Below the pieces are notes generated by a model that was not told the origin of the DNA, did not search any database, and was given only the letters and a program-made list of their open reading frames with translations. From the IMG/VR virus record IMGVR_UViG_2724679239_000009, positions 1 through 30,614 of that record: a stretch of DNA of 30,614 nucleotides; one strand, given 5' to 3'. Numbering within the stretch: position 1 is the first letter of the stretch; each line of letters starts with the position of its first letter. The DNA is from a virus (taxonomy: Duplodnaviria > Heunggongvirae > Uroviricota > Caudoviricetes). Below, in pieces: positions 1-30,614 of the stretch. A program made the position numbers and the translations under genes.

Positions 1-228
1 CCTGGCGCTGGCTCCTTTACCGTTCATCTCAAATCCCGTCCCCTGAATGGGATAGGCCTGATACTGCCGCCCCTGCCAGATGACCGGTTCGCCTTTTTCG
101 TTCTGCTCATTACAGAAAAAATAACGCTCTCCGCCGACTTCTGTCAGATCGACTTCCCAGAGCACGACCAGCGCGGATTGCTCCGCTTTTGTACACTCAT
201 TCAGTGTTTCCTGCTGTATATCCTGCAT
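1..228 (-). CDS. L: Minor tail protein L, N-terminal part only; the gene continues past the window start
   Basis: Minus-strand translation from ATG at 228 reads MQDIQQETLNECTKAEQSALVVLWEVDLTEVGGERYFFCNEQNEKGEPVIWQGRQYQAYPIQG, near-identical to my recollection of the lambda gpL N-terminus. Start overlaps the gpM stop (ATGA). Confidence 0.85.
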   Translation of the reverse strand, partial: MQDIQQETLNECTKAEQSALVVLWEVDLTEVGGERYFFCNEQNEKGEPVIWQGRQYQAYPIQGTGFEMNGKGASAR

Positions 229-569
229 CAGTGAGTGACCTCTTCAAAGGTACAGTTAAAATCGGTATACATGGCATTATCCGAAATACTCCACTCCCTG
301 CAGACAACCCGGACGGTTCTGTTGTGTTTTGGCGGACGCCACAAAAAAGCACGTATCCCGGCATGACGGGATAAAAAACTGTCCAGCGCAGCACGGGAAT
401 ATTCATCTGTGACACGAAACACCGGTTTAAACGTTTTCAGATCCGCATTCAGACCACCAGCCCGTCGCTGTTCATATCCGTCACCGAACTTTACCGTAAT
501 AACAGATGGCTTTCGTGTCGTCTCCATCCCCTCGCGGGGGATCCAGTTAAAAACTTCAGACTCAGGCAC
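228..569 (-). CDS. M: Minor tail protein M
   Basis: Contains the VKFGDGYEQRRAGGLNADLKT...FLWRPP motif of lambda gpM. A GTG at 569 sits 8 nt after a GGAGGA Shine-Dalgarno, which fits better than the longer ATG ORF (228..614) overlapping the tape measure gene. Confidence 0.8.
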   Translation of the reverse strand: MPESEVFNWIPREGMETTRKPSVITVKFGDGYEQRRAGGLNADLKTFKPVFRVTDEYSRAALDSFLSRHAGIRAFLWRPPKHNRTVRVVCREWSISDNAMYTDFNCTFEEVTH

Positions 570-3500
570 TGCATAATCCTCCGTCCCGACGTGATGACTG
601 CATAATTGACACAACCCTGCTGTCGATCAGATCCACCAGCCCCCTGGCTGACTGCGTATCTGTCTCGCCATTGCTCCCTTGATTCTGAATGCTGATGTGA
701 TACACGGGAGAATAAACAAATCCACCGCCACCATTCACATTGCCAATGGCTCTGACTCCAAGAGAGCCGTCCGCTGCCCGAGTCAGTGGCATGATAGCTT
801 CAGGCCCGGCCTCGCCCATCAGCCCGGCACCTTTCGCAAAAGCAAAATACGTCGGTGTATCCACAATGGTGTTACTGTAAGCACTCAGATTTGCCGGTGT
901 GTAAACACCACCTTTTGCGTTTGCCACTGCACCGGAAAGCCAGTCGCCGACCGTACCAAGCCATCCTCCGGCACCGGACATGCTTTTGGAAAGTGACTTC
1001 AGCCCGTTAACGATGGCAGCGTTCATCAGAATTTTTGAAACTTCCTGGAGAATTGAACTCCCCCAGTTTCTCCAGTCCACAACATTCCCGGCCAGTGCAT
1101 CGGAAATATTTGATACCAGCCCGTCCATGGTGGAAACGACAGCATCTGCCGCCAGTGAAGCATAATCGGTGGCGCTGTCTGCCCAGTTGGTCAGTCCCTC
1201 CTGGAGTCCGGCATTCCAGTTATTACGTAAAGCATCGGCCTTTGCATAATAATCCTGCTGATCGCTGAGACGCTCTTCCAGATATTTTTTATTCAGTTCT
1301 TTCTCCTGTTTCCACAGGGCTTCTTCAATTTCTCCGGTCTGATACTGTCTCAGGAGTTCGTTATTTTTCTGCTCAAATGCCTGCCGGATACTCCACATTT
1401 CCCGGAGTCGTTCACGCATCCGTGAGCCTTCACCATATCCCAGCAACTGCGCATCGTCAGATGCCCGGACACTGGCATTACTGTCCGCCAGGCTGCTTTC
1501 ATAAGCAGCAAGCTGCTCACGAATCTTTTTCTGGTCAATGAGTGCCGCATTCTGTAAAAGCGTTTTTTTCTGCGCTTCTGACAGAGTTGATAATTCGCCC
1601 TGACTGATCTGATACTTCATCCTGGCCAGTTCAGTATTCTGCCCTGCCAGTGCTATTTGTTCTTTTTGCTGTTTAATCAGCCGTTTATAAATATCTTCTG
1701 TTTTTTCCGCTTCGGTCTTTTTATGTGTTTTAGGTTTATTTGCCTGGTTATTTCGCCAGGCATCCAGTGAGTTATTGATATAATTCTGTCTGGCTGCCTG
1801 ATACGCCTCTCCCACAAAGCCGAGATCATCCGCAGCATAACCCAGGCGGGCACGCTCACGGGCTTCCCCCTTCAGGCGGGACAGAGCCAGTTCACGCTCG
1901 CTATTATTCAGCGCAGTCTGCTGTTTATCATCCAGAATGGCCTGTGGCAGCCGTAATGGTACATTCACCAGCCCCTGACGCTGCTGAAGTAACTCATTAC
2001 CAAGCCCAAGAAGACGATTAAACTCGGTATGCTGCCCATTCATGATCAACAGGGACTGATACGCTTTGTTTTGTTCTGCCGCCTGTTGACGGATTAACGC
2101 CACCCGTCGCTCCTCCAGCCCGGCAAGCACATCCTGAATGGATTGCGCTTTGCCCTGCATTTGTGTGAGACGGGACTGTTCAACTGCCAGTTGATTTGTT
2201 GCTTCTGCAAGCCCTTCTGTGACAGTTTTTACCGACGTCATGTGGTTAATCATAAAACCGTTATCGGTTGTCCAGCCCGGGTTTGCCAGCACATACTGAT
2301 AGCCAGCAATTTTTTCCTGTAAGGATTTGATCTTACTTTTCTGCTCGTCAATTAACCTGTTTTGCTCATCAAGTGCCTGCCGCGTCTTTTCTTCATTATC
2401 TGACGTTTCAGGAAGCGACATTGCCGACGTTTTCTGGCGAATTTCGTCGATTGTTGCGGCATACTGGCGTGCAGATTCTCTGGCCTGCTCCTGATTCTGA
2501 TACATCGTGTACCAGGCCGCAGCCCCCAGCATGACAAGCCCCGGCACACCACCAACCAGCCCCAGTGCCCCACTTAACAGACGACTCCCCACTGACGTGA
2601 CAGTATTCAGCGTTGTCTGTGCCGCTGTTCTGGCCGCAATATTACGGGTAAGTGACGCCTGGGCAGCTGTCAGCTTCGCTTCTGCTGCGGCCTGCCTTTC
2701 GGTACCGCGAGCAGCAACAACCGCCTGTTGCGCACGATAAACCGCCGCACGCGCCCTGGCGGTTGCTATCTGTGTCCCCCGAAGTTGCGCTTCAGCAAGA
2801 GCCACTTCGTTTCTGGCTGCAGTAATTAATCCGGCAGTTGCAGATCCAGCAGAAGACGCCATATTGCCAAAATATCGGGCTACCCCGACGGCAACCAGAG
2901 CACCGGCAGCGGTTGCCACGGTGTCAATATTGCCTGCAATACCATTCAGCACACCAGAGAGCGTCTTCGTCACTCCGCTTGCCTCGTTCGCACCACCAAC
3001 CCAGGCCATAAAGGCGTTTTCAACTTTGGTTGCAGAGGATGAAACCGTATCAGGCATTGCTGCATATTCATCACGCAACGCCCCAAGCTGACTAATCAGT
3101 GCAGGAACAACCTTATCGGCGGTCAGTTTTCCGTTATCCGCCATGGCCTTCAGATCCTTACGGGCAACGCCCATTCCCGCAGCCAGCGCACGAATAACAC
3201 GATCACCGCTCTCATTCACGGCGTTAAATTCTTCACCGCGCAGCACTCCCTGCGCCAGTGCCTGGCTGAACTGCGTGATCACCGAACTGGCTTCTGCTGT
3301 ACTGGCACCGGATAATTTCAGGCCCGTGGAGATCGCCTCGGTGACGTTCAGTACCTCCTCAGAACTGTAGCCATACTCCCGCATGGAAGCTGCAGAGCGG
3401 GCAAAAAGGCTGGCGTTATCAGAAAACGCCGTTCCCGTTCTCTGGCTGATTGCCATTAATTCACGTTGTGATACCTGAAAATCATCACTGGACTGTGAGG

Positions 3501-3807
3501 CCTGCTTCAGACGGGCATTTACTGAACTCCATTCATCCGCAAGAGATATTAGATGTCCAGTGGCAAAAGCACCGACAAATGCCCCCGCCATATTCAGTGC
3601 CGAAGACTTCGCCGTATTTATCTGATCCGTCACTTCTGCCAGTGCACGCCGCATTTCACGGGAGGCAGCAGCAGACTGTTGGCCTCCGTTCTGCATGGTG
3701 CGGTAGTAATCCTGCCCCATACGCGAAGCCCGGGAGATCTCTGACTGGAATGACCGGGAATTTGCCGAGATTTTAATAATCAGTTCACGTAATGTCGCCA
3801 CACTCAT
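562..3807 (-). CDS. Tail tape measure protein (1081 aa)
   Basis: Very long Ala/Gln-rich coiled-coil ORF sitting between the G/T chaperone and gpM, the canonical tape measure position. GGAGA RBS before the ATG. Confidence 0.9.
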   Translation of the reverse strand: MSVATLRELIIKISANSRSFQSEISRASRMGQDYYRTMQNGGQQSAAASREMRRALAEVTDQINTAKSSALNMAGAFVGAFATGHLISLADEWSSVNARLKQASQSSDDFQVSQRELMAISQRTGTAFSDNASLFARSAASMREYGYSSEEVLNVTEAISTGLKLSGASTAEASSVITQFSQALAQGVLRGEEFNAVNESGDRVIRALAAGMGVARKDLKAMADNGKLTADKVVPALISQLGALRDEYAAMPDTVSSSATKVENAFMAWVGGANEASGVTKTLSGVLNGIAGNIDTVATAAGALVAVGVARYFGNMASSAGSATAGLITAARNEVALAEAQLRGTQIATARARAAVYRAQQAVVAARGTERQAAAEAKLTAAQASLTRNIAARTAAQTTLNTVTSVGSRLLSGALGLVGGVPGLVMLGAAAWYTMYQNQEQARESARQYAATIDEIRQKTSAMSLPETSDNEEKTRQALDEQNRLIDEQKSKIKSLQEKIAGYQYVLANPGWTTDNGFMINHMTSVKTVTEGLAEATNQLAVEQSRLTQMQGKAQSIQDVLAGLEERRVALIRQQAAEQNKAYQSLLIMNGQHTEFNRLLGLGNELLQQRQGLVNVPLRLPQAILDDKQQTALNNSERELALSRLKGEARERARLGYAADDLGFVGEAYQAARQNYINNSLDAWRNNQANKPKTHKKTEAEKTEDIYKRLIKQQKEQIALAGQNTELARMKYQISQGELSTLSEAQKKTLLQNAALIDQKKIREQLAAYESSLADSNASVRASDDAQLLGYGEGSRMRERLREMWSIRQAFEQKNNELLRQYQTGEIEEALWKQEKELNKKYLEERLSDQQDYYAKADALRNNWNAGLQEGLTNWADSATDYASLAADAVVSTMDGLVSNISDALAGNVVDWRNWGSSILQEVSKILMNAAIVNGLKSLSKSMSGAGGWLGTVGDWLSGAVANAKGGVYTPANLSAYSNTIVDTPTYFAFAKGAGLMGEAGPEAIMPLTRAADGSLGVRAIGNVNGGGGFVYSPVYHISIQNQGSNGETDTQSARGLVDLIDSRVVSIMQSSRRDGGLCSA

Positions 3808-3823
3808 TCTCCGGACGAAAAAA

Positions 3824-3839
3824 AACCGCCGAAGCGGTT
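3824..3839 (-). terminator. Terminator-like hairpin just upstream of the tape measure start
   Basis: aaccgc-cgaa-gcggtt hairpin followed on the minus strand by T8 and then the GGAGA RBS and ATG. Confidence 0.5.
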
Positions 3840-3847
3840 ATGTTGAC

Positions 3848-4536
3848 TCACTGAGACACTATTAAAAGCGCGTTTTCCAGTCCGGCAAATGGATCTGATA
3901 CGCCTTCTGTCTGCTCCTTCTCCCACTGAAGAAGCGCATCATTCAGTGGCACTTTGACCCCCTGCGCACCGTAAACAGCTGAAACAATCTGGGCAGCCCG
4001 GATATCAGCCCGTTCGTCCCCCAGCGGGCTGAACCTGTCAAATTCTGCCCACATCATGATTTCTGATGCGGACATTTCCCGGCGTAACTCTGACAATGTG
4101 CGCCCCATCCTGAGCGCCAGCATCATCAGAAAACGCATCCCCGGAAGCGCTACTTTTTTTTAACCTCGCCGGCATCACTGATCAGTTCCAGAGACTGCCG
4201 AAGAAGCCGCGCATGCACCGGACCATACACGGCAATCACCTGTTCACGATCATCCTCTGAAAATACAGGTTGCAGTCCGGTATCACACAGAACATCAATG
4301 AACAGTTCAACATCTGCCTCCAGATTTCGGCGGGCGCGCTCCGCAACGGATAACGGTGTCTCATCATCTTTTGCTTTAACGATCTCCTGCCAGCGCAACC
4401 AGGCTTCTGCAGAAGGTTCCCGTAATACAACCGTTGCCCCTTCCCATTCAGGCACATCAACAGTTTTATGGCGAAACCCCGACATCGTTGCCAGTGCCAG
4501 ATTACGGATATTTTTAGTCATCACATCTATCCTCAT
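3848..4536 (-). CDS. Tail assembly chaperone G-T-like fusion made by programmed -1 frameshift (T part 3848..4138)
   Basis: The G ORF ends ...GAG GTT AAA AAA AAG TAG; the slippery A_AAA_AAG is at about 4152-4158. The -1 frame is open from there into the 96-aa ORF with a gpT-like motif (EIMMWAEFDRFSPLG). Position between major tail and tape measure. Confidence 0.75.
4150..4536 (-). CDS. Tail assembly chaperone (gpG-like), zero-frame product
   Basis: 128-aa acidic ORF directly after the major tail gene, ending in the slippery run. Its start overlaps the major tail stop. Confidence 0.75.
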   Translation of the reverse strand: MRIDVMTKNIRNLALATMSGFRHKTVDVPEWEGATVVLREPSAEAWLRWQEIVKAKDDETPLSVAERARRNLEADVELFIDVLCDTGLQPVFSEDDREQVIAVYGPVHARLLRQSLELISDAGEVKKK

Positions 4537-5240
4537 TAACTGACGGTAACAGTGCAGGAAGTGGAGGTCACCTTGTTAACAGGGCTTGCTGAATCAGAAA
4601 TCTCGCAGGTATACGCACCGGCATCACCGGATGCTGCTGATGCCTTACTAAACGTTGCCGCCGTCTGTCCGGAAACAGGAGAACTACCTTTCTTCCAGAC
4701 ATAAGAATAAGGCGGCACACCACCGGCAGCCTCAACCACCATTTCGAGTTTCGCTCCGGCAGAAACCTGCAGCGTGCTGTTTAAATCGACCTTCACTTTC
4801 AGCGGCTCTGTCGTCAGCACAGGTTTACCTTTCAGGCGCAGGGAAAACGTTGCAGCCACAACACCATTGGTTCCTGCAGACCAGGTATGCTGACGCACCT
4901 CTGCCATAAAGGTAAATCCGTTGCCTGACGGAAAAATAACTTTAAAGCCATACGTGGTGTCATTGTCATAGGCACTGCGCAACGCATTCTGGGCAGCATT
5001 GAGGTAAAAGTTGCCTGACATGGAAATCTCTGACGCGGCACCAAGACCGTTAATATTTTCCTGCTCAACAGAACACAGCGTGGTGACATCAATATCCTGC
5101 TTTTGTCCTGCGGTAAACTGCACCTCTTTGATTGTACAGCTCAGGCCAAGATAGCTGGCAGAATCCAGGGTTTCTGCTGTTACCGGTGCAGACGAAATCA
5201 TAATTTTCGTCAGTTGCGAACGCTCAAAATTAGAGGACAT
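4536..5240 (-). CDS. Major tail protein with C-terminal Ig-like domain
   Basis: 234-aa ORF upstream of the G/T chaperones with AGGAGA RBS. The C-terminal segment is Ig-like (PPYSYVWKKG...AGAYTCEISD). Confidence 0.8.
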   Translation of the reverse strand: MSSNFERSQLTKIMISSAPVTAETLDSASYLGLSCTIKEVQFTAGQKQDIDVTTLCSVEQENINGLGAASEISMSGNFYLNAAQNALRSAYDNDTTYGFKVIFPSGNGFTFMAEVRQHTWSAGTNGVVAATFSLRLKGKPVLTTEPLKVKVDLNSTLQVSAGAKLEMVVEAAGGVPPYSYVWKKGSSPVSGQTAATFSKASAASGDAGAYTCEISDSASPVNKVTSTSCTVTVS

Positions 5241-5264
5241 ACTCGTCTCCTGAAAATAAAAAAA

Positions 5265-5279
5265 CCCGCCAGCGGCGGG
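5265..5279 (-). terminator. Terminator-like hairpin just upstream of the major tail gene
   Basis: cccgcc-agc-ggcggg followed on the minus strand by T7, about 20 nt before the major tail RBS. Confidence 0.5.
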
Positions 5280-5299
5280 TGGTTAAATCATTAACGACC

Positions 5300-5644
5300 T
5301 CAGGCTATTACCTGAAATTCAAGCGTGGCTCTGCTCAGACGGGAATCAGGATCATAACCCTGAGTTTTAGAAATAACGGAGGGTGCAAGTTGCCTTACCG
5401 CATCAAGCGCCTGCTCACGGATATCATCTGCGTCATCAGGTACTGTTGCCCAGACATCGATCTGCACGGTAATTCTGGATTCAGCCTGACCATCAAGCAC
5501 ATCAGACGCAGTGTCAGACACCACAGAAAATACCAGCCATGGTGGAGATACCGCAGGCTTTCCCTCCGTCAGCGGGACCACATAAGGATAAACCTGTCCT
5601 CCGGCCAGTTGAGACAGCAGGGAATACAGTGTGGTCTCTCTCAT
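5300..5644 (-). CDS. Putative tail completion or tail terminator protein
   Basis: 114-aa ORF between the HK97 gp10-like gene and the major tail gene. Assigned by position and size only. Confidence 0.55.
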   Translation of the reverse strand: MRETTLYSLLSQLAGGQVYPYVVPLTEGKPAVSPPWLVFSVVSDTASDVLDGQAESRITVQIDVWATVPDDADDIREQALDAVRQLAPSVISKTQGYDPDSRLSRATLEFQVIA

Positions 5645-6090
5645 TTACTTAAGACCTCATCAATAGCCTGATTCATTCGCTGTATGGCAACCTGCGCCGC
5701 CAGTTCTTCTGTCGTATCAAACGCCGGACGAATGAACGGGTGAGCAGGCATGTTTACCGTTCCCAGCTCGACAAAGCGCCAGTAAAACGCATTTCGGGGA
5801 TCGCTGACTTTCATGCTGTTATCACTGTTTCCGGTTCGCAGATTTCGTCCGCGAATGTGAACACCCGAGATAATTTCCCCCCGACGTTTTGATCGCTGAG
5901 TCAGAACAACCACATTTTTCTTCAGTTTTCCGGTTCGCTCCGGCGCTCGTTCAACAACCGCATCCCGCATAGCTTCAGCACCGGCACGGGTGGCATCGCG
6001 CAGTACCTTATTGTTTTCTGCCCTGCTGAGCGTCTCCAGATCCCGTGCAATATCCGCCAGGCCGGAAAAATCAAGACTGAAATCCATCAC
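5641..6090 (-). CDS. HK97 gp10-family tail component
   Basis: 149-aa ORF with RGRNLRTGNSDN...NAFYWRFVELGT...HPFIRPA signature I associate with the HK97 gp10 family. Overlaps both neighbours by 4 nt. Confidence 0.7.
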   Translation of the reverse strand: MMDFSLDFSGLADIARDLETLSRAENNKVLRDATRAGAEAMRDAVVERAPERTGKLKKNVVVLTQRSKRRGEIISGVHIRGRNLRTGNSDNSMKVSDPRNAFYWRFVELGTVNMPAHPFIRPAFDTTEELAAQVAIQRMNQAIDEVLSK

Positions 6091-6425
6091 ACATTCCCCT
6101 TCAGGCTGCAGAGTATTTCAAGCCGGGTAGCGCGTGCATCCGGTATTGGTGGACCTTCTATACCCAGAATGGCCCCTTTAAATGCACCGGTCAGCACTTT
6201 CAGACGTGAAGTCGCTGTCACATCGCGCCGGAATCTCATCCAGACTCTGACCGTAGCCTGAGCGGTTTCTGCTCCGCCTGAGATTATCTCCCTCCCGCTG
6301 ATACCCTTAACTTCTGCCCATACGGTAGCTCCCTCCGTCACCGTCTCCACCGGATGCCCTGACGGAGAGCGGGCGGTGGTGACATTCAGAATAATTACGC
6401 GATCACGTAATCTGCCCGCCTGCAT
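6087..6425 (-). CDS. Head-tail adaptor (head closure) protein
   Basis: 112-aa ORF in the canonical position with a typical head-tail joining profile. Confidence 0.65.
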   Translation of the reverse strand: MQAGRLRDRVIILNVTTARSPSGHPVETVTEGATVWAEVKGISGREIISGGAETAQATVRVWMRFRRDVTATSRLKVLTGAFKGAILGIEGPPIPDARATRLEILCSLKGNV

Positions 6426-6433
6426 GCCTCCTC

Positions 6434-6751
6434 CTACAAAGGAATAAAACGATAAGGCTCCAGCAGAGAAGAAAAACCAAACGGGACTGGTGCCTTGCTG
6501 ACATCTGAGGAATTTTCCCGGTTTTCGTACCAGTGCCCGACCAGCAACATGAGCGCCAACAAAACATCATCAGCTATAAGCACCCCTTCAGGATCACCTT
6601 CCGGCACCGTCTCCTCATAAAGCTTACGGTTGATAAAATTTTCTGCCTTGCGGCAGGCAGCCCGGAAATACAGCATCAGTAACTCATCATCAGTTGCATC
6701 ATCTGTATCAATACGGCACTGCGCCCTGAGTTTTTCCACTATTGCTGCCAT
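6434..6751 (-). CDS. Head-tail connector protein (gp6-like)
   Basis: Start moved to ATG at 6751 (MAAIVEKLRAQ...), which has an AGGAG RBS and lies after the post-capsid hairpin. The longer listed ORF (to 6931) would overlap the capsid gene. Confidence 0.65.
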   Translation of the reverse strand: MAAIVEKLRAQCRIDTDDATDDELLMLYFRAACRKAENFINRKLYEETVPEGDPEGVLIADDVLLALMLLVGHWYENRENSSDVSKAPVPFGFSSLLEPYRFIPL

Positions 6752-6790
6752 CAGAAACTCCTGCCCGCAACACTGTGCGGGCATAAAAAA

Positions 6791-6806
6791 ACCGCGTCGG
6801 CGCGGT
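6791..6806 (-). terminator. Hairpin with T-run immediately after the major capsid gene
   Basis: accgcg-tcgg-cgcggt followed on the minus strand by T7, between the capsid stop (6828) and connector start (6751). Confidence 0.55.
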
Positions 6807-6827
6807 CTGTAACTGAACAACGAGTGG

Positions 6828-8045
6828 TTATTTGCCAGTGAGCGCCTTGATGGCTGCCACATCTTCCAGCACACAGTCAAAACGATGGAAAGCCAGAAAT
6901 GCCACCTGATCAAACTCAGCATAACGCTCAACCAGACGTTTCAGTTCCATATAAGTAACGCGGCGAATGATAAAGCGGTTGAAATCCCCCAGGAAAATGA
7001 ATTTTTTTCCGGTACCAATCCCGTCAATAGCCTGATCAATAACATAAGGGATCCCCAGCACAGTAGCCGGCGTACCGCCTGCAATATCCGGCAGCCATAA
7101 CGGGCGTTTCTGTCCATCCTCCATCTCTTCAATAGTCTGCAATGTGGCATCATTGAATGCCCAGCGGTATTTCGGCCCACCACGATATGCCGGATCAATG
7201 GCATGTTTCAGGGCATTCATTTCTTTCCAGGTGAAAGCGGCAGAGGCTGCAGTCTGGATGGTTCCCGTCACCGACGCTGCCAGCCCTTTTGGCTGTAACG
7301 GTGATCCCGTTCCGGTCCCCTGAACCAGATATTTTGCCTCTCCACGACCAATACGCTGGGCAATACGGTTTGCCAGATAAGATTCAATATCCACCCCACT
7401 ATCCTGGAGCAGCTCATTGGACACACGAATTATTTTTGATGACAGCTTTTTAGCCCCCAGAATAGCGGTCCCGAACGTCACATCTTGTTCCGTTGCGGCT
7501 GTATTTTCCGCCAGCAGTTCGCCCTCTTCAGTCGTGCCATCAGACGTTGACCAGGTGATATCCTGCCCGGTTGATGTGGTCAGAAGTTGCGCCACACTGG
7601 CAATCCCGCCATAAGCCTTCATGGTGTCAATGATTTTGTTACGCATCTGCGTGGGCACCGTATATCCGCCCTGAGAATCCGTTGTTACACTCTGAGCCCG
7701 CAGTTCACACATCAGATTACGCTCTTCAGCATTCAGTTCTGCAAATCCGGCACGCAGAAAACGGTTAAATGCCGCAGCGCGCTTCTCTTCCACCGCCTTT
7801 TTCCCGTTCTCCGCCTCATTATTCTGGCGCTCTTCCGGCCCGGACTCATCCACATATGCCTGATCCTGACGGCGCAACTCTTCTTCACGGGCGATTTGCT
7901 CATCCAGCGCATCCAGCTCAGCTTTCGCCCTGTTCCACTCTGCCCGTTGCTCATCAGTCCATGCGTTATCACCAATTTTTTCATGCAGTGCACGCATATC
8001 CTTTGCAATGGTGTTTCGTTTTTGCTTCATCTCATGAAGTTTCAT
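6828..8045 (-). CDS. Major capsid protein, HK97 fold, with N-terminal delta (scaffold) domain
   Basis: 405 aa. N-terminal about 110 aa is charged coiled-coil, followed by a capsid body. Follows the prohead protease. Confidence 0.9.
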   Translation of the reverse strand: MKLHEMKQKRNTIAKDMRALHEKIGDNAWTDEQRAEWNRAKAELDALDEQIAREEELRRQDQAYVDESGPEERQNNEAENGKKAVEEKRAAAFNRFLRAGFAELNAEERNLMCELRAQSVTTDSQGGYTVPTQMRNKIIDTMKAYGGIASVAQLLTTSTGQDITWSTSDGTTEEGELLAENTAATEQDVTFGTAILGAKKLSSKIIRVSNELLQDSGVDIESYLANRIAQRIGRGEAKYLVQGTGTGSPLQPKGLAASVTGTIQTAASAAFTWKEMNALKHAIDPAYRGGPKYRWAFNDATLQTIEEMEDGQKRPLWLPDIAGGTPATVLGIPYVIDQAIDGIGTGKKFIFLGDFNRFIIRRVTYMELKRLVERYAEFDQVAFLAFHRFDCVLEDVAAIKALTGK

Positions 8046-8059
8046 CGTCAGTAGTATCC

Positions 8060-8659
8060 TTATGCATTAAGAAGGGTCAAAAGACGCTCACGCGCCATTC
8101 GTTCGTTAACAGCTTTCTTCAGCGCACCACTCGCCCGCGCTTCCTGCCAGGCTTTCATTGAGCGGACACCAGAGTCTGCGTCCTGATAGGCCGGATATGT
8201 CACCGGGCTGACGTCATACAGACGAGAAATGCGCGTGATTTCCCGGATAACAATCCCCTCGTCGTCTTCATACCAGCTCTCTCCATCACGGGCGACGCGA
8301 AACGCGAACGAGGACTGATTAATGTCACCACGCAACATTGGTGACAGCACCAGGTCACAAATCGTCGGCGTATCCGGTGCAACAATGTCATAACGCAAAC
8401 CACGTTCATCCACTGATAATGACAACGTGCCGGCAGAACTTCGTCCGAGAATGAAATTAGGATCATGATTAAACAAGCCACGTACATCATCATTCAGCAC
8501 GTCGTCAAAAGCCCCCGGCTTGATGATTTCACGAAATCCCCACAGAGGTTCTGAACGACTGTTAAATACCGAGCCATACCCCAAAATATGAGTCGGGGCA
8601 TTATCATATTGTTCTGCCCGCACTTCCCCGCAGTAACAGCGCGTTTCACGGTCATTCAT
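8060..8659 (-). CDS. Prohead maturation protease (HK97 gp4 / S78 family)
   Basis: Start placed at MNDRETR (8659), just after the portal stop. Sits between portal and capsid genes. Confidence 0.85.
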   Translation of the reverse strand: MNDRETRCYCGEVRAEQYDNAPTHILGYGSVFNSRSEPLWGFREIIKPGAFDDVLNDDVRGLFNHDPNFILGRSSAGTLSLSVDERGLRYDIVAPDTPTICDLVLSPMLRGDINQSSFAFRVARDGESWYEDDEGIVIREITRISRLYDVSPVTYPAYQDADSGVRSMKAWQEARASGALKKAVNERMARERLLTLLNA

Positions 8660-9749
8660 CGTTCTTTTCCTCTTTGCCTTTCGTATCTTTAAAATCATTC
8701 AACGGATTTGCTGCATTTACGCTGACCAGCATTTCATCCAGACCATCAACCGGGTTCATGTCCTCAAATGCCCTGGCTTCATTCCGGCTCATCCAGCCAT
8801 CTGTAATGGCAAAGTGATAAAACTGCGCACGCTCCTGTGGAGTCCCGCGGAGCAATCCTGTAAGGTTGAAACGAACGTAATACCCGGCAGCCCGTTCTGT
8901 GCGGGTAAACAGGCGACGGTTAAGCTCCTGCTCCCAGTTCGCAACCCAGGGCATCATCGTGTAGCGAACAAACTGAATCGCCTGCTGTGTAATATTCGAA
9001 AATGTGGCTTTTTCCAGGTCATTAATCATGTGCGCCGGGACATTAAAAATTCCGGCAATCATCGACCGGTTCAGCTTGGTCATATCAATGATCTGAGCAT
9101 CCACCGGAGAAACTGTCAGGGCACGGTAATCCAGTTGCGCAGGCAGCAGCATGGTTTTATTTTCCTGACTGCGAAGCGCTGTCACCGCCCGCTGCCACAT
9201 ATTCTTGAGCCTGCTCCAACTCTGTTCGTTCAGTTCATTTTTCACAGAGATAATCCCGGCAGGACGGGCATTACCGTTAAAAAAAGCACTGGTATACTGC
9301 TGACCACTCATTCCCATACCAATGGTTTCAGCATGCTGCATGATCGGACTCAGTCCCATTTTCTGATTGTTTCCCAGCGCCCTGATATGGATCATATCGT
9401 CCGGACTTACCGCAAATGCCCCCTCTTCGTTATACACCCCGTAGGTATGACGCCCACCAGTATTAAGTAACGTGGTTTCCCATGGCATACAGCATTCAAG
9501 ACTGGTAACCTCGCCACGACGATTACGTTTTACCCACGTATAACCATTGCCCCACCCCAGCACATGACGCTGCTTCAGTTCCCGCCACTTATAGCTGGTC
9601 TGCCAGGCATTAGGTTCATCATGAACGAGCCAGAACAACGGATGATCGCGTGCCGGCTGAACATGCTCATTCGTTTTTCGCATCACATGCAGGGGCATCT
9701 GAGCCACACTGGATGAAATAACATAAATACAGGCATAGACAGCAGCCAG
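8652..9749 (-). pseudogene. Portal protein, C-terminal 365 codons, cut off from its start by IS2
   Basis: The portal reading frame runs straight out of the IS2 terminal repeat. The listed ORF start at 9776 lies inside IS2 and is an artefact. Confidence 0.85.
9745..9749. repeat. IS2 target-site duplication GCCAG (left copy)
   Basis: The 5 bp immediately flanking both IS2 ends are identical (GCCAG at 9745-9749 and 11081-11085). Confidence 0.85.
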
Positions 9750-9760
9750 TGGATTTGCCC

Positions 9761-18914: not shown

Positions 18915-20021
18915 TCAAACAATCTGGAAAATATTTCTTGGATTTGTAATAGGTCTGTTGATGGAGAACAACTCACGAATTAAATCTTGGCTCAAGCCAG
19001 TTTTCATAAGAATTCTTAGCCAGGTTGCATCATCCAGCATTTCAATCGCCTCGGCCAGCATGCCGGGTTCTTCAGGGCGCAAAAGTTCATCACCAGGTTC
19101 AACTCTCGTATACCCTCTGGAATTAAGATGCATATAGCCAGTTCTTGCCTGTTCCTGGGTCAATAAGCCTAATGCGCTGGCTCGATAAATACACATTTTA
19201 AGGCTGATTTTCCATCTAAGTTTAAATTCAACCAGAGCATTCCAGTCGAATTGCTTACCTCGTATTCGTGGAAATTCTTTAATGAAAGATAACCTGGGAA
19301 CTAATAAGGCGCTCGAAAAGTGATCGGCTTGAGATTCCGTAAGTTTATCACCTGTCGTTATGCCCTCATGCATTACTAAATGCCCTAATTCATGACCTAA
19401 ATCAGAGCGAAATCTACATATGCTTTTTTTAACATTGTTCCTGATGATAACAGGCCTGTTATTGTGAACAGTAAAAGCATCAACACGATCATCGACTCCC
19501 GTAACATGCGCAACGATTACCCCTAAACTCTCCGCCAATTTAACCATTGATGATATAGGGCCAAGACCTAAATTCCAGGCACGGCGACAATCTTCTGCCA
19601 CTCGCTCAATATCATTCGGAGTAAGTAATTCAGCCCCTGGGTGCTCCGGTATGTTAACGTCAGGAAATTCGATTTCACCTTCAACAGCAGAAATTATAAT
19701 ATTAAGAATCTCAGCCCTGGCCAATACACTATTAGTCAGCGTTTGAGTCCTGGACTTCTTACTCCGAAAATGGCAGACATCACTTTCCAGAGCGTATTTT
19801 CGTTCAGTAAAAAGAAAACTGGACTTAATCATAAGCGCTGAAGATATTAACTCAAGACATTGCTCCGATGGCCTGCACCCCTTCTCCAGTTTGCTAACGA
19901 ATTGCTTTGTCTTGCCAATTTTTTCGGCTAACTCTTCACAAGAAAGCCCAACAGCCATTCTCGCTAGTTTGAGCTTATCACCCCGATACTCAGTGAAGTT
20001 ATTCACCTGATGTTCCATCAC
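18915..20021 (-). CDS. Fusion protein: N-terminal Xre-type HTH plus ImmA/IrrE (COG2856-like) zinc metallopeptidase
   Basis: HTH segment LKLARMAVGLSCEELAEKIGKTKQFVSKLEKG; central HEXXH zinc motif (GHELGHLVMHEG). AT-rich codon usage. Start overlaps the upstream gene by 23 nt. Confidence 0.75.
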   Translation of the reverse strand: MMEHQVNNFTEYRGDKLKLARMAVGLSCEELAEKIGKTKQFVSKLEKGCRPSEQCLELISSALMIKSSFLFTERKYALESDVCHFRSKKSRTQTLTNSVLARAEILNIIISAVEGEIEFPDVNIPEHPGAELLTPNDIERVAEDCRRAWNLGLGPISSMVKLAESLGVIVAHVTGVDDRVDAFTVHNNRPVIIRNNVKKSICRFRSDLGHELGHLVMHEGITTGDKLTESQADHFSSALLVPRLSFIKEFPRIRGKQFDWNALVEFKLRWKISLKMCIYRASALGLLTQEQARTGYMHLNSRGYTRVEPGDELLRPEEPGMLAEAIEMLDDATWLRILMKTGLSQDLIRELFSINRPITNPRNIFQIV

Positions 20022-20649
20022 TGCTCACATCCAAATCTTTATCCTTCGTACGCCGACGAAGAGGCACCTTATTAATCTCCGCTTCGTCAGGGAGTGTGTT
20101 ATAATCAAGAGGCATAAGCGGCATCGATGCTGTAGATTGATGAGAAACTATACTAATCTGAGCACCATAAGTATTAAATCCAACAAGAGCTACCTCCCAA
20201 CGAGGCAGTGTGGACTCTAATTCACCATCGCCCTCTTCGGATAAAAAAGGCTCAGCTATGACTCGCCATGTAATATCTTGCTCAGCCTCAACATCACCAA
20301 ACAATGAGAGCTGCTCATACTCTACTTTATTTCGACGCAGACGATGTTTCTTTTTGGGGTTATTAATGCAATCTTTGGTAAATTGTAGCGGAACTTTATT
20401 TAAAGCAACTACATAGTCCAACCCCTTGGAAATCATCTCAAGGCCAGGAATTGCATCTTCATTTTGAATAAGATGATTTCTGACCCAATCATAAGCCCTT
20501 ACACCTTCAGACCAGTTGCTGTCTAATGCGTGCTTATGATAGTACAGCTGCTCAAGTACGTTAGCGATCTCCGCCAACAAGTGGCGAACATAGTTTTCAG
20601 CAAGATAAGGTTGAAATTCCCAACAAGGAGCTAACTGATTTTCATTCAT
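19999..20649 (-). CDS. Hypothetical protein (216 aa), first gene of a two-gene accessory operon
   Basis: ORF with acidic C-terminus and no motif I recognise. A consensus -35 hexamer TTGACA (minus strand, 20708-20713) lies upstream. Confidence 0.6.
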   Translation of the reverse strand: MNENQLAPCWEFQPYLAENYVRHLLAEIANVLEQLYYHKHALDSNWSEGVRAYDWVRNHLIQNEDAIPGLEMISKGLDYVVALNKVPLQFTKDCINNPKKKHRLRRNKVEYEQLSLFGDVEAEQDITWRVIAEPFLSEEGDGELESTLPRWEVALVGFNTYGAQISIVSHQSTASMPLMPLDYNTLPDEAEINKVPLRRRTKDKDLDVSSDGTSGE

Positions 20650-20730
20650 TTCAAGTTTCGCTTTTTTTAGAATTCGTAAACCACATATTTTCGCATTTTT
20701 CTATTTTTGTCAACCAGACTAATGCAAAAA

Positions 20731-20744
20731 CCCGCCGAAGCGGG
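20731..20744 (-). terminator. Intrinsic terminator (minus strand) after the hok gene
   Basis: cccgc-cgaa-gcggg hairpin followed by T-run on the minus strand. Confidence 0.7.
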
Positions 20745-20814
20745 TTAAGTGCGGGTGCGTTGAGGATGCCTGGCACATCAGAGGTGGCGGGAGATTACTC
20801 CCCCGCCGGGTCTC

Positions 20815-20970
20815 TTACTCCTCAGGTTCGTAAGCTGTGAAGACAGCGACCTCCGTCTGGCCGGTTCGGATTCGTACCTCGCAGAGGTCTTTCCTCGTTA
20901 CCAGTGCCGTCACTATGACGGTTAAACAGATGACGATCAGGGCGATTAACATCGCCTTTTGCTGCTTCAT
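20815..20970 (-). CDS. hokD: Hok-family membrane toxin (HokD/RelF-like, 51 aa)
   Basis: Hand translation MKQQKAMLIALIVICLTVIVTALVTRKDLCEVRIRTGQTEVAVFTAYEPEE, with AAGGAG RBS. Matches the Hok family and HokD as I recall it. Too short for the supplied ORF track. Confidence 0.85.
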   Translation of the reverse strand: MKQQKAMLIALIVICLTVIVTALVTRKDLCEVRIRTGQTEVAVFTAYEPEE

Positions 20971-21341
20971 AGCCTGCTTCTCCTTGACCTTTTGGTCCGT
21001 AAGAGGCTAATCTCTATGTGTCGCATAGATATGGCCTCAGATTAATGTTAAGCGTCTTGCAGGACGCGTAATGTTAACTGGGGCTTTTCTCTATCTGCCT
21101 TTTGGTGTTCATGCCTGAGGCAGATAGCCTCAAGCACCCACAGCAATTCTACTTAACTCCCGCCACCTCGCCAATATAAAATCAATCAGAAAGGCGATCC
21201 ATAAGAACAATAGCAAGACAATAAATTGCCACTACAGCCGCAATAGCCAGCGCGCATTTGAGAACCAGCACGATAACCTCCTGTATTGGACGTACACCAG
21301 CTCTGATAAATATGAGGCTGCCTCTTTAACTTCGCATTGCG

Positions 21342-22373
21342 CTACCAATCAATAAAATCAGTGATGTTATCCAACCTAATTACAGTAACTTCCCGTCTCA
21401 ACTGGTTTTTCCAATATATCTCACGAGCGTTTTGTTCACCAGCACCGCTCCACTCAATTACTCTTAAAGGCTTAGAGGTTAGGTAAGGTCGAATAAGCAG
21501 GTTAAGGTGAATATCGAGACCAGAGTAACCAAACAATATTATTTCTTCTGATTCAAATAATGCAAACTGCAAATAATCCCAGTACGTAGAAAGAACATTA
21601 GATGCTGCTATAACTGACGGTTTTCTTTTTATATGAGTTAACACTATATGCTCACTAGGTTCATCTATGTCAAGAGTAAGTTGTGAGCGTGAAAGTTTTA
21701 AAACATTTTCATGCTGATTAATAAATAGTGGTGAACCATGCAAGTGCAAATAATAACCAAACCTACGATTGTATTTCCGTTCGAGCGCTGCAGAGGAAAA
21801 TCCGTGGCTTAGCATCCCATCAACTAAAACCCCATCATACCCGTTGAATATATCATTATCTATGAATGAATTGTATAATAATTTGTCATAGTTTAATGTC
21901 GCGATATGTGAGTGTGTGTTCTTTACAAACTCCACAAGCGCATTTTCGAATCTTTGTGGCAAACCTTTATCGTAATTATGCAACCTGGTTGCAACTTTGT
22001 GAATATAAGTGGCGGTAATTTTGGGGAAGTTTAGTCCATCTTCAGTAAGCCAATGCACGTTCCCCTCTCCAATTTGAGCAAGAGCTTTACAATATGTGAC
22101 AGCCTGGTGAAGGGTATCCAACTCATGTTCTCCTTCTGGTGGACCTTGCCGCTGAAGACAACGCTCGATAAGTTGCTTGTGGATATCTTTTAAAAAATTG
22201 GGGCGATGCCAAATTTCTTCCAACGCTCTGTCTAAGGAGAAGTGAGCAGGATCTAAAGCCATACCGAGACCGTTGCCGAATATTATTAATTTTCTTGCCA
22301 TATAGGGGGACTCATATTGGAATAACGCTGGATAGCGTCGCGCGATACGCTTAAGTTTAGGATTAATAGACAT
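21342..22373 (-). CDS. SIR2-like (SIR2_2 / DHS-like NAD-binding fold) protein, candidate NAD+-consuming defence effector
   Basis: 343 aa. Motifs in the expected order: glycine-rich IIFGNGLGMA near the N-terminus, TLNYDKLL (sirtuin TQNID/TTNYD-like), LHLHGS (catalytic His-Gly), ILFGYSGLD. Strongly AT-rich with an AT-rich 370-bp upstream region. Confidence 0.6.
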   Translation of the reverse strand: MSINPKLKRIARRYPALFQYESPYMARKLIIFGNGLGMALDPAHFSLDRALEEIWHRPNFLKDIHKQLIERCLQRQGPPEGEHELDTLHQAVTYCKALAQIGEGNVHWLTEDGLNFPKITATYIHKVATRLHNYDKGLPQRFENALVEFVKNTHSHIATLNYDKLLYNSFIDNDIFNGYDGVLVDGMLSHGFSSAALERKYNRRFGYYLHLHGSPLFINQHENVLKLSRSQLTLDIDEPSEHIVLTHIKRKPSVIAASNVLSTYWDYLQFALFESEEIILFGYSGLDIHLNLLIRPYLTSKPLRVIEWSGAGEQNAREIYWKNQLRREVTVIRLDNITDFIDW

Positions 22374-22741
22374 TCCGTTTGATTACACTTGTTATTACAA
22401 ACTTGCATGCAAAGAAGCCCAAGCTGTTAGGTAAACAGAGACCGCAGTGGCAAGATAATCTAGATATAGCCTATAAAATCCAACAACAAATAGCGGCCTG
22501 TTTTCTATGACTTTTCTTTTCCCTAAATATCGCTTATCTAATAAAATGCAATAATGTATTGCACAGTATTTAATGTGTATTAATATAGATAAGTATTGGT
22601 CTTATTTGATAACAAATCCTGAGCCTCAAAATGTCTGCTTTTCACACAAAACCAACAAGTAGGCTATTTTTAGCTCTGTGCCGCGAAAATGTCAATTCAT
22701 ATCCGAACCAATACTCTTTAATTTCATTACCTGTGACAATT

Positions 22742-23149
22742 CTAGGCATATCCCTGATAGAACGCCAATACACGCTGCATAACTTCGCTCTTCCGGCACT
22801 CGCGACAGATTATGTTCATACGCCTGTCGTAGCGGCGTATTTCTCCGTCGGGTAATGTCCAGATAAGGCCCGGATCAACCACAACAGGTTTCTTCACCTT
22901 TGCCCTCGAGAGTTTTTTGCGGGCGTTTTGCCAGTCCTTACGAGCCCGTTCTGACGGGAACACCCCATAGCCAGAGTGATATACATCACCACTGGCAACC
23001 AGCTCTCTGGCAAGAACGCTCATCAGATATCTTGTCGCACCTGTTTTAGCTTCCAGTTGCCGTAACGTCTCACGACCGCTCTGGCGCACGAGTTCCACCA
23101 CCTGTCCTTTAATTTTTTCCCGCTCTTCCTGTGTAAATACTTTTGCCAT
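22742..23149 (-). CDS. Ren-like protein
   Basis: The C-terminus ...ICRECRKSEVMQRVLAFYQGYA resembles the lambda Ren C-terminus as I recall it, and the gene follows the replication gene as ren does in lambda. Confidence 0.45.
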   Translation of the reverse strand: MAKVFTQEEREKIKGQVVELVRQSGRETLRQLEAKTGATRYLMSVLARELVASGDVYHSGYGVFPSERARKDWQNARKKLSRAKVKKPVVVDPGLIWTLPDGEIRRYDRRMNIICRECRKSEVMQRVLAFYQGYA

Positions 23150-23189
23150 AAGTCCTCCTGAACATTACTTTATGCCCTAAAATCACCAC

Positions 23190-24155
23190 TTATCCCCTGA
23201 AACCAGGCGGAATTTCGGTATCCGGTTCAGAAATATGATTCACACAACACTGTACAGGTGAACGCCCCAGGCGGATGACCAGGTCGTCCCATTTTTCGCG
23301 AAGCTTTGACGGGCTCATGATGTTTTTTACCCAGAATGGATCTCGCTGTACCCGACCAAACATTTCGCAAATTTGTCTGTGGCTTCTGCCATCCAGCATC
23401 CGCATTGTGCGCACGTCATTGGCCCATGCGGTCCAGTTTGGTTCTTTCGGTCGCGTGATCTCGCCATCATCGCTGGCAGCCTGCTCGTAAAGACTCACGA
23501 TTCGTCCCCAGATCCACTGTGCGCACGCCAAATCTTCCTGACTTCCCCACTGGCGTTTTTTCGCACTGAACACAACCGCGTCAGGGTGTCGGGTTAAAAA
23601 ATCCTGTTCAGCCGTCTGCGGGTCCGGTTGCGAAGCTTCCGGACGAGAAGTGTTTTTATTCTCTGTAGTAATCTCTGTTGTATTCTCTGTAAGATCATCA
23701 GGCCATTTTGACCCGATGACATTGGGTCGTTTTGAACCAATGGAGCGTGCCATTTTGACCTCTTCCATCGTGTCATTTTGACCCGATGGAGCGGCGCATT
23801 TTGACCTGATGGATTCGCTCACTTTGCCACCATCTAAAAGCTCACTCTCGTAATTAATCGTGTAAAAATTAGTCATATCACGCTTTGATTTGTTGAGCTT
23901 TTCGCAACGCAAAAGCCCCAGCGTTTTCAGACTTGCAAATGCGCGTTTTAACGTTGACTCTGACCAGAACGGGAACTGTTCCAGCCATTGTTCTGTTGTG
24001 TTATAAATCCAGCGAACCCCGTCACATTCCATACCGGAACTGGTATCTCTCAACCAGTAATGCAACTGCTGCAACACAATGGCTTCATTTAAGCCAATCT
24101 TCATCGCAAGCTGTGTGTTTATAACCAGTGGGCGTTCAGCAAAAAGAAGGCTCAT
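23190..24155 (-). CDS. Replication initiator (O-like replisome organiser) with internal origin iterons
   Basis: N-terminal DNA-binding-like region, low-complexity linker (ENTTEITTENKNTSRPEASQPDPQ), and an iteron array inside the coding sequence. Start placed at MSLLFAERP (24155) to avoid a 74-nt overlap; 24209 is the alternative. Confidence 0.65.
   Translation of the reverse strand: MSLLFAERPLVINTQLAMKIGLNEAIVLQQLHYWLRDTSSGMECDGVRWIYNTTEQWLEQFPFWSESTLKRAFASLKTLGLLRCEKLNKSKRDMTNFYTINYESELLDGGKVSESIRSKCAAPSGQNDTMEEVKMARSIGSKRPNVIGSKWPDDLTENTTEITTENKNTSRPEASQPDPQTAEQDFLTRHPDAVVFSAKKRQWGSQEDLACAQWIWGRIVSLYEQAASDDGEITRPKEPNWTAWANDVRTMRMLDGRSHRQICEMFGRVQRDPFWVKNIMSPSKLREKWDDLVIRLGRSPVQCCVNHISEPDTEIPPGFRG
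23704..23813. repeat. Origin-type iterons: five copies of CATTTTGACC(N)GATGGA-like repeats at 23-24 bp spacing
   Basis: Copies start at 23704, 23728 (degenerate), 23751, 23774, 23797. They are followed at 23660-23694 by three TCTCTGT repeats at 12-bp spacing. Confidence 0.8.
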
Positions 24156-24657
24156 AATTCCATCCAGCTTTTTGTTGGTATTGCTGACGATACGCATGCT
24201 TGAAAGCAATAGCTTTTTCTATAAGCTCGTCAGTCTCACGTTCCACAACAGATGGATCCGCAAAAAGCAGCCCGGACTCCACCACATCACCATATTCTTT
24301 GTTTAACCCGGCGATCATGTACGTAATGCTTTTTCCGTCAGTAATTTCACAATACAACCTGAAATCGCTGATCCGGATAGCCTCCATAATTGCCGGAATC
24401 AGCGCCGTGAATTTTTCCCGCTTATCCCTGGTGTCGATAGCTTTCCAGCGTTCGAATATCTTCACCCGGTTAACGCCCAACGCCCGTTGATCAACCTCGC
24501 CATCATTAAACGTGACGCGTTGAACATCGATGTTCGGGCGTTCTTTCAGAGCCCAGAATGCTTCCGTGATTAATATCGTCGCCTGCTCCTGTGTCATTCC
24601 TGGTCGGCATACCCAGGCATCCAGAGCCTCACAAACCTGTTCAGGGGTGATTTTCAT
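24136..24657 (-). CDS. YdaT-like / cII-position protein (173 aa)
   Basis: Sits between the cro-like dicC and the replication initiator. The family call is tentative. Confidence 0.4.
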   Translation of the reverse strand: MKITPEQVCEALDAWVCRPGMTQEQATILITEAFWALKERPNIDVQRVTFNDGEVDQRALGVNRVKIFERWKAIDTRDKREKFTALIPAIMEAIRISDFRLYCEITDGKSITYMIAGLNKEYGDVVESGLLFADPSVVERETDELIEKAIAFKHAYRQQYQQKAGWNYEPSFC

Positions 24658-24871
24658 TGTTCAACCGCCCCGCCCGCTTTGCCTTACGATATTCGTCATA
24701 AACTTTGGGGTCGTACTGAAGTTCCCCGCCGGATGCATCTTGCAGGCGCATCGCGCGACCTTCAGGTACTAGCACCCCTTTCCAGCTATAAAGCGAAGCC
24801 AAACGAATACCAGCAGCTTGTGCAAGTTTTGTTTTTGAACCGAAATACAAAAGTGCGTCAGTTTTAAGCAT
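24641..24871 (-). CDS. dicC: DicC-like Cro-type regulator
   Basis: 76 aa, MLKTDALLYFGSKTKLAQAAGIRLASLYSWKG..., divergent from dicA. Recognised as Qin DicC-like. Confidence 0.8.
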   Translation of the reverse strand: MLKTDALLYFGSKTKLAQAAGIRLASLYSWKGVLVPEGRAMRLQDASGGELQYDPKVYDEYRKAKRAGRLNNENHP

Positions 24872-24886
24872 TTAAAGCACCTTAAT

Positions 24887-24904
24887 TGTTAGCCATAACT
24901 AACA
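24887..24904. promoter_or_regulatory. Operator-like palindrome TGTTAGCCATAACTAACA in the dicA-dicC divergent promoter region
   Basis: Near-perfect 18-bp palindrome. Related copies TGTTAGCTATGAC (25398) and TGTTAGCCATGAC (25432) lie downstream of dicA, and TTAGCATTAGCTAA is at 24939-24952. Confidence 0.6.
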
Positions 24905-24954
24905 GAATGGATGTTAACAAAAACATAGTCAATAAGATTTAGCATTAGCTAACT

Positions 24955-25362
24955 ATGGATACAAAAAATTTAACCATTGGCGAACGCATTAGATATCGCC
25001 GAAAAAACCTCAAATACACCCAAAGGTCTCTTGCTAAAGCCCTGAAAATTTCTCATGTATCGGTTTCACAATGGGAACGGGATGATAGCGAACCTACAGG
25101 AAAGAATCTTTTTGCCCTCAGCAAAGTACTGCAGTGCTCGCCAACATGGATTCTATTTGGCGATGAAGACAAGCAGCCATCACCACCTATTGAGGAGCCA
25201 GTTGCTCTATCCCCCAAAGAACATGAGCTCCTTGAGCTTTTTAATGCATTGCCTGAATCAGAACAGGATGCTCAGCTCACCGAGATGCGCGCCCGAGTAA
25301 AAAATTTCAACAAACTCTTTGAAGAGTTATTAAAAGCCCGTCAACGAACAAACAAAAGATAA
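24955..25362 (+). CDS. dicA: DicA-like repressor (Xre-HTH, no S24 peptidase domain)
   Basis: MDTKNLTIGERIRYRRKNLKYTQRSLAKALKISHVSVSQWERDDSEPTGKNLFALSKVLQCSPTWILFGDED... matches Qin DicA as I recall it. Confidence 0.85.
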   Translation: MDTKNLTIGERIRYRRKNLKYTQRSLAKALKISHVSVSQWERDDSEPTGKNLFALSKVLQCSPTWILFGDEDKQPSPPIEEPVALSPKEHELLELFNALPESEQDAQLTEMRARVKNFNKLFEELLKARQRTNKR

Positions 25363-25397
25363 CGCAATCAATGCGTTATCTTTTTGGCCGCTCAGAA

Positions 25398-25447
25398 TGT
25401 TAGCTATGACAAACAAAATACTTGACCAAATTGTTAGCCATGACTAA
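25398..25447. promoter_or_regulatory. Two operator-like TGTTAGCYATGAC sites downstream of dicA (candidate PdicB control region)
   Basis: Direct copies of the motif found between dicA and dicC. Confidence 0.5.
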
Positions 25448-25527
25448 TTTTGCTTACATCAAGACACCGCACGGTGTTCTCAGCAAACAGTTCCGCTACC
25501 CCGGCGTTAAGGGGAAATGAGGTCAGC

Positions 25528-25680
25528 ATGGATACTATCGATCTTGGCAACAACGAATCTCTGGTGTGCGGCGTGTTCCCAAACCAGGACGGTACGTTCA
25601 CCGCAATGACGTATACCAAAAGCAAAACGCTTAAAACCGAATCTGGCGCGCGTCGCTGGTTAGCCAGAAACACTGACTGA
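25528..25680 (+). CDS. ydfA: YdfA-like small protein (50 aa)
   Basis: MDTIDLGNNESLVCGVFPNQDGTFTAMTYTKSKTLKTESGARRWLARNTD; first gene after dicA, as in the Qin dicB operon. Start taken at the internal Met of the listed ORF. Confidence 0.6.
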   Translation: MDTIDLGNNESLVCGVFPNQDGTFTAMTYTKSKTLKTESGARRWLARNTD

Positions 25681-26066
25681 TGAGGTTGACGATGGAATTT
25701 AAAGATTTACCAATACCATTCCAGGAAATGGCAGCGAATATAGTTCGTTCTCAATTGGCTACTCTTGACCTGAGTACCGTAGAAAAAGAAACCATCGATA
25801 ATATATCCGGTAACGTGCGCCGAGCCTTTATCGGGCTATACAAAGAGAAGCAGCTCTCTGATAACCAGGATTTACATGAAAAATACTTTCTGGAATTAAT
25901 GGACATCATTAATAAGGGATTTGGCCTGTTAATGAAAAAGAAAGGGATTCGAATAGACCCCCTTGAAAATCACTTTACAGCAAGCAGTATTAATTCCTGT
26001 GATTTAAAGCATCACACATCCGATGGGAAAGTTGAATCCACCTATAAAATATCAATTAATCATTAA
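25680..26066 (+). CDS. Hypothetical protein (128 aa)
   Basis: Start overlaps the ydfA stop (TGATG). No recognisable motif. Confidence 0.5.
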   Translation: MRLTMEFKDLPIPFQEMAANIVRSQLATLDLSTVEKETIDNISGNVRRAFIGLYKEKQLSDNQDLHEKYFLELMDIINKGFGLLMKKKGIRIDPLENHFTASSINSCDLKHHTSDGKVESTYKISINH

Positions 26067-26370
26067 TTTATTCACGGGTGAGGTAGAGTGCGTGCGCCGG
26101 ACACGGGTGAGCATCCGGCACTGACAGTTTACTGAAAGGATATTTCCCTGAAAAGTCAGACCATAACGCGAAAGCGCACGGCGAGGTAGCTGGTTCATAG
26201 ATAGCCTGTCGTTAAATTTTCGTCGACCGTGCGCTTCCGGTTGTGGCAACCCGCGAAATGGCGCGGCGGTAAGTATGGCGGGGTTATTCCTTCCCCGTTG
26301 AGGACACCGGGTTGTCAGGTTGACCATACGCTTAAGTGACAACCCCGCTGCAACGCCCTCTGTTATCAAT

Positions 26371-26426
26371 TTTCTGGTGACGTTTGGCGGCATCTGTTTG
26401 CCCATGAACTGATGTCCGCCCTTTTT
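26371..26426 (+). ncRNA. dicF: DicF-like small RNA with a divergent central and 3-prime region
   Basis: TTTCTGGTGACGTTTGGCGG matches the DicF 5-prime 20 nt as I recall it. It is followed by stem ggcggcatc...gatgtccgcc and a T5 run. Located upstream of dicB as in Qin. Confidence 0.55.
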
Positions 26427-26595
26427 AAAGTGAATTTTGTGATGCGGTGAATGCGGCTAAGCGCACGCGGAACAGTTAAAGCTAAAAACAGTGTTATGGG
26501 TGGATTCTCTGTATCCGGCGTTAATTGTTAACTGGTTAACGTCACCTGGAGGCACCAGGCACCGCATCACAAAATTCATTGTTGAGGACGCGATA

Positions 26596-26784
26596 ATGGA
26601 AACGTTATTACCAAACGTTAATACGTCTGAAGGTTGTTTTGAAATTGGTGTCACTATCAGCAATCAGATATTTACTGAAGATGCCATTAATAAAAGAAAA
26701 CACGAACAGGAACTGCTAAATAAAATATGCATTGTTTCGATGCTGGCCCGTTTACGTCTGATGCAAACAGGATGCAGGCAATGA
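26596..26784 (+). CDS. dicB: DicB-like cell division inhibitor (62 aa)
   Basis: METLLPNVNTSEGCFEIGVTISNQIFTEDAINKRKHEQELLNKICIVSMLARLRLMQTGCRQ. Start taken at the internal Met of the listed ORF. Confidence 0.8.
   Translation: METLLPNVNTSEGCFEIGVTISNQIFTEDAINKRKHEQELLNKICIVSMLARLRLMQTGCRQ

Positions 26785-30614: not shown

What the first reader, a model, noticed from the sequence alone, without database searches (positions are those of the whole stretch)
18915..20713. Two-gene AT-rich operon: unknown 216-aa protein translationally coupled to an Xre-HTH / ImmA-type metallopeptidase fusion
The second gene fuses an Xre-type helix-turn-helix to a HEXXH zinc peptidase of the ImmA/IrrE type, whose family members are known to cleave repressors in response to DNA damage. 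The first gene has no motif I recognise and overlaps the second by 23 nt. The operon has its own consensus -35 and a terminator, lower GC than the phage backbone, and sits between hokD and the nin genes. I cannot assign it to a described defence or toxin-antitoxin system from sequence alone.
Basis: partly seen in the sequence, partly recalled or inferred. Interest (0 to 1): 0.85.

Follow-up and report, generated by a model that had tools for sequence, protein, structure and literature searches.

The report
RosmerTA toxin-antitoxin defence cassette in prophage
The two genes are a member of the already described RosmerTA toxin-antitoxin / anti-phage defence family, carried as a self-contained cargo cassette in a lambda-like prophage of E. 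coli, so the finding is real but not new.

Summary
On the minus strand, a 216-aa gene (19999-20649) overlaps by 20-23 nt a 367/368-aa gene (18915-20018/20021). The second gene encodes an Xre HTH fused to an M78 (ImmA/IrrE-type) zinc peptidase with an intact HELGH. The pair has about 41.5% GC against about 49.5% for the rest of the window, a consensus TTGACA -35, and a terminator. It lies between hok/sok and the DUF968/RusA/Q genes of a lambdoid prophage.

PADLOC models call the pair RmrT (PDLC03929, E=4.6e-25, full length) and RmrA (PDLC03943, E=6e-105). That is RosmerTA (Millman 2022), previously described as a toxin-antitoxin pair (Luo 2015; Rousset 2021).

- RmrA is 29% identical over 300 aa to the experimentally verified E. 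coli OLC-716 RmrA.
- The toxin is unrelated to the verified toxin, as is usual for Rosmer.
- In every locus examined, relatives of the 216-aa protein sit directly upstream of an HTH+M78 gene, whatever the surrounding context.
- The 1835-bp cassette is flanked by a perfect 20-nt duplicated terminator. It is absent from phage mEp460 and present at about 99.9% identity in 237 of 5426 complete E. coli genomes.

The toxin's biochemical activity and the trigger remain unknown. Interest is low.

The parts
20726..20745 (-). Upstream copy of a perfect 20-nt direct repeat (AAAAACCCGCCGAAGCGGGT on the + strand). This is the hokD intrinsic terminator hairpin and the left boundary of the cassette.
   Evidence: Repeat family D1. 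Terminator scan 20746-20729. Phage mEp460_ev081, which lacks the cassette, has a single copy. The exact 16-mer occurs twice in the window; no shuffle reached the 3 matches (up to 2 mismatches) observed.
20685..20713 (-). Candidate sigma-70 promoter of the operon. It has a consensus -35 TTGACA (20713-20708). The -10 is weak: AAATAT at 20690-20685 with a 17-nt spacer, or TGcGAAAAT at 20695-20687 as an extended -10 with a 15-nt spacer.
   Evidence: Read from the sequence. Not called by the consensus scanner. The region is conserved from the -35 to the ATG in E. coli, Enterobacter, Serratia and Xenorhabdus, while the upstream flanks are unrelated.
20656..20716 (-). Two ~28-nt direct repeats, 33 nt apart. 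On the minus strand they read GGTTGAC...GCGAAA and GGTTTAC...GCGAAA. The first covers the -35 and the second lies between the -10 and the start codon. They are a candidate operator for the RmrA HTH; this is an inference.
   Evidence: Direct repeat at 20656-20683 and 20689-20716, 71% identity. Both units are conserved in four genera.
19999..20649 (-). rmrT: the 216-aa putative toxin. It is soluble and acidic (pI 4.9) with no transmembrane segment.
   Evidence: ORF. PADLOC RmrT PDLC03929, E=4.6e-25, residues 7-209 against profile positions 5-195 of 198. PHROG 5786, E=8e-85. No Pfam or NCBIfam match. Family of 69 clusters at 50% identity, and all 64 aligned members hit PDLC03929. AF2 model pLDDT 84. 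Physicochemical values.
19999..20018 (-). 20-nt overlap between the rmrT stop and the rmrA ATG (23 nt if the GTG at 20021 is used). There is no strong Shine-Dalgarno sequence, which fits translational coupling.
   Evidence: Sequence. RefSeq start in E. coli 042. 20-nt overlaps in Enterobacter and Serratia, 14 nt in Xenorhabdus.
18915..20018 (-). rmrA: the 367-aa putative antitoxin/regulator, an Xre HTH fused to an M78 zinc metallopeptidase.
   Evidence: PADLOC RmrA PDLC03943, E=6.2e-105, plus 13 further RmrA models. PHROG 2439, E=8e-123. 29% identity over 300 aa to the verified OLC-716 RmrA, E=2e-35.
19833..19973 (-). Xre-type helix-turn-helix domain of RmrA.
   Evidence: Pfam HTH_3, E=5e-7. 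PDB sequence matches to SinR and the 434 repressor HTH.
19176..19493 (-). Peptidase_M78 (ImmA/IrrE-like) domain of RmrA. HELGH lies at residues 209-213 (19380-19394), and the third zinc-ligand candidate is E228.
   Evidence: Pfam PF06114, E=6e-11. HEXXH position. H209, E210, H213 and E228 are invariant in 11 RmrA sequences of 29-93% identity, including the verified one.
18885..18910 (-). Downstream copy of the 20-nt repeat. This is the operon's intrinsic terminator (stem ACCCGC/GCGGGT, loop TTCG, T-run) and the right boundary of the cassette.
   Evidence: Terminator scan. Repeat D1. Cassettes in Enterobacter and E. coli ET881 end with the same stem but different loops.

Best explanation
**What it is.** A RosmerTA-family toxin-antitoxin / anti-phage module, carried as an autonomous cargo cassette ('moron') in the nin region of a lambdoid prophage.

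**Shown here**
- The two genes match the RmrT and RmrA models.
- RmrA has the family's HTH + M78 architecture with invariant zinc-binding and catalytic residues.
- The RmrT-then-RmrA gene pair is conserved across unrelated genomic contexts.
- The 1835-bp unit has its own conserved promoter region and terminator. It is an insertion relative to a related phage.

**Inferred from published family members** (vmi480/470, E. coli E101 and E. coli OLC-716)
- RmrT is a cytoplasmic growth-arresting toxin.
- RmrA, made by coupled translation from the same mRNA, neutralises it.
- RmrA probably also represses the operon through its HTH, acting at the two conserved repeats that overlap the promoter.
- In the lysogen the pair is expressed from its own promoter.
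- When a superinfecting phage perturbs RmrA, free RmrT stops the cell and aborts the infection, probably for a narrow set of phages. The most likely route is a peptidase-dependent event such as self-cleavage between the HTH and the peptidase, by analogy with ImmA/ImmR, IrrE/DdrO and CapP/CapH.

**Unknown.** The toxin's biochemical target is not known. Its predicted fold only weakly resembles restriction-endonuclease-like proteins and lacks their catalytic motif.
For: **Family assignment**
- PADLOC calls RmrT at E=4.6e-25 (full length) and RmrA at E=6e-105.
- All 64 members of the wider toxin family hit the same RmrT model, best E=3e-72.
- RmrA is 29% identical over 300 aa to the verified RosmerTA antitoxin of E. 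coli OLC-716.
- H209, E210, H213 and E228 are invariant across 11 RmrAs.

**Conserved gene pairing**
- Nine further loci were examined: 4 distant (22-29% toxin identity) and 5 closer.
- In every one, the toxin homologue lies directly upstream of a 363-381-aa HTH_3+Peptidase_M78 gene, with spacing from -20 to +7 nt.
- The contexts differ: lambdoid nin regions, the Q-holin region, integrase/resolvase islands, and a defence island.
- Toxin and antitoxin identities to the window pair fall together: 84/92, 65/73, 55/64, 41/59 and ~23/34 %.

**Cassette structure**
- Insertion flanked by duplicated terminators, with an empty site in mEp460.
- Low GC.
- The promoter region is conserved in four genera.

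**Consistent with toxin-antitoxin logic (a single case)**
- In strain FDAARGOS_1249 an IS5 disrupts rmrT while rmrA stays intact.

**Literature**
- The delta-rmrA mutant was untransformable, and the system defends E. coli (10.1101/2022.05.11.491447).
- Vmi480 is lethal and Vmi470 rescues it (PMC4671572).
- The E101 module makes clpP essential (10.1101/2020.05.25.114553).
- Rosmer toxins are diverse, and 58% of pairs are toxin-first (PMC10440598).
Against: - No experiment exists for this allele or, as far as I could establish, for this particular RmrT family.
- The verified OLC-716 toxin shows no detectable similarity to it.
- I could not show that Vmi480 or E101_02645 belong to the same toxin family.
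- In the related PD-lambda-2 system the Xre-peptidase protein, not its upstream partner, was the toxic component (PMC9519451). Polarity is therefore not guaranteed by architecture.
- The role of the peptidase, the trigger and abortive infection are all analogies.
- The promoter's -10 is weak, and the 'operator' is only a conserved repeat.
- Published Rosmer homologues sometimes give little or no protection (PMC12322248).
Confidence: 0.85

Rival explanations
1. Addiction or stabilisation module only. The pair is a toxin-antitoxin system whose selected function is to stabilise the prophage by post-segregational killing. It would have no anti-phage role.
For: - It sits next to hok/sok, a classical post-segregational killing locus.
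- The family was first described purely as a toxin-antitoxin pair on a genomic island (PMC4671572).
- Members lie on plasmids and islands.
- Some Rosmer homologues protect poorly (PMC12322248).
Against: - RosmerTA from E. coli and from Gordonia phage Kita did protect against phages when tested.
- One homologue sits in a defence-island context (L005), and the window cassette lies two genes from a SIR2-family gene.
- The two roles are not mutually exclusive.
Confidence: 0.15
2. Reversed polarity. The Xre-M78 protein is the harmful component, and the 216-aa protein is its inhibitor or a sensor, as reported for PD-lambda-2.
For: - In PD-lambda-2, over-expressing the Xre-peptidase component alone was toxic, and the upstream gene rescued it (PMC9519451).
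- The 216-aa protein has no recognisable toxic domain and no catalytic motif.
Against: - For Rosmer-type pairs, deletion of the peptidase gene was impossible and the upstream gene alone was lethal.
- An IS5 knocks out rmrT and its promoter while leaving rmrA intact in one genome.
- Several truncated or frameshifted rmrT alleles exist.
Confidence: 0.07
3. Prophage regulatory switch. The HTH-peptidase is a fused ImmR/ImmA-like repressor/anti-repressor that controls induction or late genes of this prophage after DNA damage. The 216-aa protein would be an accessory regulator.
For: - M78 peptidases such as ImmA and IrrE cleave Xre repressors after DNA damage (PMC10440598; PMC6868357).
- The gene lies in the early-right operon region of a lambdoid prophage.
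Against: - The cassette is present or absent among otherwise similar prophages and is missing from phage mEp460.
- It occupies different positions in different prophages, and also non-phage islands and plasmids.
- The prophage has its own CI-type repressor and a YdaT-like gene.
- The cassette is insulated by terminators and has its own promoter.
Confidence: 0.03

Closest known systems
RosmerTA of E. coli OLC-716 (RmrT 239 aa / RmrA 370 aa; Millman et al. 2022, bioRxiv 10.1101/2022.05.11.491447, Tables S2/S11)
   Same: - Toxin-first two-gene operon.
- RmrA of the same length and architecture (Xre HTH + M78, HEXXH), 29% identical over 300 aa.
- Same host species.
   Different: - The toxins show no detectable similarity (BLASTP E=7; hhalign probability 0.3%).
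- This allele is untested.
vmi480/vmi470 of Vibrio mimicus MGIVmi1 (Luo 2015, PMC4671572) and E101_02645/02644 of an E. coli E101 prophage (Rousset 2021, bioRxiv 10.1101/2020.05.25.114553)
   Same: - A ~200-aa toxin with no recognisable domain, encoded first.
- A ~362-aa HTH + Zn-peptidase antidote encoded second.
- Carried on mobile elements or prophages.
- The toxin size (198 aa) equals the length of the PADLOC RmrT model that the window protein matches.
   Different: - I could not obtain their sequences, so membership in the same toxin family is unproven.
- The clpP dependence shown for E101 is not known for this allele.
RmrT(D5)/RmrA of Gordonia phage Kita (Ernits 2023, PMC10440598)
   Same: - Phage-borne Rosmer pair with an ImmA-type antitoxin.
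- Narrow-spectrum defence.
   Different: The Kita toxin is membrane-targeted and depolarising. The window toxin is soluble and acidic, with no hydrophobic segment.
PD-lambda-2 (Vassallo 2022, PMC9519451)
   Same: An Xre-HTH/peptidase fusion downstream of a small partner gene, found in the E. coli pangenome and active in defence.
   Different: - PD-lambda-2 has three genes: a HigB-like first gene and a P4-antitoxin-like third gene.
- The peptidase fusion is the toxic part.
- Neither extra feature is present here.
ImmA/ImmR (ICEBs1), IrrE/DdrO (Deinococcus) and CapP/CapH (CBASS)
   Same: M78/COG2856 zinc peptidase working with an Xre HTH. There is a weak PADLOC capP hit, E=1.6e-14.
   Different: - In those systems the protease and the repressor are separate proteins that control other genes.
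- Here they are fused in one polypeptide and paired with a toxin.
- No CBASS, ICE or DNA-repair regulon is adjacent.

Membership tests
RosmerTA (Millman 2022; PADLOC/DefenseFinder definition) | RmrA: a ~360-400-aa protein with an N-terminal Xre HTH fused to an M78 Zn-peptidase, matching an RmrA model | tested here: met
   PADLOC PDLC03943, E=6.2e-105, plus 13 other RmrA models. Pfam HTH_3 + Peptidase_M78. 29% identity, E=2e-35, to the verified RmrA.
RosmerTA (Millman 2022; PADLOC/DefenseFinder definition) | Intact zinc-binding/catalytic HEXXH plus a downstream Glu | tested here: met
   HELGH at 209-213. H209, E210, H213 and E228 are invariant in 11 RmrAs.
RosmerTA (Millman 2022; PADLOC/DefenseFinder definition) | Adjacent co-oriented gene matching an RmrT (toxin) model | tested here: met
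   PADLOC RmrT PDLC03929, E=4.6e-25, covering 7-209 of 216. 64 of 64 family members hit the same model.
RosmerTA (Millman 2022; PADLOC/DefenseFinder definition) | The toxin-antitoxin gene pair is conserved as a unit across different genomic contexts | tested here: met
   In all nine further loci examined, an HTH+M78 gene lies immediately downstream, with spacing of -20 to +7 nt.
RosmerTA (Millman 2022; PADLOC/DefenseFinder definition) | RmrT is toxic and RmrA neutralises it | not testable with these tools
   Indirect only: an IS5 in rmrT with rmrA intact in one genome, and literature on other members.
RosmerTA (Millman 2022; PADLOC/DefenseFinder definition) | Confers resistance to phage infection | not testable with these tools
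   Shown for the OLC-716 and Kita systems only.
ImmA/ImmR- or IrrE/DdrO-type protease/repressor pair | M78/COG2856 metallopeptidase domain | tested here: met
   Pfam PF06114, 42.6 bits against a cut-off of 22.
ImmA/ImmR- or IrrE/DdrO-type protease/repressor pair | A separate adjacent Xre repressor gene that is the protease's substrate and controls the element or regulon | tested here: not met
   The HTH is fused to the peptidase. The only partner gene has no HTH. The cassette is dispensable cargo.
CapP/CapH regulators of CBASS | Located beside a CBASS operon (CD-NTase plus effector) | tested here: not met
   The neighbours are hok/sok, a SIR2-family gene, DUF977, a rem-like gene, DUF968, RusA and Q. 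The capP/capH hits are weak.
PD-lambda-2 (Vassallo 2022) | HigB-like first gene and a third P4-antitoxin-like gene | tested here: not met
   No HigB or other Pfam match in the 216-aa protein. A terminator follows rmrA directly.
PD-(D/E)xK (restriction-endonuclease-like) nucleases, as a home for the toxin | alpha-beta-beta-beta-alpha-beta core fold | tested here: inconclusive
PD-(D/E)xK (restriction-endonuclease-like) nucleases, as a home for the toxin | Catalytic D ... (D/E)xK residues on strands 2 and 3 | tested here: not met
   The conserved polar residues are D43 (loop), E110 and Q113 (helix), and R129 and E133 (strand 4). No D/ExK pattern is conserved on strands 80-92.
NCBIfam NF052239 spr1629 family repressor/antitoxin (equivalog) | Score at or above the curated cut-off (335 bits) | tested here: not met
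   155.9 bits, E=1.5e-45: related, but below the cut-off.

The most novel reading that the evidence does not exclude
The PDLC03929 RmrT family, about 200 aa and spread across Proteobacteria, is annotated everywhere as 'hypothetical'. It could be a toxin with a new mode of action, built on a degenerate restriction-endonuclease-like fold that has lost the canonical catalytic triad. Its conserved residues are D43, E110, Q113, R129 and E133. Its fused Xre-M78 partner could be a phage-sensing autoproteolytic switch that cleaves itself or the toxin's disordered C-terminal tail, rather than a simple binding antitoxin. Neither point has been resolved for any Rosmer system in the literature I could search.
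Probability: 0.25. Interest if true: 0.5.

Novelty: already known. Interest (0 to 1): 0.22.

Why it matters
The cassette adds one more catalogued defence/toxin-antitoxin unit to the cargo of E. coli lambdoid prophages. It is found in about 4% of complete E. coli genomes, including 042, ABU 83972 and VR50. RefSeq still labels the two genes 'hypothetical protein' and 'helix-turn-helix domain-containing protein', so the practical gain is correct annotation. Scientifically, Rosmer's trigger, the role of its peptidase and this toxin's target remain open. A very common, near-clonal E. coli allele with a soluble toxin would be a convenient model for settling them.

Tried and rejected
1. **Function of the toxin from sequence.** Pfam and NCBIfam gave nothing. 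A PDB sequence search with a 64-sequence profile gave nothing below E=0.18.
2. **Function of the toxin from structure.**
   - The first AF2 model, from 13 close sequences, was poor (pLDDT 62).
   - A second model, from 64 sequences, was good (pLDDT 84).
   - BFVD gave nothing, and AFDB50 was unavailable.
   - Conservation analysis did not support a PD-(D/E)xK active site.
3. **Linking this toxin family to Vmi480 or E101_02645.**
   - An accession text search found only the original preprint.
   - The accessions are absent from the supplements of Ernits 2023.
   - Seven family members have a Thr at position 46 in the conserved W(S/T)xG motif, matching the E101 T46S suppressor position. Their clusters are from Pseudomonas, Aeromonas and Rhizobium, not E. 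coli.
   - The link stays open.
4. **Checking whether Millman's homologue table lists E. coli 042, ABU 83972 or V. mimicus.** The stored files are truncated and gave nothing useful.
6. **Sequenced phages.** None of the 50,697 GenBank phage records holds the cassette by DNA or the toxin by tblastn. It is seen only in prophages, islands and plasmids.
7. **A palindromic operator.** Only a weak palindrome around the EcoRI site was found. The conserved signal is a direct repeat.
Full report
**1. The observation**

Both ORFs are on the minus strand. The 216-aa ORF spans 19999-20649 and the 368-aa ORF spans 18915-20021.

- **Start codon and overlap.** The longer ORF begins with a GTG that is immediately followed by an ATG at 20018. 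RefSeq uses the ATG (367 aa, WP_000401168.1 in E. coli 042). The overlap with the first gene is then 20 nt instead of 23 nt. The Enterobacter and Serratia relatives also overlap by 20 nt.
- **Domains.** Pfam finds HTH_3 (17-63) and Peptidase_M78 (177-282) in the second protein and nothing in the first. HELGH is at residues 209-213, window 19380-19394.
- **Composition.** The cassette has 41.5% GC, against 49.5% for the rest of the window and 51.4% for bases 1-18000. GC3 is 0.35-0.38.
- **Promoter.** On the minus strand a consensus TTGACA lies at 20713-20708. The -10 is weak, and the consensus scanner did not report a promoter there.
- **Terminator.** An intrinsic terminator (ACCCGCTTCGGCGGGT followed by a T-run) follows the second gene at 18910-18895.
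- **Neighbours.** One side holds hok (20815-20970) with a full-length sok RNA match (Rfam RF01794, 107 bits). The other side holds a rem-like ORF, DUF968, RusA and antiterminator Q.
- **Prophage.** The window is a lambdoid prophage with lysozyme, terminase, a CI-like repressor, YdaT and DUF977.

**2. What it is**

PADLOC-DB models identify the first protein as RmrT (PDLC03929, E=4.6e-25, residues 7-209 against profile 5-195 of 198). They identify the second as RmrA (PDLC03943, E=6.2e-105, plus 13 further RmrA models). RmrT/RmrA is the RosmerTA system.

- Millman et al. 2022 named it. [quoted passage not shown] They could not transform a delta-rmrA mutant (bioRxiv 10.1101/2022.05.11.491447).
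- Their verified system comes from E. coli OLC-716, and its sequences are in their supplementary table.
- The window RmrA is 29% identical to that RmrA over 300 residues (E=2e-35), with the same length and layout.
- The two toxins are unrelated. This is the rule in the family: Ernits et al. [quoted passage not shown]
- PHROGs also holds both proteins: phrog_5786 of unknown function (E=8e-85) and phrog_2439 (E=8e-123).

**3. The toxin family**

- **First search.** A word-indexed search found only Enterobacterales relatives of at least 53% identity, in Enterobacter, Buttiauxella, Serratia, Xenorhabdus, Plesiomonas and Salmonella.
- **Profile search.** A profile search of 1.84 billion cluster representatives found 69 clusters at E<=1e-3, nearly all 190-225 aa.
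- **Same model.** All 64 aligned members hit the same PADLOC RmrT model, best E=3e-72.
- **Spread.** Named members come from Pseudomonas, Aeromonas, Shewanella and Rhizobium, and from plasmids of Roseomonas, Sphingobium, Cupriavidus, Klebsiella, Salmonella and others. All are annotated 'hypothetical'.
- **Properties.** The window protein is soluble and acidic (pI 4.9), with no hydrophobic segment. This differs from the membrane-depolarising Kita RmrT.
- **Structure model.** An AlphaFold2 model built on the 64-sequence alignment is confident (pLDDT 84, pTM 0.74). It has two long helices, a three-stranded sheet, a helix, three more strands and a disordered C-terminal tail of about 45 residues.
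- **Conserved residues.** The conserved polar residues are D43, E110, Q113, R129 and E133. They do not fall where a PD-(D/E)xK site would lie. The window protein even departs from the family consensus at two positions, R89 to Q and D94 to C.

I therefore treat 'nuclease-like' as a weak lead, not an assignment.

**4. Conserved pairing and mobility**

In every further locus I examined, the toxin homologue is followed at once by a 363-381-aa HTH_3+Peptidase_M78 gene.

- **Distant loci (22-29% toxin identity).**
  - Shewanella algae: beside an integrase and a resolvase.
  - A metagenome contig.
  - A locus where a HigB-like plus Xre-M78 pair lies upstream and a Multi_ubiq/ThiF system lies downstream.
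  - All four.
- **Closer loci.**
  - Xenorhabdus and Enterobacter: in the nin region.
  - Serratia: between Q and the holin.
  - E. coli ET881.
  - A Shiga-toxigenic E. coli (STEC) lineage in which the pair lies on the other side of hokD (toxin 41% and antitoxin 59% identical).
  - From.
- **Co-divergence.** Toxin and antitoxin identities decline together, with the toxin always diverging faster.
- **RmrA conservation.** Across 11 RmrAs of 29-93% identity, H209, E210, H213 and E228 are invariant. So are an F84-R85 pair just after the HTH and several arginines before the HEXXH. Peptidase chemistry is evidently under selection.

**5. The cassette**

- **Flanking repeat.** A perfect 20-nt direct repeat (AAAAACCCGCCGAAGCGGGT, + strand) lies at 18891-18910 and 20726-20745, 1835 nt apart. 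Each copy is a terminator hairpin.
- **Empty site.** Phage mEp460_ev081 has the same flanks with a single copy. Window 18201-18910 aligns to its 1827-2521, and window 20725-21300 aligns to its 2501-3076. The two genes are therefore an insertion at the hokD terminator.
- **Origin of the repeat.**
  - In Enterobacter and E. coli ET881 the cassette ends with a terminator of the same stem but a different loop.
  - The exact 16-mer occurs twice only in the E. coli loci that carry this cassette.
  - The duplication thus probably reflects recombination between two similar terminators.
- **Promoter region.**
  - The stretch from TTGACA to the ATG is conserved in four genera, while the sequences upstream of it are unrelated.
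  - It contains two ~28-nt direct repeats 33 nt apart, one over the -35 and one after the -10.
  - I propose these repeats as the RmrA operator. This is an inference.
- **Distribution.**
  - 237 of 5426 complete E. coli genomes hold at least 80% of the cassette.
  - 224 records are at least 99% identical, 9 are at 90-95%, and the rest are diverged variants.
  - No GenBank phage record holds it.
- **IS5 case.** In strain FDAARGOS_1249 an IS5 has destroyed the promoter and the 5' part of rmrT while rmrA is intact. This is the pattern expected if the first gene is the harmful one, but it is a single case.

**6. Mechanism**

- **Shown here:** family membership of both genes, an intact catalytic site, conserved pairing, and an autonomous, insulated transcription unit.
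- **Taken from published members:**
  - The upstream gene is lethal alone and is rescued by the HTH-peptidase (Vmi480/470, PMC4671572).
  - The peptidase gene cannot be deleted.
  - An E. coli prophage module of this architecture makes clpP essential. A point mutation in the toxin relieves this.
  - Rosmer systems protect against a narrow set of phages.
- **Inferred:**
  - RmrA neutralises RmrT and autoregulates the operon.
  - Infection disturbs RmrA, most plausibly through its own peptidase acting on the HTH-peptidase linker, as ImmA, IrrE and CapP act on separate Xre partners. Ernits et al. make the same suggestion.
  - Free RmrT then arrests the cell.
- **Unknown:** the toxin's target.

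**7. Rivals**

- **Stabilisation only (0.15).** A purely stabilising addiction module cannot be excluded computationally, and it is compatible with the position next to hok/sok.
- **Reversed polarity (0.07).** Polarity as in PD-lambda-2 is made less likely by the IS5 case and by truncated toxin alleles.
- **Prophage switch (0.03).** A role as the prophage's own ImmR/ImmA-type switch is contradicted by three observations. The cassette is present or absent among related phages. It occupies varied positions. It also occurs on plasmids and islands.

**8. Novelty**

The family, its architecture and its defence role are published, and current defence-finding models detect this exact pair. What remains unknown applies to Rosmer as a whole: the trigger, the role of the peptidase and the toxin's activity. 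I rate the finding as already known and of low interest. It does yield a useful annotation correction and offers a convenient model allele.

Noticed in passing
window 21342-22373 (-): A 343-aa stand-alone SIR2-family gene lies just upstream of hok/sok.
- It matches Pfam SIR2_2 at 26.1 bits against a cut-off of 24.5.
- PADLOC hits are weak: Aga_SIR2 at 4e-6 and PDC-S21 at 8e-6.
- Local GC is 0.35-0.43.
- It is found in only 46 of 5426 complete E. coli genomes. In at least one genome that has both (FDAARGOS_1059) it lies far from the Rosmer cassette.

It may be a second, less well characterised defence cargo gene.
   Followed up: partly
window 20815-23149; L001 13936-15165; L014 4467-5801: The slot between DUF977 and hokD holds different cargo in different strains. 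The window has the SIR2-family gene, FDAARGOS_1249 has QueH (epoxyqueuosine reductase), and E. coli 042 has small hypothetical genes. This part of the nin region behaves as a cargo hotspot.
   Followed up: partly
window 18891-18910 and 20726-20745: A perfect 20-nt duplication of a terminator hairpin brackets the cassette. Related cassettes in other genera carry a terminator with the same stem but different loops. This suggests that cargo cassettes are exchanged by recombination at terminator hairpins.
   Followed up: partly
L014 2585-4144 (E. coli FDAARGOS_1249): An IS5 inserted into the 5' part of rmrT has removed its promoter and N-terminus. rmrA remains intact.
   Followed up: yes
L005 2400-8606 (GCA_040961345.1): Three units lie in a row: a HigB-like gene plus an Xre-M78 gene (PD-lambda-2-like), an RmrT-RmrA pair, and a Multi_ubiq/ThiF/TCAD9 cluster. 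This is a defence island with two different peptidase-fusion systems side by side.
   Followed up: no
window 19999-20130 (RmrT residues ~172-216) and family alignment A3: The toxin ends in a disordered tail. The tail often carries a loose motif (hydrophobic, D/E, hydrophobic, x, x, P), then a basic patch and an acidic end. A permissive pattern matched 34 of 64 members, so this is weak evidence. It could be a docking or cleavage site, or a degron.
   Followed up: partly
L012 3782-5540 (E. coli 2015C-3163 and other Shiga-toxigenic (STEC) strains): A second E. coli lineage of the same Rosmer subtype exists (toxin 41% and antitoxin 59% identical). It is inserted on the opposite side of hokD, between DUF977 and hokD.
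   Followed up: yes
window 15610-15763 (-): Two tRNA genes, tRNA-Gly(TCC) and tRNA-Thr(TGT), lie between the Q antiterminator and the lysis genes. Many lambdoid prophages carry tRNAs at this position.
   Followed up: no
window 27065-29545 (+): An 826-aa early-left-operon protein has a C-terminal Rv2179c-like 3'-5' exoribonuclease domain (Pfam E=4e-68). The homologous position in E. coli 042 is annotated simply as 'exonuclease'.
   Followed up: no

What the first reader, a model, noticed from the sequence alone, without database searches (positions are those of the whole stretch)
20815..21130. HokD-type toxin gene with a 19-codon leader ORF and upstream inverted repeat
A 51-aa Hok-family toxin is encoded at 20815-20970 with a strong RBS. 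A 19-codon ORF (20967-21026, MRHIEISLLRTKRSRRSRL) ends in a TGA overlapping the hok ATG, which resembles mok-type translational coupling but is much shorter than canonical mok. A 9-bp inverted repeat ctatctgcc/ggcagatag lies at 21091-21127. No relBE genes lie upstream, unlike the K-12 relBE-hokD operon as I recall it, so this hok may be controlled differently, possibly by an antisense Sok-like RNA.
Basis: partly seen in the sequence, partly recalled or inferred. Interest (0 to 1): 0.55.

Follow-up and report, generated by a model that had tools for sequence, protein, structure and literature searches.

The report
Intact prophage hokD/sok toxin-antitoxin cassette
This is an ordinary, complete copy of the well-known hok/sok RNA-controlled toxin-antitoxin module carried by a lambda-like prophage; the short 19-codon leader is the known "mok" coupling frame in a common natural short version, and the K-12 relBE-hokD arrangement is the truncated exception.

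Summary
[quoted passage not shown] Hok is identical to K-12 HokD. The leader matches Rfam RF01794 at 107.5 bits against a threshold of 59. The known regulatory elements (promoter, tac, metastable hairpin, ucb, mok SD and AUG, dcb, hok SD, 3' stem-loop, fbi, terminator, Sok promoter and terminator) can all be placed. The RNA pairings covary across 79 distinct homologous leaders. The inverted repeat is the upper stem of the 5' tac stem-loop. The 19-codon ORF is mok. Its start is fixed 56-58 nt upstream of the hok AUG, but its frame varies between alleles: 70 codons in frame, 68 out of frame, or 19 ending at AUGA. The window's allele occurs in 805 of 5,426 complete E. coli genomes. Published R1 mutagenesis shows that only the 19 mok codons upstream of hok matter. 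A 92.9%-identical cassette, hokW-sokW of prophage Sp5, has been characterised experimentally. K-12 keeps only the part from 14 nt upstream of hok. Verdict: real, correctly read, already known, low interest.

The parts
21146..21174 (-). hok promoter: -35 TTGGCG (21174-21169), 17-nt spacer, -10 TAGAAT (21151-21146)
   Evidence: Consensus scan, 9 of 12 matches. It places the start about 7 nt downstream, at G21139, which is position 1 of the Rfam model. GTAGAAT is conserved in nearly all related loci.
20725..21139 (-). Full-length hok mRNA, about 415 nt, from the inferred 5' end to the U-run after the terminator
   Evidence: 5' end; terminator. MFE is -170.3 kcal/mol with z = -7.25 against shuffles. 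The ends are inferred, not mapped.
21128..21139 (-). tac (translational activator) element, GGGUGCUUGAGG, mRNA nt 1-12
   Evidence: It pairs with the fbi in the full-length MFE and with the ucb in the 62- and 172-nt leader MFEs. It covaries with the fbi across genera.
21111..21137 (-). Metastable 5' hairpin of the nascent transcript (nt 3-13 paired with nt 19-29)
   Evidence: MFE of the first 30-45 nt is -19.6 kcal/mol. It is also the RNAalifold consensus, with compensatory changes UA to CG in 13 sequences and GC to AU in 16.
21091..21127 (-).
   Evidence: Present in both the full-length and leader-only folds. 94.9% paired across 79 leaders, with 3 pairs changed on both sides.
21080..21086 (-). 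ucb (upstream complementary box, anti-SD), AAGCCCC, nt 54-60
   Evidence: It pairs with the mok SD in the full-length fold (C57-G105, C58-G104, C60-G102) and with tac in the leader-only fold. The tac/ucb helix is 99.8% paired but does not vary.
21035..21038 (-). mok Shine-Dalgarno GAGG, nt 102-105
   Evidence: Invariant in 79 leaders; 8 nt upstream of the mok AUG.
20967..21026 (-). mok leader ORF, 19 codons, with UGA overlapping the hok AUG (AUGA)
   Evidence: The start position is conserved at -56 to -58 in all homologues that carry a leader.
21003..21007 (-). dcb (downstream complementary box) GCCUC, nt 133-137, the partner of the mok SD in the open form
   Evidence: The SD/dcb helix is 100% paired across 79 leaders. 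It belongs to the third hairpin of the Rfam model.
20980..20985 (-). hok Shine-Dalgarno AAGGAG, sequestered by CUCUU (nt 136-139 in the window's own fold)
   Evidence: The RNAalifold consensus has the corresponding helix, alignment columns 141-145 paired with 162-166.
20815..20970 (-). hok (hokD allele) CDS, 51 aa
20786..20807 (-). G+C-rich 3' stem-loop, the presumed 3' end of the processed, truncated mRNA
   Evidence: Inverted repeat I10; formed in all folds. Its role is inferred from R1 (PMC9841398).
20753..20765 (-). fbi (fold-back inhibitory) element CCUCAACGCACCC
   Evidence: It pairs with tac in the MFE. In 18 of 19 homologues the best tac partner lies 45-50 nt after the hok stop and covaries with tac; the exception is K-12 hokC.
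20729..20746 (-). Intrinsic terminator hairpin of the hok mRNA, followed by UUUUU
20984..21013 (+). sok promoter: -35 TTGACC (20984-20989), 18-nt spacer, -10 TAATCT (21008-21013)
   Evidence: Read from the sequence; it falls below the threshold of the generic scan. The complements of -35 TTG and of -10 positions 2 and 6 are invariant in 79 leaders (C154, A155, A156, T131, A127).
21020..21094 (+). Sok antisense RNA, about 75 nt, complementary to hok mRNA nt 46-120 (ucb, mok SD, mok AUG and the first 7 nt of mok)
   Evidence: The ends were transferred from the annotated K-12 sokC through alignment A1. They agree with the promoter position and with a hairpin plus U-tail fold of -30.8 kcal/mol, z = -5.5. 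Not verified experimentally here.

Best explanation
[quoted passage not shown] It most likely works as the plasmid R1 paradigm does. The hok promoter makes a stable mRNA of about 415 nt. While the transcript is nascent, its 5' tac element is held in a metastable hairpin. In the finished transcript tac pairs with the 3' fbi element, the ucb box covers the mok SD, and CUCUU covers the hok SD, so nothing is translated. Slow 3' trimming back to the G+C-rich stem-loop removes the fbi. Tac then pairs with the ucb, which frees the mok SD. Ribosomes translate the 19-codon mok, melt the hok SD hairpin, and terminate at the UGA of AUGA. That allows hok to be initiated by translational coupling, and the 51-aa Hok damages the inner membrane. 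An unstable antisense Sok RNA of about 75 nt is made constitutively from a promoter inside the mok/hok SD region. Sok pairs with the mok translation-initiation region of the processed mRNA, which blocks mok and therefore hok, and marks the duplex for RNase III. Hok is therefore made only when Sok synthesis stops, for example after loss of the prophage or during induction. Shown here: the sequence elements, their complementarity, their covariation, and homology to characterised loci. Inferred from R1 and hokW work: mRNA processing, coupling, RNase III decay, and the biological role.
For: Toxin: Pfam HOK_GEF at E 1.2e-23, and the same protein accession as K-12 HokD. HokD is reported toxic in bioRxiv 10.1101/2025.08.07.668861. 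Leader: Rfam RF01794 at 107.5 bits against a gathering score of 59, full length, on the hok strand, ending at the hok AUG. Promoter and terminator. Three alternative conformations are predicted from the sequence alone. The full-length mRNA folds with tac/fbi paired and the mok SD and hok SD sequestered (z = -7.25). The leader alone folds into the tac/ucb stem, and the first 30-45 nt fold into the metastable hairpin. Covariation across 79 distinct leaders: the open form is 90.8% paired against 36-50% when the partners are slid, and 11 pairs change on both sides against 2-5. RNAalifold recovers the metastable hairpin and the ucb/SD stem, with 7 compensated pairs. Tac and fbi covary: GGGUGC with GCACCC, GGGCGC with GCGCCC, GAGA with UCUC. 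Sok: promoter, 5' end and 3' end agree with the curated K-12 sokC after alignment. mok: the start is fixed at -56 to -58 behind an invariant GAGG in all homologues that carry a leader. R1 mok also has exactly 19 codons upstream of hok. In R1, stop codons after the hok start do not impair hok, while stops before it do (PMC9841398). A 92.9%-identical cassette in Sp5/VT2-Sakai is hokW-sokW. For that locus, toxicity, Sok antitoxin activity, RNase III and Hfq dependence, and a 71-nt complementary region have been shown (PMC8621323). At least 80% of the region 20700-21200, which spans the cassette, is present in 3,849 of 5,426 complete E. coli genomes.
Against: No transcript, processing or toxicity data exist for this particular allele. 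The MFE of a 359-nt model of the truncated mRNA did not give the tac/ucb stem; only the leader-only folds did. The Sok -10 hexamer (TAATCT) matches the consensus weakly and was not picked up by the generic promoter scan. Chromosomal hokA, hokB and hokC loci were reported unable to mediate post-segregational killing (cited in bioRxiv 10.1101/2025.08.07.668861), so an intact architecture does not guarantee activity. The window and its closest relative carry AAAA instead of the usual GAAA loop in the hairpin before the hok SD; the effect is unknown.
Confidence: 0.92

Rival explanations
1. The cassette is structurally complete but functionally attenuated. The net -1 indel that puts mok in the 19-codon frame weakens coupling to hok, and possibly the AAAA loop change does too, so the allele is a disarmed relic like other chromosomal hok loci.
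For: Most loci with an identical HokD have the in-frame 70-codon mok: 70 against 13 in the sample. Chromosomal hok loci have been reported inactive in killing assays. The window's GAAA-to-AAAA change is seen only in the window and L001.
Against: The allele is present in 805 of 5,426 genomes, with the ORF, SD and AUGA preserved. The same frame arose independently in hokC of E. ruysiae and E. whittamii through a different indel. R1 mutagenesis shows that mok translation past the hok start is dispensable. All other elements are intact.
Confidence: 0.1
2. hok is expressed here as the last gene of an upstream operon, as in the K-12 relB-relE-hokD operon. It would be reached by read-through from the SIR2-like gene or the small upstream ORF, and the leader would be incidental.
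For: All the genes in the stretch 18915-22373 are on the minus strand. Only a weak terminator-like site lies between the SIR2-like gene and hok.
Against: hok has its own conserved promoter with a 5' end matching position 1 of the Rfam model. The cassette recurs behind many unrelated upstream sequences with the same boundaries. The tac/fbi logic needs a defined 5' end.
Confidence: 0.03
3. The 9-bp inverted repeat is a DNA operator for a repressor protein controlling hok.
For: It is a perfect 9-bp inverted repeat close to a promoter.
Against: It lies downstream of the transcription start, inside the transcribed leader. It is part of the Rfam structure. Its arms covary so as to keep RNA pairs, including G-U pairs, which would not preserve DNA symmetry (AU to GC, CG to UG, UG to CG).
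Confidence: 0.02

Closest known systems
hokW-sokW of Sakai prophage Sp5 / phage VT2-Sakai (Takada et al. 2021, PMC8621323)
   Same: A lambdoid-prophage location. 92.9% nucleotide identity over 417 nt of the cassette. A 51-aa toxin that differs from the window's Hok in 5 of its last 8 residues (FVDYESEK against FTAYEPEE) and is otherwise identical. The same tac, ucb, hairpin insert, SDs and fbi. The Sok complementarity is of similar length: 71 nt reported there, about 75 nt inferred here.
   Different: MokW is a 70-codon in-frame extension of HokW, whereas the window's mok has 19 codons and stops at AUGA. The Sok-target stretch after the mok AUG differs. Sp5 carries the cassette near the right end of the prophage. 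The window carries it between the replication and Q regions, next to defence genes.
hok/mok/sok (parB) of plasmid R1
   Same: The same architecture and the same element order: tac, metastable hairpin, ucb, mok SD, dcb, hok SD, fbi, and antisense Sok over the mok start. There are 19 mok codons before the hok AUG. The Rfam and Pfam families are the same.
   Different: R1 mok runs 70 codons out of frame across hok. The toxin is only distantly similar: 44% identity to R1 Hok is reported for the near-identical HokW. R1 is a plasmid, where the system has a post-segregational killing role. The window's Sok hairpin carries a 16-nt extension relative to the Rfam consensus.
E. coli K-12 hokD (relF) in the relB-relE-hokD operon of the Qin prophage
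   Same: An identical Hok protein (WP_000813254.1), the same 3' UTR, and the same relative position in a lambdoid prophage upstream of the rem/DUF968/Q genes.
   Different: In K-12, homology starts only 14 nt upstream of the hok AUG (window 20984). The promoter, tac, ucb, mok and sok are all replaced by relBE. The window holds the complete version.
E. coli K-12 hokC/mokC/sokC (gef)
   Same: The closest chromosomal paralogue, with about 82% protein identity. It has curated mokC and sokC annotations that map onto the window's mok start and Sok ends.
   Different: mokC has 69 codons and is in frame. The Sok hairpin lacks the 16-nt insert. In K-12, IS186 sits 20 bp downstream and the fbi partner is missing.

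Membership tests
[quoted passage not shown] | Small hydrophobic Hok/Gef-family toxin of about 50 aa | tested here: met
   Pfam PF01848 at E 1.2e-23, 82.9 bits against a cut-off of 22. PHROG 251 at E 2.8e-33. Identical to K-12 HokD. The NCBIfam Hok-family models hit but fall below their curated cut-offs: 48.5 bits against 73 for NF007279.
[quoted passage not shown] | Structured hok mRNA 5' leader (Rfam RF01794 model) | tested here: met
   107.5 bits against a gathering score of 59, model positions 1-157 of 157, E 8.9e-24. The structure is 90.8% paired with 11 compensated pairs across 79 leaders.
[quoted passage not shown] | Long-range 5' tac / 3' fbi pairing that closes the full-length mRNA | tested here: met
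   nt 1-12 pair with nt 375-387 in the MFE. The duplex covaries across Escherichia, Kluyvera, Photorhabdus and Pantoea, and the fbi sits 45-50 nt after the stop codon in 18 of the 19 loci tested.
[quoted passage not shown] | Overlapping mok leader ORF whose SD is sequestered by the ucb and whose translation reaches the hok start | tested here: met
   A 19-codon ORF with a GAGG SD, stopping at AUGA. The SD pairs with the ucb in the full-length fold. The start position is conserved. The extent of overlap with hok is only 4 nt, against almost all of hok in R1. R1 data show that the longer overlap is not required.
[quoted passage not shown] | Cis-encoded antisense Sok RNA covering the mok translation-initiation region, with its own promoter and terminator | tested here: inconclusive
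   The promoter-like hexamers, a hairpin with a U-tail, and the ends transferred from curated sokC all agree. Key promoter positions are invariant. The transcript itself cannot be observed with these tools.
[quoted passage not shown] | 3' processing to a translatable truncated mRNA; RNase III cleavage of the Sok-hok duplex; killing when Sok decays | not testable with these tools
   Known for R1 (PMC9841398) and partly for hokW-sokW (PMC8621323). Only the 3' stem-loop that would stop the exonuclease is visible here.
relBE-hokD operon arrangement (K-12 Qin prophage) | relB and relE immediately upstream, with hok lacking its own leader | tested here: not met
   The upstream gene is SIR2-like and a full leader is present. 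The K-12 type shares sequence only from window 20984 downstream.

The most novel reading that the evidence does not exclude
Within cassettes that are about 93-96% identical and encode the same Hok, the mok frame switches between three states: a 70-codon in-frame Mok-Hok fusion, a 68-codon out-of-frame ORF, and a 19-codon ORF ending at AUGA. In addition, the 29 alignment columns around and after the mok AUG, which face the 5' end of Sok, are hypervariable: 16 alleles, entropy 0.61 bit against 0.09-0.28 elsewhere. This could reflect diversifying selection for mutually orthogonal Sok/hok pairs among co-resident lambdoid prophages. The mok frame would then be a free by-product, and the window's allele would be a natural minimal mok. 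I did not find this stated in the papers I read, but it extends known biology only modestly.
Probability: 0.3. Interest if true: 0.4.

Novelty: already known. Interest (0 to 1): 0.15.

Why it matters
It matters little beyond correct annotation. RefSeq annotates only the hokD CDS at this locus, so mok, Sok and the leader go unmarked. K-12's truncated relBE-hokD copy can mislead readers into thinking hokD lacks Sok control. The survey adds two modest points. Natural alleles agree with the R1 mutagenesis conclusion that only the 19 mok codons upstream of hok are needed. The Sok-target stretch is the fast-evolving part of the cassette. The cassette also marks a prophage accessory-gene spot that here holds a SIR2-like gene and a RosmerTA pair.

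Tried and rejected
1. A 13-nt perfect inverted repeat between the hok promoter spacer (21169-21157) and the 3' UTR (20793-20781) looked non-random. It is perfect only in the window. Relatives have GAGGTGACGGGAG or GAGGTAACGGTAG, with at most 8 nt of complementarity, and the 5' arm is not transcribed. I rejected it as a chance product of G-rich motifs.

2. The MFE fold of a 359-nt model of the processed mRNA did not produce the tac/ucb stem. The 180-nt fold was also ambiguous. Only the 62- and 172-nt leader folds gave the stem.

3. My hand transfer of the Rfam consensus structure onto the sequence was mis-registered, with 11 non-canonical pairs, and I discarded it. I used an explicit structure tested on alignment A2 instead.

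4. I looked for hokW in the 1.25-1.27 Mb part of Sakai Sp5 and found nothing. According to the VT2-Sakai record it lies near the right end of the prophage.

5. NCBIfam and PHROGs searches with the 29-aa upstream ORF gave no hit.

6. The generic promoter scan did not report the sok promoter. I placed it by eye and by homology to sokC.

Full report
**The observation.**
- A 51-aa ORF lies at 20970-20815.
- A 19-codon ORF (ATG 21026 to TGA 20967) has a stop that overlaps the hok ATG as ATGA.
- A 9-bp inverted repeat consists of CTATCTGCC (21127-21119) and GGCAGATAG (21099-21091).
- The 51-aa protein matches Pfam HOK_GEF at E 1.2e-23 and PHROG 251, "MokW-like host killing".
- It carries the same RefSeq accession as K-12 HokD, WP_000813254.1.
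- No relBE lies upstream. The next gene is a SIR2-like ORF.

**What the region is.**
- A whole-window Rfam scan gave one non-tRNA hit: RF01794 "sok", 107.5 bits against a gathering score of 59, over the full model, at 21139-20968 on the minus strand.
- That hit is on the hok strand and ends at the hok AUG. Despite its name, the model therefore describes the hok mRNA leader, which contains the Sok-complementary region.
- Model position 1 (G21139) lies 7 nt after a TTGGCG-17-TAGAAT promoter (21174-21146). An intrinsic terminator lies at 20746-20729. Together they define an mRNA of about 415 nt.

**Conformations predicted from the sequence.**
- In the MFE of the full-length RNA (-170.3 kcal/mol, z = -7.25), nt 1-12 (tac, GGGUGCUUGAGG) pair with nt 375-387 (fbi, CCUCAACGCACCC).
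- In the same fold the mok SD (G102, G104, G105) pairs with C60, C58 and C57 (ucb), and the hok SD pairs with CUCUU.
- Without the 3' end, the 62-nt and 172-nt leaders fold with tac paired to the ucb (AAGCCCC, nt 54-60). The first 30-45 nt form a hairpin of tac with nt 19-29.
- These three folds correspond to the closed full-length form, the open truncated form and the metastable nascent form described for R1 (PMC9841398).
- One caveat: a 359-nt model of the processed RNA did not give the open form as its MFE.

**Comparative support.**
- I collected 53 loci from species-representative genomes and 80 from IMG/VR, and aligned 79 distinct leaders.
- RNAalifold recovered the metastable hairpin and the ucb/SD stem with 7 compensated pairs.
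- The explicit open-form structure is 90.8% paired, against 36-50% when the partners are slid. It has 11 pairs changed on both sides against 2-5, and none of 500 shuffles reached the observed value for four of the five measures.
- The inverted-repeat helix is 94.9% paired, and 3 of its pairs are compensated.
- Tac and fbi covary across genera: GGGUGC with GCACCC in Escherichia and Kluyvera, GGGCGC with GCGCCC in Photorhabdus and Pantoea, and GAGA with UCUC.
- In 18 of the 19 loci tested the best tac partner lies 45-50 nt after the hok stop. The exception is K-12 hokC, where IS186 lies 20 bp downstream and the fbi partner is missing.

**Sok.**
- On the plus strand, TTGACC (20984-20989), an 18-nt spacer and TAATCT (21008-21013) precede a start near 21020.
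- The segment 21020-21093 folds into a long hairpin followed by CUUUUCUCU (-30.8 kcal/mol, z = -5.5).
- As an independent check, I mapped the curated K-12 annotation (mokC 16751-16960, sokC 16952-17010) through an alignment.
- SokC's 5' end falls on window 21020 and its 3' end on 21094. The mokC start falls on 21026 and the hokC start on 20970.
- Sok is therefore about 75 nt and covers the ucb, the mok SD, the mok AUG and the first 7 nt of mok.
- The complements of the -35 TTG and of -10 positions 2 and 6 are invariant in all 79 leaders.
- The transcript itself is inferred, not observed.

**The 19-codon ORF is mok.**
- In every homologue that carries a leader, an ATG sits 56, 57 or 58 nt before the hok ATG behind GAGG, but the frame differs.
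- Among sampled loci with an identical HokD, 70 have -57: an in-frame ORF of 70 codons, that is, Hok with 19 extra N-terminal residues, as in the annotated MokW of Sp5 and MokC of K-12.
- One has -58 (68 codons), the same frame as the annotated out-of-frame mok of a Rac-type phage.
- Thirteen, including the window, have -56 (19 codons).
- Hok begins Met-Lys (AUG AAR), so the -56 frame always meets UGA at AUGA.
- The -56 state also occurs in hokC of E. ruysiae and E. whittamii through a different indel, so it arose more than once.
- A 48-nt probe specific for the window's allele matches 805 of 5,426 complete E. coli genomes, nearly all at 95% identity or more.
- Published saturation mutagenesis of R1 reports that mok has 19 codons before the hok start. 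Stops in those codons abolish Hok, and stops beyond the hok start do not (PMC9841398).
- A 19-codon mok is therefore the minimal functional unit, not a departure from the mechanism.

**Relation to K-12 and to characterised loci.**
- At least 80% of 20700-21200 is present in 3,849 of 5,426 genomes.
- K-12-type genomes match only from query position 217, which is window 20984, 14 nt before the hok ATG. Upstream of that point they have relB and relE.
- The window therefore holds the complete form and K-12 the truncated one.
- In phage records the cassette is annotated variously as MokW, HokD toxin, mok/hok, host killer protein or gef.
- The Sp5/VT2-Sakai copy is 92.9% identical. It is the hokW-sokW system, shown experimentally to be a type I toxin-antitoxin pair that partly depends on RNase III and Hfq and that assists phage release after induction (PMC8621323).

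**Context.**
- The window is a lambdoid prophage. Read 5' to 3' on the minus strand, which carries these genes, the order is: replication genes, SIR2-like gene, hok/sok, RmrT, RmrA, DUF968, RusA, Q, tRNAs, lysis genes, then head and tail genes.
- Hok genes are reported to be enriched in prophages (bioRxiv 10.1101/2025.08.07.668861).

**Verdict.**
- The object is a standard, widespread, already characterised kind of system.
- The only mildly new points are the natural frame variation of mok and the hypervariable Sok-target segment.
- Interest is low.

Noticed in passing
window 18915-20649 (-): The two genes directly downstream of hok match the RosmerTA defence pair: RmrT (216 aa, E 4.6e-25) and RmrA (368 aa, HTH plus M78 peptidase, E 6e-105) in PADLOC. 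RefSeq calls them hypothetical and HTH-domain proteins.
   Followed up: partly
window 21342-22373 (-): A stand-alone SIR2-like gene lies directly upstream of the hok cassette (Pfam SIR2_2 at E 1e-5; weak PADLOC Aga_SIR2 and PDC-S21 hits at about 1e-6). With hok/sok and RosmerTA it forms a small accessory or defence cluster in the prophage early region.
   Followed up: no
window 21182-21271 (-), conserved block 21140-21324: A 29-aa hydrophobic ORF (VLVLKCALAIAAVVAIYCLAIVLMDRLSD, GTG start, AGGAGG SD) ends 8 nt before the hok -35. It is intact in 8 distinct sequences from 15 loci, with mostly conservative changes and variable sites of 5, 4 and 8 by codon position. Relatives have a conserved TTGAAx-17-CATATT upstream. 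The block occurs in 1,323 of 5,426 E. coli genomes and in 2 phage records, and none of the listed example hits showed an annotated feature over the block. There is no NCBIfam or PHROGs match. It may be an unannotated small membrane protein.
   Followed up: partly
window about 21005-21033 (-), alignment A2 columns 107-135: Among 44 distinct leaders preceding an identical HokD, the stretch around and after the mok AUG, which pairs with the 5' end of Sok, has 16 alleles and a mean entropy of 0.61 bit, against 0.09-0.28 elsewhere in the leader. The local hairpin is partly maintained. This may reflect specificity diversification between co-resident copies; genomes with any match carry a median of 2 and up to 9 matching places.
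   Followed up: partly
window 15610-15763 (-): Two prophage-borne tRNA genes, tRNA-Gly(TCC) and tRNA-Thr(TGT), lie between the Q-like gene and the lysis region. The closest related prophage, in strain 2013C-4465, instead carries Ile, Arg and Arg tRNAs at the corresponding place.
   Followed up: no
L017, L022; H62: Identical or near-identical hokD sequence appears on tiny contigs labelled Acinetobacter idrijaensis (275 bp) and Xanthomonas pisi (431 bp). It also appears at 95.9% identity in an 'Actinobacillus phage' record. E. coli contamination or mislabelling is the likely cause.
   Followed up: no
L027 (Kluyvera sp.), L006, L087, L091: The leaderless arrangement with a relE-like 3' end directly upstream of hok is not confined to K-12. 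It recurs in other E. coli and IMG/VR loci and, with a 70%-identical Hok, in a Kluyvera genome.
   Followed up: no
L136 (K-12 hokC): In K-12, IS186 lies 20 bp downstream of hokC, and the tac element has no proper fbi partner: the best duplex is -13.3 kcal/mol at an aberrant position, against about -18 to -25 kcal/mol elsewhere. This is consistent with inactivation of that locus.
   Followed up: partly
window 20829-20832 (-): Hok codon 47 is TAC followed by G (UACG). This is the motif associated with TadA A-to-I editing that recodes Tyr to Cys in hok mRNAs, according to the introduction of bioRxiv 10.1101/2025.08.07.668861.
   Followed up: no

What the first reader, a model, noticed from the sequence alone, without database searches (positions are those of the whole stretch)
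23660..23813. Replication origin inside the O-like gene: five iterons plus three short direct repeats, but no helicase-loader gene
Five copies of a CATTTTGACC(N)GATGGA-like motif at 23-24 bp spacing lie in the linker-coding part of the O-like gene, followed by three TCTCTGT repeats at 12-bp spacing. This mirrors ori-lambda organisation. The next gene is Ren-like; I find no lambda P or DnaB/DnaC-like gene between the initiator and ren, so replication would need host loading factors or is defective.
Basis: partly seen in the sequence, partly recalled or inferred. Interest (0 to 1): 0.5.

Follow-up and report, generated by a model that had tools for sequence, protein, structure and literature searches.

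The report
Lambda-type origin, loader-less, DnaT-tailed initiator
This is a genuine lambda-style phage replication origin sitting inside its initiator gene; the phage has no helicase-loader gene, and its initiator ends in the same 17-residue tail as the host restart protein DnaT, which probably lets it borrow the host's DnaC loader.

Summary
The repeats are real, non-random and conserved. Five 23-bp iterons (23696-23811, core CATTTTGACC) and three 12-bp A+T-rich repeats (23657-23692) lie in the disordered-linker coding part of a 321-aa initiator gene (23190-24155, minus strand; the 339-aa ORF start is too far upstream). In homologues with about 70% protein identity, third-codon positions are 94-100% identical in the iteron cores and 12-mers, against 38-65% in the flanking domains, so the DNA itself is under selection.

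The protein has a winged-helix N-domain like plasmid and DnaD-type initiators. Its C-domain is homologous to lambda O (34% identity, E 3e-27).

No P, DnaC or DnaB gene exists in the 30.6-kb window. The same arrangement occurs in the phages mEp460 and HannyBb, so the module is unlikely to be defective.

New point: the last 17 residues (VNHISEPDTEIPPGFRG) match the C-terminus of E. coli DnaT and Rac YdaU. After dereplication at 90% identity:
- Initiators with tryptophan-rich lambda-O-type tails are followed by a lambda-P gene in 25 of 26 clusters.
- Initiators with GFRG-type tails are never followed by P (0 of 37). A DnaC-like gene follows in 13 and nothing in 24.

Best reading: the tail docks the host DnaB-DnaC complex. 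This step is inferred, not shown.

The parts
23190..24155 (-). Initiator gene (321 aa from ATG 24155, stop included). It is a lambda-O-like replication initiator. The 339-aa ORF from TTG 24209 overlaps the upstream gene.
   Evidence: ORF list. PHROG 391, E 7.5e-95. 321-aa homologues and annotated phage CDSs. No Pfam hit.
23829..24155 (-). Codons 1-109: N-terminal winged-helix domain, the presumed iteron-binding domain.
23696..23811 (.). Five 23-bp iterons with core CATTTTGACC (GGTCAAAATG on the coding strand). Three of them are dyad-symmetric.
   Evidence: Conserved at gene nucleotides 350, 373, 396, 419, 443 in L003, L004, L006, L007. Third-codon-position identity 94-100%.
23657..23692 (.). 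Three 12-bp A+T-rich direct repeats (TATTCTCTGTAG-like), the candidate DNA-unwinding element. They lie downstream of the iterons in the direction of transcription.
   Evidence: G+C 0.35-0.375. Identical positions in homologues. 100% third-position identity.
23622..23644 (.). Short inverted repeat GTCCGG N11 CCGGAC beyond the A+T-rich block. It is weak and may be chance.
   Evidence: It lies inside the plateau of synonymous-site conservation.
23616..23825 (.). Extent of the cis-acting origin, as defined by DNA-level constraint (gene nucleotides 331-540).
   Evidence: Third-position identity is 0.80-1.00 across this stretch, against 0.27-0.73 elsewhere in the gene.
23265..23621 (-). Codons 179-297: helical C-terminal domain homologous to the lambda O C-terminal domain.
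   Evidence: BLASTP to lambda O: 34% identity over 148 aa, E 3e-27. AF2 pLDDT 80-96. No profile similarity to the DnaT C-domain.
23193..23243 (-). Codons 305-321: disordered C-terminal tail VNHISEPDTEIPPGFRG. It matches the C-terminus of DnaT and YdaU and is the proposed docking peptide for the DnaC-type loader pathway.
   Evidence: 13 of 17 residues identical to E. coli DnaT 163-179. YdaU tail. Covariation with the type of loader gene.
23150..23189 (-). 40-nt junction between the initiator stop codon and the DUF977 gene. In sister phages a ydaV/dnaC-like gene sits here, starting 7 nt after the stop.
   Evidence: Junction alignment. L251 and L279 initiators are 95.6% identical to the window's and have a DnaC-like gene at +7.
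22742..23149 (-). DUF977 / LygF gene, labelled 'Ren-like'. It is the next gene after the initiator and is not a loader.
   Evidence: Pfam DUF977, E 1.7e-29. PHROG 142.
24136..24657 (-). YdaT/cII-like gene directly upstream. Its end overlaps the initiator start by 20 nt.
   Evidence: Pfam YdaT_toxin. PHROG 163 'CII-like'.
24641..24871 (-). Cro-like gene, the first gene of the rightward early operon that reads through the origin.
   Evidence: Pfam P22_Cro, E 1.8e-10.
24955..25362 (+). cI-type repressor gene, divergent from cro.
   Evidence: Pfam HTH_3 and Phage_CI_repr.

Best explanation
The region is the replication origin of a lambdoid prophage, embedded in its own initiator gene as in phage lambda.

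Inferred by analogy with lambda O and iteron initiators:
- Dimers of the initiator's N-terminal winged-helix domain bind the five 23-bp iterons.
- The nucleoprotein complex, helped by transcription from the cro promoter, melts the adjacent A+T-rich 12-mer block.

Shown here:
- The repeats, their position, and their conservation at the DNA level.
- The domain architecture of the protein.
- The homology of its C-domain to lambda O.
- The absence of any P, DnaC or DnaB gene in the window.

The module is a loader-less variant of a polymorphic cassette. The initiator's disordered C-terminal tail, ...EPDTEIPPGFRG, is the tail carried by host DnaT (encoded just upstream of dnaC) and by Rac YdaU (just upstream of the DnaC paralogue YdaV).

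I propose that this tail is a short docking peptide that brings a DnaC-type loader, carrying host DnaB, to the opened origin. Phages that carry a ydaV-like gene would use their own DnaC. This phage, like mEp460 and HannyBb, would use the host's DnaB6-DnaC6. The partner of the tail is inferred from gene covariation only. No binding was tested.
For: Repeats and statistics.

DNA-level selection: third-codon identity is 94-100% in the iteron cores and 100% in the 12-mers, against 38-65% in the domain-coding DNA. The constraint plateau spans 23616-23825.

Iterons covary with the type of N-domain.

Protein identity: PHROG 391; lambda O C-domain E 3e-27; winged-helix initiator fold.

No loader gene: tblastn finds nothing in the window or in the complete HannyBb genome, and the HannyBb annotation lists none.

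Viability: the arrangement is shared with HannyBb and mEp460 (PMC9836094).

Tail: it matches DnaT in the last 17 residues only. YdaU ends in ...VNTVSLPDSAIPPGFRG and is followed at +7 by YdaV, which is 50% identical to DnaC.

Covariation, dereplicated at 90% identity: W-type tails are followed by lambda-P in 25 of 26 clusters. GFRG-type tails are followed by P in 0 of 37, by a DnaC-like gene in 13 of 37, and by no loader in 24 of 37 (Fisher p 1e-16; Pfam identities of the neighbouring genes). A close homologue, P0033/L007 (72% identical in the alignment), has a W-type tail instead and is followed by a P gene.

Portability: in a viral-contig scan the tail IPPGFRG* sits on at least six unrelated protein bodies. 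A DnaC-like gene, where present, always starts at +7. P or DnaB never follows.

Junction: the presence/absence boundary lies exactly at the stop codon in three initiator families.

Because host DnaB is the helicase in both the P and the DnaC routes, covariation of the tail with loader type points to the loader rather than to DnaB as the contact.

Burkholderiales relatives always carry their own DnaC-like gene (7 loci).
Against: - No direct evidence exists that the tail binds DnaC. [quoted passage not shown] The 2026 preprimosome paper suggests the DnaT N-domain, not the tail, as the DnaB/DnaC recruiter (PMC13377028).
- Tail and dnaC-like gene are physically adjacent, so part of their association could be linkage (co-inheritance of one recombination module) rather than function.
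- The loci are phylogenetically related, so the Fisher p-value overstates independence.
- The GFRG rows come largely from a scan ascertained on the tail itself.
- The initiator has no Pfam hit.
- Origin activity, iteron binding and the unwinding site are untested.
- A second A+T-rich stretch lies on the other side of the iterons (23840-23899, G+C 0.325), so the unwinding site is not certain.
- The intactness of this particular prophage was not established.
Confidence: 0.6

Rival explanations
1. The origin and initiator are as described, but the GFRG tail contacts the DnaB helicase directly, as some plasmid Rep initiators do, and not DnaC. DnaC would take part only as DnaB's usual partner.
For: Loader-less iteron replicons whose Rep proteins contact DnaB are established (general knowledge of pSC101 RepA, R6K pi and RK2 TrfA). 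The tail never co-occurs with a phage DnaB-type helicase or with P. That is also what would be expected if the tail engages host DnaB in its DnaC-bound form.
Against: Lambda P also delivers host DnaB. If the tail bound DnaB, there would be no reason for strict exclusion from P-encoding modules, nor for the repeated pairing with DnaC paralogues: dnaT-dnaC, ydaU-ydaV, L093, and 13 dereplicated clusters.
Confidence: 0.15
2. The tail recruits the restart primosome (PriA and/or PriB), as part of DnaT's docking to the preprimosome. The phage would then start replication by a PriA-dependent route at the opened origin.
For: The tail's only cellular counterpart is DnaT, a preprimosome subunit whose C-terminal domain docks on PriA and whose linker binds PriB (PMC13377028). 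RAST annotators call the mEp460 protein 'Primosomal protein I'.
Against: The elements reported to dock on PriA and PriB are the folded C-domain and the acidic linker, not residues 154-179. The window protein has no similarity to the DnaT C-domain once the tail is removed (hhalign probability 0.04%). This route does not explain the covariation with loader type.
Confidence: 0.1
3. The module is a decaying remnant. The dnaC-like gene was deleted, the tail is a leftover, and this prophage cannot replicate autonomously. The repeats persist only through recent common ancestry.
For: Near-identical initiators (95.6%) with a ydaV-like gene at +7 exist (L251, L279). Deletion variants lacking four iterons also exist (P0020). 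Many copies are prophages in E. coli genomes.
Against: The loader-less arrangement occurs in isolated phages (HannyBb, mEp460; PMC9836094). It is found in 24 of 37 dereplicated GFRG clusters across several genera. The tail is kept at the protein level despite synonymous changes. The iterons and 12-mers show selective constraint in homologues with about 70% protein identity that also lack a loader gene (L004, L006).
Confidence: 0.07
4. The repeats are only a by-product of a repetitive, low-complexity protein linker (GSK / TTEN repeats) and have no role in the DNA.
For: They encode repeated peptide motifs (SKC..GSKR..GSKW; TENTTEITTEN) in a disordered linker.
Against: Third-codon positions are 94-100% conserved in the repeats, against 38-65% elsewhere. 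A disordered linker should be the least constrained part of the protein. Homologues with other N-domains have different repeats of similar period at the same place. Lambda's proven iterons sit at the same gene position.
Confidence: 0.03

Closest known systems
Phage lambda ori-lambda with the O-P replication module
   Same: The origin lies inside the initiator gene, in the linker-coding part. An iteron array starts at almost the same gene position (lambda O nucleotide 349, here 350). It is followed by an A+T-rich block and a small palindrome-like element. The C-terminal domain is homologous to lambda O (E 3e-27). The gene order cI / cro / cII-like / initiator is the same.
   Different: There are five 23-bp iterons of a different sequence rather than four 18-19-bp ones. 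The N-domain is not detectably lambda-O-like by sequence (no Pfam hit). There is no P gene. The extreme C-terminus is a DnaT-type GFRG tail instead of lambda O's ...TNTDWIYGVDL tail, which in relatives is always paired with P.
Rac prophage ydaU-ydaV, and lambdoid modules of 'initiator plus DnaC-type loader'
   Same: The same C-terminal tail (YdaU ...VNTVSLPDSAIPPGFRG). The same neighbours: YdaS/Cro, YdaT upstream, DUF977/YdaW downstream. The same junction sequence at the stop codon.
   Different: The body of YdaU is an unrelated DUF1376 protein. Rac and many sister phages keep a DnaC paralogue starting 7 nt after the tail. The window's module lacks it and goes straight to DUF977.
E. coli DnaT (primosomal protein I) and the dnaT-dnaC operon
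   Same: The last 17 residues are 13/17 identical, and the last 7, IPPGFRG, are identical. In both cases the tail is a C-terminal extension beyond a folded domain. dnaT is followed 2 nt later by dnaC, like the phage cassettes.
   Different: There is no similarity outside the tail (NCBIfam DnaT 14 bits against a cut-off of 201; hhalign of the C-domains probability 0.04%). DnaT is targeted by PriA/PriB to forks. This protein is targeted by iterons to an origin.
Iteron plasmid Rep initiators (pSC101 RepA, R6K pi, RK2 TrfA, staphylococcal RepA_N)
   Different: Those plasmid origins usually carry DnaA boxes and use DnaA (general knowledge). None is present here. The origin here is inside the initiator's coding sequence, and the C-domain is lambda-O-like.
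DopC/DopE (Brezellec et al. 2017, PMC5509034)
   Same: An O-like protein that carries a DnaT C-terminal motif. It is an example of DnaT-type and O-type parts being combined.
   Different: DopC is a domesticated chromosomal gene without iterons. It is paired with a P-like protein (DopE), and the similarity reported there is to the DnaT C-terminal structure 2ru8 by HHpred. Here only the tail is shared, and P is excluded.

Membership tests
Lambda-type origin embedded in the initiator gene (ori-lambda kind) | Array of three or more directly repeated initiator-binding sites inside the linker-coding part of the initiator gene | tested here: met
   Five 23-bp iterons at 23696-23811, encoding residues of a segment predicted to be disordered. 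Same gene position as the lambda iterons.
Lambda-type origin embedded in the initiator gene (ori-lambda kind) | A+T-rich unwinding region next to the iterons, on the promoter-distal side | tested here: met
   The 12-mer block 23657-23692 has G+C 0.35-0.375. Its synonymous sites are 100% conserved. Melting itself was not tested.
Lambda-type origin embedded in the initiator gene (ori-lambda kind) | Selective constraint on the DNA sequence itself, and iterons that covary with the initiator's DNA-binding domain | tested here: met
Lambda-type origin embedded in the initiator gene (ori-lambda kind) | Initiator-dependent origin activity and iteron binding | not testable with these tools
   Needs an ori-plasmid assay and EMSA or footprinting.
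Lambda O-P replication module | C-terminal domain homologous to the lambda O C-domain | tested here: met
   BLASTP: 34% identity over 148 aa, E 3e-27. PHROG 391, 9773 and 277 'replication initiation O-like'.
Lambda O-P replication module | Lambda-P-family loader gene immediately downstream | tested here: not met
   The next gene is DUF977. tblastn with three P proteins finds nothing in the window.
Lambda O-P replication module | Match to the Pfam models for lambda O (Phage_rep_O N-domain or the conserved phage C-terminus) | tested here: not met
   hmmscan against Pfam-A returned no family at E <= 0.01.
DnaT (primosomal protein I) | Full-length match to the DnaT family model | tested here: not met
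   NCBIfam NF002770: 14.1 bits against a cut-off of 201, and only positions 162-179 match.
DnaT (primosomal protein I) | DnaT three-helix ssDNA-binding C-terminal domain | tested here: not met
DnaT (primosomal protein I) | C-terminal tail ...EPDxxIPPGFRG | tested here: met
   13 of 17 residues identical to E. coli DnaT 163-179. It also matches Klebsiella DnaT chains 6aep and 2ru8.
Initiator plus DnaC-type loader cassette (ydaU-ydaV type) | GFRG-type tail at the end of the initiator | tested here: met
Initiator plus DnaC-type loader cassette (ydaU-ydaV type) | IstB/DnaC-like AAA+ gene starting about 7 nt after the initiator stop codon | tested here: not met
   Absent in the window. Present in sister loci L251 and L279, whose initiators are 95.6% identical.
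Iteron plasmid replicons assisted by DnaA | DnaA boxes next to the iterons | tested here: not met
   TTWTNCACA occurs only at 9238 and 30272, far from the origin, and no more often than chance.

The most novel reading that the evidence does not exclude
The C-terminal peptide ...EPDxxIPPGFRG may be a portable docking motif for DnaC-type helicase loaders. It is shared by host DnaT and by at least six unrelated families of phage replication initiators. If so, phage genomics identifies the long-sought contact by which the PriA-PriB-DnaT preprimosome recruits DnaB6-DnaC6. It would also show that lambdoid initiators choose their helicase-delivery route (phage P, or a DnaC-type loader from phage or host) simply by swapping a tail of about 15 residues.
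Probability: 0.4. Interest if true: 0.78.

Novelty: new variant of a known kind. Interest (0 to 1): 0.6.

Why it matters
The origin itself is a textbook kind of element, so confirming it mainly improves annotation. These widespread initiators are currently labelled 'hypothetical protein' by NCBI and 'Primosomal protein I' by RAST, and they have no Pfam family.

The wider value lies in the tail. Two recent papers state that how DnaT and the preprimosome recruit DnaB/DnaC is unknown, and that no DnaC contact with PriA, PriB or DnaT has been shown (PMC11087952, PMC13377028).

The natural tail swaps seen here are these:
- A tryptophan-rich tail goes with lambda P.
- A GFRG tail goes with a DnaC-type loader gene or with no loader gene.
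- The junction lies exactly at the stop codon.

They turn that open question into a simple peptide-binding and tail-swap experiment. They also explain how a lambdoid phage can do without a loader gene in hosts that have DnaC.

Tried and rejected
- Pfam and NCBIfam scans of the initiator gave no usable family.
- A sequence search of the PDB found only the DnaT tail.
- I tested whether the whole C-domain is DnaT-like. hhalign with the tails removed gave probability 0.04%, and no DnaT chain appeared among the listed fold-search hits. That idea was dropped.
- I looked for DnaA boxes to test a plasmid-like, DnaA-assisted route. None lies near the origin.
- The promoter and terminator scan of 22600-25000 gave counts no higher than in shuffled sequence and was not used.
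- The first related-loci scan of viral contigs returned only relatives at 95% identity or more, so it could not test covariation.
- A 19-sequence C-domain alignment was too divergent for the genome scan. A 12-sequence version worked.
- My first regular-expression tail classifier put three W-type loci (L148-L150...EWNTDEGWRGML) into the GFRG class. This was corrected.
- A literature search for 'initiator-solo' found nothing in the held library. I recall this term from Weigel and Seitz 2006, but that rests on memory only.
- The DnaT structural papers say nothing specific about residues 154-179 beyond a modest effect on cooperative ssDNA binding.
Full report
**1. What is in the sequence**

The finding lies on the minus strand, in an ORF at 23190-24209. 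Homologous proteins are 321 aa, and the annotated CDSs in the phages HannyBb and mEp460 are also 321 aa. They start at the ATG at 24155 (MSLLFAERP...), which overlaps the end of the upstream gene by 20 nt.

The repeats are as described.
- Tandem Repeats Finder reports a period-23 array and a period-12 array.
- The repeat finder reports five 23-nt copies at 23696-23811 (spacing 24, 23, 23, 23) and three 12-nt copies at 23657-23692.
- The 10-mer CATTTTGACC occurs exactly four times in the window, all within 103 bp. The fifth copy is degenerate.
- Three iterons are internally dyad-symmetric.
- The 12-mer block has G+C of 0.35-0.375, next to DNA at 0.525-0.60.

**2. The repeats are a DNA element, not a side effect of a repetitive protein**

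Homologues with about 70% protein identity from Citrobacter (L004) and E. coli (L006, L007), and the closer phage HannyBb (L003), have iteron cores at identical gene coordinates (350, 373, 396, 419, 443). They also have three ACAGAGA 12-mers at 466, 478 and 490.

| Region | Third-codon-position identity to the window |
|---|---|
| Iteron cores | 94-100% |
| 12-mers | 100% |
| N-domain and C-domain coding DNA | 38-65% |

A sliding profile puts the constrained stretch at gene nucleotides 331-540, which is window 23616-23825. This stretch includes a short inverted repeat, GTCCGG N11 CCGGAC, at 23622-23644 (weak).

Homologues whose N-terminal domain differs carry different repeats (periods 15/30, 22 or 24) at the same place in the gene. 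That is the pattern expected for initiator-iteron specificity pairs.

In lambda, the annotated iterons begin at nucleotide 349 of the O gene. That is essentially the same position as here.

**3. The protein**

Pfam finds nothing. PHROGs gives family 391, 'replication initiation O-like', at E 7.5e-95.

The AlphaFold2 model was built from a 25-sequence alignment (mean pLDDT 70). It shows four parts:
- a winged-helix domain (residues 1-109);
- a disordered segment (110-174), which is exactly the part encoded by the origin;
- a confident helical domain (179-297, pLDDT 80-96);
- a disordered tail (299-321).

The C-domain aligns to the lambda O C-terminal domain at 34% identity over 148 residues, E 3e-27. 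That alignment stops before the tails.

The family is large and modular. It has 12,355 representatives at E <= 0.001 in a 50%-identity library, with N- and C-domains in many combinations.

**4. No loader gene, yet probably not defective**

The gene after the initiator is a DUF977/LygF gene, which PHROG labels 'Ren-like'. tblastn with lambda P, two other P proteins, E. coli DnaC, YdaV, two phage DnaC-like proteins, DnaB and DnaT finds nothing anywhere in the 30.6-kb window.

The window is otherwise a lambdoid prophage with HK97-like morphogenesis genes, Q, cro and cI.

The same order, initiator then DUF977, is present in the isolated phages HannyBb, mEp460_ev081 and PhiR42_1. The complete HannyBb annotation lists no helicase or loader. 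mEp460 belongs to a set of phages for which lytic and lysogenic growth in E. coli is reported (PMC9836094).

So the alternative 'needs host loading factors' is favoured over 'defective'.

**5. The tail**

The only similarity to any solved structure or curated family is in the last 17-18 residues. VNHISEPDTEIPPGFRG matches the extreme C-terminus of DnaT (E. coli VNTVSEPDSQIPPGFRG, 13/17 identical; Klebsiella INSVSEPDNHIPPGFRG). With the tails removed, a profile comparison of the lambda-O-type C-domain with the DnaT C-domain gives probability 0.04%. The protein is therefore not a DnaT homologue. It carries DnaT's tail on a lambda-O-like body.

Several PHROG families of replication proteins match the query only through this tail. 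Rac prophage YdaU has an unrelated DUF1376 body, ends in ...VNTVSLPDSAIPPGFRG, and is followed 7 nt later by YdaV, which is 50% identical to DnaC. Host dnaT is followed 2 nt later by dnaC.

**6. A natural experiment**

In the alignment of close homologues, every member ends in IPxGFRG except P0033, which ends in ...GDWNSADGWEDVL. Its locus, L007, has a Phage_lambda_P gene directly after the initiator. The GFRG loci do not.

I then scanned one genome per species with a C-domain alignment, which gave 72 loci. I classified the tails and the downstream genes. I also scanned viral contigs for genes ending in IPPGFRG-stop, which gave 120 loci.

The table shows the result after dereplication at 90% identity, considering only loader genes that start within 600 nt of the stop codon.

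| Tail type | Followed by lambda-P | Followed by DnaC-like | No loader |
|---|---|---|---|
| W-type (lambda O's ...TNTDWIYGVDL and ...HWNSAEAWENTL-like) | 25 of 26 | 0 | 1 |
| GFRG-type | 0 of 37 | 13 | 24 |

- The single W-type exception, L148, retains a fragment of P.
- No GFRG-type tail is followed by a DnaB-type helicase.
- Fisher's exact test for W against GFRG by P gives p = 1e-16. This overstates independence, because the loci are related.
- Other tails go with other partners, for example a DnaB-like helicase in L157.
- Initiators 95.6% identical to the window's occur with a ydaV-like gene at +7 (L251, L279).
- The presence/absence junction is exactly at the stop codon. The sequence ...ATTCCGCCNGGNTTCAGGGGN TAA is followed either by CGGGCCATGAAAAATAT... 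(dnaC-like) or by the DUF977 leader. This is seen in three different initiator families.
- The tail sits on at least six unrelated bodies, including phage proteins with a complete DnaT C-domain.
- In Duganella and Janthinobacterium, seven related initiators with a different tail (...QDYRAGVxADGSF) all keep their own DnaC-like gene.

**7. Mechanism proposed**

Shown:
- the origin's anatomy and the constraint on its DNA;
- the domain structure of the initiator;
- the lack of any loader gene;
- tail identity with DnaT and YdaU;
- covariation of tail type with loader type.

Inferred:
- The N-domain binds the iterons.
- The 12-mers melt.
- The tail is a docking peptide for a DnaC-type loader carrying host DnaB.
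- A phage without its own dnaC paralogue uses the host DnaB6-DnaC6.

Host DnaB is the helicase in both the P and the DnaC routes. Covariation of the tail with the loader therefore argues that the loader, rather than DnaB, is the contact.

Caveats:
- Tail and dnaC are adjacent, so linkage may contribute to their association.
- No binding data exist.
- Published work favours the DnaT N-domain as a possible DnaB/DnaC recruiter and notes that no DnaC-DnaT contact has been shown (PMC13377028, PMC11087952).

**8. Comparison with what is known**

The element works like ori-lambda and passes the structural tests for that kind. It is not a lambda O-P module (no P gene, no Pfam match). It is not a DnaT family member (tail only). 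It lacks the DnaC gene of the ydaU-ydaV type cassette. It lacks the DnaA boxes typical of iteron plasmids.

Brezellec et al. 2017 described an O-like protein with a DnaT C-terminal motif (DopC), but next to a P-like gene and without iterons.

I found no paper in the held library that describes the tail as a determinant of loader choice.

**9. Verdict**

The origin is an ordinary member of a known kind. The loader-less, DnaT-tailed initiator is a variant whose comparative genomics yields a specific, testable hypothesis about helicase-loader recruitment in both phage and host.

Noticed in passing
window 18915-20649 (-) and 21342-22373 (-): Defence cargo lies between the DUF977 gene and the nin/Q region. 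It comprises an RmrA/RmrT pair (PADLOC RmrA E 6e-105, RmrT E 5e-25) and a separate SIR2-family gene (Pfam SIR2_2; weak PADLOC Aga_SIR2 and PDC-S21 hits).
   Followed up: partly
P0020-P0023 (290-aa homologues), equivalent to window about 23720-23812: These variants of the initiator lack 31 residues (93 nt), which corresponds to four of the five iterons. This looks like recombination between iterons and would leave a one-iteron origin, probably inactive.
   Followed up: no
lambda O (L088:687-1586) and 25 dereplicated relatives, e.g. L007, L100, L107, L125, L155: Initiators followed by a lambda-P gene share a tryptophan-rich extreme C-terminus ([DHEN]WNxx[EDQ]xW...[LI], or D[FL]xNTDW...). This may be the element of O that contacts P. 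I did not check whether it is already described.
   Followed up: partly
L211, L220, L235, L268 (IMG/VR contigs): These phage proteins carry a complete DnaT-like C-terminal domain (…FHHxQWQQKLARSVQ…) plus the IPPGFRG tail, on phage-type N-terminal bodies. This fits a phage origin for DnaT, as has been proposed for DnaC.
   Followed up: no
L134, L135, L137-L139, L142, L146 (Duganella, Janthinobacterium and one Oxalobacteraceae MAG): These lambda-O-C-domain initiators have a different tail (…QDYRAGVxADGSF). Each is followed by an IstB/DnaC-like gene that overlaps the initiator stop by 58 nt. No loader-less variants were seen in these hosts.
   Followed up: partly
L157 (Geobacteraceae MAG): A distant relative of the C-domain family, with yet another tail, is followed 8 nt later by a DnaB-type helicase gene (38% identical to E. 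coli DnaB). This is an initiator-helicase arrangement.
   Followed up: no
P0004, P0005, P0007 (448 aa): Some database entries fuse the upstream YdaT-like protein to the initiator in one 448-aa product. This is probably a frameshift or a gene-calling artefact at the 20-nt overlap.
   Followed up: no
window 27065-29545 (+): An 826-aa protein has a C-terminal Rv2179c-like 3'-5' exonuclease domain (E 4e-68) at the position of the exonuclease gene in related lambdoid phages. The N-terminal 640 residues have no Pfam match.
   Followed up: no
L091, L092 (MAG contigs labelled Bacillota and Veillonella parvula): These contigs carry an initiator whose C-terminal domain and tail are 95% identical to the window's protein, with the same DUF977 neighbour. 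This is most likely mis-binning of Enterobacteriaceae phage DNA.
   Followed up: no
window 23840-23899: A second A+T-rich stretch (G+C 0.325) lies on the promoter-proximal side of the iterons. It shows no excess synonymous conservation (0.47-0.53), so it is less likely than the 12-mers to be the unwinding element.
   Followed up: partly

Follow-up and report, generated by a model that had tools for sequence, protein, structure and literature searches.

A natural dicF allele with a conserved 5′ end and a replaced hairpin body upstream of dicB in a prophage

The dicF locus of the prophage

We analyzed a 30,614-nt stretch of DNA from a Caudoviricetes record (IMG/VR IMGVR_UViG_2724679239_000009, positions 1 to 30,614), hereafter called the window, and focused on a short element upstream of the cell division inhibitor gene dicB. 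The element and its neighbors are listed below with their coordinates in the window and their strand.

24641-24871 (-), dicC, encoding a Cro-like regulator (NCBIfam NF007282 DicC, 155.1 bits)
24955-25362 (+), gene for a dicA-type repressor of the operon (NCBIfam NF007257 DicA, 235.7 bits)
25450-26066 (+), two open reading frames of 76 and 128 aa at the position of ydfABC (from the list of open reading frames)
26371-26426 (+), DicF-variant small RNA of 56 nt including a U5 tail, sequence TTTCTGGTGACGTTTGGCGGCATCTGTTTGCCCATGAACTGATGTCCGCCCTTTTT
26431-26449 (+), 5′ arm of a 19-bp perfect inverted repeat, 100% complementary to 26560-26578
26560-26578 (+), 3′ arm of the 19-bp inverted repeat, in the dicB leader (from a repeat search)
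26596-26784 (+), dicB, intact, encoding a cell division inhibitor of 62 aa (NCBIfam NF049927, 132.6 bits)
26781-26984 (+), open reading frame of 67 aa at the position of ydfD, overlapping the dicB stop codon (from the list of open reading frames)
27065-29545 (+), gene for a RecE-like exonuclease, a downstream gene of the early-left operon (partial match to NCBIfam PRK09709, exodeoxyribonuclease VIII)

DicA, DicC, and DicB all scored above the NCBIfam cut-offs, the gene order is as in Escherichia coli K-12, and DicB of the window is 87% identical to its K-12 counterpart. The open reading frame that overlaps the dicB stop codon is placed like the DUF1482/YdfD genes of K-12, EDL933, and 86-24, and the exonuclease gene takes the same place in the gene order of K-12, EDL933, and Sakai. 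NCBIfam searches gave no match for the ydfD-position frame (26781-26984) or for either of the two frames at the ydfABC position (25450-26066). Upstream of the small RNA, the operon carries different cargo in the window, K-12, DCE7, and the O157 prophage, also in those cases in which the small RNA allele is shared.

The 56-nt element lies downstream of dicA and dicC and 170 nt 5′ of the intact dicB. This location matches the dicF site in the Qin prophage of K-12, where the small RNA DicF (RF00039) likewise follows the ydfC-position genes, precedes dicB, and is under the control of dicA and dicC. We aligned 290 nt around the element with the dicF locus of K-12 BW25113. The flanks were found to be ~98% identical: the 41 nt upstream of the element are the same in both sequences, and the ~200 nt downstream, which reach into dicB, differ at six positions. 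Within the element, nucleotides 1-20 match K-12 DicF at 20 of 20 positions, and the terminal CCGCCC followed by T5 is shared as well. In contrast, the hairpin body differs in 15 of 27 alignment columns, including a 2-nt deletion, and the variant RNA is 2 nt shorter than K-12 DicF. The 21 differences are concentrated in a replaced block that spans about 26391-26415 (15 of 27 columns inside the block vs 6 of 266 outside; Fisher p = 1.4e-13). In both position and sequence, the segment 26371-26426 (+) is thus homologous to dicF and amounts to an allele of this gene. A preliminary description of the locus, which was made from the letters, had proposed that the first 20 nt equal the DicF 5′ end and that the body departs from the canonical one. 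The alignment bears out both statements, and the canonical DicF sequence on which they relied proved to be correct.

The Rfam DicF model (RF00039), which had been suggested as a check, supported this assignment in part. A local search returned a full-length match at 26372-26421 with an E-value of 4e-8, but its score of 43.5 bits lies below the gathering threshold of 48 bits, compared to 76.7 bits for K-12 dicF. A default Rfam scan at the gathering threshold is therefore silent at the element and did not call DicF in the window, and threshold-based annotation with Rfam overlooks the variant copy. No feature is annotated at the variant site in any of the records that we inspected.

Predicted fold and processing signals

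Folding of the 56-mer with ViennaRNA resulted in a free 5′ end of 15 nt, a hairpin, and a terminal U5 run, as follows.

26371-26385 (+), 5′ pairing region (seed) UUUCUGGUGACGUUU, identical to K-12 DicF and unpaired in both the minimum free energy and the centroid folds
26386-26420 (+), terminator hairpin with a body unlike that of K-12 DicF (fold energy -17.3 kcal/mol, z = -2.8)
26422-26426 (+), T5 run that completes the intrinsic terminator, read from the sequence and identical to K-12

K-12 DicF has the same architecture with a fold energy of -15.9 kcal/mol, so that the hairpin of the variant is slightly more stable. In the predicted fold, the exposed loop lies within the replaced region. 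The stem and T-run that the preliminary description had seen ahead of dicB were recovered in this analysis, with dicB intact from 26596. A rule-based terminator scan, which needs an uninterrupted stem with a loop of 3-8 nt, missed the hairpin on account of a bulge and a mismatch in the stem; the assignment as a terminator rests on the thermodynamic fold. The sole sequence variant of the allele that was observed, in IMGVR_UViG_2802429253_000016, carries C in place of the bulged T of the 3′ arm (GATGTCCGCC to GATGCCCGCC), and the fold prediction leaves this position unpaired. U-tails serve as the Hfq-binding module in other Hfq-dependent small RNAs, and by analogy the U-tail of the variant may bind Hfq as well.

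For K-12, RNase III processing to a 72-nt form of DicF has been described (PMC5069750, PMC9438474). In the window, 72 nt counted from 26371 end inside the 5′ arm of the inverted repeat at 26431-26449. Judging from its location, the 19-bp inverted repeat is probably the RNase III stem that would give the 72-nt DicF form. The stem is identical in K-12 and, together with the identical 41 nt upstream, the sequence contexts of the RNase E and the RNase III processing sites are kept. By analogy with ydfABC-dicF of K-12 (PMC9438474), the small RNA would form the 3′ end of the transcript of the two open reading frames at the ydfABC position. Our model places the allele in the early-left operon of a lambdoid prophage, directly 5′ of dicB and under the control of dicA and dicC. 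As in K-12, the RNA would come about both through termination at its own hairpin and through processing of the operon transcript by RNase E and RNase III.

We additionally found a sub-threshold match to the Rfam family STnc100 (RF02076) at 26419-26628 (+), with 39.0 bits compared to a gathering score of 47. The match covers the whole spacer between DicF and dicB as well as the start of dicB, and the inverted repeat (26431-26449/26560-26578) brackets the spacer. Similar sub-threshold matches are present in K-12, Rac, and Stx-type loci, and the conserved structured leader 5′ of dicB or kil may represent an uncurated relative of STnc100.

Predicted pairing with DicF targets

DicF is a textbook example of a prophage small RNA with two separable pairing regions. 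In K-12, the 3′ region pairs with ftsZ and pykA, while the 5′ end pairs with xylR (Balasubramanian et al. 2016, PMC5069750). The 3′-region mutants DicF9 and DicF21 lose control of ftsZ and keep control of xylR; DicF21 additionally loses control of pykA, which is also lost in the 5′-region mutant DicF3 (PMC5069750).

For both alleles, we calculated windowed duplex energies together with opening energies against the region from -100 to +60 of ftsZ, pykA, manX, and xylR, and we used 77 K-12 mRNA starts (-80 to +60) as a background set. This windowed, accessibility-corrected scheme took the place of whole-length RNAduplex predictions, which were dropped because the duplexes were unrealistically long. 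Scanning the whole ftsZ mRNA by hybridisation energy alone was set aside as uninformative as well, since pairings of the GC-rich arms dominated the result. The following energies and ranks were obtained.

manX: K-12 DicF -14.0 kcal/mol (rank 1 of 77; nt 35-54 with +34 to +53, hybridisation -33.4), variant -5.3 kcal/mol (rank 38)
xylR: K-12 DicF -13.4 kcal/mol (rank 2 of 77; nt 6-15 with +10 to +19), variant -13.4 kcal/mol (rank 1)
pykA: K-12 DicF -11.7 kcal/mol (rank 3 of 77; nt 26-43 with -19 to +1), variant -9.4 kcal/mol (rank 6)
ftsZ: K-12 DicF about -7.1 kcal/mol (rank 22 of 77; nt 32-53 with -29 to -7, hybridisation -22.9), variant +0.6 kcal/mol (rank 75)

The three best-ranked mRNAs for K-12 DicF are validated targets, which supports the prediction method. 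The validated interaction of K-12 DicF with ftsZ ranks just 22 of 77, and the sensitivity of the method for ftsZ-like interactions is limited to this extent.

Pairing with xylR is fully retained in the predictions. Nucleotides 6-15 of the seed are perfectly complementary to xylR +10 to +19, and the energies of -13.4 to -13.6 kcal/mol equal those of K-12 DicF. The replaced segment, ACUCCGUGACUGCUCUGCCGCC, is the one that supplies the predicted pairing of K-12 DicF to ftsZ (-29 to -7), pykA (-19 to +1), and manX (+34 to +53), and this complementarity is lost in the variant. For the 3′ region of the variant, no complementarity to the ftsZ ribosome-binding site was predicted in the accessibility-corrected model; the best ftsZ site between -100 and +60 (-1.7 kcal/mol at +49 to +60) is off the ribosome-binding site and is shared with K-12 DicF. 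K-12 and EDL933 have the same ftsZ leader, so that the lost pairing is not made up for by co-evolution of the target. The pykA site of the variant, with -9.4 kcal/mol, is a 5′ site common to both alleles. Since DicF3 also loses pykA control, pykA may need both regions of the RNA, and residual regulation via the retained 5′ site is possible. For pchA, a target of DicF in enterohemorrhagic E. coli (EHEC), the predictions are equal for both alleles, though the pchA fold is unstable across window sizes, and the site for the variant is weak (-6.9 kcal/mol).

In the model, the pairing check for the three mRNAs named in the preliminary description thus came out as xylR kept, ftsZ lost, and pykA reduced to the shared 5′ site. 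The accompanying suggestion that the target set may have changed agrees with these predictions and with the published genetics of the 3′ region (PMC5069750). Loss of ftsZ and retention of xylR is the behavior of DicF9 and DicF21, and the same behavior is predicted for the window allele. Whereas these mutants carry laboratory substitutions of a few nucleotides, the window allele is natural and has its whole second pairing region exchanged. The element is homologous to DicF yet departs from it in two features, since it stays below the Rfam gathering threshold and lacks the predicted antisense complementarity to ftsZ. It was the property of a division inhibitor acting by ftsZ antisense pairing that gave DicF its name.

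The body changes could still be neutral, with ftsZ, manX, and pykA repressed through alternative or imperfect pairing. Such a functionally equivalent DicF would be in line with the unchanged 5′ end, terminator architecture, and operon context, with the modest rank that even the true ftsZ interaction reaches in K-12, and with the pykA site at the shared 5′ end (-9.4 kcal/mol). We regard equivalence as quite unlikely, however, as the segment predicted to pair with all three mRNAs is the replaced one (ACUCCGUGACUGCUCUGCCGCC), the predicted energies lie at background or worse (ftsZ +0.6, manX -5.3), and engineered substitutions at this place abolish control of ftsZ or pykA in K-12 (PMC5069750).

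Conversely, the new 12-nt loop and the arm UUUGCCCAUGAA might act as a second seed for new mRNA targets. The exposure of the loop within the replaced region would suit such a gain of function, and so would the coexistence of the allele with canonical copies, of which EDL933 has three in addition to the variant. However, no candidate emerged among the 77 mRNA starts: ftsB (start AUGGGUAAA), considered as a target of the new loop (complement of AUGGGCAAA), ranked 15 of 77 with -7.7 kcal/mol and was rejected as unsupported, and the pchA site is weak. The window contains no complementary site either; neither the new loop nor the seed has an antisense partner within it beyond what chance would give. 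In addition, the loop is like the loops of terminators upstream of kil (see below), suggesting that it was inherited and not selected as a new seed. We consider a newly acquired second seed very improbable.

The best explanation, which we consider likely on the basis of the pairing model, is a DicF with a single seed. This RNA would be made and processed like the canonical one and would repress targets of the 5′ seed, but not ftsZ, manX, or pykA, and division inhibition would be left to DicB. According to this explanation, the retained unpaired 5′ region of 15 nt would repress its targets, for example xylR. The replacement of the hairpin body would have removed the second pairing region (K-12 DicF nt ~26-54), without which the ribosome-binding sites of ftsZ and pykA and the coding region of manX would no longer be recognised and FtsZ synthesis would be unblocked. 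If this is true, metabolic and virulence regulation by DicF would be uncoupled from division inhibition, and a ready natural separation-of-function allele would be at hand to assign DicF phenotypes to the individual seeds. On the present computational evidence, we consider it plausible that the allele has this property.

The seed also has perfect complements in its own operon. Positions 26376-26384 are complementary to 26538-26546 in the dicB leader (9 nt), and positions 26380-26387 to 26611-26618, corresponding to dicB codons 6-8 (8 nt). Both complements are identical in K-12 and, by our estimate, occur at about chance level for the region of 351 nt. DicF could pair with the mRNA of its own operon at these sites.

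Origin and distribution of the allele

In order to obtain information on the source of the new hairpin body, we compared the locus by alignment with the equivalent kil-upstream regions of Rac-SA53, PhiR5_2, and Shigella phage 75/02 Stx. The 3′ arm of the variant, CTGATGTCCGCC, matches the kil-upstream hairpins of Rac-SA53, CP-933R, PhiR5_2, and Shigella phage 75/02 Stx at 12 of 12 positions. The 5′ arm, GGCGGCATC, is of the Rac type, and the start of the loop, TTTGCC, is similar to the Stx type. Two single-nucleotide differences downstream of the hairpin are common to the variant and the kil-type loci and set them apart from K-12 Qin; about 45 nt downstream are identical. In global alignments, the hairpin came closest to the Stx type (84% identity), followed by K-12 (74%) and by the Rac type with its longer loop (71-73%). 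The new body thus resembles the Rac- and Stx-type hairpins upstream of kil rather than a product of random drift.

The hairpins upstream of kil or kilR (Rac-SA53, CP-933R, PhiR5_2, and 75/02 Stx) share the arms GGCGG(A)CATC / CTGATGTCCGCC and the downstream sequence with the window element. Unlike the latter, which has the seed and precedes dicB, they are without the DicF seed TTTCTGGTGACGTTT and precede kil. With the Rfam DicF model, the Rac-SA53 hairpin scored 41.1 bits, which is also below the threshold, and the PhiR5_2 hairpin 29.5 bits. These similarities are suggestive of a mosaic allele, in which a Qin-type DicF 5′ end is joined to a kil-type early-left terminator, and recombination within the shared TTTGGCGG is a plausible route. 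As the hairpin segment is short (84% vs 74% identity), an origin by recombination is suggested rather than proven. Most likely, homologous early-left terminators of different lambdoid phages would have recombined to give the allele. Such exchanges of terminators between phages could rewire the regulon of a small RNA in one step, in a kind of modular seed swapping.

The occurrence of this hairpin class without the seed upstream of kil indicates a role of the hairpin that is independent of DicF. The window element might accordingly be essentially an early-left operon terminator, with a DicF 5′ sequence that was carried along by recent recombination and does not give rise to a consequential trans-acting RNA. 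The allele shows almost no sequence variation and hence no signature of selection on the seed, and its Rfam score is near that of the seedless Rac-type hairpin (43.5 vs 41.1 bits), both of which are compatible with a mere terminator. Nevertheless, we consider this unlikely. K-12, the DicF of which is a stable Hfq-binding small RNA (PMC5069750), has an identical or near-identical RNase E-side context, seed, U-tail, and RNase III stem, and the variant hairpin is even slightly more stable than its K-12 counterpart. Moreover, O157:H7 is reported to produce four DicF orthologs under microaerobic conditions (PMC10448788), a set that may or may not include the variant. We thus continue to favor a DicF that is produced and acts through its single 5′ seed.

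Among 5426 complete E. coli genomes, exact copies of the 56-mer were found in 290 (about 5%). In 288 of these 290 genomes, the identity is at least 99%, and the allele is almost invariant. The carriers are mostly O157:H7 or O55:H7 strains, including EDL933, 86-24, and ATCC 43894, and non-O157 strains, such as a pig isolate and an O121 strain, carry it too. In 86-24 and EDL933, the allele is located in the ompW-adjacent prophage that carries paa. In Sakai, it is found in prophage Sp9 (1,762,217-1,762,272), where the record has no feature. An identical allele is present in the type strain of Escherichia albertii. In IMG/VR, no intermediates were seen among 124 + 21 loci with conserved DicF ends, which form two discrete classes: the first class comprises the K-12 type and its point variants, the second the variant, with 18 exact copies and one single-base variant. 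Where downstream sequence was recovered in IMG/VR, the variant allele is always followed by an intact dicB. The near-invariance of the allele fits recent spread by phages as well as it fits selection, and its conservation is no evidence of function.

EDL933 (NZ_CP008957.1) contains five DicF-like loci, namely three copies of the K-12 type (in CP-933M, a prophage at 1.894 Mb, and CP-933P), the variant, and a seedless Rac-type hairpin upstream of kilR in CP-933R. The three copies of the K-12 type share with the variant the position upstream of dicB and the same or nearly the same seed. Unlike the Sp9/ompW-adjacent copy, which is the variant, they have 0-3 point changes and keep the ftsZ-pairing body. 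DicF of EHEC has been treated as a multi-copy gene, the copies of which are assumed to be equivalent. The literature describes four DicF copies or orthologs in O157:H7 (PMC7873438, PMC10448788), and a table of non-coding RNAs of EDL933 lists four Rfam DicF entries (PMC5331693). Three of these entries map cleanly onto EDL933 CP008957 (CP-933M, CP-933R, and CP-933P), the coordinate systems being different; the fourth is most simply, if not certainly, the copy at 1.894 Mb. It appears that the table includes the Rac-type hairpin and that the variant is not clearly among its four entries. The comparative survey of 2016 took only sequences that are >99% identical to K-12 dicF (PMC5069750), and a full-text search showed the variant sequence to be absent from open-access papers. 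The allele is nonetheless common, and its sequence has long been public in the genomes of the best-studied EHEC strains.

These findings lead us to propose, tentatively, that O157:H7 and related strains may harbor functionally diversified DicF paralogs. Among these, the Sp9 copy would be a recombinant with a single seed that acts only on targets of the 5′ seed (xylR, possibly others) and has lost control of ftsZ, manX, and pykA. We hold this extension to be quite possible, with less confidence than the reading of the allele itself. If a widespread copy is indeed without the ftsZ/manX/pykA half, the results of deleting and complementing dicF in O157:H7 would have to be interpreted separately for each copy.

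Regarding the prophage as a whole, the region comprising 23029-24766 and 25457-30614 has no end-to-end match among the complete E. coli genomes of the collection, the best hit reaching 83% coverage at 96.6% identity. Over 23029-24766, the window shares 99.9% identity with a contig of the E. albertii type strain NBRC 107761, compared to 92.7% over 25457-30614; the prophage is therefore a mosaic. Judging from these comparisons, the host of the prophage may not be a typical E. coli.

Two further features were identified outside of the operon. A full-length sok antitoxin RNA is located at 20968-21139 (-) (Rfam RF01794, 107.5 bits vs a gathering score of 59), which indicates a hok/sok-type toxin-antitoxin module in the prophage; in the equivalent prophage of 86-24 and EDL933, hokD lies between paa and the DUF968/rusA genes. 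Adjacent prophage tRNA genes at 15610-15763 (-) encode tRNA-Gly(TCC) and tRNA-Thr(TGT). The compared O157 prophages have tRNA-Ile and tRNA-Arg at the equivalent position, so that the tRNA cargo differs between these prophages and the window.
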